A stretch of DNA of 63,381 nucleotides, the filler included, from Craspedostauros australis (Eukaryota), in the NCBI GenBank assembly GCA_030167865.1. It is 13 parts of 13 records of this genome, joined end to end, with 100 filler letters (N's around TTAATTAATTAA, not from the genome) between each part and the next. Parts side by side here need not be neighbours in the genome. Positions count along the whole stretch, not along the records: positions 17,575 to 22,995 come from JALAGF010004729.1; positions 23,096 to 26,577 come from JALAGF010004730.1; 11 more parts are not named here. One strand, 5' to 3'. How positions within the stretch are numbered: the stretch's first letter is position 1; every line of letters begins with the position of its first letter. The notes beneath the pieces were generated by a model. It saw only the letters and a program-made list of their open reading frames with translations. It was not told where the DNA came from and did no database searches. Both the position numbers and the translations under genes were made by a program. Shown piece after piece: positions 1-63,381 of the stretch.

Positions 1-383
1 ATCGCGAGTTGACGATCTGCTTCGTCCACGGCGATTTGATTGAAGGGCTCCGCGTGATGACGAACGTTTGTTGCCATGTTGTTGTTTGCCATCTCGTCCA
101 TTGTCATCTCGCTCATTGCTGTGCCGTTCGACGCTGTCAATTCGATGTCCTCTTGATCTGCTTCGTTGTCGCGCCGATGGTGATCATTCATCGGAGGACT
201 TCCTTCGCTGATCTTCGCCGATCTTCGCCACGTGGTGTCGATTGGCTACGGCCACGTTGATTTGGTGTTCGCGAACTTCTTCGGACATGCATTCGGGAAG
301 GTGAGCCGTTGCACTGTTGCAAACCAGTACCAGTGGAGTGCGCATTTGAGTTGGTTTCGCGTGAACTCGAGGCTGCGTTCATA

Positions 384-2323
384 TCATCCGAACTGCCAGA
401 TGTTCGTTGTCGCCGCGATGATGGCGATGAGCCCATCGGTGCTTGCGCAGTACTTCTGCGGCCGCGATCGGACGGACTTGGACGACTCCGTGCCGATGGC
501 GGCTTCTTCCAGAGGAGGAAGTGTGAATTTCTCCATCACGATGATGGCGCAATGATGGCGAACACTCCGCACTCATTGATCTTGACGATGTCGAGTGCAG
601 CTTGCCACTGATGCGCTGTGTGCTTTTCCGCCGATGTCGTGGCGACAGTGATATCCATGGTGATATCGATGGTGATGACACGTCTCTTGTTTTGCTGGAG
701 TGGTGACGTCGGGGCCCATTGCCAAGCACCTTGGAGATCCTTTCCTTGATCGCATCGCGCATAGCATCCGTGGTTCGTTCGCGTGAATGTCGTTGCTTTG
801 AGTCTTCACTTGGGCGCAACGAACTGCATGCGGATCTGTTGCGAGAAGGAACCACCCGTTCCTTCTTGCTCGATTGCAATTCGATTCCCAAACTCAAGGC
901 TCCAGGACTGGATGGGGCTTGGGGTTGTGGCCGAGACACCTCCGTGGTTGCGTTCGGACTGTTGCAGATTGAGTTTGGATTTGGACTGTGTTAATGATGG
1001 CGACGATGATGGTGCCTTTGCGGATGCTTTGGTCAAGGCAAGATCGGCCAATTGCGATGGTCGGGATTCGAGAGATGGTCGTTGCTTCGATTTGGGAGGA
1101 TTGGTCAACGACGCTTCACGTAATGATGATCGTTTGGCCTTGAGGATGCTTGCCAACGTCGACCTGCGCTTGTTCAACGACGAAGACTGTTGTCTCTCTT
1201 CATGTGTGCGGCTGAAGGGGGCTGGTGTAGATGCCGCGCTCCAACCTCCAGGCGTGACAGGGGCCTCGGGGCTTCTCCCAACGTTCGTTGTAGCAGCACT
1301 TGTCGCAACGCCGATGCTGTCGTCATCGTTGTCGTAGAGACTTGGCAGATTGGAGAGTGACTCCAGGCTCTTGCTGCGTGACGTCTCCGTTGTCGCAACT
1401 CAAGATACAGCCAGGTGCTGGCTGTACTCTTCGCGCCTGATGTGTCTGATATGCCGAATGTGCCTGGCATGTTGTGTCCGTCCTTCGAGAATTCCAAACT
1501 CTTGTTCCTCGATTTGTCGCTGCTGGTTGTTCCGTTGGAATTCGTTCTTGGCCTTGGCCTGCGTCTCCGACTCTGGGCAAACCTCGTCTTGTCTTGGCTG
1601 CTCCGTTCACGGGTTGCGCCGAGTGCTGGGGCTGTGGCGAACCTGAGTCCACCTGGGGTGTTTGGCGCTGGTATCGATTCGTTGTTGTGGAACTTGCTGG
1701 GATCAAGGGAGCTGAATGACATCTCGTGAGCTTGCATGTTGAGCATCTCCAGACTCTTCACATGTGATCGTTTCACAGCCGAAGCTTTCGCATCTTTGGC
1801 TGCACTTCTATTGGCGCTGCTTGGTGTATCTGTGCTGACACTCGCACGACGACCTGATTTTGCAGCTGTTTTGGCCTCTTTGGCCTCTTTGGCCTCTTGG
1901 GCGACGCTGGTGGGCTTGCTCACCTTCGATTTCGTGTCGGCCTCCTGTTGCGGTTGCTTGATCTCCGCTTGCTTCTCTGCTATCAGTCTGACATCGTCCT
2001 CTTCCAGCAACTTCGATGGTCATGATCAAATGACTGCACGGGCTGGACGAAGGTTCGAACAGAGTATCAGGCTGGACGCTTTGCTGTGGCAACTCCCAGA
2101 GTAGATCGTCCTCATGGAAGGTTCCATACTCATAGTCGTACGACGGGTGGGTCAAGGTGCGGAACAACTGGTGAGTCTTCCCACAGTTCCTCTTGGATGT
2201 CGATGACTCATCATCTTGTCTGATTGTTTGTCTGATGGCTTGTCTGATTGTTTGTGTTGGTGGTGGTGGTACCAATGTGAAGGGATGCAGTGTCATTGGA
2301 GCGGTTGCCATCGCCATCGCCAT
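384..2323 (-). pseudogene. Degenerate (or spliced) Ser/Lys/Arg-rich low-complexity gene
   Basis: Chain of overlapping minus-strand ORFs (1808-2323, 1174-2010, 1323-1706, 806-1177, 384-572) of similar composition, broken by frame changes and stops. No recognisable domain. Confidence 0.35.
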
Positions 2324-2549
2324 CGTCGAACAGAGTTGCGTTGCATGAAGACAACAGCGAGGTGATGTTCGTCGTGAGTGTTTGTGTGTGTCACTGGTTG
2401 AATGAACAACGGATGGCAGACAGACGAGTGCTCAACAAACGCGCCAACAATTCTTGACACCACCCAAACCAACGAATCTTCGATTTTGCGCCACGATCCA
2501 TCAAACAACACCAACACAACAAGAGAGAGAGAAAGAAAGATGAAATGGC

Positions 2550-3400
2550 ATGACTATGTTTGCATTGATGGAGATATCAGCCAACACTGAGACATTGTCT
2601 GTCAAGCAACAAAGCAATGAAGCAATGAAGAAATCAATCAAGCAAGTGGCGGCTGCGCAAAATATGGTACGCCAACCAGAATCAACGAAGGCGACCATTG
2701 CAAGAGATGATGATGACGCTGATACAGATGATGAATGGCAAGCGGCGACGAACAGCGATCTCCAACGTGCCGCATCGCTCAGAAACATCCGAAGGGAAGA
2801 TATCACACCAACTGCTCCGGAGTAAAGATGGGCTTGGGACATGGGAAATCGCAGCGCCAACAACAGAACCAACAGCAATGGCAAGACATGTCATGGCCCA
2901 TGGTGCGGTCTGGATTCAAGTCATCAGCAGCCGCGCGCACGCACAGAAACGTACGATGCGTTGTCGGAAACAGAGATTCAACACATGTTGGACGGATGTA
3001 TCTGTGAGATCGGGCGCAGCGACTTCTTCCGAGACCTGCAGAGCCATCAGTTTGGAAATGTTCCTCAGTTTCCACTACACGTGCCACAACCAGCCACGCC
3101 TGTTCATACCGATGCTCGAAGCGATGCATCTCTGCCACAAACCGCAAACGATGAGGCAGAGGCATTGTCTCACCGGATCCACCATTACTGAAATCCTGTG
3201 CAATGACGTTGGCAACTTCTCCCATTGCTCGTCATCTTGGTCCGCCATATCGAAAACCATGCAGCTGTTGTCATGCGCTTGTGCCCTGCGCAACATCATG
3301 CACCACCACCACCACCAACAACAACAAGGTAAATGTCACAATACGCTCCACCTCGTCAAGTTGGATTCGAGTCCAACAAGCCATGCATGATGCCCGCGGG
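2550..3400 (+). pseudogene. Interrupted hypothetical gene
   Basis: ORFs 2550-2825 and 2841-3191 are in the same frame, separated by a single TAA. Protein-like sequence continues in another frame (EILCNDVGNFS...LRNIM). Confidence 0.3.
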
Positions 3401-3436
3401 GCCCACCATCGTTTCCCACACGACTCCTTCCACACC

Positions 3437-3476
3437 AACGAACGAACGAACGAACGAACGAACGAACGAACGAACG
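3437..3476 (+). repeat. (AACG)10 microsatellite
   Basis: Perfect AACG tandem run read directly. Confidence 0.95.
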
Positions 3477-4102
3477 CGGAAACCATACTATATGATCGAC
3501 AATGACGACCACAACGATGACAGCAGTGGCTGAACCATCTTCTTCATGTCACATTGGCCACTGATGCTGCACAGCAACGTGCCGTACGCCAACCAGGATC
3601 ATCTGCAATTCATGCACAGAGGATCATGCGTAGCTTGCGGTGCAGCCGGACCGTGCTGCGAACGACACGGGAGTGCATGGAGCAGCATGCTGTGCGCATC
3701 ACCAAAGGCGACGGTGAAGGCATGGCGGACACACTATTGAATGAATGGATCACTGCTTGCTCCACCTCCTTTCACACAGTTACTATCATAATGACTATTC
3801 TGACGACTATTTTTATCCATCAACTCAAGTCCGCCACGCGTTCGCTTCTCGAAAACTTCTGTTACGGTTGATGTGGCATGGTTTGTGTTGGTGCAGTTGA
3901 CTCTGATCGGAATAATGCCGCCGGGACAGACACCGGACGGAGCAAGGACGTGCCAGTCATCCACAGATTTGATTCAACGGCTGGCAGTCATTACCACCAC
4001 CAAGCTGCACAGCACAAGGCAAACAACAGCAAAGAGGCGAACAACAACAACAACAAACAAGCAAACAGAGCAAAAGCTCATAATCTCTTGTAAGTTATCT
4101 GA

Positions 4103-5503
4103 TTACACCACCCACAACAATCTCACAGCACTGCCTCTGGTCCATCCCTTCGGTTCATGGCCGAGTAGGGACTGCTGCAGAAGTTGTTGATTCAACAGTT
4201 TGGTCTGGCGGAGGACATGAACGCCTCCCATCAGTTGATGGTGTGGAATCAGCTTGCTGAAATCTGGATGAGTGAAAATGTCTTTCTCATTTTCAGCTAC
4301 CATCCTCATTGCTCCATCCTTCAACACCACACAGTTGTGCTGATGAGCGAATATCAACACATCTATCGTGGTGTCCTCTGTGAGATGCTTGTGGGCCAAC
4401 TCTGCTTCAACAACAAGCTTGAGTCGCCAGAAACCGAACTCATTGGCCACAAGGATCAGCTGTTGCAGATCGTCCTGTCCAGTGAGGGTGGGAGTTGGCT
4501 GGTTTGTGTCATCAGCATTGTCTGTGTTGTCATGAGTGTTGTTGTTGAAGGATATCTCTCCTGTGTAGATGCATTGGAGGACGTATCGGACGTGTTTTGG
4601 TTGAAGGTTGGGAAGAGGGATGGTGGTTTGGATGGGGGCTGCGTCGTCTTCGGTGCCATCATTCGCGCATTGATTTTGGATTCCTTTGTCGATCAGTGTC
4701 TCAATCGATGGGACGGTGATGATGAGGATTTCGGCGTTTGCTTTGATTGGTTGTTTTTGGTCATCCTGTCCACACAAGAAGATGGTGTCTGCCCTGTTCT
4801 CGGTTTGGAAGGATCTGAGCCGATCTTCTCCAATGCTGATTTTGGTCCTCTTGTGGCTGCTGTGTTTGTGTTCATTCTCTTGTTCCTTCTGTGTCAACTG
4901 CTGTCTCAACTGTTCTCGCGGTTATTCATTCTCTTGGTCATTTTGTTGTAAGCGTTGCTGCAGTTGTTGCAGTTGTGGGTGAACTGAAGGCGAGAGTCCT
5001 CTGATGAGGGACTCTATACACTCCAATTTGACACTGCGGCATGCCCCATGAAAGGCAGTGTGACCATGGTTGTTTTGGCAGTTGATGTTCGCCCCACCTG
5101 ATTCGATGAGGTACTCGGTACACTCCAGCTCGCCTTGGCTGCATGCCCAATGAAGGGGAGTCCAACCATCATTGTTTTGGCAGTTTACGTTTGCCTGGCA
5201 TGATTCGCTGAGGTGCTTCACACACTTCAGGTGGCCGTTGCAGCATGCCACATGAAGGGGAGTGTCACGATCGTCATCTTCGCAGTTGATGTTCGCCTCA
5301 CATGATTCGATGAGGTACTCGATACACTCCAGCTGGCCGTTGCCGCATGCGGCATGAAGGGGAGTCCAACCATCCATGTCTGTAACCTTGTTGACATCAA
5401 CTTCTTCATTCTGCGTCTTGTTCTGCTTCTTCTATTCCTTCAATGCCAACAAGTCGCCTTCCCAGGCAGCCCGAAGGAGTTGTTCATTCGTAACATTCGG
5501 CAT
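4103..5503 (-). pseudogene. Ankyrin-repeat / coiled-coil / BTB-POZ(-BACK-like) gene with two in-frame nonsense codons
   Basis: One frame from ATG 5503: MPNVTNEQLLRAAWEGDLLALKE*(TAG 5432-5434)KKQN..., about 4 ankyrin repeats (GWTPLHAACGNGQLECIEYL), Q/E-rich coil, TAA 4922-4924, then BTB-like ADTIF...VLQCIYTGEI...LILVANEFGFWRLK...EDTTIDVLIFAHQHNCVVLK. Confidence 0.8.
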
Positions 5504-6525
5504 TGTGAGAGGATGGTTGATGGTTGGTGGTCTTTTGGCGTTGGACGATTGGTGTTGGATTGGCTGTCAAGGAAGTGTGCAGTTGGAGCTACCTATGACA
5601 GAGATATCGATGGTGTGTCTGTGCTAGCTTGTATTAGTATGAGTGCCATGCCCTGTGTGATGAATGTGAGTGGCAACTCGATGTCTGTTGTTGATGTGCT
5701 CGAGTGTGGGGTTGAGCGGTGTGTGCGGTTGCCTCGCCTCTCTGTTTGTCCACTTCTTGATCGCACCCCTCTGGTTCGTGTGGGCGGATCCTTCTGTTCT
5801 CATCCATCACGAAAATGTACGAAAGAAGCACCACAACAGAGTTCTCTTCTGTGACATCGCCAAAGACGAGGATCTTCGACTAGTAGGACCATTTAGGAAG
5901 ATCAGTGACTGGAGGATCCTGACAACATCGACCACAACCAATAACTCGGACTCCAGCCACAACACCGGCCACAACCAACACCATCTTGGTGTCCACCGCA
6001 AGGCATCCATCTAAACAAACTGTCCCTGTGGGAAAAGGCAAGAAATTGAAGGGGGGACTAAGATTATGGGCACAGGGCACGAGGCCTTACATCGATCGTG
6101 ATCTCTACTTTGCTGCTCAAGATGGAGCTGCTAGTGCCCCAGCACGTTCGTTGCGGCAGGTGCGCACATGCGGTGCTCGGGCTCGTCCCAGGCACATTCG
6201 TGGGCCCGCGACGGGAAGAAAACAAATTGTGAGGTGTGACCGTCGTACTCCGACTAGTAGTATGTTTGCTCGACTCAGTCATCATGCGGCAACTGGGGGC
6301 TTTCCATCCGATCAGAGCAAATCCTTGAGACCAAGAACCGTTCTATGGTCACAGGAGCGACAACACCCTCGACACGAATAGTCGTACAGTAATGCGCAGA
6401 GAGACCATTCTCTCTCTTTCTCTACCACAAACGAACATCGGAATTGATGAGAAATACAAATGTTATCACTTCCTGTGGCAAAAGAGTAATTGCTCAACGA
6501 TCTACTCTGTGTGATGACTTCTCAT

Positions 6526-7473
6526 CTACGCGGAACAGGAAGAATTGCCGATGCAGCCTCCGTCAGCCACCGGATCAACGTTGGAATAGCATGCCATGAT
6601 ACCGAGGCAAGCTCCATCGCCAACATCGCCTTCGTTGCGGGAGCACGCTTCGTACATTTTGCACGAATCCATCCCGATCTCGCCGTAGTTGCGGGAGCAA
6701 GCTCGTTGTCCTTGGCATGACCCCGCTTCGATGTTACCGTAGTTGGAGCGGCAAGCTCGTTGTCCTTGGCATGACCCCGCACCAACGCCACCTTCGTTGA
6801 ATGCGCAAGCGTCCATGCCTTGACAGGAGCCTTGGCCAATGTAATTTGAATTCGAAACACAAGCGTAGGTACCGTTGCACGCGTACGATGCGACTTGCCC
6901 AGAGTTCTCTTGGCAGGCTGCTCTTCCAATGCAAGAGTAGTTGCCGATCTCGTCGTAGTTTTCCTCGCAAGCATACTCGGCATGACAGGAGCCTTGGCCA
7001 ATGTCATAACGATTCAAAAAACAAGAGTTTTTACCAATGCATGCGTTCGATGCGACGGTTCCGTAGGTGTAGAGGCATGCGTAAAAGCCCAAGCACGATC
7101 CTTCGTCCACATCGCCGGACTTTAGCCCACAGGCTTCCTGGCCAATACAGGAGCCGTCATTGACATTTCCGGAGTTGCTGCCACACGCCCCCATATCGAT
7201 ACATGAGCCACTACCAACGTCGCCATTGTTAGAAGAGCAAGCCCTGTCTCCGAAGCAAGAACCCTTGCCGATGGCTCCCTTGTTGGACATGCATGCTTCA
7301 ATACCATTGCAAGCGTCATCGGCGACAGTGCCAGAGTTCTCCTTGCAAGCGGCCTCGCCGTTGCAAGCACGGGAGGGCACGGACACGGCGGTGTACTGGC
7401 AGGCTCTGTCGCTGTTGCAAGAGTAGGAGGCAATCTGGATGGTCGTCGTGATGTTGGGATTGAAGAAGCAAGC
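6526..7473 (-). CDS. Cys/Gly-rich 17-aa repeat protein (IGxGSCxGxxACxxNxG), 5'-truncated by contig end; probably secreted or cell-surface
   Basis: About 17 regular repeats in ORF 6526-7386. The frame stays open to the gap at 7473. Confidence 0.75.
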   Translation of the reverse strand, partial: ACFFNPNITTTIQIASYSCNSDRACQYTAVSVPSRACNGEAACKENSGTVADDACNGIEACMSNKGAIGKGSCFGDRACSSNNGDVGSGSCIDMGACGSNSGNVNDGSCIGQEACGLKSGDVDEGSCLGFYACLYTYGTVASNACIGKNSCFLNRYDIGQGSCHAEYACEENYDEIGNYSCIGRAACQENSGQVASYACNGTYACVSNSNYIGQGSCQGMDACAFNEGGVGAGSCQGQRACRSNYGNIEAGSCQGQRACSRNYGEIGMDSCKMYEACSRNEGDVGDGACLGIMACYSNVDPVADGGCIGNSSCSA

Positions 7474-7573
7474 NNNNNNNNNNNNNNNNNNNNNNNNNNN
7501 NNNNNNNNNNNNNNNNNTTAATTAATTAANNNNNNNNNNNNNNNNNNNNNNNNNNNNNNNNNNNNNNNNNNNN
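7474..7573. other. Artificial contig spacer (N-TTAATTAATTAA-N); also at 10491, 13359, 17475, 22996, 26578, 30761, 37431, 43798, 46063, 47715 and 53328
   Basis: Twelve identical 100-nt N blocks with a central six-frame stop linker. Confidence 0.97.
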
Positions 7574-8056
7574 ATAGCGAATATGCAGGAGACAAGAACA
7601 CGAGAATCAGTGTAGGAGGGTTCATCCTATACCTGTGCAAGGTACCAATCCTTTGGTGATCCAAGGCACAGAGGGCCGTCACACTCAGCTCATCCGAAGC
7701 AGAATACGTTGCCCTTTCCAAAGCGGCAAAGGAAATCTTCTTCGTCGTACAGCTACTCGAAAGTGTGGGCGTCCCAGTGAAGACACCGATCAAAGTCCGT
7801 GTGGACAACATCGGAGCGATCTTCATCGCCAAGAACCCATCAACATCCCAANGATCGCGGCACATCGACGTGCGCCATCACTACGTGAGGAACATGGTAA
7901 TCAACAAAACCATTGAAATCATTTTCGTCAAATCCGAGCAGAACACAAGCGACGGATTCACCAAGAACATCAAGGCCGACTTACAACGTGAGCACGAGAA
8001 GTCGTACCTTGACACATCGAGAACATTCGAATGACCGAATGCACACAGGAAGGGTG
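7574..8056 (+). mobile_element. Ty1/copia RNase H C-terminus and polypurine tract (one in-frame TGA)
   Basis: SEYAGDKNTRISVGG...W*SKAQRAVTLSSSEAEYVA...DNIGAIFIA...SRHIDVRHHYVR...SDGFTKN, followed by PPT AGGAAGGG. Confidence 0.9.
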
Positions 8057-8812
8057 TGTCAGGAATCGGGGGTACGCTTTTACCAAGATACCCATGATTG
8101 CCGCACCTCCCAATAATATCTTCACAACTCGACGAGGTCAACTTNNNNNNNNNNNNNNNNNNNNNNNNNNNNNNNNNNNNNNNNNNNNNNNNNNNNNNNN
8201 NNNNNNNNNNNNNNNNNNNNNNNNNNNNNNNNNNNNNNNNNNNNNNNNNNNNNNNNNNNNNNNNNNNNNNNNNNNNNNNNNNNNNNNNNNNNNNNNNNNN
8301 NNNNNNNNNNNNNNNNNNNNNNNNNNNNNNNNNNNNNNNNNNNNNNNNNGACGCGCATCGACGGACAAGGGATCGCTTCTCTGAGAAAGCGAAACGGAGG
8401 CGATGCTCCTATCCGCTCAAGAGCACGAATGACAACGCGACATGCATTTGAACATGACCGGTGAGTATGTGATGATGGCGCAGGTGGAATACTGAGGAAC
8501 CGAAGGTCAAGTGGGATCGATCAGACTGAGACCCATGCTGAAGGTACCTGTGAGTCTATGAGAGATGCTGCTCGAATGTAGAAGATGCAAATCACCACGA
8601 TGATGCATGATGAACCTGCAGAAGAGAGCATGAGAGCAAGCTGATGAAGCAGATGAAAGAAACCATGAACAAGTGCATGATCATGGTGAACTGCTACAGA
8701 TTACACTTGCTGCTGAACTGGAATTGGAGAGTCAAGGAGTTTGTTCTCACAGTTCTAAATTGGTACAGATTGATAACAGATTAATCTACTACCTAACCCC
8801 GGATTTCCAACA
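8057..8812 (+). mobile_element. LTR family A copy (TGTCAGGAATCG...CCCCGGATTTCCAACA), flanked by AGGGTG on both sides; internal N gap
   Basis: Both termini match the copies at 27398-28079 and 44550-45338; the 5' terminus also matches 17575-17657. Confidence 0.8.
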
Positions 8813-8816
8813 AGGG

Positions 8817-9611
8817 TGTCGAGATGTACATGTGAGTATATGTCGAGATGTACGTGTATATGTGCATCGTTCACCCGCTATTCTCTCCTACGCACTTGGA
8901 CGGTATAACTAGACTTATGTCGATAGTATGTTGTAATTTGTCAGAATTACAACGGAAATGGAACACATGAAAAGGGGCAAGATTTCTGGAGGAAATTTGC
9001 AAATAACGATTTCTGAGAGAATTGGAAGATCATCCATCCATCCATCAATGGTACCAAGAGAATCTCGAGGTACTTCCCAACTAAACCTCAGATGACGATA
9101 TCATCTGACAGNCTNCTGCATCACCAATGGAACNTGACATCTGGAGAGCAGAAGGACGCCTACTGACGTCAACAGGATGTCAACATGTCACCACGTCGAC
9201 ATCTGTCTCCAAGTCAGAGTAGGAGGCGAAGATACGATGACCCATGAAGATCATGGATACTGAAGGTGAACTTCAAATGGTAAGTACTCATGGAGTAGGA
9301 ACCAGTACTGAACGAACGGAGTGCCGAATGCGGAGTACGCATCGAACACGGAGGATCGTGTAGCACGAGCACACGATGTTGAGAGAGAGAGAGAGAGAGA
9401 ATACAGAGAGGAGCGAGAGAGGATCTCGCGTACCGACTCATAGTCGGAGACNGAATCTACGAAACAGATTGAAGCGCCGAGAGCATCGGGCAAGAGAACG
9501 AACGGACACCGAGAGGATCGGAGTAGCCAAGTAATGAAATAGCAAACGAACGACTATCAACTAACACCATCTTCCACGATCGTAGGTTACCGTGAGCGGA
9601 ACTTGCCAACA
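8817..9611 (+). mobile_element. LTR family B (TGTCGAGATGTACATG...ACTTGCCAACA)
   Basis: Colinear and highly similar to 28981-29805; TG...CA ends; internal (GA)n tract. Confidence 0.85.
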
Positions 9612-10490
9612 AAAGGGGGACCAGATCCACACGTCTTAGATCCTGACACCCACCGCGGGCACCACGCATCCGTGCGCGCACCCCATCAGGGAGGCACCAA
9701 TGGTGATACTCCAAATCCTCCCACCGAGCTGATGAAGCGGCGCCCCAACCCAAACGCCACGAGCACCGGTCCCAACGACGACCACAACCAGTACACCATC
9801 ACCAACAAAGCTGCTGGACCAACCGACGCACGTGGACCCGACGGAAGGAGCAGACTGTTCCCCAACGTGAACCTTGCAACTATTGGCGAAAACGATCGCG
9901 GGCCACCCGACACCAAGGCGGTAACCTTCGCCTCCAAGACAACCACCAGGGACCCAGGAGATCCTGCCGGACCCCGAGTGACCCACTCAGAGAACAGTGG
10001 GAACCACCCCACGGACAACCAGAACTCATGGAACCATCATGGTACCATGGGCTACCTGCCACCCCATGGGATGGCCAGCAACCATGGCAACGGCGGACGC
10101 GAACCGGCGAACCAAAACCCAACTGCGAACGCAGGCATGAACCATGGAACGGTACCAACACACCGCCAATTTCCCATATCCTACAGCATGCACGGTTACG
10201 ACAACGAAGGATACCATGGATACCCACATAACATGGGGCCTCCTCACGCATATGGCCAACCACATACGGCGTATGTGCAACCCCACCCAGAAGGATTCCC
10301 GCCTATTGGAGCCCCTGTTCACATGGGATACGTGCCAAATGGAAGTGGAGACAACCGAACAGCACTAGATGCCTTCGCACCTATTGGAAACCTCCAACCA
10401 GGGTACCCTCCAAGACCAACTGGATACGGACACCAGGCACCCGACCGCGGAACCCACCGTGGAGGGTCAGGGCCGCACATTGAGGCACCC
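9612..10490 (+). mobile_element. Pro/Gly/His/Asn-rich ORF directly after LTR B, probably the Gag N-terminus
   Basis: ORF 9603-10538 starts at the LTR end and runs into the gap. Assignment rests on position only. Confidence 0.5.
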
Positions 10491-10692
10491 NNNNNNNNNN
10501 NNNNNNNNNNNNNNNNNNNNNNNNNNNNNNNNNNTTAATTAATTAANNNNNNNNNNNNNNNNNNNNNNNNNNNNNNNNNNNNNNNNNNNNGTCGTCTATC
10601 CAGCGAATATCGACTTCCCAGATATTGAGGATCCCAACAGCGTCGACTACCTCCTCCGTCACAGCACCATCCCGTATGCAACAGAGACAGCA

Positions 10693-13358
10693 TTGATAAT
10701 CCAAAAGCAACTCATCTTCGATGCAGTGATGGAAGCAGGAGTGAGCCTGTTCCCAGGAGTCGCACAAGGAGTGCTGAGACCAATATGGGTGAACATGATG
10801 GGATCCATCCTATCCGAGCACTTCGAATCAATCGAAGAGATCCTCGTCAATGCGATCATCATCAACCGCATACTGGAAGGGAACGACTCGGAAACGATCC
10901 CAGAGACGGATCTGCATTACATCCTTGGAGGATGCATGCGTGTGCTCTTACGCGAGCGATCACGCGTCCACCCATACAATCCAGCCACAGGATCACATCG
11001 AAGCAACACGATTCCATCGGACTACGCGCAACTACCCGATGACATGAACTACGAGGAACACCGCAATCCATACAACGAAGATGGAGTCCACGAAGACGAC
11101 GATGACGGCAGCTTTGACGACGAGATAGCTGCAGCAGCCGTGGAGCAGCTCCACGAGATGAGTAGCAGATACAAAGACAAGGTCAACAAGGACACCTGGC
11201 TTGCCGACAGCGGAGCCTCGTGTCACATCGTCAACTCAGACGCCACCCTCTTCAACGTGCAGCAAATCAAGTCCTTCGTCCAAGTGGGAGACAGCACGAA
11301 GCTGGACTCTCCCAAAATGGGATCCATTTGCTTGAAGGCCAAGCAACGAGACAACACCGGCCACATCATCCAGCTTGATGATGTGAAGTACACACCAAAA
11401 ATGGCGGTGAACCTTTTCTCTACGAAAAAGGCTCTGTACAACGGTTACCAGCTTGGTAACAACGGCATTCTGATGGACATCATCAACGGATCCGGAACGA
11501 AGATCGTGTTCGATCGAGTTTTCCCTACATCCAACGGATTCATCACGGGAGTACAGATGCATCCCATCATGCCGACAGACGACGACAAGGCTTGCACAGC
11601 CATCGTCAAGAATCCATCCAAGGAGATCAGCGCAGTGAATCTGCACCAAATGCTCGGCCACGCGCCACTCGAGACCATGAAGCGGACGGCCGCTCAGTAC
11701 GGATGGAAGATTATCGGCGAGATGCCGGTATGTCGCGACTGCGCGGTCGCGAACGCAAGAGTGAAGAANATNCCGAAGGCAACCATTCCNAGAGCNACTC
11801 GCCGTGGCGAACGGCTCTTCATTGACATTAGTTACACTAAACACATAAGCTTCGGAGATAAACGCTACTGGACCCTGATCGTGAACGACTGCACGGATCA
11901 CTGCTGGAGTTTCTTTCTCAAGAACAAAAGTGATCAACCAGGGTACATCAAACGATTCATCCAAACGATCAAGTCACAGACTGGTGACCAACAGATCATC
12001 TTCCAAGGTGACAACAGCGGAGAGAACAAATCCACACAGGATATTCTCATCGATGCAGGACTCAACGTGAAATTCGAATTCACCGTATCGAACACGCCGC
12101 AACAGAATGGCAGAGTGGAACGCAAGTTCGCGTACCTCTACACCAAGATCCGTTCCCTGCTCAATGGAGCACAACTCGACGAAGAGTATAGACATGGTCT
12201 GTGGGCAGCAGCTGCTAGCACTGCCACCGCCATCGCCAACATCACCGTAGCGAAGAACCAGAAGGAATCACCACATCGACAATTCTTCGGCAACGATCCA
12301 CCATATGCGGACGCGCTCCGCACGTTTGGAGAGGTAGGTGTTGTGAAGACCACCTACGGCGGGATCACCGCCAAACTCAAGAACAGAGGAGAAGAGATGG
12401 TGTTCATCGGATATGCACACCAACACGCATCAGGGGTCTACAACATGTATAGACCATCGACCAAGTCACTCATCTGTTCACGAGACATCAAGTGGCTCAA
12501 TCAATCATACGGACAGTTCCGTGGCTGGGCACCAGCACCGAACATATCCAATGAAACAGGAACAACGGACGCAGACGGCTTCACAACCATCGGACGNNNN
12601 NNNNNNNNNNNNNNNNNNNNNNNNNNNNNNNNNNNNNNNNNNNNNNNNNNNNNNNNNNNNNNNNNNNNNNNNNNNNNNNNNNNNNNNNNNNNNNNNNNNG
12701 AGGATAATGAGGACGACGGAGTAGTGACTCAACTAATCCAGAATGACGAGGAAGATCGGAACGAATCCAATCATGAGGATGACAAGATCACACCATCCGG
12801 CGACGAAGCCGAAGATGATACAGGCATCACTCCTCCGAACACACCAGCAAGGTCTACACATGACACACCATCCAGACCTCCACCAAGCAAACCAAGCAAG
12901 CATGACATAGCTAGAAAGGAGAGAATCCGACGTCACGAAGCACGAGGCAGGAAGGGAGAAGCTAATCCCAAGCCAACCACAGGGAAGAGCATTCCCAGAG
13001 CTCTGCGTGAGCTTGCAGACTTCAACGAACAAGGTCGAGAGGAAGAGGGTTATGAGAGCAAGTCATCATCCAATGACGATAGTGACGAACTGAGCGATGA
13101 GGTAACCGACGAGTCCAACAACGAAACTACAGATGANGAAGAAATCGAAGACGAAGATGAAGAGATCGAGATCACTCATCATAGCACAACAGGACTATAC
13201 GGGATGAACGCAATCATCACTGAAGCACCAGCGATCGACATCGGACTGTCAATGCAGGACGAGAACAAGGAACCAGAGAAGCACATCGAACCAACAACAT
13301 TCGATGGAGCCTTCAATCACCCAGATCCCATCCATCGAAAGGGATATCGAGCAGCCAT
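10693..13358 (+). mobile_element. Ty1/copia pol: protease, GAG-pre-integrase, integrase and acidic linker toward RT
   Basis: WLADSGASCH protease; HQMLGH...CRDC zinc finger; LFIDIS, GDNSGE and PQQNGRVERKF (DDE); FIGYA; SRDIKW; EPTTF. Confidence 0.92.
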
Positions 13359-13458
13359 NNNNNNNNNNNNNNNNNNNNNNNNNNNNNNNNNNNNNNNNNN
13401 NNTTAATTAATTAANNNNNNNNNNNNNNNNNNNNNNNNNNNNNNNNNNNNNNNNNNNN

Positions 13459-13759
13459 ACATCGCCAGCGACTCAGAGGAGAAGGACACGGAGGAAAGTA
13501 CAGCCTCTTCTCAGCACTGAACCATGAGGGTCAGTGCAGAGCTGTGCCAATACATGACCATCGTTTCTCCATCCTGCCTACAGCTACTAACTCATAATAC
13601 CAACTTCGGATTAGTACAAACACTACTACTCTATTCATCGTTACACGCCTTGACAGTCATACAACATTCAAGCCCAGTGAACTGCGTTAATCGGCCTCAT
13701 TTGAAGCCGGCAGTCCACAAGGCCTACTCCGGTTCGTCTACGAAAGTACACGAATCCTA
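13459..13759 (+). mobile_element. 3' part of a 5' LTR, apparently ending ...CCTA
   Basis: Lies immediately upstream of a 20-nt PBS and the gag-pol ORF. Confidence 0.55.
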
Positions 13760-13761
13760 AC

Positions 13762-13781
13762 TGGTAGCTGCGAGTGGTTTC
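13762..13781 (+). promoter_or_regulatory. Primer-binding site for initiator tRNA-Met
   Basis: TGGTAGCTGCGAGTGGTTTC is complementary to ...GAAACCACUCGCAGCUACCA-3', with the A1:U72 pair and GAAAC T-loop end typical of eukaryotic iMet. Confidence 0.85.
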
Positions 13782-14187
13782 ATTACATTCACCCAACTCT
13801 ATTGAACGACTTCCTCTGCCAACCGCTCGCACGGTCTCTCAGAGACCAAGCCAAAAGGCGCAGCTCGCAAACCGAGCAACTCAACTCAAGCAAGACCCCA
13901 AGGTCTTCATCCGAATGCATCTGAGTCATCGTCAGACGCCATCGCTCGAAAACCGAGCAATCCAAGACAAAAGTCCCACCTGCCAGTGACCAACAGTGTC
14001 ACCTGACAGCAGCCTCTGCCAAGCAAGCAATCCAACCGCTTGAACACCAAGTGCTTGCCTCCTCAAGAGCTTTCGCCGAGTCTCAGTGCACACCTTCCAA
14101 AGAAGTGAGACCAAGCGAAATCAGCAGGACGCAAGAAAGATCGATCCGTGAAGTCCGAAGACCTCTCTGAAGCCCACGCCATCCACC

Positions 14188-17100
14188 ATGACGGATGCGG
14201 CTATCCCCCTCACGCTGGAAGAGCTGCAAGCGCAGCTCCAAGCGCTCACCACTGAGAATGCGCGCCTCACACAGGCCGCAATCGCAGCCGAAACAGCTGC
14301 AGAAGCAGCAAGGGTGGCAGCGGCAACCACGCAAACAGCGTCGGGAACCAGCGCCACCCCTCTCCGCGCCGGTCTCAACCCAGGCGGAACCGGGACGACA
14401 ACCCGTGATGACCCCAACCCTTCCTTCCTAAGCGGGAGTCTCTTTGGCGACATCGAGACTCCAGGAACCAAAAAGAGGGACGATCCCGGCAGCGAAAGCG
14501 AAGACGGAGATCCCGACCTCTCCGGCAAGCCCACGGCCCCCATCATGGGAGGTCTCCGCCTGCAAGGCCGCAACTGGGTCCCCTGGACAGGAGGAGCACC
14601 GAACTCAACCTGGACGGGCCTCGAAGACGAATCCCAGACCATGTGGACGAACTCCCAACAGCAGAAAATCCTTCACAACGGGGCGGACTCCACCAACCAA
14701 TCCAAGCGCGAAACTGGGTTAACCGACAAGTTCAAGAAAGGGAACAGCATTCAGCAGTTCGTTCGCCTTGTGCGAAATCACCTGTCCAAGACCGGACTCA
14801 TCACCATGGCTTACATCTCCAACGACACAGCCACATCCAAGATGACCTGTGTTCTCGATGCTCCGGCTTCCTTCACTCTTGAAGACGCCACAAGGCACTT
14901 CGATGAGTACAGTCCGAGATGGGACCACTACGACGTCCAGAACAACTGGGCGGCCGCAGCCTTCTTCCGTGACAGCCTTGACCCAGCCCTTGAAGACCAG
15001 CTGATGAACCGCATCGAGCCGAAGTACCACAACAACTTCATCACACTCTTCATCGAGTTCATGAACAGCATCACGGCCAACTCGCTGGATGAGCAAGACA
15101 TGATCACGGATCGCATTCGCTCCGTCCGAAGTCACCAGTTTGCTGGTGACAACGTGGGATCCATGGCCGTCCATCTCCGTTCGCTCTGCAAACGCCTCGA
15201 CGACGCCGGTCGCTTCGACCTCCGTCTCCTCCGCAACATCCTTGACGCCTTCCTCCAAGCAGGGGGAAAGAGCCTCTCCAGTGAACAGTACCGACGTCCT
15301 CTCTATGTGATGAAGGATGACCTTGAGAAGATCCTCATGCGTCTCCCTGTATTCACGTACGAGCACGCCTTGCCAAAGCTGGCCGCCAAAGACCTCACAT
15401 GGATGGCGATTTGTAACAAGGCACAGTCCTCGTACGACAACGAGGTACGCGGGGACCGCTGGCATGCCACTCGACGCGTCAGGGACACCGGTGTTCCTAG
15501 AACTTCGTACGCGAACAACGCCACGAACAAGCACAGCGCTAACGTCCTCGAACAACACAGAGGGTTCACCAAGAAGAACGGAACGAAGGTGCCAGCCAAA
15601 AAGGGCAGAGAACACGACGGCAATCGTAACTCCAATCGTGGGTGGTCTTCCACGCCACCCAAGCCCGGGGAGCCACAGCGCAAGCTCGTCAACGACAAGA
15701 CCTTTATGTGGTGTGCCAAGTGTCGCCGATGGCGTCTCTCGCACAACACAGAGAGTCACCAGGACAACTTCAAACCTAAGGCAACCGGCAAGGCAAACCC
15801 CAAGACTGACAATCTCGAAATCGACATGGCGGCTTGGACGTGTTTCACCGCCGCAGCCAACCAGGACGAAGACACCTGGTGGTCTCTAGTCTGGAACCTC
15901 TTCACCTCCTTCAACTACCTCAATGGAACCATTGGCGTAATCCTGTTCTTCGCAACGCTTCAAGTCATCGCACTAGGAGTTGAACATGGATGGTATATCG
16001 CAGCGGCAAACGTTTGGATGATCACAGCTATCACGCTGATACTACTACACACCAACGTCCCGCGAAGGCCACACACTCTCCGCTCCAACGATCTGACCTA
16101 CTCAAAGGCGAGGATGAAGGAAGAAGCCAAGCGACACCAAGTTCGTCCAACCCGCTTCAATGAAGCTGTAACACGCAGTCTTCATGACGTGATGATTGAG
16201 CAGGCCAAAACGTCCGACCAAACGCCAAAACAAAACAAGCGTCGTTGGGTTCGCCGAACCCGAACCAAAACTCGCAAAGCGAAACCAAGGCGTTTCAACC
16301 GAAGTGGTCCGAAATTGTCAACCAAGCCACCCACTTATGGCAAGAGACACTATTCACCACCTCAAGGGTCGCCTTGCGTGACTGATCGGCACCACCATCG
16401 CACTTTTGAAGGTCAACCCCTCTCACACGAATTTTGGCGTCTCTATCCCAAATTCGACCTCACGACTGGTGAGCGCGAAACCACAGCGTGCTCCACGTCA
16501 TTCGAAAATCTCCTGACTCTCCATGGCCTTGCCTCCTTTTTCACTAATCGTCACGCTTTCGCGTCCCCCCAAAAGGCCGAAGGTTATCTGTCCCCCAGTG
16601 AACCTTTTGAGCTCGTGTGGGACAGCGGGGCATCCATCTCTGTCACCAACGATATCAACGACTTTTGTGATACTCCAAACGCTCCTCCAAAACCGACTTT
16701 TCTCAATGGATTCCTGAAAAAGATCCAAGTGAAAGCGCTCGGGACTGTGGAGTGGCACGTTCTGGATGTGACGGGCAGCCCGCGTACGCTACGACTACCC
16801 GCCTTCCATGTGCCTCAATCACGCGTCAAGCTCATCAGCACGTCAAGCCTCTTGGAAGAATACCCTGGTGAGACCATCACCTTTGACAAGACCTCCTGCA
16901 AACTCAGCGGAATTAAGGGAAGCGACAACCGAAACGCAATCATCGCGATCTACAAGAAGACGACGAAGCTCCCCACCTCAACTGGATATGGCTCGGACAA
17001 CATCCACGACCTTCCATCGGCACTCTCCTCAATCGTCTCAACTGTCTCGGAACACAACGTGAATATATCCGAACCGCAAAAAGAACTCCTTCGATGGCAT

Positions 17101-17474
17101 TATCGCCTCGGACACTTATCCTTCGGTCGAGTGAAGTTCCTATTGCGATCGGGTGTGCTCACAGGGTCCGAAGCATCAAAGAAGATGCACACGGCAGCTG
17201 CCAAAGTGATGAGCCTCCCCCTCTGCGCTGCGTGTCAGTTCGGAAAACTGCACCGACGCCCATCACCAGGTATAACTCAGCATGTTGTCCGTGACAGACA
17301 AGGAGCCCTACGCACCGATCACCTGTTCCCTGGCCAACAAGTATCCGTTGACCACTTCATCGGACGCACACCAGGACGCCTCTTCTCAGGACGAGGAAAA
17401 GGCGACCCAACCGACATGCACAAGGGAGGAGCCATCTTCGTAGACCATGCTTCAGGTTACATCCACGTGGAACC
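14188..17474 (+). mobile_element. CoDi-like Ty1/copia Gag-Pol single ORF (gag, Zn knuckle, hydrophobic segment, protease, integrase N-terminus), 3'-truncated
   Basis: Uninterrupted ORF of about 1095 codons; WCAKCRRWRLSHNTESH; LVWDSGAS; WHYRLGH...CAACQFGK; PGQQVSVDHF; IFVDHASG. Confidence 0.92.
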
Positions 17475-17574
17475 NNNNNNNNNNNNNNNNNNNNNNNNNN
17501 NNNNNNNNNNNNNNNNNNTTAATTAATTAANNNNNNNNNNNNNNNNNNNNNNNNNNNNNNNNNNNNNNNNNNNN

Positions 17575-17657
17575 TACCATTCCGGTTCCAGTCAGTCCTC
17601 ATGGGAGCTGCGGCAGAATACGGTATCTTTGCAAAGTCGTACCCCCGATTCCTGACA
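17575..17657 (-). mobile_element. 5' end of an LTR family A copy, truncated by contig end
   Basis: Reverse complement reads TGTCAGGAATCGGGGGTACG...TGCCGCAGCTCCCA. Confidence 0.8.
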
Positions 17658-20600
17658 GACGTTTCTGTGACATGGAACTGAGATTCAGTATGGACAGCAT
17701 CCGCATCTCCTGCATTGTTTGTACTTTCTACATCTACTTCTATGCCATCACCTTACTGTACCTGAGCAATATCGAATTATGTCTTCCTCGGTTCGCCATC
17801 TATGCTAAGAACAGTCATCGTCTTGTTGCCTTATGCCAGCGGACGATTGATGTTCATACAATTGATGTTGTTTTGCTAATGATGATGGATGTAAGACCAA
17901 ATTGTGATTACTTGAGCTATCTCTCTCTTCTGCTGTCTGCACCTCTTGGTCGATCGTATTCATGCATTTCGAGATGATTTGGTTAGCACTTCTCCCAAAC
18001 CCGAGCCATTCTCTATTTGTTTTCTCGTTTTGGTTGGAGGTCAATGGTTGAAGAAGTGTCTTCTCATATGCAATTATTTCTGCACGATCAAATCTGTGTG
18101 CAGAGTTTTCACGTGACCAGAGGCGTGGGAGATGGGGTGAAACCTGTCTGTTCTGAAAATTATGTCCGTGCAGGGCAGTCATTTGCTCAGTGTGGATCCT
18201 ACTTGTGGTTTGTGCGGTATCGTCTGTCCATTGACACTCATCATTCGGATTCGGCCAGATTCGTGAATTGGCACTAAATCTGCACACTCCCTCTTGTCGG
18301 TGGCATGAGCGGACCGCGCTTACCATCCCAATAGTTGCAATCGCAGAGATTCGAATAGTGGATGTGCCAAGAGCTTGGTGAATACATCAGCCATCTGGTC
18401 CAACGTGTCGACCTTTTCAATGGTGATGAGCCCTTTGCTGACAGCTTCATGGAAGTGATGGTATTTGACATTGATGTGTTTGGTACAAGGACGCATTCTG
18501 GGTGCGTTTGTGAGTTCGAGGGCACCGGAGTTGTCCTCAAATGCTGCACAGTGAACTGTTGGCGGAGAAGTGTTGAATGACGATATGTGCTGCTTCATTT
18601 CATTGATGAGGTGTATGATGGGTATAACCTCTCATAGAGCTTGGCTGAGAGCCACGTACTCGGCTTCTGTGGTGCTGAGTGCGACTTCTGTTTGCAGTTT
18701 GGAGTTCCATATGATGGAGAATCCTTCCTACAGGACAACGTATCTGGTACGACTTTTGCCGTGTTGGAGTCGTTGTTGGCTTGTGTGAAGCCTCCTGCAA
18801 AGTCTGCATCAGCATAGCAGTGAATGGAGTCATTGGGTAGGTGAGATGCGGAGTCCCATATCCCATGTGTGAGCAAGGTATCGTACAATCCATTCAATGG
18901 CATCTTTGTGTGACTTCATTGGATGAGCCATGAAGCGTGTGCATTGATGGACTGTGAAGCAGATGTCAGGTCTCGTCGATCATGTGAGGAAGTTGAGCAT
19001 CCCCACAACTGACCGATATTTGAATCGCCAAGTAGCAGCAGGGCCACCAGTGTCCATGTATAGGAGTGGTCTGACGGCTGGCGTCGAATCGGTTCGTCCT
19101 GGTGAGTCAGAATCGATCTTGGCTGCTCGTATGATTCGATCTATGAGTTGCGGTTGTGTGAGTGTGATGGTGTCATCAGTACGTTGGATGTGAACGCCCA
19201 GATACCCATTCATGTTGCCTTCATTGGTTTGTGTGAACCGTGCCTTGAGGCACTCGATGATGTCATCGATCTCGTGTTTGCGTGGGCCAATGATGATGGT
19301 GTCATCAACGTACAGCAGAATGGATGTGTTGTCCTTGTAGAGAAGGCATTCATCAACTTGGCTTTGCCGGAATCCATGCTGCATCAGGCTGTCAACCACA
19401 TGCCGATGCCATACCAATGCTGCTTGCTTGGTGCTGTACAGATTATTCTTGAGCTTGACAATGTGAGACCTGCTGTCTCCGTCCACGTTGCACCCCTGAG
19501 GTACTTGCATGAAGATGTCACATTCCACATTCGCTTGTGGGAACGCCAGAACGAAGTTGATTTGGCAAGTGTGCCAGTGCTGTTTGATGGCCATGGTGAG
19601 GAATGTCTGGATGGTGGACCATTGCACAACAGGTGCGAATGTTTCCCAGTAGTTGACACCATGTTGTTGCTCTCCTCCATGCACGCATAGCCGTGCTTTC
19701 CACTTGTAGATTTTGCCAGTTGCAAGTCTGTGTTTGCATTTGAATGACCAGACGGCTTTCAGGATCTTGTGCTCTTTTGGCACATGATTGCATTGGATGA
19801 CCTCCCAATGTTGTCTGGATTGGTGGTCTTCGATTTCCTTGTGCATTGCCCCAATAAATTTGTCGCAGCCAGGCTGCTTCTGCACTTGCCCCCAGTACAT
19901 AGTGTCATTGTCTGCAAGTGTTGCTGCGAATGACATAGGGTGCAGATCGCCCGAGTTCATGTTGAGGACGTCAGATGCGTGGAAGGATTGAGCAGTGTAT
20001 GTGTGGTAGGATTGGAGTTGGAGTGTAGGCTGGTTGGTCTCTGCACATTCTGTTGCAGATGGAGCAGATCGTGATGCGTTCTGTGTGGCAATGGCGTAGT
20101 TCCCTCTGAAGGTGAGCTTGCTGGTTGTCTTGGAAGACTGTGCCTTGGAAGGCTGGACCTTGGAAGGTTGTGCAACTTGTGCTGCATGTCAAGCTGGAAT
20201 GGCTTGGCGTCAGGTGCAGTGTGTGTGATCCCTGGAGGACGCGTGCTTGCGGAAAGCTGGTGCTGAACAGCACGTGTGATGCATTCGGAGCGCATCTGCT
20301 GCGACGGCTTGGCTGGTTCGTTGATGTGTGTGAGACGCTGCCACTGTGATGTGCCAGGAAGCAGTAGTGGGTTGGTCTTGACCGTTTGGAACCTGTCATC
20401 AAAGTTCAGATGGAACTGTGGCGATATGTACCCTGTGTCAATCTTGAGAACGATAGGTACGCTGCTCGCATGTTCAGCTGACATGCCAAGGAATATGGCG
20501 ATGTTGGCTTGGTTGCTCCACTTGGGAACCTGGGATCCCTGTTGCAGTGTGGCCTTGAGGATGTATACAGGGCATCCAAATGTGTGAAAGTGTTGCATCA

Positions 20601-22119
20601 AGGGTTGGACCTCAATCTGCGCAAATCGCTGGAGTGGCAATATACCTCCCTCTCGAGCAGCATTCCTTTGGATCTCAGAGGTGTAGTGCAGAGTATACAG
20701 CCATAGAGACGGATGAATGGCATCAGGCCAATGGTGCTGCAAATGCAAGAGCATCGAGCAAGTGGACTCTTGGAGGTCGCGGATGCGTCGCTCGGCGAAG
20801 CCATTCTGATGGTGAGCATTGACTCCACAGAATGTGATGGTTTGATTGGCTGCTGCGACAGCCGTGCGGAACAGCTGCTCAGCGAATCTGTCTTTGTCGG
20901 GGTGGCAGTGGTGTATGCAGACACCAAATGAGTGAGCATAGCGCTCGAAAGCCTGATTGGCTTGCAGCGTGTTGGCACCAGACTGGGTGAGCTGCAAGTG
21001 AACGTAGTCAATACCAAGGTACTGATCAGCAAACACTGTCACGCATGTGTATCGCGACCAGGTGTGCGTGCCGTTTTGCTGCGGAAGCACCCCAGGCTGG
21101 CAGGAGAAAATCTGGTGGACTGACACTATATGCCCTGGGAATCGCGCTCGTTTGACAACGTGCATGATATGGTTTGGCTTGCGCCGACGGATGGCTTTGC
21201 CATAGATGCACCCAGAGCAGAGAGGGAACTCGGCCTTGGCCAAGTGTCGTGGTATGATGCTGTGTGATGCCATGTTGCGCAAGACACGGAAGGGCAGGTG
21301 TCCCAAGTGATGATGCCACCGGAGTAGCTGTCCTTGTGCGTCAGACGCACCAACAGGATGTGTTGCCAACTGATCACGGACCAGTGTGTTGTTGTCTTGG
21401 AGAGGATCGGGCCTCAACTTGGCAAGCTTGGGATCTTCGTGAACCTCCATCATGTCATCAGGGACATTGTTGATGTTGAGAAGTTCTGAGTTGCTTGGAG
21501 GACTGGAAGTAGCAAGGAATGCTGGCGCATGTCACTTGGTGTTGGTGACAGACATCAAAGGCAGGTTGGTGCCTGGATGATGATACACTGTGACCTTGCG
21601 ACGTGAAGAGCGCAGGACAGTGTAGTTGCTGTATGTCATGCAGGTACGCAGGTGTCTGTCATGGTGATCGTGGGGACCTTGGTCAGACCATTGCTGCGGA
21701 CAGAACAGATGGATGCGAAGCTGTGGCGCATAGTATGCATTGGATATCTTAATCCGCAGTGGCCTGCCATTGTTGTCAAGTATTGTCCATGACAGTGTGC
21801 CCTTGGATTGGATGGGGATGGACCCTCCAACTCCTTCTATGGTCATACCATGGATAGGTTGAAGATCGTTGTTGAAGTTGCCGCATTGTCCAGAGACTGT
21901 GACAAACATGCAAGTGTTGATTCCGATTGGCACATCACCCATCCAATGCAATGCCATCTGCATTGCAGAGGTGCCTTGCAGGTCTGTGACTGATAAGGTT
22001 GACTGGATGGGCGTGCTGACATGTCAGTTCTCGCTGATGTTTCCATTGCTGGGAGCGGAATGCTGACTACTGTTGAAGTTTCCATTGCCGTCGTCGAAGT
22101 GGACGTGAGGAGCTGACTT

Positions 22120-22325
22120 TATCAGCACAAAATCGAATAGTGCTAAGTACGTTACTCCCGTAGCCCCCACTATCTATAAATTTCACTTGTGTTCGGATCA
22201 GCAATCGCATCGCCTGTAGCTCAACAGTAGAGCACCAGTAATTCTAACTGAGGTTCCGGGTTCGAATCCCGGCATGGTACTTTGCTTTTGCTCTCCCCTC
22301 GTGATTTTTCGATAGTGCTCTTTCA
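22120..22325. mobile_element. 206-bp insertion with 5-bp TSD (GACTT) and TA...CA / TG...TA ends; solo-LTR or TRIM-like element carrying a tRNA-like gene
   Basis: GACTT at 22115-22119 and 22326-22330. Removing the insert plus one TSD restores the host frame H-T-K-S-A-P-H-V-H-F-D. Confidence 0.8.
22210..22280 (+). tRNA. tRNA-like Pol III gene or pseudo-tRNA (TTC at the anticodon position, non-canonical)
   Basis: D arm GCTC/GAGC; anticodon arm CAGT-AATTCTA-ACTG; T arm CCGGG-TTCGAAT-CCCGG (perfect B box). Acceptor stem only 4 of 7 paired and no U33. TATAAA at 22175-22180; T4 and T5 runs at 22286 and 22305. Confidence 0.7.
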
Positions 22326-23119
22326 GACTTGGTGTGTACCTTGGCGGATTTGGATGAGGATGATTTCTTGTCATACAAGTGCTTCTTCCCGGAGGATTCA
22401 GCATGCTTGCCAGATTGGGCGTGACAGTTGGATGTCTTGTGCTTGCCCCATGCCTTGTGGTTGTCACACCAATGGAAGGTGGTTCCCTGGTGGACAAAGT
22501 GCCTGGGGTTGTTGCCCTTTGGCGGATCTTGATTGGCAAGAGGGTGGTTGCTGCCTTATGGCAAGCTGTCCCTTCATTGTCCTTCTTGTTGTTTGCTTGC
22601 TTGCTGGATGATTTGGTGATTGAGGCTTTGAGTTGCTTTGTCTTGGCTCGGAGAGCAAGGAGCTGCTTGTCGCAAGAAAGGCAGTTCCATGTGCTGGCAT
22701 TGACCACGCTCTGGTACTTGGTCTCAGCAGTATTCATGAGACTGATGTAGTCTGGAGTACCGCAGTCGCTGCAGTGCTGGATGTGGCTGACAAACTCTTC
22801 ATTGTATGATATGTTGTATGCAGTGATGAGTGCAAAGGTGACTTTGCTGCCAACTGTTTTGCCTTTGGACTGGAGAGTGAAGACTTGGTTGTGAACGTGG
22901 TTGTTCAGCTGCTTGATGTTGTTGTTGAAGTCTTTGAGCTTCAACCAATGTAGATTGATACCAACCGCACCACTCCAAGCACACTCCCAAGAGTANNNNN
23001 NNNNNNNNNNNNNNNNNNNNNNNNNNNNNNNNNNNNNNNTTAATTAATTAANNNNNNNNNNNNNNNNNNNNNNNNNNNNNNNNNNNNNNNNNNNNTCAAT
23101 ACCGATGACAATCAGCGCC

Positions 23120-23297
23120 TAAATCTAAATAAGTCGAATGACGACTATTTATTTCGAATGACGTCTAAATAAATCAAATAACGTCTAAATATATCTAATG
23201 ACGTCTAAATAAATCTAATGACGACTATTTAATTCGAATGACGTCTAAATAAATCAAATGACGTCTAAATATATCTAATGACGTCTAAATAAATCGA
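23120..23297 (+). repeat. AT-rich 20-bp tandem array
   Basis: Units NAATGACGTCTAAATAAATC and NAATGACGACTATTTA(T/A)TTC. Confidence 0.9.
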
Positions 23298-24100
23298 TAC
23301 ATTTTGTCACTCGTGATCCAAGAAGACAAGGCCGGTAAGTGATCGAACTAATCAANTGCATTTGGTCACACAAGCAAACCACGAAACGGTGGCTCTCCTC
23401 NNCTNTGCCCNNCTCTGNNCGGATCACAACAGAGACGAGTGTGGAGTTGGAGTGTTATTGTCTATTATANAATACGTTTTATTTTGGTTACGATTGTATA
23501 AATGTGAAGCAGACTGTGCAAAGAGTTCGTGGTCAACCTCGAAGAGTTCTGATCTGTTGTCCATTTGTTACTGTATTGGAAGAAGAGGAGCAGGAGAGAG
23601 CCATTGGAATAATATGGCTGCCGCTCATGCCAGCGGCTTTGCTTTGTTGGAAGGAGGAAGCGTGGGGCGGGGGGAATCTCATGGCGATTGTTTGTGGCGA
23701 ACAGCAGGATTTGTGAGCAATGCACAGAGAAATACAATGTGACTACCCTTCGAACAAAGAGACACCTTCACTGATACTGCAAAACCAAGTGCAGAACAGA
23801 TGAAACGAGCATGCCATCACACTGGTCTACTGCGACATAGGAAGTAACACATGCGTGCATCGGTTTGTATTGCGACTGTATCGCGTTCGCTACACTACGT
23901 TGATACTTGATGTTGTGAAGCGGTTTGCATGGCTTGGCCATTCCAAACGAACGCGCGAGCGCCATGTGTTGCTCTCATCGAATCCCGTCTGTGTATCCCT
24001 GTTTGTTGGTCTGTTTCCATTTCATCAATCGTGACGTGGCAAGAGCCTTGCTTAGTCGATCTAGTCAGTTGAGCCAAGTGGCGTGTCCCGTGAAACAAAT

Positions 24101-24282
24101 CGAATGACTTCTAAATAAATCGAATGACGACTATTTATTTCTAATGACGTCTAAATAAATCAAATGACGACTATTTATTTCTAATGACGTCTAAATAAAT
24201 CTAATGACGACTATTTAATTCGAATGACGTCTAAATAAATCTAATGACGNCTATTTAATTCGAATGACGTCTAAATAAATCA
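24101..24282 (+). repeat. Second block of the same 20-bp array, alternating variants (40-bp higher order)
   Basis: About 9 units with a strict 20-nt period. Confidence 0.9.
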
Positions 24283-24729
24283 AGGGTTTNGTGTTGGCAC
24301 GATTGCTCGGGATTTAACCAAGGCAAACTTAGCGAGGGTCATTCTCGGAGTTTCTGCCCATGTGCCCCATAAATGAAATTGGCGTCTGTGACCGGCAAAG
24401 AGTTCCCGAGAACACCAGTTTGAATCGAGAACTTTCTTCTCGGGAAAACAGTTGTCATCGCCAATACAGAAAGCTCTGATTGGCTGGGTCAGTCACATCG
24501 CAGATTGACTAATTCGACCCATTTTGCCGGGTGTCCCAGAGAGATGAATCGAGGCTGTTTAATCGAATTAGTCTTACCTCCACAATCTGTGTCGTTGCAT
24601 TCGCTGAAAATGACCACTTGATGTCGTGTCGTTAAGTATCATATTTAACGAGATCGTCTATTAGTGTCCAATGACCGCTGTTGTGACTGTAGTTGTTTAA
24701 GTCACGAATCAATCTGATTCACAACTGAA

Positions 24730-24841
24730 AGTGCATTTAATGCACTCCATTTGCATTTAATGCACTGCAAATGCATTTTTTGAACTCCAAGTGCATTTAA
24801 TGCACTGCAAATGCATTTTTTGCACACCAAATGCATTTTTT
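24730..24841. repeat. Palindromic TGCATTTAATGCA / AAATGCATTT tandem repeat
   Basis: AGTGCATTTAATGCACT and TGCATTTAATGCACTGCAAATGCATTTTTT repeated. Confidence 0.8.
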
Positions 24842-26849
24842 GGTGGAAGCACACAGGTCGCGGGACTCGCTTGAGCTGTTTGTGTGTGGGTTGGCGATTG
24901 GTGTGCAGGCCCCAAGAACAGGATTTTTCGCGAAAAGATGGCGCGAAGTTCAAGAGCCGCGCTCGTTGCCGAGCGTTTGAACTGCCGAATCAAGAACTTG
25001 AAGACCACGAGCGACACTGTCTGCCATGGCCACCAATGCCATGTGCAACCATTCGAGGCTCTGTGTGTGATTCTCCAATACCAAATGGACAACGGACTCG
25101 AGTTGTTTGCTGTGTGGACCCAGCGTGAGCATAAGACCCATTCAGGATACGATTGTATCTTCGATATGATACAATATTTCAGCACTGAATTCATCCTATC
25201 ATGCGGTATTGGGTATTTTTGTGAAGTTATAGACTCCTGAGCCTTATAGTTACAAAGTTATATTTTTCGCATTAGCCTTTGCCTAGTAGCGTCAAGCGTG
25301 CGGACGGTGCAGAGCAAATGGGGTTCGGAATCGTCAGTCGTGTTTCGACATGCTGTCCAGTCGTGTCTATCATCGACACGCTCACATTTCACGTGGGTGA
25401 GGCAGTTACTTGTAACGAAATGTTGAGGATTGCGTGGTGGCAGTGGGCATGCCGAGGCTGCTGCTTTGTCTGGGCTTTGGATCAACGGAACCCATGTGGA
25501 GAAGAATACATATGGTGGTGAGCGGGTTGCAGGCTCCATGCTACCCAAGGATGGTACACCCCAATTCAACCTTTGCTCTCTCCCTTAGCTTGACCTGCAT
25601 CATGCCTTGTGCTCAGTCTGCTGCTGTTCATGATTCAGGACGTTCAGCTTTGTCCACATCTCAATCAGCACACGCAGCCTTCCCTCCAGATACCTACTCT
25701 ATAGTACAGCCTCGTCCTTGCTTCAGGTCTATTCCCTGCCTGTGTGTTTGGACCTCCTCTCTGCTCGTCGTTGCCAATGGCCATCATTGGCTTCTAACTG
25801 TTGCTCATCTGCTCCCCCTCTTTACTTCTTGTTTCAGTGGTATTGAATCCACAAGCACTTGAATCACAATGCAAGAAACAACAAGGATAACAACACTACC
25901 GTCACCAGTCTCTTTCTGCACCATGTCAACAGCTCAGCAGATGATCATGGTGTCCCATGTCCAAGGGGAACAAAGCAGGTTGTGCAGGACTTTGCAGAAC
26001 ATTCACAAACTAAGCCAAGTATTATTTAGTATTGTATTTTGTTGTGCATAGCAAAGGATAAGTCACTGCCCTCCATTACATTACATAATATTATGTTGTG
26101 TAGCATTCACACATGTGGCTGGTGTGGCCGACATGTAGGGATGGCACCACCAATGCTTTGCTGCTTGACACAAAACCGGCAGGAGGAAACACCCAAAGGA
26201 GCCAAATCACCAACAGCGTGAGCAACCGACATGGCACTGGACCTGTCACGACATCACCATCCACACCATTGAATACAATATCGGTCTGTCATCGACCGTC
26301 AATGACGTCATGCTTTTTTCCGCGTTGAGGACAAGCCAGCCAGTATTTGTGTCGTAGACGCTAGCTAAATATGTCTAACCCTAGTTGATAACACGGTACA
26401 TCGCCATCTAAGAAAGTAGTGTTTTCCTATTATGCATCTTCAGGAAAACATGATGGTACCCAGCATGGGGATTACAGAAAACACGATGGTACACAGCATG
26501 GGGCTTGCAAGAACCACTGAATTGGCAGCAGGAGAATTGTTCTTGCTCACCACGACCACCTTCCGTTCGCAAACAGTNNNNNNNNNNNNNNNNNNNNNNN
26601 NNNNNNNNNNNNNNNNNNNNNTTAATTAATTAANNNNNNNNNNNNNNNNNNNNNNNNNNNNNNNNNNNNNNNNNNNNTCTCCTCACCAACAACAACGACT
26701 TGATCACTCTACGTTCTCGGTGCGGTATCTTCAAACCCATCTACGATTACGTTCTAACAATGTGGCAGCATGCGTGAAGCTGGCCCTTGCTTCGGCGCGG
26801 CCTTGTCCTTGGACAAGCAATTCCACATGCGTCGAGGCATGTATTAGAT

Positions 26850-27397
26850 AAGTCTGTAGTTGTTGTTGTATCACATAGATTATAGTTTTTAACTATGCAC
26901 CATAGGCGCTTTTGTGCCGCTTTGTTGATTCTGCATGAGTCATATAGCAGGAACGGATGATGCTGGGTAGGTTGCTGTCCTTGTGGTGTATTCGATTGTG
27001 TGAATTGGATGGTGGAGGTGAAGTGAGAGCATGCACGGTACGATAAGCGTCACTGGACGTCAACGGAAGGAGACGGGGCGGCACCCACGCGGTCAGCTGC
27101 GGGGCTCCAGCTTGTGGGCTGGGAGACGAGGCAATGCATCCACACTATTTGAGCTGGGGGAACAGTGGCTGCGATGTGGGACATGGCATGTAGCAGCGTG
27201 AGCAGCCATTCTGCTTGTCGTGGTTCCGACGTTGGGACCTGCTGGGCGAGCTGGCGAAGGTGGGTGGGGACGGACTGTGGTGGCAGCTCTTGGGGAGGCT
27301 TGGCAGTAGAATCGCATGCGCTGGGACATCGCATCGCGCTCTCCTTCTCCGTGAAGCACGTGGTTCCGACTAGGCTGCTGTTGCATCATCATGTGCC
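26850..27397 (-). mobile_element. Possible decayed LINE ORF2 3' end
   Basis: After excising the adjacent solo LTR the minus strand reads QWHMMMQQQPSRNHVLHGE, resembling the W..RN..LHG C-terminal motif. A short (ACA)n run lies near 26858. Confidence 0.35.
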
Positions 27398-28079
27398 TGT
27401 TGGAAATCCGGGGTTAGTGTTAGTAAGACCTAATTCGTTGTTAGACCGTACTATTCAGAACTGTGAGCTCATTCTCTTCAGCTCCTTTGCCTTTCGTTTC
27501 TCACATAGCATCTCCTGCAGCAGCATCGTGTTATACTGTTGCATTCATGCATCTCATCATCATGAATCGTCGCTTGCATACATGAGATCGCATCCGCAGG
27601 CATCCCTTGTCATACCCATCGTCGTGCATATCCGTAGGCATTCTTTCCATGCACCTTGTCGTGCATATCCTTATTCTACATTCCCTGCGGTACGATTCCA
27701 CAGTCTTGCGTTTCGCTCTTGATCTCCTGACACCGAACTTTACGATTGGTGTCATGATTGGTGTCATGGATGATGCCCTTTCTGAGTTGTTCTAGTCCGT
27801 GCCTGACACGTGCCATGATCTCCAGATGGGGTGATCATCAATGTGTCGGTCATCATCTTCCTTCACAAGATTTAGATATCGTGGCCTTTTCTTGATTCAT
27901 GGAGGACAGGCTTGTTTGCTTGGTAAGACTGAGGTCATTCCCGTGTGATTCGTGTCGTGGGTGGAATGGATAATATTCAATGGTGTGACGAATAATATCC
28001 AAAGGTGTGACGAATAATGTTGGGAGTTGCGGCAATCATGGGTATCTTTCCGACAGGGTCGTACCCTCGATTCCTGACA
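27398..28079 (-). mobile_element. Solo LTR, family A, with 6-bp TSD TGTGCC
   Basis: TG...CA ends; TGTGCC at 27392-27397 and 28080-28085. Confidence 0.88.
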
Positions 28080-28092
28080 TGTGCCATTGCTC

Positions 28093-28720
28093 TGTTGGCA
28101 AGTTTGTTGGCAAGTTCTGCTCATGGATACTCTTGCGAGTGCGTAGGATGGTGTTGGTGGTGGTGGTAGTTACAATTCTGTTTGCTATTTCATTGCGTTG
28201 CTAGTCCGATGATGTCTTGGAGTCTCCCCACTATGAGTCGGCATGCAAGATGCTCTCTTATTTTTACTCATATTCTCTCTCTCTCTCTTTCTTGCATGTT
28301 GGTACTACATGATATCCTGTATATGATACAAACTCCGTATTTGATACATATTCTGTTGTCTTGTCCTCTACTGGCCCACTACTTTGCGTGTAGTCACCAA
28401 TGTCTCATCCAAATTCCTCCTTGTATATCCATGATCTCGATGTCGCTCTGGTCATTGAATCTATGCCTTCTTGTTCTGATGTGGAGACAGCTGCTGAAGT
28501 GGTGACATGATGACATCCTTTCAACATCAGCTGTCGTCTTCCATGGTCCTTCAGAATAGTTGGATTTTGTGTACTGTTGTGACACGATCTGGAAGGGAAG
28601 GCCTTGCTGACTGCCAGTTTGAGGAAAATGTTTGATGCAGTTAGTGAGGGATGACCGTCTGGGAAGTAGTAGTGTTGACAATGAGTAGAGAAGTATGTTT
28701 TGTACTGATCTTGAGTTGTG
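28093..28720 (-). mobile_element. Old, CpG-depleted LTR family B copy
   Basis: Starts with duplicated TGTTGGCAAGTT (reverse complement of the LTR B 3' end). The ORF-track peptide MSRHARCSL... mirrors MSRYARCSL... from LTR B. Distal boundary approximate. Confidence 0.65.
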
Positions 28721-28739
28721 CTATTGTTACTTGATAGTC

Positions 28740-30200
28740 CTGCATTGTGAGTTGGTCAGATGATGAAGGTAAGATGAAGAAACAATGTTCACATGACTGG
28801 TGCGGCTCTGCACTGATCCTCAGAGGTTCAGTGTTGAGAATGGACAGGGCTCCTTGCTCTCTGTTGCTCTCACCATCTGCAGTAGCCTTCCAGCATTCAA
28901 GTAAAAGAGCTTGACATCTTGTTGAGGTTGCAAGTGGAGATACCGCAGGGATGGTTATAGGAATTCACAGTCAGATTCCCTGTCGAGATGTACATGTGAG
29001 TATATGTCGAGATGTACGTGTATATGTGCATCGTTCACCCGCTATTCTCTCATACGTACTTGGACGGTAAAACTACATTAGTATCGATAGTATGCTGTGA
29101 TTTGTCAGAATCACAGTGGAAATGGAACACACAAAAATGGGCAGAATTTCTGGAGGAAATTTGCAATCAAAGATTTCTGAGAGAATTGGAAATATCGTCC
29201 GTCCATCCATCAATGGAGACGTTTGGTACCAAGCGAATCTCGAGGTACCCCCCCCCNNNNNNNNNNNNNNNNNNNNNNNNNNNNNNNNNNNNNTCATCTG
29301 ACAGACCACTGCATCACCAATAGAACGTGACATCTGGAGAGCAGAAGGACACCTACTGACGTCGACAGGATGTCATCGTGTCACCACGTCGACATCTGTT
29401 TCCATGTCAGAGCAGGAGGCAAAGATCCAATGACCGAAGGACATCAAGATCATGGATACAAGAGGCAAAGTTCAAATGGTAGGTACTCATGGAGTAGAAG
29501 CCAGTGAGGAATGAACGGAGTGTCGAATGCGGAGTACACATTGAACATGAAGTATCGTGTAGCACGAATACACGATATTGAGAGAGAGAGAGAATACGAA
29601 GAGTGGCGAGAGAACATCTCGCGTACCGACTCATAGTCGGAGACTGAATCTACAAAACAGACAAACGCGCTGAGAGCATTGGGCAAGAGAACGAGCGTAC
29701 ACCAAGAGGATTGGAGTAGCCAAGTAATGAAATAGCAAACAGAACGACTATCAACCAACACCGTCATCCACGATCGTAGGCTTCCAATCACGGAACTTGC
29801 CAACACCAGGATTGGGTGCCTCTACAACAGGCATTCCTGCAGCAGCAGCAGTCGAGAAGGTCAGCCAAAAAATGGGGAGGCAGTTCGTGAGGTGCATATG
29901 GCATATAGCTTGGGATCAGTGGGCGTCACGCAACGAGATCCAGTTCGAAAGTCCAGACTCGGCCAAAGCCGAAATGATTCAGTCTCTGTGGGACAGGGCG
30001 AAATCACTGCGGCTCCGCCTCGAGCAGGACCAGGTCCTTCATCAACGACTTCTACAGACGGAGCCGGGAGAAACAGCAGCAACAGCACCAATCGCGGTAT
30101 GGGTAGAGCAAGCTGCGCTCGCGCTTCATGAGCCGGCCGCCTCCGGCGCCCTGCTCAAGCGGCTCCAGTGTTGCAGACATGCACACCTAGACCCTGGTTA
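28740..30200 (+). mobile_element. Decayed non-LTR retrotransposon ORF2 C-terminus interrupted by the solo LTR B
   Basis: GWL*EFTVRF|PQDWVPLQQAFLQQQQSRRSAKKW and, in an adjacent frame, IWHIAWDQWASRNEIQF, a W-x-x-R-N motif typical of LINE ORF2 ends. Confidence 0.55.
28981..29805 (+). mobile_element. Solo LTR, family B (small internal N gap)
   Basis: Matches 8817-9611 end to end; no PPT or gag in the flanks. Confidence 0.85.
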
Positions 30201-30860
30201 GGAATACACGCAGTTCTAAAGTCCCGGACATACATATTACACGAGAAACAACACACGGATTCCGTGCTCCCCTCGCGCCCGGCGCGAGGTTGAAAGAAGG
30301 CAGAGAAAAGCGCCACCGGCTCAGCCTCATAAGAGGGTTTAATCTTTGCGTTTTTATTTATTTCTGCCTGTACGCTTCCATGTATGATATCTACGCCCAC
30401 GTATCGGAGGCTCCTTCATGATCCAGCTGAGGAATGTTTGCTCATATCCTATTTCACCCGATACAACATCCGCGGTGTGTTCCTGATGCTCTGAGGATTA
30501 GTGTCGTCAGATACGACCAGGGACTTCGACCAACGCTCATTTTTCATCCTTTGGAGATCCTGACTGCCTTATTGGAAGTCGTTGGTGGCCTCCAACCAAC
30601 CCAACATGCAATCGCAATAGTTCTATGTAGACTGCGTCAAGAGCTGCTATTGGACAACAAACTGCTGATCCATCTCTGATAATCAGCAATTACACACAGG
30701 AAAAGAGCACCAAACACTGCACTTACTACGCCGCCTGGGTGATCAATCCGATAGGTGAAGNNNNNNNNNNNNNNNNNNNNNNNNNNNNNNNNNNNNNNNN
30801 NNNNTTAATTAATTAANNNNNNNNNNNNNNNNNNNNNNNNNNNNNNNNNNNNNNNNNNNN

Positions 30861-31453
30861 CGACTCCATCCAATCCGAAATTGGTGGCGCAAATGAAGGA
30901 GGAATACCCAGAAGCTATGGAGGACCTCGACAGCGGTGCTCCAGAGGCAATCTACCCGGAACTACCGATGTATGCATTCGTGGACGCGGACCACGCTCAT
31001 GATCTGGTCACGCGGCGATCCAACACCGGCATCATCCTTTTCCTTGGCAGAACGCCTGTCTACTTCTCCAGCAAGCGGCAGACATCGGTTACCACATCGA
31101 CATACGGCGCGGAATTCAATGCACTGCGCTCGGTGACTGANGAGATTATTGCACTCAGATATGCTCTCCGATCGCTGGGAGTTCATGTCAAGTCTCCAAC
31201 CATCACATTCTGCGACAATAAGGCTGTGATCTCGAACACGACGATCGCGGACAGCCTGCTACAAAAGAAACACGTGGCCATATCGTTCCACAGAGTGCGC
31301 GAGTCCGTTGGAGCTGGGATATTGGTCCCAATATACGTTCCTTCGAAGCTCAACTTCGCGGATATGCTCACAAAGGCACTGGCACGGCCAGATCTAACCA
31401 CTTTTGTCACAGCCCTGTTCTACGGAGGTCATCCTCAAGATCAAGGGGCGTGA
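30861..31453 (+). mobile_element. CoDi-type copia RNase H C-terminus and PPT
   Basis: FVDADHAHDLVTRRSNTG...SKRQTSVTTSTYGAEF...CDNKAV...KKHVAISFHRVRE...NFADMLTK; PPT AAGGGGCG. Confidence 0.92.
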
Positions 31454-31609
31454 CAGCTTTCACTGTACTTCTTACCTCTTTACTAATCGTATTAATCAAA
31501 TACTGGTCGGAGATTGTCCTCGGACAACTCACAATAAAACAACAAGAGCTCCGACCAGGGCACGCAACAACGGGCCAATCAGTCTCAGTAGTTACTTGCA
31601 CGTTTGACA
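31451..31609 (+). mobile_element. 159-bp 3' LTR (family C)
   Basis: TGACAG...TTTGACA; reads as the exact reverse complement of 54764-54922. Confidence 0.92.
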
Positions 31610-32218
31610 CTCAGGACCAACATTGATGTGATGAACAACAAGGAGACTTTCCTGTTCGCGCAGCCTCCGTTGCGGCCAAAAGAGGAAGGGAAGCAAAAAA
31701 GTCCGTAATTTTCTTTCTTCTTTTTCTGCACCTGGTCAGTCGTGTGAAAACAAGTCCAGAATCGAAAATAGCACTGAATTAGCGCTTAACTCATCTAGCC
31801 TTGACGCGTGTACGCGTTGGTCTACCTACGACTACCGGAGGCGTCATCACTCCCGGTGCAACGCGCAGCGCACTGGAATGAGGAGGTTAAACCATCGAAA
31901 CACTCGGGATAGTACTGATGATGATACCAGCATGGAAACATACCTATAGATAGAGAAGAGTGGATTATGCGCATGGGGATGTACTTCACTCCTTCATCGG
32001 AACTAGGAGGACACACTCCTCCAAAAAATTTCCGCACCTGAAGCAAAGCGTGGAAACCTGTGCTTCTCAACGAGTAGAGAGGGATTGTGCGTTGTTGTAA
32101 CCAGAGTGGTCGCTATGGTATCACAGGACTGTGTTGGAATGGATACTTGGGTAGGATGCGTGGGACATCACGCCTTGCTATCTGCTTTCTTTGCCTGCCT
32201 TTGATTGTTGTGTCCCAA

Positions 32219-35200
32219 TCAAATTTCGTAGTTCAGATCGATCTGAACCGCGTTCTTGTCGCAGATGGTATCCACCGATGGTGAATAGATCACAGTATAT
32301 GTGATTGTGTCCAAGACCATGTTGGCGTTGAAATCCGATGCGGATACGATAATGTCCATCTGATGCGGCAAGGTGTTGCAATCAGAGACCCCACCAGGGA
32401 TGTCCTTGTTGGGAGTGAACGATCCAATATTGCCACCACCGTTGGTAAACCGGATTGATGCTTGCTGCGAATTCTTGCCGAAGTTACCGAACAAGCTTAA
32501 TGTCAGGACCACATTGGTGCCAGCCTTGGCAGCGGGCATGCCTGTGAATGCAATTGCATTTGTCTGCCCTGCAACGATCGTGTTCTCTGGACTTGAGACA
32601 GAAACAGATGTTGCCATCGGCGAAACGGTGGGCATTCTGGTCGGCAGCGACGTTGTTGGTTCTTCAGAAATTGAAGGGGATGGATTCGATGACATCGTTG
32701 TCGGCGCTGATGTTGGATTTGATGTTGGCGATTCTGTTGCTTCGCTTGGTGAAGAAGATGGAGCGAGCGACGGAGACTCACTCTGCTTCTTTGTCGGTGC
32801 GTCTGTTGGATTTGATGTCGGAGATTCTGTTGCTTCGGTTGGGATAGAAGATGGAGCGATGGATGGCGATTCGCTGTCCTCTCGCGTTGGCGCGTCCGTT
32901 GGATTTGATGTCGGAGGTTCTGTTGCTTGACTTGGAGCAGAAGATGGAGCGATAGATGGTGACTCACTCTGCTTCTTTGTTGGTACGTCTGTTGGATTTG
33001 ATGTTGGCGATTCTGTTGCTTCGCTTGGAGCAGAAGATGGAGCGATAGATGGCGTCTCGCTGTGCTTCACTGTTGGTACGTCTGTTGGATTTGATGTCGG
33101 TGATTCTGTTGCTTCGCTTGGAGTAGAAGATGGAACGATAGATGGTGTCTCGCTGTGCTTGACTGTTGGCGCGTCTGTTGGGTTTGATGTCGGTGATTCC
33201 GTTGCCTCGCTAGGAGTAGAAGATGGAGCGATAGATGGTGTCTCGCTGTGTTTGACTGTGGGCGCTGACGTTGGATTTGATGTCGGAGATTCCGTTGCCT
33301 CGCTTGGAGTAGAAGATGGAGCGATGGATGGCGTCTCGCTGTGCTTGACTGTTGGCGCGTCTGTTGGATTTGATGTTGGCGATTCTGTTGCTTCGCTTGG
33401 AGCAGAAGATGGAGCGATAGATGGTGTCTCGCTGTGCTTCACTGTTGGTGCGTATGTTGGATTTGATGTTGGTGATTCTGTTACTTCGCTTGGAGTAGAA
33501 GATGGAACGATAGATGGTGTCTCGCTGTGCTTGACTGTTGGCGCGTCTGTTGGGTTTGATGTCGGTGATTCCGTTGCCTCGCTAGGAGTAGAAGATGGAG
33601 CGATAGATGGTGTCTCGCTGTGTTTGACTGTGGGCGCTGACGTTGGATTTGATGTCGGAGATTCCGTTGCCTCGCTTGGAGTAGAAGATGGAGCGATGGA
33701 TGGTGTCTCGCTGTGCTTGACTGTGGGTGCGTCTGTTGGATTTGATGTCGGCGACTCTGTTGCTTTGCTTGGTGCAGAAGATGGAACGATAGATGGTGTC
33801 TCGCTGTGCTTGGCTGTGGGCGCTGATGTTGGGTTTGATGTTGGTGATTCTGTTGATGCACTGGGAGTCGAAGATGAAGCGATAGATGGTGACTCGCTGC
33901 GCTTCACTGTTGGTGCATCGGTTGGATGTGATGTCGGAGATTCCGTTACCTCGCTTGGAGTAGAGGATGGAGAGAATGACGGCAATTCGCTCTCCTTCAG
34001 AGTCGGCGCTGACGTTGGATTCTCTGTTGGTAAGCGCGATGGGAAGGATGATGGAAAGATGGAAGGGCCCGATGACAATGCGCTCGGTGGGAAGGATGGC
34101 GATTCACTACCTGTCGGCACCGCACTCGAAACACTTGGTTGCGATGAAGGTGCTGCTGACGGTGATTCACTACCTGTCGGCATTGCACTCGAAACACTTG
34201 GCTGTGATGAAGGTGATACTGATGGCGATTCACTACCTGTGGGTACCGCGCTTGCGACACTTGGCTGTGAGGAAGGTGCTGCTGACGGTGACTCACTACC
34301 TGTCGGCATGCCGCTCTCTGCACTTGGCTTTGCGGAAGGTGCTGCTGACGGTGATTCGCTTCCGCTTGGAACCGCGCTCTCAGCACTTGGCTGTGAGGAA
34401 GGTGATAGTGATGGCGATTCACTGCCTGTTGGGACAGCACTCGAGAGACTTGGTTGTGATGAAGGTGATGCTGACGGTGGCTCGCTACCTGTGGGTACAG
34501 CACTTGCGACACTTGGCTTTGATGAAGGTGCTGCTGAAGGCAATTCACTTCCCGTTGGCACACTACTCTCGAGGCTTGGTTGTGACGAAGGTGCTGATGA
34601 CGGTGACTCACTGCCTGTCGGCACTGCACTCGAAGCCGTTGGTTGTGATGAAGGTGCTGATGACGGTGATTCACTGCCTGTGGGCACCGCACTCGAACCA
34701 GTTGGTTGTGAAGAAGGTGATACTGACGGTGATTCACTGCCTGTGGGTACAGCGCTTGCAACGCTTGGTTGTGATGAAGGTGATACTGATGGCGATTCGC
34801 TGCCTGTGGGCACCGCGCTTGCAACGCTTGGCTGGAAAGATGGGGCGGACGATGGTGATTCACTGCCTGTGGGCACTGCACTCGAACCACTTGGTTGTGA
34901 GGAAGGCGATACTGATGGCGATTCACTGCCTGTCGGCACCGCGCTCTCAGCACTTGGTTGTGATGTAGGTGCTGCTGATGGCGATTCACTGCCTGTTGGG
35001 ACAGCACTCGAGAGACTTGGCTGTGATGATGGAGCCACTGACGGTGACTCGCTACCTGTGGGTATAGCGCTTGCGACACTTGGCTTTGATGAAGGTGATA
35101 CTGATGGCGATTCACTGCCTGTGGGTACCGCGCTCTCAGCACTTGGCTGTGAGGAAGGTGCTACTGATGGCGATTCACTGCCTGTTGGTACAGCACTCGA

Positions 35201-37430
35201 GAGACTTGGCTGTGATGATGGAGCTACCGACGGTGACTCGCTACCTGTGGGTATAGCGCTCTCAGCACTTGGCTTTGATGAAGGTGATACTGATGGCGAT
35301 TCACTGCCTGTCGGCGCTGCACTCGAAGTACTTGGTTGTGACGAAGGTGCTACTGATGGCGATTCACTGCCTGTTGGTACAGCACTCGAGAGACTTGGCT
35401 GTGATGATGGAGCTACCGACGGTGACTCGCTACCTGTGGGTACGGCGCTCTCAGCACTTGACTTTGATGAAGGTGAAGATGATGGCGATTCGCTGCCTGT
35501 GGCTACCGCGCTGTCGGCACTTGGCTGTGAGGAAGGTGCTGCTGACGGTTCTTCACTTCCCGTTGCAACATCACTGTCAGCACTTGGCTTTGATGAAGGT
35601 GAAGAGGATAGCGATTCACTATCTGTGGGTACCGCGCTTGTAACGCTTGGCTGTGATGAAGGTGATACTGATGGCGATTCGCTGCCTGTGGCTACCGCGC
35701 TGTCGGCACTTGGCTGTGAGGAAGGTGCTGCTGACGGTTCTTCACTTCCCGTTGCAACATCACTGTCAGCACTTGGCTGTGAGGAAGGTGAAGATGATGG
35801 CGATTCACTGCCTGTTGGGACAGCACTCGAGAGACTTGGCTGTGATGATGGAGCCACCGACGGTGACTCGCTACCTGTGGGTACGGCGCTCTCAGCACTT
35901 GGCTGTGATGAAGGTGAAGATGATGGTGACTCGCTACCTGTGGGCACTGCGCTCTCAGCACTTGGCTGTGAGGAAGGTGATGCTGACGGTTCTTCACTTC
36001 CCGTTGCAACATCACTGTCAGCACTTGGCTGTGAGGAAGGTGATACTGATGGCGATTCACTGCCTGTTGGGACAGCACTCGAGAAACTTGGCTGTGATGA
36101 TGGAACCACCGACGGTGACTCGCTACCTGTGGGTACGGCGCTCTCAGCACTTGGCTTTGATGAAGGTGATGCTGACGGTTCTTCACTTCCCGTTGCAACA
36201 TCACTGTCAGCACTTGGCTTTGATGAAGGTGAAGATGATGGCGATTCACTACCTGTCGGCACCGCGCTCTCAGCACTTGGCTGTGAGGAAGGTGAAGATG
36301 ATGGCGATTCACTGCCTGTTGGGACAGCACTCGAGAGACTTGGCTGTGATGATGGAGCCACCGACGGTGACTCGCTACCTGTGGGTACGGCGCTCTCAGC
36401 ACTTGGCCGCGCTGAAGGTGAAAATGACTGAGCTTCGCTATCTGTGGGGGCCGCGCTTGCCAAGGTTGGCTGCGCCGAAGGTGACGCTGAAGCCAATTCA
36501 CTTGCCGTTGGAACATCACTCGACAGACTTGGCTTTGACGAAGGTGCGATTGAAGGCAAATCACTTCTCGTTGGAACACCACTCTCACCACTTGGTTGCC
36601 CCGACGGAGTCAATGATGGTTCTTCGCTACTTGTGGGTGCTGCGCTTGCGAAGCTTGGACGTGAGGAAGGAGCCGATGACGGCGATTGGCTACTCGACGG
36701 CACACCACTGGGAAGGCTTGGGTGTGACGATGGGACTGCTGACGGTGATTCGCTGCTCGATGGAACTCCGCTAGAAACGCTTGGCAGCAACGATAGAGAT
36801 GCTGACGGAATGTCACTGCTGGATGGTGCAGAACTGGGCAAATCGCTGACTGACGTCGGTCCAGATGATGGATCAGCTGATGGCATGTCACTGCTGGTTG
36901 GTGCAGAACTGGGCAAATCGCTGACTGACGTCGGTCCAGATGATGGATCTGCCGATGGCGACTCGCTGGTCGATGGTGCAGAACTGGAAAAATCACTGAC
37001 TGAGGTCGGTCCAGATGATGGATCAGCTGATGGAGTGTCATTGGTCGATGGTGCAGAACTGGGCAAATCGCTGACTGACGTCGGTCCAGATGATGGATCT
37101 GCCGATGGCGACTCGCTGGTCGATGGTGCAGAACTGGGCAAATCACTGACTGAGGTCGGTCCAGATGATGGATCAGCTGATGGCATGTCACTGCTGGATG
37201 GTGCAGAGCTGGGAAAATCGCTGACTGAGGTCGGTCCAGATGATGGGTCTGAGGACGGCATGTCACTGCTGGATGGCGCAGAACTGGGCAAATCGCTGAC
37301 TGACGTCGGTCCAGATGATGGCTCTGCTGATGGAATGCCACTGCTCGATGGTGCAGAACTGGGCAAATCGCTGACTGAGGTCGGTCCAGATGATGGGTCT
37401 GAAGACGGAATGTCACTGCCTGATGGCGAT
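32219..37430 (-). CDS. Very long Ser/Pro/Thr-rich mucin-like repeat protein with a small C-terminal globular domain, 5'-truncated
   Basis: More than 1700 open codons in three repeat blocks (SSGPTSVSDLPSSAP...; SAVPTGSESPSxxPSSQP; TESPTSNPTDAPTVKHSETPSIAPSS). The last 130 aa or so are non-repetitive with two Cys. Confidence 0.85.
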
Positions 37431-37530
37431 NNNNNNNNNNNNNNNNNNNNNNNNNNNNNNNNNNNNNNNNNNNNTTAATTAATTAANNNNNNNNNNNNNN
37501 NNNNNNNNNNNNNNNNNNNNNNNNNNNNNN

Positions 37531-38270
37531 TCACAAGACGCAATGTTCCACTTGAAATCTAGATCCATCGATTTGAACACCTTCCAGATGGATCTAGGAC
37601 CTCATTCTTCGTGGTCAGATCCTTTGGAGTGTGTCGTAAGTGCGCGCTGGGTTGGATTCGATTGCGATTGACAGTTTATATGCACATTTTGACAATCTAC
37701 TGTGCAGTTTGGTGCATGGCTAGCAGTACTGTCACCCACAGCACCACACAAAATCTCCACATCCAGATATGGATGCCTTCCAGATGGATTGGAGACCTCA
37801 TGCTTCGTGAACAGATCCTTTGGGGTGTGTTGTAAGTGTTCGCCGGGTTGGATTTCATTGTGATTGACATTTTCTATCCACATTTTGACAATCTACTGTA
37901 CAGTGTGGTGCGTAGCTCACAGTACTGTCACACACAGCACCTCGATGTCCAGATCCATCGATTTGACATCTTCCAGATGGACTGGGCACCTCATACTTCG
38001 TGACCAGACGCTTTGGAGTGTGTTGTAAGTTTGCGCCAGGTTGGATTTCATTGCGATTGACATTTATAGGCACATATGGGCAATCTACTGTACAGTATGG
38101 TGCGTAGCTCGGAGTACTGTCACCCACACCACCACTCGAAATCTAGATTCTCAGATTTGACTACCTTCCAGACGGATCTAAGACCTCATACTTCGTGACC
38201 AGATCCTTTGGAGTGTGTTGGAAGTGGGCGCCTGGTTGGATTTGATTGTGATTGACATTTTGTATGCACA
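37531..38270. repeat. About 195-bp diverged satellite, about 3.7 units, running into the contig end
   Basis: Anchor CTTCCAGA(T/C)GG at 37581, 37777, 37970 and 38165. Confidence 0.88.
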
Positions 38271-39144
38271 TATGACCAACTCATTACACACAGTGACCGA
38301 ATGGCAGCACATGAACTGACTAATTGTAATCTGAATCTCCTTGCAGTTGGATGTAGCTGTTCCAAGGTAGGTACATGCCAATGGCTGATGTTAGTATGCA
38401 ATCGATAATAGCTGGTTTGACCCTCTGCTCAACAGGATTCATCGACAACATCATAAACAAGACTACTTTCCACTGTTCTGCAGTGAAATGTTTGTGTTGG
38501 CTTCGTGGCTAAATTATTATTTTCGCCGTTGTCACAGGGACGCGCCGGCCAAAATTCCGGCCATCGTGATTGGCCAATACCAAAACGACCTGGTTAGTGG
38601 ACTTTGGCCTCCAAAACGACCTGGTTAGTGAATTTCCTCGTTTTTTTTGTGTCGTGAATGGTGCGCGCATTGTGAAGCCATCGCGTTGTGGAGCCATCAC
38701 GTTGTGTCATGCCGTTCTGATCGGAAAAATTCCAGCCGAACCACACACAAAATACGCACCAAGGCCTCAACTGCGTCGATCGGCGTGCCAGCACAATCGG
38801 TGTGTGTTGCACAAACCCATCGAATGGCAAAGGCTCCTCTTGGTTGGTACCGCACTTGTACATCTGTACCACATCGTACCATGCTAGTACTCTACTTCCT
38901 TTTCATCACACATGTATAACCCTCGCGATCTTTGCTGCCATCAAGTCCCAGCGTCCGTGCTCGTCACTGGAGCACCAACGATGCATCCTCTGATCATTCA
39001 TCTCTGCTCGTGCCCTGCCGACGGCACCGCACTAGCACGATCGTCATGTATTGGTGGAGCAGAGTAGAATAGAGCAGAGCGCAACAAATACACTCCATAC
39101 AATGCTCGTATGCTATGCTGTGTTGTGATGTGCTAGTGCAGCTC

Positions 39145-42100
39145 CTATAATATATTACATACTCGTACACTAAGAGCACAGCCCACTACTCCATGTACTG
39201 CTTTGGGCTTGCTAGATGGAGCAGATTGGACTTCCTCTCTTCGGGGTGCGTCGCCATTGGACACCTCTTCGTTGATTGTCGTGTCCTCCTTGCCATCATG
39301 TTCACATTTGTTCCGCTTGGCCTCCTGTCCTGTTTGTGTTGATTGGATGCTTTGCTCCGTCGCTGCAGAAGGGTCCATCTCTTCGCTGCCATCGCGTGTT
39401 GACGAAGACCCCATTACCTCACTGGGATCATCTTGTGCTGAACATGATCGAGTCTTTGCGCTGGTCTCGTCTTGCGGAGTGGGCACCACAGATGCAGATG
39501 CAGATGCTGTCTCCGAAATGATGGTTGTTTGCGAAGACTTCTTGGTGCTGGCATCGGCTTCTTTCGTTTGTGCGTTGTCTCTTGCACGTCCCATGGTGCT
39601 GAGGACCCCAATGGTGGCCAACGATGCAACAGCCAAGGCCAACATCTGTGATGAGGTGATGCCCGCCTTCTGCTGACCTTTGCTCTCCTCAGACACCACT
39701 GCCCCTTGTTTTGCCTGTGAGTTTGTGACTGTGGCCGTCGCGGATTGGGCCAGGTTGTCCACGACTTCATAGGGATCCATCTCGTGGCACACAATGACAT
39801 CGCCGCTCTCACCGTCGTACACTTCGAAGCTCGTGCTGTCGTAGTTCACGAGGTTGATGACTGGTGCTGCACCAGCTGGGTTGGTGGTAGACTTGTCGGT
39901 GCCAATGCTCAGTGCTGAATCGCGTGATGCAGGGGTGTCGTCTCCGTCACCAGTCCATGGATCCCCATACGAATGCTGCCCCTCCATGGAGTCGCTGATA
40001 ATGATGACGCCATCGGAATGACTCTGCAATGGTCGATTCTGCTGGTGATCATCGTCACCCTCGTTGTCACTGGAGCAGTGGTCGTCTTCGTCGTCGAGCA
40101 CAATGATCTCTTCCACATTTCGCGAGCGTGAGGCACTCTCTGCTGGGGGTTGTTGCTCGATGGAATAATTCCCAGGTGACGCACCACCATGGCTTCCGTG
40201 GTCGGTGGCATCAATTGGGTCATGTTCAGTAGGAGCATCAGCATTGTCGCAATCCTTTTCTGCATTCATCAACAACTTGGTCATGGTCGCTGCGCCAACC
40301 CCAAGGACAACTGCTGCACCTGCGGCTACTCCAGTCGGGACGTTCTTGGTGACATTGTCCAATGACGACTTTGCTGAGCTGATCGACTTGTGGGATGAGT
40401 TACGCTCGATGTGACCAGTCGAAACAGTTGCCGATGCATCTTGAGCGGCGTCGGCAACATCGTTTGTTGAGGCCGCCGACGCATTGTCGGTGCAGCTACT
40501 ATCGACAGGATTCGAGTTGGCGCTTGCGCTCGTCACCATGCTGACTGCAGGGCTGCCGTCAGCTGTGACTTTGGCTTTGGCTGTGGTCGTGGTTTTGGCT
40601 GCAACTGCCATAGATGCCGCCGTAACGACTGCTGCGGCCACGCCAATAGCTGCAGTGGTTGTCAATGCGTTGGCGTCGTCATCCTTGTTGCTGTTGTCAT
40701 CTTTCCCGAAGCCGCGATCGCTCTGTGTTGTGGATGGGCTCGATTGGTCTTGGTGCCCGACCAGCGCCCCAACCTTTTCCGAGTCAGAGTCCAACAGGCT
40801 GTTCAAGACAGATTCATTGAACGACGAAGGGCGTTCGTTGTCCGCAGAGCTGGAAGACAACTTCCTGGTGGAAGCTGCACCAGATCTCACCGACCGTTCA
40901 TTCTCGGAGAGGTGAATTCGGAGGCTGTGGATTGACTGCTGTTCATTCCTCGCGCAGGCATGAGAACTTCCATGCCCTGGACGACTAGGATGTCATCGGA
41001 TGAACGTACGGTTTCCACGAGGTGGCTGACTATCACTGGGTTGGCTGCACTGGCGATCAGGTCTTGCTTTTCAGATCCCGGTTGACACGCGTCCTTGCTG
41101 GCAGATTCGTCCTTGTTGCTGGTTTTGTATTAACTACCAGCAGCCAGTTTGGCTGCAGCAAGGTCCATGATGTCTTCGAGAGGAGCCGGAGGAGGCCTGC
41201 TGGTCTCTGCGAGACGTTCGATGCCTTCACTCTGCATCTGCGAGTGAATCATTGCTGCAATCTTTGCCTCGTAGTCGGATGATGTTGAAGAAGAGAGGTC
41301 GACGGCACGGACCTCGCCATTCTTGACACCTTCAGAACGATTTGTGTAGATGTTGCTGGATGCCAGGCTGGATGTTCCACTTGCGCTGCTCTCTGCCGAC
41401 GGACACGACTGCTTGCTGCCACCGGCGTTCTGCGCTATTTCCGTTGCTGTTCCACTGACGGATGATGATCTATCGCATGTGTTGGAAGATGATGCAGCTG
41501 CTGCTGCCACAGCCGCTGCAGCGCCAACTGCGGCTGCTCCGACCACGGCCCCAGAAATGAAATGACCGTCGCTGGTGCTGCCATTGGAACGGTTGGAGCG
41601 TGACTCTCCGTTCGAGTACGTCGGATCGTCGTAGTATACCGATCCGCTTGACAGCGTGTCGTTGCACCATGTAGGCCTGTGTGACGAGTTGGCTCCTGTG
41701 ATCACGCTTGGTCGATGGTGTTCGTGGAATTGTTGCGTGCTAGACGAGTCTGATTCATTGAAGCGGACCGACGTTTGCGACCCTTCATCTATGACCGAAA
41801 CGGCCCGCACTTCGATGCTGTCGGTCTGTTCTCCGCTGTCGGTAGCTTGCGTCATGGTCACAGCTGGGGGTTGGGCATTTCGCGCCAATTTCTCGGCCTG
41901 CTGTTGATCGTTCGACTGCTGGTCGGCCTCGGACCCAGAAGACAAGGATGCGGAACGTGTTGTTTGCGCCGATTGCAGGTGGTTTGGAGCAAGCACACGG
42001 TTTGCAACGTATGCTCCCGCTAGAAGCTCGATGCCTGTTGCAGAGGCTGTTGGCGACGCGATTCGGACCTGCATCATGCTGTTGTCGCGTCGCTTGGTTG

Positions 42101-42850
42101 GAGACGCGATCCATGACGTCCATGGATGTGGCCTGACCATCATGATTGTTGTGAATGCTTGAGATGGTGCTCTTTTCGATGCTGGCACTCGCATTCTTGC
42201 TTTGTCCAATGCTGGATGGTGGTTCCTTGCCAAGCGAATTGTTGCAGAACGTCGGCATCGACTGAGAGGCTGCAATTGCACCGAAGGCCGCCACTGCCTG
42301 CTTACCACGCATCTTTCTGGCCGAAGTAGGTGCAGGGATAACAGATACTGAGCCTTCCGCCTCTTTCCTGGACTGTGATACAATGGCAGGGTTGCTTCGG
42401 GCTTGGTTCTCTTCGACTCGGACGGAGCTCGACGCCACCGAGCATGCGCTGGCTGTGCCGTGTTGAGTGGNGNGTGTGGACTTGACTGAAGTGGCTCCGC
42501 TGCCTGCCGTCGTGGCATTGCGTTGGTCGACGGAGGTTGCGGTTGGCGTTGCTGCTTTGAGCACAGTGGGGGTGGTGTTCGATTGAGCGTCCGTAGTTTC
42601 CCCACCCTTCTCTGACTTGGATGCATCATTGCCAGCAGCCTTTCTTCCAAACATCGTCCCTACAGATCCCAACGTCGCGGACACAAGGCCCAGTTTGGCC
42701 CCTTGCTTGCGCTGCTGCTGCTGCTGCTGCGATGGCAAAGATGACACTGTAGCATCGTGTGTGCTCGTTGCTTCGCACAGTCATCACGTTGTCTTGTGGA
42801 GGAAGAGTAGCACGATGTCTCTTCCTCTGTTGTGACTCGTGTTGCATGAC
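39145..42850 (-). CDS. Large Ser/Ala/Thr/Asp-rich low-complexity gene (spliced or frameshifted)
   Basis: Consecutive long minus-strand ORFs 41785-42747, 41130-42650 and 39145-40890 with recurring small hydrophobic motifs (AAVGAAAAVAAAAA, AAIGVAAAVVTAA). Exon structure unresolved. Confidence 0.55.
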
Positions 42851-43177
42851 GTGGAATCCGTTCCCTGTGACGTAGAAGACGGATCAGCGAGAGCAAACAC
42901 GAAATAGCTCTAAATATCCAATCGCCGTTTCTCCCAAAAGCAAGCAAACCAGTGGCAACGAGGGGCCAAAACTCCACAACTAGTGCTATCGTGACACCGT
43001 TTTACATTGAGTGCAGCTAGTACGTACATTTGTAGGTATTGTGCTCCGTGCTGCATGCTCTGGAAACCTGGCATCGCCTTGTTGGCAAAAGCTTGCGGTT
43101 CACGCCACGGGAAGAAACGCCGAAGGCACCATAGGTACATGCAACGGCCGTACGTACTCGTACCATGATCGACGCTT

Positions 43178-43797
43178 TCAGGTAGCGAACGTAATCTCCG
43201 CCGGTCGCTGCCAGACGGATCCGCAACGCTCGTGTAGCTGCTTGGCCTTCCCATCCGCACCCCAATCGCTGTAAGACCGAATGGCCTCGTCGAAGTGATA
43301 CTTCGCGCGATCTCGATCATTCTCGATCAGCATGTGCTCCGCCAGCCGCTCGTTCGCCAACGCCCGATCTTGCGTCATGCCTGTCCGTGCTGATATTCGG
43401 ATCGCATCCTGGTACATCTTCACTGCGTTTTCGAATGATTCTTGCCTCTTCCCGTGGTGCTTGACATCATGCGCCTTGAGCGCCGCTCGTTCGGCGTTAA
43501 GGATGGCAAGGTAGTGGACGGCATTTGGGTTCTTCTTTTCCACGGCCGTTCGAAGTGCTGCGTGTGCTTTGCGAGCAAGCTGCTTGATCGCGTTGCATTT
43601 GGATCTTGGAAGGTGCTTGCTTCGCTTGTATATGATCGTGGCTGCGAGTGCTGTGCAAAAAGTGCTCGGGATGCGAGCACAGGAACCCGGTGAATTCTTC
43701 AACTGTCCATCGTAGAACTCAAGTCCAACTTCTGCCGCATCCTCAAACTCTCCGAAGTATGTGCCAACGAACAGCTTCTGTCGATGTATGTTCATGA
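43178..43797 (-). CDS. C-terminal TPR-like helical region of an AAA/STAND-type protein, 5'-truncated
   Basis: YQDAIRISARTGMTQDRALANERLAE...AKYHFDEAIRSYSDWGADGKAKQL, the typical ALANE...Y..WGA ending. Confidence 0.7.
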
Positions 43798-43897
43798 NNN
43801 NNNNNNNNNNNNNNNNNNNNNNNNNNNNNNNNNNNNNNNNNTTAATTAATTAANNNNNNNNNNNNNNNNNNNNNNNNNNNNNNNNNNNNNNNNNNNN

Positions 43898-44376
43898 TCA
43901 CAGACAACGCAGGTAATTTCTCGAGATGGGAAGTGGAACTCTTCACGGCCTGCGTCCAAGCCAAAGATTATTTTGATTCCAGCACAATTGACAACCAGAA
44001 AATCTGCAAGAACAGAGACAGGGTCTACGACAGCTTCCTTGACATCGTATTTGGCTCGAATCGACTGTACTGCGTTGCAAGCAGGGAAGACAAACTTGGT
44101 CTTGATAGCCCGTATAAAGGAGCGGCGGCCAATGGAACATCCCTTCACGCAGGCCTTCCCACCGATAAGAGTCCACTGCTGAGCACATCGATGACCAAGC
44201 TCGATGATCTTCGCCGGCAAAGTAAGAAGACCAGCAAGTATGCGAGGGGTCTGACCACCCATGAGGAATTGGAAAATGCGGCGGATATAGTCGCTGGGAT
44301 CAATAGGACGAATCCTTGGTTGGAGGATGTGATCGCCAGCCTCGAGAAATCAAGCGGAAGTGGCAAAGAGCCGTAG
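43898..44376 (+). CDS. Hypothetical protein C-terminus
   Basis: ORF 43933-44376 with ordinary globular composition near the contig start; family not recognised. Confidence 0.35.
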
Positions 44377-44480
44377 TCACACGAGAAGAGAGATTAGTCC
44401 AAGGACGAAGAAACAATTGGAGATGGCGAGAGCCATGATGCAGAACCGGATGGGAGTGCGTAAAGGCGTGATGATCGACC

Positions 44481-44549
44481 ATACATACATACTAGTACAT
44501 ACATACTAGTACATACATACTAGTACATACATACTAGTACATACATACT
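44481..44549 (+). repeat. (ACATACATACTAGT)n minisatellite, about 4.5 copies
   Basis: Read directly; abuts the LTR at 44550. Confidence 0.92.
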
Positions 44550-45338
44550 TGTTGGAAATCTGGGGTTATAGTAGAGTCTAATGCTTATTAAACTGTACCG
44601 TTTTAGAACTGTGAGAACAACACATTCATTTCTCAAATCGTCGACTCGTTTGCCCATGATGATGTTGATGGTCTCCTATAGTTGCCCCTCACAATCATCA
44701 TTGCAATCTCTCTCTGTCATGCCCATTTCATTGCTCATGACAAGTGCATTTCACCATGCTCGTCTGCTGAGATATCGGTCTACATTCCTGAGGTGCATGC
44801 ATGCCGATGCTTGATTCACTCTCTTCTCATCAGACATCCATCACTCATTCAGTACACTTTTCCGTGTTGTTCACTCACTTCTCTCACATGCTCACCGACA
44901 ATCACACTTGCTCAGAACATGGAGTTCTGGCATGATCAATCCAGTCCTTCGATGCTGTTCCTGTCCGCGCCTTATTCTCCTTCACTGGTTCTCTGTCAGT
45001 CACGTAGTCATATTCTGGGTTCCGAGCGACTCAACTGTGATAGCGTTTTCGCATAGTTGTTTCAGGTTAACCGGTCAACCCTCGTGCTTGGAACACTTCG
45101 GTGTTCCAATCTCCCTTTCACATCCATCGTTCGCCATGTCAGTTTGTCAGTCTCCTCAAAACATGTCACATCATTAGTCTGTCCGTCGTCCGTCATACTC
45201 TTGACACACAGAGGAGGAGGTACACAATGAACTTGGGAGCGTGTCCGACTTTGATAGATCGGTGAGTCTAATTTTGGTATTATGGGAGGTGCGGCAATCT
45301 AGGATAATACGACATAGTCGCACCCTCGATTCCTGACA
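44550..45338 (-). mobile_element. 3' LTR, family A
   Basis: Minus strand PPT GGAAGGG followed by TGTCAGGAATCGAGGG ... CCCCAGATTTCCAACA. Confidence 0.88.
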
Positions 45339-46062
45339 CCCTTCCATTGTCGCATCGACATCATACCATAGACTCCACACTCCATCACTCTCTTGCACCA
45401 CCATCCNNNNNNNNNNTCTCGGTCCACTGCTGACCGAGGCTGGATGATATCTCCCTTGTGTCTGTCGTAGATCTCTTTCTTCGTGTTCTTGGTGAAGCCG
45501 TCAGCGATGTTGTCCTCTGAACGTACGAACCGGGCTCTAGCCTCTTTGTTCGCAATCAGCTCTCGGATGAAGTGATGTCGGATATCGATGTGTCTGGTTC
45601 TGGCCGATGTAGATGGGTTGGAAGCGATGAAGATTGCTCCCACGTTGTCGACCATCACGTCTGTTGGCTTGTGTACCTTCAAACCGATGTCACTCATCAA
45701 TTGCGTCAGGAAGCGAATCTCCTTGCCTGCTTCCGACAATGCAACGTACTCTGCCTCCGTTGAGCTCAGCGTCACGCTGCGTTGTGCCTTCGATCTCCAG
45801 ATGATAGGCACTCCCTGTAGTAGGACGAGGTGACCTCCCACACTGATGCGATTGTCCTTGTCACCAGCGAACTCGCTGTCGGTGTACACAACAATCTTCC
45901 ATGCATTGTTCTCCAAGGGTTTCGGTCTCATCTTCAGACCATACTCTCTCGTATCCGACACGAACTTCATGACTCTCAGCATCTCCTTGTATGCTGCGGC
46001 TGTTGGTCCATCCAACACCTTGGTCAGTTCTCGCACTGCATTGGCGATGTCGGGTCGTGAGT
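45339..46062 (-). mobile_element. Ty1/copia RT end and RNase H
   Basis: SRPDIANAVREL...YTDSEFAGDKDNRISVGG...WRSKAQRSVTLSSTEAEY...DNVGAIF...NIADGFTKN. Confidence 0.92.
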
Positions 46063-46162
46063 NNNNNNNNNNNNNNNNNNNNNNNNNNNNNNNNNNNNNN
46101 NNNNNNTTAATTAATTAANNNNNNNNNNNNNNNNNNNNNNNNNNNNNNNNNNNNNNNNNNNN

Positions 46163-47206
46163 GACACCTTCATTGTCTTGTGCGTTGACATCAGCGTTGG
46201 AAGATTCCAGAAGATACTTCACAACATTCAATTGACCGCTGGCACATGCAAAATGAAGTGGGGTGAAGCCGTTACTGGCTTGGATGTTGACCTCAATATT
46301 GCCCAATTCCACCAAGCATTTCACAACTTCCAAATGGCCGCACAAGCATGCCCCATGTAATGGAGTGAGGCCTTGGTGGATTTGTGTATTGGCATCAGCG
46401 TTGGAAGATTCCAACAAATATTTGACAACGTTCGAATGGCCGAATGTGCAGGCAAGATGAAGTGGAGTGGCACCGCGAGAGTCTTGGACGTTGACATCAG
46501 CATTGCATGAGTCCACCAAGTACTTCACAACCTCCAAAGGGTCACCTCCAGAGCACTCAACATTCAATGAAGCNNNNNNNNNNNNNNNNNNNNNNNNNNN
46601 NNNNNNNNNNNNNNNNNNNNNNNNNNNNNNNNNATCCGAAGCACCACGTCGGCATGCATAATGCAGCAGCGTGCAGCCAGCACTATCCACGATAGTCACA
46701 TCGACGTTGAGCGATTGCACCAGATACTTCATGCAGTCCAGATGACCTTCCAAGCATGCCCATTGAAGTGGAGTGAGGCCGCGAGTGTCTCGAACATCGA
46801 TGTCTGCATCACATGAGTCCACGAGATACTTCGCACAATCCAAATGACCGTGATGGAAAGTGCACTGGAATGCAGTTGCACCACGGAAACCAGGGATGGA
46901 TATGTCAGCGTTGCATGCTTCCACCAGGTACTTCNCACAATCCAGGTGACCATTCCAGCATGCTGACACAAGCGGGGTGCTCCCATTGTTGGCTTGGATG
47001 TTGATATAGGTCGAGCTTGATTTCACCAGATACTTCACACAAGCCAAGCGGCCTTTGCTGCATGCTCGATGCAGGAGAGTCTTGCCATTGTCATCCTTGA
47101 TGCTACCGTGATCGTCTCTTGGGTTGTTGTTCTTCCACTCCTTCAACATTGTCAGATTCCCGTCCGTGGCAGCGCGAAGGAGTTTGTCTTTCGTGATGTT
47201 GGACAT
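46163..47206 (-). CDS. Ankyrin-repeat protein (about 9 repeats), 3'-truncated; paralogue of 4103-5503
   Basis: MSNITKDKLLRAATDGNLTMLKEWK, then repeated GxTPLHxACxxGHLxxVKYLV. Confidence 0.88.
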
Positions 47207-48989
47207 GTCGGCGTCATGATTGTTGGCTGTGACGTGTGGTGTGTTGGTATTGTGTGAGTGGTGTCCGAAAGCTGAAGCAATCCGCGACAGTACATTGCGG
47301 ATGCATGAAGAATAGAAACACATCGCGTGGACGTGACGAGATGATGTGAGTTGTCGCTGATGTGATATGAGAGGAATGGAGTATGTATGCGATAGAAGTC
47401 CAATTCGCACAGAGGATTCATTCATTTTATGAACACAGCTTCGAAGAGATGGTTGGATGGAGCTGCCAGAATACGCCTTTCCCTCATGATCTCATGTTCC
47501 GTCTCGTCATGCGTCGTGTTGTCACACCTGTTTCGTTTCGTTTCGTTTCGTTTCGTTTTCGTCGTGTTCTGCCGTGTTTCGTTTCGTCACATCTCGCCTC
47601 GCCTCACCTTGCAATGAAAATGGGCGGAGTTGTGTTGAAACAGGTCTCAATCCTGTTGCTCATGTAGACCGGGTGGGGCTACAATTGGTTCACTAAGTTA
47701 GTTGTTCTGTTATCNNNNNNNNNNNNNNNNNNNNNNNNNNNNNNNNNNNNNNNNNNNNTTAATTAATTAANNNNNNNNNNNNNNNNNNNNNNNNNNNNNN
47801 NNNNNNNNNNNNNNTTTTTAACAATGTGCATTGTTTTGACAGAAAGAAACAAGAAGAGACAAGAATCATGCGATGATTTGCGTACAAGAGATGCAAAAAG
47901 AGGGATCTGGACAATCGAATCAATCATTTTGGTTCAGATTGGGCAAAAATGCGAAAAACCATGTTGGTACCATGAGAAAACAAACAGTTTGACGAAACAG
48001 TGTGGGAAACAGGGAAGGAAGAAAGCGAATCGTGACGTCACATGGGCATTGCAAAGACCTAAATCCCCACGAAAGTGGCTGTCTCCATTGCGTCCAGACA
48101 AGTCTCAATAGCGGGGCTCCCCCTGGAATTCCGACAGCCCGGCGTGTCCCAGTACCCAAGTTCTGGGGCCACTCGAACCCCTCTAATGGATGTCTTGGGG
48201 ATGTTCAGCTTGTGGATGCTTGACAGCGTGAGGAAAAGGTGTGGCTTCGCCTTGTTCAGAATCTGCACGAATAGGAACAAACACGTTGGGAAAGTCCGTT
48301 GTGAGGGTTCTGCGTGAATCACGGATTTATCGTGCCATTTGTCATACTGTGAAATTGCGTAGACAAGGCACTACTGTGTTTATTTCGTGACACAAGGCAA
48401 CGACTGTGACATCCGCGTCGCTTTCATTGAAGTTGCACCGTCCATCGCGCGTTGCAAGCATGGTTGGATCAAGGAGGATTAAGCGTGTGTGGCAAAAACG
48501 ATGAAGGTTAAATGACGCATCGTTGTTGACACAAGGAATAAAGTCTGCGGGTAGATTTGCCGAACGACTTTCACCGCGGTGCGACTCCACCTGACACAGA
48601 AGAGCAATCCACAACAACCACCAGCGAAGGAAACAGAACGTTGGGAGAGAGAAACGATCACAGACCAGACACCAAACTCTGTATGCACGCTATCTCGCGA
48701 GAAGCCAAGCAACAAGCTTCAACACAGCACAGCACAGCAGACACGCTCCCGCGTTTGCTCCACTACACGTTGTGGGCGAATCGAACCAACGCAGACAGGA
48801 TGCGACACGAAGTAAAGCAGATCAATACAGAGATGGAGCAACACAACATGACGAAACGCAACAAAGCACCAACCTCATCCCATCCTCTCACAATTTGATC
48901 TCGCAACCAATCAGCTCATAAACTCAAACTTCACGCATCACAAAGCAAAAGACACAAAACCACATCATCATCATCATCACCGTCCAACC

Positions 48990-49793
48990 ATGATCGCAAT
49001 CAACTCCACAATCCTCGCATGCGCGCTCGTCGCCGTGATGCACACATCGGCAGTCACAGCTTTCGCACCAACCCACGCATTCATCACATCCAAACACCAT
49101 CAACAGCAGCAGCAACCGCTCGCCGCGGCCTTCGTTCAGACCGCCACTGTCGCTGCCACTGCCACTGCCACTGCCACTGCCATTGCCACCGATACTAGCA
49201 ACATCGAAGATGCCGCACAGCAGCAGCTCCAAAAAGCCAAGATGCTGAGACAGCAAGCAGAGCAGGCCTCCATCGATCTCAAGTCCCAGCGCCTGCAGAA
49301 GAAGATGCAGCAGGATCGCTCCACCGACGAGCTCATTGAAACCTACTTCTTCGGCATCGATCGATACACGGACAGCTGCTCTCCGGATGATGCTCTTCTC
49401 AACCGCCTGCGAGACAGACGCGTGGGAGTCAGCACCCTCCTGCAGATGGTCGATCGCATCTTCGAACGTGAGATCCTCGCCAACAACAACGACGAGAACA
49501 TGCTCGATGGATGCATCGAAGCATTGATCGAGCTGCACGAAGTCTTGGACGAAGAGTTCAACCTGCAGCAGCACTGCACCGCATGCGTCGCACATTCCGT
49601 GGAGGAGCATTACGGAGCCGGCAACGTTTCCCACAAGCTCCAGAACCGATTCCAGCAGCTGCAACGCCAGACTCAAGTCGAGACCGAAACTGCCGCGACG
49701 ACCGCCCATACAGCGGGAGCATCTGATCGTCATCACGATATTGCGCAGACATCAACCGTCTCTGTTCCGGTCACAAGGGCAACACCGTTTTGA
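48990..49793 (+). CDS. Plastid-targeted hypothetical protein
   Basis: Signal peptide ending VTA-FAP (ASAFAP motif), Thr/Ala-rich transit-like region, then a helical mature domain. Confidence 0.7.
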   Translation: MIAINSTILACALVAVMHTSAVTAFAPTHAFITSKHHQQQQQPLAAAFVQTATVAATATATATAIATDTSNIEDAAQQQLQKAKMLRQQAEQASIDLKSQRLQKKMQQDRSTDELIETYFFGIDRYTDSCSPDDALLNRLRDRRVGVSTLLQMVDRIFEREILANNNDENMLDGCIEALIELHEVLDEEFNLQQHCTACVAHSVEEHYGAGNVSHKLQNRFQQLQRQTQVETETAATTAHTAGASDRHHDIAQTSTVSVPVTRATPF

Positions 49794-51432
49794 ATTCGAT
49801 CACAGCATCGTTTGCGGTCTCGTTCGGCGAACCAATTTTCCCTTTCCCCAAACCAGGACGCCGCAAGCACAAGATGCACAGCACCATGTATGGTAGTTGC
49901 AGAATAGAAATGTAAATAGAGCTCGACTTGTTGTATAACATGTACTCCACTCTGCGCTTTACCACATCACAGCATTTGTTCAAGTGGTCTCAACAGAGAG
50001 AACTATAGCAGCTCGTTAAAGAAGAGTACATTGGATGTACGAACTGATACACCATACATCTTTTGCGCAACGGTGACATTGGTCGCGTGGGATGACGATG
50101 CTGGCCAATACGCTGGCTACCCACCCCTCCTTGTGAGGATTGTCCACGTCTACGCCAAGTCGACGTTGCTGCCCTTGCTCGCTCGTTGCAAGATCTCCGT
50201 TGATGACTGAGAGCACGGCTTTTATCAGGGCTCGGTATGACCGTGGCAACCTCCCCAGATGACGGCAGCAACCACACGTTGACCTGGCAAAAAATGGAAC
50301 AGATCATACTCGCAGAGATGAGGGTAGCGAAGCGCATACCCTTATGGAATCCGCACCACTCAGATGATTGCCTTGTCCCATTTGATTGTTTGATGCGAAA
50401 GAGCTGTTCGTTCATCACGAAATCGAAGCGCTGGCCGCGGGGAATCCGGCCTTCCTCGTCTCGGACCTTGATCCAAGTCCCAGATGCCGCATCGTTCAGG
50501 CTATCATGCAGCACCTTTCAGACGAGCGCGTCCATTTCGCCAGAGCGGTTCCAAATCTCAGGTCAATCATCAGCGCAAAGCGCCCCATGTCGGCGCTCCT
50601 GGGAGGTTTGTGCTCCCGAGTGCCTTGGGCAACCGACATTCGAAGCAATGGATCGAAGTACTGTGGGCTCTGCGAGATATGTTCGTTAGGTGTGAAGGAT
50701 GGGGGTGAAGGACGAAGTGGTCGTCGCAACAGACGACCGCATCTGCACATTCACAACAAAGGGAAGGATTGGATCTTGTCGCGTTGGCCGAATGTCCGAA
50801 GATCTTGACAGTTCGTGTCGGAGCGAAACTCAGCATTGTTCACAAACGTGCGATGACGGACGCGATATGTGATGCACAATTTATGGACGAGAAATCGGGA
50901 TGAATCCGCTTTTGATTCATTTGGGCAACTGGAGGTACCGACAAAACAGAACAGCGGATCCTTTTGAACGTGCGCGTGCCACAAACTGGTGAAACTGGAT
51001 ACGCAGCATCCTCTCACTGTTGATGTTGCTGTTGCTCTTGTTGCCATCGCTGATCCCCGTGCGCAAACAGTCATACCAACATTCCACTCTCTGCACTGCA
51101 TACTCTGCACTGCACACTCCGTAACCCACGCTCCGCAGCTATACTCGTACAACACGATATTCGAATCCGCTTCTGCTGTTCCTTGTGGGCTTTGCAACAC
51201 CGTACTACTGTACTCAGCAATATTTTTCACCGCGGTAACGCTGGTTGTTGCCCTCCAGTGTAAGGTTTGTCGTGTTTCGCAGCCCAGTCTAGAGCAAAAT
51301 TGCAATCCATCCCAAAAAGTGCTTATGATGCTATATTGCAACACTACATCATTTATATTTGAAAAGAAGTGTGCCATGTGAACAACTCACTGGCGACATA
51401 TCCGTAAGGATAATTTTATGTGGGCGTTTTCG

Positions 51433-51528
51433 TAAATGTCCTCAGGAGGACATTTATCGCTTCCTGTCGATTTTTTTCCCACAACTGTCCTGAGGAGGAC
51501 AGATAAATTATCTGTCCTCTTCAGGACA
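51433..51528. repeat. Two hairpins built from TGTCCT/AGGACA motifs, putative subterminal transposon repeats
   Basis: Perfect 10-bp stem at 51433-51456; 21-bp stem with one mismatch at 51486-51528. Confidence 0.75.
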
Positions 51529-51779
51529 TTTAATTTTGGCGTTTGACTGGCTGGAACACGTATCCACGACACAAATTATGAGTGTCACAACAATTCATCG
51601 TGTTGTGGCTGGTGTCATTTGCTCCGTTCTTCCGTGTGTGCCTGTTCCGGGCATTGGTGGACCTCCACTTGCAACATGGTACTTGCTTGTTCTGGTTTTG
51701 TCTCCTGCTGCGTCAACACAATCATGTTATTGTTTCTACTGTCCAACAAGCTTGGTTACGTCTATTTTACAGTCTTTTC

Positions 51780-53327
51780 TCAGCGGATGCGTTTGCGTTT
51801 GCTTTTGACTTGTCTTCCACTGTGACTATGTTCCACCACGTTTGCAAGTCTTTCGTTCATTCGAGCTTCCGCCGCATCTCTTCGCGACGCTGCCAATGCC
51901 GATTCCCAATGTATCTCTCTTTCTTTCGGGGTGGCTGTTTTGTTCAGACCTTTTCTTTTCTTGTTGATTGTTGTGGTTGCTGTATCCGTTCCTTGGTCTT
52001 CGTCACTGTTGCCATCATGTTTGTCTGACTCTATGCTCGCAAACAATTCGGTGGACTCCGTTCTTGTGACATTGGGAGGATGTTCATCATAGTTGCCGTG
52101 GTCTTCCCTGTCGGTGCACTCTGCATTTTGTTGGGAGACGATGATTGCGGAATCGCTGTCACTGCCAGTTTCGCTGCTGTTTTGATTGGCTCCATCATCA
52201 GTCTTGGGATCCTCCATTTCATCGGTGCTGCTATTTGACGCAACATGTTTGTCTGTGGACTTTGATTTGCTCCCACACTTGATCCGAGGCTTCGTTTTGC
52301 CCTTGCTGCTGCTCCTTCCTAGGTGTCTATCGCTATTGCGATTCTTGTTCTTGTCCTTGCCTTTGCCTTGCGTCTTCTGTGCCATCATTCTTTTCTTCTC
52401 CTCTGCATGCACCAGAGCTTTGGTTAGCCATGTTTTGTCAGGTAGATGTGCAATCCGATGGCAACAGTTGTGAATCTCCACAGCTTGCTTTCGCTTTGGC
52501 ACCTTCTTCAACGCTACCATAGAGGGGATGCCAAATTTCCTGATGATCTCCTCGGTCTTTGGTGTGAGATTTGCGCATACAGAAATTCCACAGCCAGCAC
52601 ACAACCACTGGGTGCGAGAGAGGCACACCAAACAAGTGCCTTTGAACTTCTGACAGTATCTGGGGGTATGCTGCCCCTTCTTCATCCTTTGCGTCAGCTC
52701 CAGCACTTGCTTGTCTACCGCTGTGCGCGAGCTGTTCAGAATTGACTGTAGCTTGGATGGACGTTGTGGGGATCCCTCGGGTTGTATGTTGCCATCATCC
52801 ACTCCAGTGACACCTTCTGGCACCAAGGCCACTGGGTGACGCTCGGTATGCTGGCCATTGTCGTTTCTTGGTGATTTAGTCTCTTCATTCAGCAGATCTA
52901 CCACCTTCTTTGCAAAGCGGCCAATGATGGTTGTCATGGATGTGTTGAAACTCCATGCATGATTCGCTCGATTGCGGTAGTGCTCGATGGACTCATTAGG
53001 TTGGAAGAGGCTGCCATCTTCGTCCTCCCGCTTTGTTGTGTGTTGGAACATTCGGTGAAGGCCAACAAAGACGGTCTGGAGAAGTCGACCGCTCGCCACA
53101 GCATTGAGATTTCCCTGTGGGGGTGGGGCCTCATGTTGGCGAATGAGCCGTGTTGTGATGTCAGATCCGCCCTTGAGTCCATTCCACCATGCACAGCCAT
53201 AGGGTAGAAATGTCTTCACTGGCGGTACGGGAAACTCAATCTGTTGTTGGCAGCTTTGCCACAACTTGAGATGATGAAAGAGATCATCACTTCGTAGGTG
53301 CCATAGAGTTTTGCTGGCTCCTCGGAA
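51780..53327 (-). mobile_element. piggyBac-like transposase C-terminal half, 5'-truncated
   Basis: WNGLKGGSDITT resembles the piggyBac YNxxMGGVD motif; Cys-rich domain CLVC...TQWLCAGCGISVC...CHRIAH; long basic/acidic tail. Confidence 0.6.
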
Positions 53328-53427
53328 NNNNNNNNNNNNNNNNNNNNNNNNNNNNNNNNNNNNNNNNNNNNTTAATTAATTAANNNNNNNNNNNNNNNNN
53401 NNNNNNNNNNNNNNNNNNNNNNNNNNN

Positions 53428-54709
53428 GCTGGAGATTCTGTGCGAACTCCGCTGGCTTGAGTTTCTTGAGGGTCTCATCGTCGATGTTCTTCCCGTTCTT
53501 GCGGTAGTGCCTCGTGGCCTCCACAAGGAGCGCCTGTTGGCAGGCTGGGAGGCGTCTGAATACGCTGTCCGACAGCCGAAATGCGGGCGCGGATTTGCGG
53601 TCGCCGGATTGGCCATCATGTGGTCGCTTGCGGTCGTTGCGTCCGCCCTGCTTGGTTTGGAATCGGCGGTTGCGCCGAGGAGATTGATGTGCTTCGATGT
53701 TGGTCAGCACACGATCATGTTCCATGAGTTCCTTGCGGATCTCTGCGAAGGTGAGCTTCTGCTTTCGGAGACGCGACACCTCGCTCATGTATCGTTCATC
53801 GCGTATATTGCGGAAGAATTGCGCAATGATGTGCTCTTCCGTCATGTCCTTGCCGTTGTCCTTCATGACTTGAATAGACTTGGAGAACGCGTTGACGTAC
53901 TTGGTGAATGGCTCTGATCCGTCGAAGGAGAGTTGAGTCACGTAGACCTCTTGCTCGGCAACTGTTTGCGCCTGGTTCTCCTCAGATTCGTAGAGCTGGA
54001 TTAATGCTTGCCAGGCATCATGTCCGCTGTTGCGGTTGGCGGAGACGAGGAAATCGGCGTCTCCCTGATAGGTCAGTGCGTTGATGACCGAATGGAACTG
54101 CCGGTCAACGTGCTGTTCGTATCCAGCTGGACGCTCCTGGTCCATGTACTTGGAGAATCGAGTGGTCACCATGGACCGCTCGAACGATATCTTCCAATCG
54201 CGCCAGTCTTCGTTCAGACCGGAGAAAGGGAGAGGATCGGGGATGGAAACCTTGTCATAGCGCCAGTTGGTAGGTGTTGATGGAGAGCGCATGCTTGCGC
54301 CTCCGCGTTGCGGCGAGCGCACAACCATCTCGTTGGTTTGCACGGCTGCGGCCGCTGTCTTCATGTCCATCTCGAGACGAAGTTTGGTCGTCGAGATCGC
54401 CACTGATGAGTCGATGGTTGGCAGCTTGTAGTTGCGACCTTCGTTGAAGTCATGGATGGCTTCCCAGTTCGTTGTGTCGTCGACGGCGTTGTGACGTGCG
54501 TATTCGAAGATGCGCATGACGTTACCGATGTTGACGGCATTGAGAGATGGGGAATGAACCAAAGAGTCCACGATTTCTTGGTCGGTGAGGCGGATGGCAT
54601 TGTCGATGCGTCCAAGAGTGCTCGTGATGAAGGACATCTGCTGCTCGTTCAGCCCGACAAGCTCCTTGATGTATCCTGCTACTGCCTTGTTGTTGATCAT
54701 TCTCGTCAT
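53428..54709 (-). mobile_element. Copia Gag (family C), 3'-truncated
   Basis: ATG about 55 nt after the LTR; FSGLNEDWRDWKISF...SGHDAWQALIQLYE...FTKYVNAF...FFRNIRD. Confidence 0.85.
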
Positions 54710-54752
54710 GGTGGAAGTGGTGGTATAGTGATAAGCTTGTTGGTGATATCAC

Positions 54753-54763
54753 GACTCTTAATC
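54753..54763 (-). promoter_or_regulatory. Putative half-tRNA primer-binding site (tRNA-Lys CUU anticodon arm)
   Basis: GATTAAGAGTC directly after the LTR CA; the complement GACUCUUAAUC is the conserved Lys-CUU anticodon stem-loop. Confidence 0.7.
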
Positions 54764-54922
54764 TGTCAAACGTGCAAGTAACTACTGAGACTGATTGGCC
54801 CGTTGTTGCGTGCCCTGGTCGGAGCTCTTGTTGTTTTATTGTGAGTTGTCCGAGGACAATCTCCGACCAGTATTTGATTAATACGATTAGTAAAGAGGTA
54901 AGAAGTACAGTGAAAGCTGTCA
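54764..54922 (-). mobile_element. 159-bp 5' LTR (family C)
   Basis: Same sequence as 31451-31609. Confidence 0.92.
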
Positions 54923-55128
54923 CTATACTCGCAATCTACCATACCAATACGAAGCGAAGAACATCCTCTTCCGCACAGACAGCACCAGCAACAGACTTGC
55001 AACACTGTGGTTTTGACGTCCGCGACGACCAGCGATCAACCACAACCAAGTCGAACACAAGAAGCGATTGGATCCGCCCCAGCCATCGTCGTCAAAACGA
55101 GTGCATATACCCGCAGTAGGATCACAGG

Positions 55129-55998
55129 ATGCCGATCAAATTTGGAAAGGACGTCTCGGCGCGTTTGTTTCGTTACGTGAAGCAGGTGGACATATCATTC
55201 AACCGTGAGTACTGCAATGAGCGATCATTATGCTTCCACCGTTCGATTGCGCAGCTTCACCGTATCGCTCACTTTTGACCTGCCCTGTCTCTCTCTCTCT
55301 CTCCATCGTGTCTCTCGCACGGGCACTGCATCCATCTCACGACAGCCTTTGATGCTCGAACAAGATCCGCACGAGAGCTCTGGCGACAGATGCAGGCCAC
55401 GAGATTTCAGAAAGAAAATCCAAATCTCAAGGTCAACGCGAAGGTTCTGAATACTCCCGATGAGCCAACTGTGGTGTTCACATTTGTGGACGATACTCAG
55501 GTAAGGATTTATCGACTCGGAGCCATGACTCCGCGACGAAAGGTTGGATTGGTCGTCACATGGACTGTGGAACCTCCCTGCTCTTCGTCGCGACTTGATT
55601 TCTTGCGAAACCTCGTTCGATGGTATGCGGCACTGCTTGTGCTGGGCTGTGCGCTTTCTTCCCATATCCATCTGACCTTTTTTGCTTACCACCCGCTTCA
55701 TATGTGCAACATCGGTTGGAATGAACATGATGATGATGGCAACGGCGACAAATGATGTCTCTGCGGCATGCTGCTCTGCGAAATGGATTGATGAAATGAT
55801 GGCGAACATGTTACGGAACTCATGTAATGCAATGGACGGACTGTGGTGCTCCACCACGAAATGTGGATGCAAACGACCAAGCAGAAACGCTTCGAGAGCC
55901 AGCACTACGATGTGAAGGAGATTATGTTTGATGTGCACCTTGGTCTGAACTCGATGGACAACGAGTACGAAATTGCCGGCAAGTCGCTCGATGATTAG
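55129..55998 (+). CDS. MRPL53: Mitochondrial ribosomal protein mL53-like; exons 55129-55204, 55346-55500, 55885-55998
   Basis: GT-AG splicing gives MPIKFGKDVSARLFRYVKQVDISFNPFDARTRSARELWRQMQATRFQKENPNLKV...EPTVVFTFVDDTQKRFESQHYDVKEIMFDV...DD*. Confidence 0.7.
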
Positions 55999-56557
55999 AT
56001 CGGTGTTGGATTCTCAACGAGATAGTATAGAACAATGGGCCTGTTAGAATCGAGACGCAATACTTTCTGTGCCATATCGTGTTGTCGTATCATCCAGTGG
56101 GGGACTTTACTCCATGTATTATATTCTATTAATATGATTGTTTGATACACAAAGGTTGTTGTGTCCAGATGCCCTGATCGTTGGGAAGGGAAGTGCTGCT
56201 TCTTTCGCCCTCCTTGGTCACACGATCCTCACTTGTGACCTCTCTGAAAACGACGGCAACGTTTCTGGTTCCAGTTTTGTGTCGATTTCCGTGTCCGTAC
56301 GAGTACGAGTACGAGTACCACAGCCGTGTACGACTCCTCCAACGGTCACAAAAATAGCGAAACAACAACAACAACAATAGGTGGCAATCACAATAGGTGG
56401 CAATCACAACCGCAACGAGCAACCGTCCAAAGCCAGGCCCATTGCACACAACAGCTTTCTCCCATGGACCCACCCTTCCACCGGTAATTGTACGAGTCGA
56501 TGCTACCACCAGGACTGCTGCAGCCACTTGCATAATAATATACGCCCCAGTTCCACC

Positions 56558-58012
56558 ATGGTGAAGGTCTCGTCGACGAAGCGTGTTCGGACGGATCGCA
56601 AGGCAGGAGGAAAGTCTTCCGCAGTCAGCCTCATTCTGCCCTTCTTGATGGGATGCATGTGCGCGACGACGTTCTTCATCAACTACGGCTTCCTGCGAAT
56701 GGCGGAGCAGGATCACAGGCAGAGCACGCTGCTTCCCAAGAGCAAGGCACCCGCCTTGCCGATCGCGGAACGCAGCCTCCACGCAGAAGATGACGGCCAT
56801 CGAAATGCCGCCATCCCAGTTCCGTCGCAGCTGGACGGGCTGAAGGTCCTCGTGGCGCTCGCCGCGTACGATTTCAGCCAGATGCCCCATCTTGAGGAAG
56901 TGCTGGACGCGTACTTCGATCTCTGCGCTGCGGGATCGAACGTGGATGTGGTCGTGTTCGCCACCATCCCGTGGCCCGTCACCCTCATCGACATGCTCAA
57001 CACGAGGTTCGTGTGCACGAATCCATCGCCGCGCGCAGGCTTCACGATCACGATACACCTCAAGGATTCATCCGTCCGCCTTCGGCTCGTGGACTTTCAC
57101 AGACCGCTGTTTTACGAAAAAATCGATGACTACGATCTGTTCATCTATTCCGAGGACGACATCAGGGTCTCCCCCAAGACGGTCGCGGCGTACATGTCCG
57201 AGACGATGGAGATCCAGCGATTGCTCGGACCTGAAGAGTCCACAAACTACAACGTCGGCGTCGCACGGTACGAATACAACTACCCGCCCGACATCGTCAT
57301 CGACGACAGGACGAGGCACGCCACGCAGAACGTCACGCGCGTGTACTGGGAGCACTCGTGGCATCCGACGATTCCGAATTCGGTCAGCGAAATCCCAGCC
57401 AACGCCAAGCTGCCACGCAAGTACGTGCATATGCAGAATCACCACCAGGGCATGTACCTCGCGACGAGGGATCTGCTGAAGGCATGGCGCGACAAGCCGG
57501 GATGCGAATTTGATCGGAGGAAGTTCCGGCCGGGATTGAAGGATCGGCCGTCGCAGCCCGCGGAGGGGACGCAGCGCGTTTGGATGTCGTCTCAGCAGCT
57601 GTACGGGAAAAGTCACTGCGGCGTCCAGCAGCTGATCCCGGTCGACAAGTTCGGTGAATTCACCATCCTGCATCTCCCCAATAAGAACTACAGACGGTTT
57701 GGCCGCAAGGGGCGCATGGGCGGTCACAAGGAGGACGCGCGTGAAGCTGACCAGTCGGGCCCGGTGAAAATCGAGGGACCGTCCAAAGAACTGCTCAATG
57801 CGCTGGACCTCCACCTGCTCCTGCGAAAAGAGCTGCCGCAGATCCCGCAGAATCCCTACTCGGGAATACGCATGGAGAGCCATGCCAACGGACGCGGCAC
57901 CGATGCGCCACTCTTCAAACGGCGCATGGCGGAGTATCGAGCCTACGTGGAACGCGGCGGCATCCTCAGCGAGGACGACTTTGAGCGGACCGCGCTGAAT
58001 GAAGACGAATGA
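56558..58012 (+). CDS. Type II membrane protein, glycosyltransferase-like
   Basis: Basic N-tail, TM helix (AVSLILPFLMGCMCATTFFINYGFL), Pro-rich stem, KVLVALAAY strand and YDLFIYSEDDI (DxD-like). Confidence 0.65.
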   Translation: MVKVSSTKRVRTDRKAGGKSSAVSLILPFLMGCMCATTFFINYGFLRMAEQDHRQSTLLPKSKAPALPIAERSLHAEDDGHRNAAIPVPSQLDGLKVLVALAAYDFSQMPHLEEVLDAYFDLCAAGSNVDVVVFATIPWPVTLIDMLNTRFVCTNPSPRAGFTITIHLKDSSVRLRLVDFHRPLFYEKIDDYDLFIYSEDDIRVSPKTVAAYMSETMEIQRLLGPEESTNYNVGVARYEYNYPPDIVIDDRTRHATQNVTRVYWEHSWHPTIPNSVSEIPANAKLPRKYVHMQNHHQGMYLATRDLLKAWRDKPGCEFDRRKFRPGLKDRPSQPAEGTQRVWMSSQQLYGKSHCGVQQLIPVDKFGEFTILHLPNKNYRRFGRKGRMGGHKEDAREADQSGPVKIEGPSKELLNALDLHLLLRKELPQIPQNPYSGIRMESHANGRGTDAPLFKRRMAEYRAYVERGGILSEDDFERTALNEDE

Positions 58013-58337
58013 TGGGTCGGAGGGCGACTGCGGTACTCTATGTCTTGACACATGGACTCGCAAAGTGCCGTGCCGTACCACAACCAAACACAGTGGGGCA
58101 TTTATTCCGCACGTTACTCGCACCGCAACGGTTCAGGATCAAATCTACTCGTAATTGTGGAACATCTCGCGGCCTTCACACTGCCAAAGATGCGAGCTAC
58201 GGTACGCCGTCGAAGGCGCAAGCACGGACACCAACAACGGATGATTGTGGATCACGAGAACAGACTCACTAATAGTAGCGGAGCAGAACGCCTCATTGCA
58301 GAGCACTCTCTCCAGAGAGCACTCTGCTCTGCTCTCT

Positions 58338-60661
58338 CTAGTTGTGCTGACGCTTCTTGACGAGCATGTGGAGACCTTGGCGCGTGTGGATCGTGGCACC
58401 TGTCCTCATACCGACTGGGTGCTCCAAGTTCTGTGGCTTTTCGTTGATGTCCACGGATGTCGCTTTGGCGGGGTCGAATTCGAAGTCGAATCTGCGCAGA
58501 ACCATCGCCAACGTCACCGTGGCCTCCATCAAGGCGAACTCATCGCCGACGCATTTTCTGGCGCCGCCTCCGAACGGAAGGTAGGCGAAGTCCGCAGCCA
58601 TCTCGTTGGGGTACAGCTTGTTCTCCCACTTCGATGGATCCATGCCGTTCCACTCAGGCACGTCGGGGTTCTTGTACGGTCTGGTGAATCGCATTGGATC
58701 GAAGGTATCGGGGTTTGGCCAGAAGCGTTCGTCCCTGTGGATGTTGTAGATGGCGATGAAGAGATCCATGCCTCGGATGACGGTGGCGCTGCGTCCGCCG
58801 CCCTTTGGCAGATCGTTTTCTGTTCGGCAGCGCCTGATCAGCAACGGTGGTTCTGGGTACATTCGCAAGGTCTCCGCAATCACGAGGCGCGTATACTTCA
58901 GCTTCTTGACGTCGGCCAGGGTCGGCGTTCGGTCACCCACGACTTCGTCAATTTCCTCTTGGATTTTCTTCATGCATTCTGGTTGCTTGGTCAGCTCGAA
59001 CAGCGCCCACGTAAGCACCGCTGCCGTGGTCTCGTGACCAGCAACGAGCATAGTCATGAGGTCGTCGCGCAGCTGCTTGTTGTCAATGTCCGCACCCCGC
59101 ATGTCGACGAGGAATCGGAGCATGGAGGGATCTTCAACTTCGGCGTAATTGCGGTTCTCGAGCTCCTCGATGTCGGAAACGGTGCGACTGTTCTTGGCAC
59201 GCGAAATGAGATCATCGAGGACGTCATTGAGGATCTTGAGGTCGGAATTGAACTTGCGCAGACGAGGGACGACCTGGTTGGCGAGAGGCAGATCCCAGTA
59301 CGGGGCCGGGGTCATGGAGCGATGTTCAGCCTCCACGAGCGCCGAATACACCGCCTTCACCACCGGGCTCTCGCTGGTAACAGAACCGAACTTGTAGTTG
59401 AAGACGGAGAGGCCGATGATATCCAATGCGACGGAGCAGAACTTCTCCTCCATCTCCACCTTGCCATCACCGTCGGCCTTGGCGTTAAGCGCCTCGATGA
59501 GAGGTTCATTGCAGTATCCGAACAGACCGACCATGTGCTCGAGCCACGCCTTGTGGAAGGCCGGCACGATCTGCCTGCGTCGCACCTTCCAAGTTTCTGG
59601 ATCGGCAGGAATGAGACCCTTGCCCATGATCGGCTCCAAGATTTCCGCCAGAATTCCCTACTCGTGCATTCACCGACCAACATGCGCGTTCGCGTTCGTG
59701 TGCGTGTGTATGCAGGCATGATCGTAATCATAATTTGAACAGACAAGAACGTAGAGGAGGAAACTGTCAGCATATAATTGCAATGCTCGCAGATACGAAT
59801 AAACATCCATGTAACCATTCGACGCAGGCCCATCATGATGCGTGTACGCGCATGAAAGGGCTGGCGCATATTGTTGTCTGTCGTGCTCGTCTTGTAGAAT
59901 GGAGTATTGGACGACCAACAGCTTGCAATGTCGACATCGACATCGCCATCGACATTACCTCCACCATGATCTGCGCCAATGCAAGCATCTGTCGTACTGG
60001 CACTTGATGATGTTATACAACATGAAGCAAAGCGATCCAACCTCGCAATCAAAACAGCGAATTGCTTCGGATTGCATTCCGAAATCGACAATCAATTGAC
60101 ATGAAAATCATGGCTCACCTTGTCGTAGTTGACGTTGCCTTCGGTGAGGATCTGCTTGGTTTGCACGGGATCCGAGATGACGAGGAAGGATTTGGGCCCA
60201 AAGCACAGCTTGTACGGGCTGCCGTAGTCCTCAAAGTACCGCTGAAGGCCGACGAACATGGTGCCGTCGGCGATGTCGTTGATCTCTCCCTCCGCCAGCG
60301 GGCAACCGTCCAGACTGGGATAGCCGCCGTAGATCTGCTCGATGTTCGTTCGCAGCACGTTGGCGGAATCACCGAAGATGACATCCTCGCCTTCGGTGCC
60401 TTTCTTCATGATGTCGAGCTTCCACACGAGCTCCCACCACCATGGCAATCCCTCGGCGTCCGGGTCGATGGCGGGCTTTTCTGCGTCCGCCTTCGATGCC
60501 TCCGTCTTGGCTTCTTCTTCCGTCATGGAGCGCAGCGGGGCCATCGTCTTGACATCCGCGTTGACGATGCTGCCACGTGCAAGTTGGGACGGAGCGAACG
60601 CAAAGGCAGGATGCGCGGCCTGCACCGCAATCAAGATTGACACGATGCCAATTCGCAACAT
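58338..60661 (-). CDS. CYP97: Cytochrome P450 CYP97 family (CYP97B / LUT1-like carotenoid hydroxylase), plastid-targeted; intron 59658-60118
   Basis: AFA-FAP presequence; YKLCFGPKSFLVISDP; spliced YDK|GILAEILEPIMGKGLIPAD; AGHETTAA; ETLR; FGGGARKCVG heme motif. Confidence 0.93.
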
Positions 60662-61265
60662 GGTTGGTCCGTTTCAAGTTGTCTCTGTTCCGTTTCGTTT
60701 CCTTTCGTTTCGTTGGGCTGCGATACTGCGATGCCCAATTGTGGAGTATGCGATTGCACGAGTATGTGTATGTGTGTGGCTGGATGCGACACAATGTGAT
60801 ACGATGTGATACGATGTGATGTGCTGGTTCTGTCTGCAGCGCTTCTGTGGTGATACGGATACGTTGGTGTGTCACTTCAAGATGACAGGAGGACGTCGAA
60901 ATCCGATCTGATGCGGGGTTCTCGTTCATGGGAGCAGATGTTGATTGGCAACCAGCGTTTCTTCGTATCTCTCTTGGTTGAGGTGGTATGCGGTGAAAGC
61001 CAACGTCAGTGAGCCATCACGATCTTTGATTCCTTTGATTAAACATACCACCAACAGCAGAAATTCGTCCAAGATCGTGATGGAACACGACCTTTTCTAT
61101 TCTGTACTCTAGCCTGCCCTACTTGTAGTGATACTGTTGCCAGTTTATTGGGAACTTGCGATGCGGCTCGTTATAGTGTATATTACATGTTTCTGCGCCT
61201 CTATTCATATGTGTACGTAACACTCTACCAGCGTACGCACTCGCACCTTACCCCGCCATTCACGC

Positions 61266-62438
61266 TCACAGCCTTTCCACAAAGTCTCTCAATGTCGCTG
61301 CGGCGTTCTTCCATTTGGCACCCAGCATCACGTCATGCGGCGAATCGACAACGACGGGCGCATCGAGACCGAGGTACCGAGCCGTTTCCTCGTTGCCTTC
61401 CTGATCGACAATGAAATCATCCGACGCTCCCAAAACCATGCACGGTGGTAAGTCTGCAGCGAAGGGCGCCCGTCCTTCCCCATCCGTGGCCTTGCTGGGG
61501 AGGTTCCTTCCCAGGTTCAAAAGATCGATGGTGGCAGCCGTATCGCGCTCGAAGCAGCCTTGGTATCGCACCAGATCCTCATCGCTAACACCGAGATCGT
61601 CGACGGATCCATCCGCCGCTTCGACTGGCTGACCACCAAAGAATAGATCTCTGCACAGTGCCCGGTCGCCGATGCACTTCTTCAACGCAAGTCCTGCAGT
61701 GATCTTCCAGCTCTGCACGAGGGATCTACGAAGGAACCTGGACGTCATCTTTCCGTTGCCGGATGGTGGCACGGAGCACATCATGACGATGCCACCAAAC
61801 ACATCCGATGGCTTCTTACCGCATTTCTCCAGGTACTTCATGATGATGATGCCACCGAAGGAGTGGCCGATGACCACAGGTTTCGGCGCTGAAGCGTCGC
61901 CGGCAAGCTTCGATCCAAGGATGTCCGGAAGCTGCGACAGAAATGCATCGAGATCCTGACAGTGCTCGGCGGCCTTCACCTTCTTGACGCCCTCGCCCGC
62001 GAAGGTGCCGTTCGTTCCCCTCCAGCTCAACGCGACGACGGGATATCCCAAGTCCGCAAAGTACGGGAAGAACTTCTCTGCCCAGCACCACGCTGCATGG
62101 AACGAACCATGGAGGAAGACGAGCGGTGGCTTGCCTGCCTTCTTGCCGACCATGATGTTGCTCACGAAAGATGTTGGCTTGGGGATGATGAAGAGGACTT
62201 CAGCCGAAATGCCGTCGACGGTGTCGATCTGAGTCCTCTCGATATCTGCAGGACGATTGGAGCCACCATTGCCCTTGCCTTTGTCCATGGATTGCCGCTC
62301 ATTCTGACGCCCCGATAGATCCCATTGAGATGGTCGAAACTGAAATGCCGATACCGCGCATTGTGGTTGGTGAAGCAGCATTCCGAGGAAGGATGCGAGA
62401 ATGACCATCGCCGGCATCTGGCACTTGCACAACTTCAT
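61266..62438 (-). CDS. Alpha/beta-fold hydrolase (esterase-like), probably plastid-targeted
   Basis: VSA-FQF presequence; PPLVFLHGSFHAAWCW; GHSFGG nucleophile; DDFIVD; SPHDVML. Confidence 0.88.
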   Translation of the reverse strand: MKLCKCQMPAMVILASFLGMLLHQPQCAVSAFQFRPSQWDLSGRQNERQSMDKGKGNGGSNRPADIERTQIDTVDGISAEVLFIIPKPTSFVSNIMVGKKAGKPPLVFLHGSFHAAWCWAEKFFPYFADLGYPVVALSWRGTNGTFAGEGVKKVKAAEHCQDLDAFLSQLPDILGSKLAGDASAPKPVVIGHSFGGIIIMKYLEKCGKKPSDVFGGIVMMCSVPPSGNGKMTSRFLRRSLVQSWKITAGLALKKCIGDRALCRDLFFGGQPVEAADGSVDDLGVSDEDLVRYQGCFERDTAATIDLLNLGRNLPSKATDGEGRAPFAADLPPCMVLGASDDFIVDQEGNEETARYLGLDAPVVVDSPHDVMLGAKWKNAAATLRDFVERL

Positions 62439-63117
62439 GGTCGAGGATCGGACGTTGGCTGGAATAATCTGTTTGTTTGCAATCGAGTGCCCTTGCAGCA
62501 CGAGTTATGCTGTAGTCGTAAGTATGGCAGAGCGCGGAGAAGTTGTGATAGCGATCGTGATGGTTGATTGGTGGTCGTTGTGTGTTCTGCGCCAAACGGC
62601 AAACCAGTTGCAGTTGTTGAGGTTGTCACGATCGCTGTTCGCATCTTCGTGGGGAGACAACTTGGGAAAAACAAAGTGATAATTTCTCTTTTTTGCCGCA
62701 TATCCAAATTGGGGTTCTCATTGCGAACAGGGTACGATATTCGGACAATACAACGAATGAACGAGTACATTGTGAGAAACGGACAGGACTGGCGCGAACA
62801 AAAACAACTCTCGTCACAAGAGACAACGGACACCGCCATTTTTGTTGTCCACAATGGCGAAGGTTGGTGTCGATGTGCACAAACGAAACCGCAGCGCAAC
62901 GAACGCCACCGCACCGTTTTCGCTCAGAACCAACACGATTGGTTCTTCAAGTCTCCATTTCGGCAGTTGCTATTGAAACGGAGACGGTGGTAGGTATAAA
63001 GTCGTATCTTAGTGTGTTGATTTGCGGATTGTGTCCGGTTTGTTTCTTTTTCCTTTTCTTTGCGTTGCACCTTCTGTGCCTTTTCTGTGGCTGTTGTCGT
63101 TTGCTGCTGCTCGTGAC

Positions 63118-63381
63118 TCAGCCGAGTCCTCGTGACTGGTTTCGCTCCAATACGCCCCTTTTGGACGTGTCAGGGATGAAGACCTGCGAGGTCCTAACCA
63201 CCTTCACGAGTGTCTTGGTCTGCTTGCGGTTGCCATGTCCAGCCTGATCTGGTTTCGTCGTGTCGCGCTTTGCTTTGGAAAGTGGCTTTGGTAGACGGAA
63301 TAGTGACATGCGGATGAGGCGGTAGAACGTGTGCTTTGCCACGGGTTTCGTCAGCAAGTCGGCTTCGTTGTCCTCTGACGC
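63118..63381 (-). mobile_element. Copia RNase H extreme C-terminus at window edge
   Basis: Minus strand from the window end reads ASEDNEADLLTKPVAKHTFYRLIR. Confidence 0.7.

Follow-up and report, generated by a model that had tools for sequence, protein, structure and literature searches.

A putative solo LTR with a tRNA-derived promoter-like module inside a decayed copia element of Craspedostauros australis

A segment of 206 bp that lies between two exact copies of GACTT in a Ty1/copia element (22120-22325) is foreign to that element and younger than its decayed copia host. We read it, at a probability of roughly one half, as a solo LTR whose promoter module derives from a tRNA, as in Helenus elements. 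Its interpretation as the solo LTR of a non-autonomous, Pol III-driven element is plausible from the features described below, and from these we infer its identity as an LTR, its membership of a multi-copy family and its insertion by an integrase.

The analyzed stretch of DNA (63,381 nucleotides, referred to here as the window) consists of 13 unrelated short contigs joined end to end, with linkers of the form N44-TTAATTAATTAA-N44 between them. The genuine genomic context of the insert is a single contig of 5421 bp, positions 17575-22995 only. The insert is known from one copy, and searches for others spanned the 63-kb window as well as sequence collections.

The insert and its host element

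The features of the host element and the edges of the insert are as follows.

17575-22995, minus strand: host, a decayed Ty1/copia fragment filling one short contig (domain homology)
18980-20188, minus strand: RVT_2 in a host ORF (domain match)
19957-21531, minus strand: gag-pre-integrase and SH3 domains in a host ORF (domain match)
From about 22044 down to 21595, minus strand: protease homology of the host
22525-22439, minus strand: Gag knuckle of the host (homology)
22115-22119, no strand: GACTT, left copy of the 5-bp duplication, a putative TSD (sequence read)
22120-22325, plus strand: 206-bp insert with TA...CA ends, a putative solo LTR (ends, composition, CpG)
22326-22330, no strand: GACTT, right copy of the 5-bp duplication (sequence read)
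22124-22144, plus strand: 5′ subterminal hairpin made of AGCAC, an 11-nt loop and GTGCT (sequence; MFE and centroid structures)

The host has the lowest CpG observed/expected ratio of the 13 contigs (0.58). Its integrase, used as a query, points to Bacillariophyta clusters, a lead that suggests a diatom-like copia lineage. An alpha/beta-hydrolase query resolved no further than Eukaryota. The search with the integrase ORF gave 6583 candidates, of which 319 passed E 1e-10; among the best 120 of these 319, which were used here, the highest identity to the host integrase ORF was 50%. BLAST of the host DNA against the 63-kb window found no paralog of the host.

The exact GACTT duplication, the TA...CA termini and the length of 206 bp given in the initial annotation were all found at these coordinates, with the right copy of the duplication directly adjoining the 3′ end of the insert, GTGCTCTTTCA. 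Taken alone, the GACTT pair is not significant, because the tRNA-like core is bracketed by 43 maximal direct repeats of at least 5 nt (33 five-mers, eight six-mers and two eight-mers) when about 200 bp are considered to either side of it. What sets GACTT apart from the other repeats is an independent change in composition at its left copy: two scans placed the left change-point at about 22116-22121, one of them at 22120-22121, which is the site of the left GACTT and its junction with the insert. In an unbiased order-2 composition scan of the whole contig, the top non-host segment was 22120-22273, with a score of 19.0 vs. 7.7 for the next. The insert is also rich in CpG relative to its host (observed/expected 1.06 vs. 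0.58), and only 3 of the 481 host windows of 206 bp attain its value; the proposal that it postdates its CpG-decayed host is borne out by this contrast together with that in composition. Other pairs of edges (ACTTG, TGTGT and CGGAT), which would give a unit of 137-146 bp beginning just 5′ of the tRNA-like sequence, were dismissed in view of the foreign composition and high CpG content of 22120-22189. An introner reading was rejected by eye, as no host-sense GT...AG pair could remove the 211 nt.

As had been proposed, deletion of 211 bp joins the frame of the Gag knuckle to that of the protease; the joined frame has one in-frame stop. The chance of such a frame match is 1 in 3, and the host has further frame breaks: its Gag N-terminus and knuckle are in different frames, and its integrase and RT ORFs overlap in different frames. 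In tblastn comparisons, none of the best 120 of the 319 related polyproteins spans the insertion site; homology ends at 22044 or below, and one of the 120 (P0012) touches the knuckle. The ORF across the junction (22244-22555, minus strand) gave 14 candidates when used as a query for an empty site, none of them significant.

The subterminal motifs AGCAC and GTGCT are present as first described, AGCAC at 22124-22128 and GTGCT at both 22140-22144 and 22315-22319, the latter two within a direct repeat of ATAGTGCT (22137-22144 and 22312-22319). Subterminal repeats of such short length are expected by chance. An internal inverted repeat of 14 nt (22168-22181/22304-22317) is 86% complementary. Folding of the whole 206-bp unit is only mildly stable (z -2.21; 4 of 200 shuffles fold as well).

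The tRNA-derived module and its promoter-like signals

The interior of the insert carries the following features.

22175-22180, plus strand: TATAAA, the one occurrence on either strand of the 5421-bp contig
22210-22279, plus strand: tRNA-derived module (Rfam tRNA match at 22215-22274; stem pairing counts)
22217-22227, plus strand: A-box-like TAGCTCAACAG, near consensus, with the TAGC..A of the A box present
22259-22269, plus strand: B box GGTTCGAATCC, in agreement with the consensus at every position and unique in the contig
22286-22289, plus strand: run of four T's resembling a Pol III terminator, 7 nt past the tRNA-like 3′ end
22305-22309, plus strand: run of five T's, a second terminator-like site and the only TTTTT in the contig

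The B-box consensus is GGTTCGANNCC. The A box, the perfect B box and the T4 and T5 runs are present inside the insert, as stated in the initial annotation, and TATAAA occupies -35 to -30, as it had claimed, when measured from tRNA-like position 1 at 22210. The Rfam tRNA model matches 22215-22274 on the plus strand at 33.1 bits, above its gathering score of 29, over model positions 6-65 of 71, leaving the acceptor stem unmatched. A permissive Rfam search of the whole 63-kb window found the module as its sole tRNA-like match, and ARAGORN called no tRNAs in the window. The description of the module as a complete tRNA-like gene holds for the D stem (4/4 paired) and the T stem (5/5) and fails for the acceptor stem (4/7) and for the anticodon loop, which is atypical: it reads AATTCTA, lacking the usual T at position 33, on a stem with 4 of 5 pairs. 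Folding of the 86-nt tRNA part is no better than that of shuffled sequences (z -0.42). A functional nuclear tRNA gene was rejected on the basis of the acceptor stem, the non-canonical loop, the missing ARAGORN call and an Rfam match confined to positions 6-65.

As judged from its sequence, the module retains what a Pol III type-2 promoter needs: its A box is close to consensus, its B box is perfect and its D and T stems are intact. What it has lost, a sound acceptor stem and an ordinary anticodon loop, is required of a tRNA. This pattern of wear resembles that of promoter modules in mobile elements, unlike that of a working tRNA gene. If the module has promoter activity, it may serve Pol III; alternatively, TATAAA may be the Pol II TATA box of a U3 region from which transcription would start near 22205-22210. 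Within a 5′ LTR, the T4 and T5 runs of the unit would halt Pol III, so that a full-length RNA made by Pol III would require read-through.

The LTR reading and its relatives

The 5-bp duplication, the T...CA ends and the length of 206 bp together fit an LTR. The 3′ CA is present, and the 5′ end is TA rather than TG, from which it is one G-to-A change away. LTR retrotransposons predominantly make 5-bp TSDs, and 89% of elements with termini other than TGCA are Copia, with LTRs averaging 272 bp, as stated in the LTR_retriever preprint (10.1101/137141). According to this preprint, TA...CA is a documented, rare non-canonical terminus, seen for example in TARE1 and found mostly in copia elements (10.1101/137141). 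These elements resemble the insert in their TA...CA termini, 5-bp TSDs and short LTRs; they differ in being plant elements, and tRNA-like content is not reported for them in what is accessible of that source (10.1101/137141). The same assembly holds a proven copia LTR of 159 bp with TG...CA ends, which is preceded by a purine tract in one context and followed by a PBS-like site in the other. The insert has no significant similarity to this LTR (local score 18, equaled or exceeded by 28% of 300 shuffles).

The insertion would then have taken place late, into an old CpG-decayed Ty1/copia copy, most likely by an integrase-type reaction with a 5-bp staggered cut. A small LTR retroelement, organized as LTR-PBS-internal-PPT-LTR, would have undergone reverse transcription, a copia-type integrase would have inserted it, and recombination between its LTRs could later have left a single LTR between the duplicated GACTT.

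Helenus and Cassandra are among the closest known systems, and both were described correctly in the initial annotation. Helenus elements (TRIMp3) are terminal-repeat retrotransposons in miniature whose LTRs contain sequence derived from a tRNA (Kojima, 2024; PMC10886601). Their LTRs measure 120-323 bp; the elements make 5-bp TSDs in fungal and plant genomes, and solo LTRs flanked by TSDs of this length are known (PMC10886601). Boxes A and B are conserved in these LTRs, mostly without a functional tRNA, and in fungi Helenus seems to rely on Copia elements (PMC10886601). The insert shares with them a tRNA-like sequence that conserves the A and B boxes but does not credibly encode a functional tRNA, a 5-bp duplication and a length that falls within the LTR range of 120-323 bp; its GACTT pair is inside the 4-6 bp TSD range of Helenus and coincides with a composition edge. 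Unlike Helenus, it is seen as a single unit with TA...CA ends and no two-LTR form, PBS, PPT or family, and its host lineage is diatom-like. The upstream TATAAA and the downstream T4 and T5 runs, moreover, point to a tRNA gene captured as DNA, whereas Helenus is proposed to have arisen from a SINE inserted into an LTR (PMC10886601). No stramenopile Helenus is listed in the distribution table or text of that paper (PMC10886601).

The two-LTR form of Helenus, in which the LTRs enclose a short internal region with PBS and PPT (total length 311-1263 bp), had no counterpart here: neither the contig nor the window contains another copy of the 206-mer, and the 5.4-kb contig has no second LTR, PBS or PPT. 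A solo LTR would not show such a form, and the insert may therefore still belong to Helenus. BLASTN of the insert against the 63-kb window with a word size of 7 recovered only the insert itself, the next best matches being of 16 nt or less. A pattern joining the D arm and the B box matched no stretch in viral_contigs or metagenome_contigs, and a CpG-free 23-mer around the TATA box had no match in metagenome_contigs; a 41-aa peptide read from the insert had none among 1.84 billion representative proteins. In genome_contigs the D-arm and B-box pattern had one match, which was rejected as a copy of the insert, being a genuine Flavobacterium tRNA-Asn that shares the D arm.

The resemblance to Cassandra lies in a small-RNA gene with promoter and terminator inside an LTR, and the difference in its carrying 5S rather than tRNA. 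Cassandra is known from land plants, and its transcript reportedly starts in the 5′ LTR and ends in the 3′ LTR, with a terminal repeat of 18 bp. In the insert, by comparison, start and terminator would lie about 80 nt apart, and a transcript would reach the terminator first in the 5′ LTR. In the Helenus paper, Cassandra is described as a TRIM whose LTR contains a 5S rRNA-derived Pol III promoter and terminator (PMC10886601).

A more far-reaching proposal is that the insert represents the first LTR miniature with a Pol III promoter (TRIMp3, Helenus-type) in a stramenopile or diatom, that it arose independently when an LTR took up an entire tRNA gene unit (TATA, A and B boxes and terminator), and that it is mobilized in trans by diatom copia and was active recently enough to insert into a copia copy already decayed through methylation. 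We consider this combination doubtful and put it forward tentatively. If a family does stand behind the insert, LTR elements with small-RNA promoters would reach a fourth major lineage beyond fungi, animals and plants, and their origin would differ, with a tRNA gene captured as DNA instead of a SINE inserted into an LTR. Predictions of diatom tRNA genes would then be inflated, and potential TFIIIC and Pol III binding sites would be scattered over TE-rich regions. If the insert is single-copy, it would be an ordinary young insertion within a dead retrotransposon.

Alternative origins of the insert

The rival that fares best, though we regard it as unlikely, is a one-off patch, in which genomic DNA carrying a tRNA pseudogene with its flanks filled a break in the copia copy. 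GACTT would then stem from microhomology, from the filling-in of staggered ends or from chance. The lack of significance of the 5-bp repeat on its own agrees with this rival, as does a 5′ terminus that is not TG. As DNA, the unit also has the layout of an entire tRNA gene locus, with TATA at -35 to -30, a body and a T run 7 nt beyond it, and no second copy was found in the window, pattern or peptide searches. Against this, the absence of copies carries little weight, since the genomic search spanned the 63-kb window only, and the left composition edge coincides with the repeat while the 3′ end is CA. The module, furthermore, is already worn as a tRNA, yet the insert is young, as seen in its intact CpGs and perfect duplication. 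A worn module in a young insert suggests that the source was a tRNA relic kept only as a promoter, which is typical of mobile elements.

Considerably less probable is a tRNA-derived non-autonomous retroposon, SINE-like or moved by another RT, in which the whole 206 bp would be the mobile unit and no LTR would be involved. A short unit with a tRNA-derived module and both A and B boxes agrees with this, and so does the automatic annotation of 13 copies of "putative SINE" repeats in one diatom. tRNA-derived SINEs (SINE2) share with the insert a Pol III promoter module from a tRNA whose function has decayed; they differ in that the head of the insert is not 5′-terminal, no tail is present and the TATA box is inside the unit. 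tRNA-like position 1 (22210) is 90 nt inside the insert, and this upstream stretch departs from the host in both composition and CpG; the TATA box sits within the unit, 5′ of the head, and an A-rich, simple-repeat or LINE-like 3′ tail is absent. A Pol III transcript running from about 22210 to 22286-22309 would necessarily lack the first 90 nt and the last 16 nt of the unit. The original argument against a SINE, built on the upstream sequence and the missing tail, is upheld by the 90 nt upstream of +1 and by the lack of any A-rich or repeat tail.

A MITE-like non-autonomous DNA transposon that makes 5-bp duplications seems highly improbable. The size and the exact short duplication would suit it, as would the subterminal AGCAC/GTGCT and the 14-nt internal inverted repeat, and MITEs have been annotated in a diatom. 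However, the outermost 16 nt at the two ends show no complementarity by eye, and terminal inverted repeats are absent: none occurs among the inverted pairs listed for the insert, with nothing beyond T...A at the ends.

It is equally far-fetched that the segment is a native non-coding gag-pol spacer of the host copia family and that no insertion took place, a view that accords with the failure of all 120 related polyproteins to align across the site and with a junction-ORF search that gave no significant match but is opposed by the sharp break in composition and CpG from the host, by flanks that share one frame once the segment is removed, and by the related copia polyproteins, which are continuous ORFs from the protease onward.

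Insert boundaries and host element

The window consists of 13 short contigs and 12 linkers of the form N44-TTAATTAATTAA-N44 (7474-7573, 10491-10590, 13359-13458, 17475-17574, 22996-23095, 26578-26677, 30761-30860, 37431-37530, 43798-43897, 46063-46162, 47715-47814, 53328-53427), and represents more than one locus. Because the contigs were joined artificially, features on the two sides of a spacer are unlinked, and first-stage readings across spacers are unsafe. The insert, a 206-bp segment at 22120-22325, sits in a contig of 5421 bp (17575-22995), and its genuine context is that stretch only.

17575-22995 (-), decayed Ty1/copia element (the host)
18980-20188 (-), ORF with RVT_2 (Pfam, E 4.6e-41)
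19957-21531 (-), ORF with GAG-pre-integrase and SH3-like domains (Pfam)
22115-22119 and 22326-22330, GACTT, exact duplication around the 206-bp segment

These two ORFs, which overlap in different frames, are the only ones with Pfam matches among the six host ORFs tested. The nearest Atlas clusters of the integrase ORF are mostly from Bacillariophyta, and integrase identity of the closest host relatives is only 50% among the matches listed. None of the other 12 contigs has a CpG o/e as low as that of the host contig (0.58), their values ranging from 0.78 to 1.14; this sole strong depletion suggests that the host copy is old, and probably methylated, and that the TE fragments alongside it are younger.

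The exact GACTT duplication reported in the initial annotation was recovered. On its own it proves little, because many maximal direct repeats flank the tRNA-like core within ~200 bp on each side (33 five-mers, 8 six-mers, and 2 eight-mers). The insert is also the top compositional outlier of the entire contig under Markov models of host composition (order 2: 22120-22273, score 19.0, runner-up 7.7; order 3: 22116-22273). When the model is trained without the insert region the left edge falls at 22120-22121. The right edge is less sharp, since the 3′ part is T-rich and so close in composition to the host strand, which is rich in G+T. The CpG richness claimed for the insert was borne out (o/e 1.06 vs. 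0.58 for the host), this value being reached in only 3 of 481 same-size host windows, and CpG o/e rises to 1.32 in the 89 nt that precede the tRNA part. Shorter units starting just before the tRNA (ACTTG, TGTGT, and CGGAT pairs) are excluded by the composition edge and the upstream CpG.

Removal of the insert had been proposed to restore the host reading frame, and this held: the knuckle and protease frames are in register without the 211 bp, and one stop lies between them. Such a match has a 1 in 3 chance of arising fortuitously, and other frameshifts are present in the host. Host relatives were the best 120 listed among the proteins that met the E 1e-10 cutoff of the integrase search. In tblastn with these 120, protease-side homology begins between 21783 and 22044, the Gag zinc knuckle (22525-22439) is matched by a single relative (P0012), and none spans the insertion site. 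The window contains no host paralogue, and the search with the junction ORF returned no relative, so an empty site did not emerge from these searches either.

The tRNA-like module and the nature of the insert

Every sequence feature that had been listed for the insert is present. It starts with TA and ends with CA, its 3′ end reading ...GTGCTCTTTCA without a tail, and it contains the following elements.

22175-22180, TATAAA at -35 to -30, one occurrence in the whole contig
22259-22269, B box GGTTCGAATCC, one occurrence in the whole contig
22286-22289, T4 run, inside the insert
22305-22309, T5 run, inside the insert, one occurrence in the whole contig

The Rfam tRNA match at 22215-22274 (+) scores 33.1 bits against a gathering threshold of 29, covers model positions 6-65 of 71, and is the sole gathering-level match in the window, where relaxing the cutoff to E 1 added no further tRNA-like match. 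Counting 22210 as position 1, pairing is complete in the D (4/4) and T (5/5) stems, 4/5 in the anticodon stem and 4/7 in the acceptor stem; the anticodon loop reads AATTCTA, which is atypical. The module has thus kept its promoter boxes, together with the stems overlapping them, and lost its acceptor stem and anticodon loop. A working tRNA gene was rejected on the basis of the acceptor stem and of ARAGORN, which called no tRNA gene in the window. Since the insert is young, the tRNA relic was already worn when carried in. The tRNA part folds no more stably than shuffles (z -0.42); the unit as a whole shows mild stability (z -2.21; 4 of 200 shuffles equally good), its upstream and downstream flanks being predicted to pair around a cloverleaf-like centre. 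The 17-nt D arm TAGCTCAACAGTAGAGC is identical to that of a Flavobacterium tRNA-Asn(GTT) (L001 989-1061, minus strand), a coincidence; because a real tRNA has this 17-mer, a D arm without GG is by itself no sign of decay.

The insert is best read as a solo LTR that carries a tRNA-derived promoter module, at roughly even odds (about 0.5). A solo LTR most likely fits best because the segment is foreign, has an exact 5-bp duplication, T...CA ends, and no inverted termini, and is ~200 bp long. Duplications of 5 bp are described as predominant in LTR retrotransposons, and TA...CA as a documented non-canonical terminus; of such elements 89% are Copia, and their LTRs are short (272 bp on average) (10.1101/137141). 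For strains of P. tricornutum, most of the LTR-retrotransposon content is said to consist of solo LTRs. The initial annotation had proposed the solo LTR of a Pol III-driven non-autonomous retroelement, which is supported in part: a foreign insert with LTR-like features and a tRNA module stands, and a family or two-LTR form was not found.

Such a solo LTR would result from transcription of a parent element flanked by two LTRs of this kind, reverse transcription and integration in trans by a copia-type integrase, and LTR-LTR recombination. The tRNA module may serve to attract TFIIIC and Pol III. However, both T runs (T4 and T5) belong to the unit itself and come about 80-100 nt past the start, so Pol III initiating in a 5′ LTR would reach them ahead of the internal region, and a full-length Pol III template would need read-through. 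TATAAA could equally be the ordinary Pol II TATA of a U3, with a start near 22205-22210.

A one-off patch of a tRNA relic is an unlikely explanation. Another kind of tRNA-derived retroposon, for which the tRNA module might speak, is more doubtful still. A canonical SINE is excluded, as had been argued: 90 nt of the unit, TATA included, lie ahead of the tRNA start, a tail is lacking, and a Pol III transcript that starts at ~22210 and stops at the T runs could include neither end of the unit. Despite the short length of the unit, a MITE is highly improbable, as terminal inverted repeats were looked for in it and none found, and a native spacer, given the foreign composition, is equally so.

Relation to known elements and copy number

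Among known kinds of element, Helenus (TRIMp3) comes closest. These are miniature LTR elements with tRNA-derived sequence in the LTR, and the same wear is described for them, boxes kept and tRNA features lost (Kojima, PMC10886601). What the insert shares with them is a tRNA-like module, a duplication of 5 bp, and a length in the LTR range; a two-LTR structure with PBS and PPT and a multi-copy family were not found with it. Reports of Helenus cover fungi, six animal phyla, and Selaginella, and the words "diatom," "stramenopile," and "protist" are absent from the main text of that paper (PMC10886601). Automatic annotation of P. tricornutum lists 27 "putative TRIM/LARD" and 13 "putative SINE" copies (Phatr3 paper), and no tRNA-bearing LTR element in diatoms was found in open-access text, Phatr3 passages included. 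If a family were confirmed, it would be a known kind of element in a new lineage.

Only one copy of the insert has been seen. No other occurs in the window, exact-pattern scans returned 0 stretches in viral_contigs and, with two independent patterns, 0 in metagenome_contigs, and a peptide search with a peptide from the insert gave 0 matches. The collections scanned probably lack Craspedostauros australis, as close relatives of the host copia are missing from them too, so these empty scans tell little on copy number.

The solo-LTR reading is also in line with a proven short copia LTR of 159 bp in the same assembly, to which the insert has no similarity.

31451-31609 (+), copia 3′ LTR, TGACAGC...GTTTGACA, TG...CA ends, preceded by the end of a pol ORF and a purine tract
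~54764-54922 (-), copia 5′ LTR on another contig, 100% identical to 31451-31609
54750-54763, PBS-like site directly after the 5′ LTR, followed by a copia gag ORF

The reverse complement of the PBS-like site is presumably closer to a tRNA anticodon stem-loop than to a tRNA 3′ end, which, if true, would point to half-tRNA priming. This mode is described for fungal Copia and Helenus (PMC10886601).

Observations on other contigs

A tandem array of 63-bp units (33977-36500; at least 41 copies, each 61-81% identical to the reference copy) is contained in an ORF of 1751 aa (32219-37474, minus strand) with no Pfam match, which may encode a protein with a 21-residue repeat. More nested repeats occur at 32695-34030 and 36800-37430. 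Three non-TE genes were also identified.

6526-7473 (-), DUF7640 protein
46163-47491 (-), ankyrin-repeat protein
61266-62504 (-), alpha/beta hydrolase, sequence present in Atlas from residue 23 on
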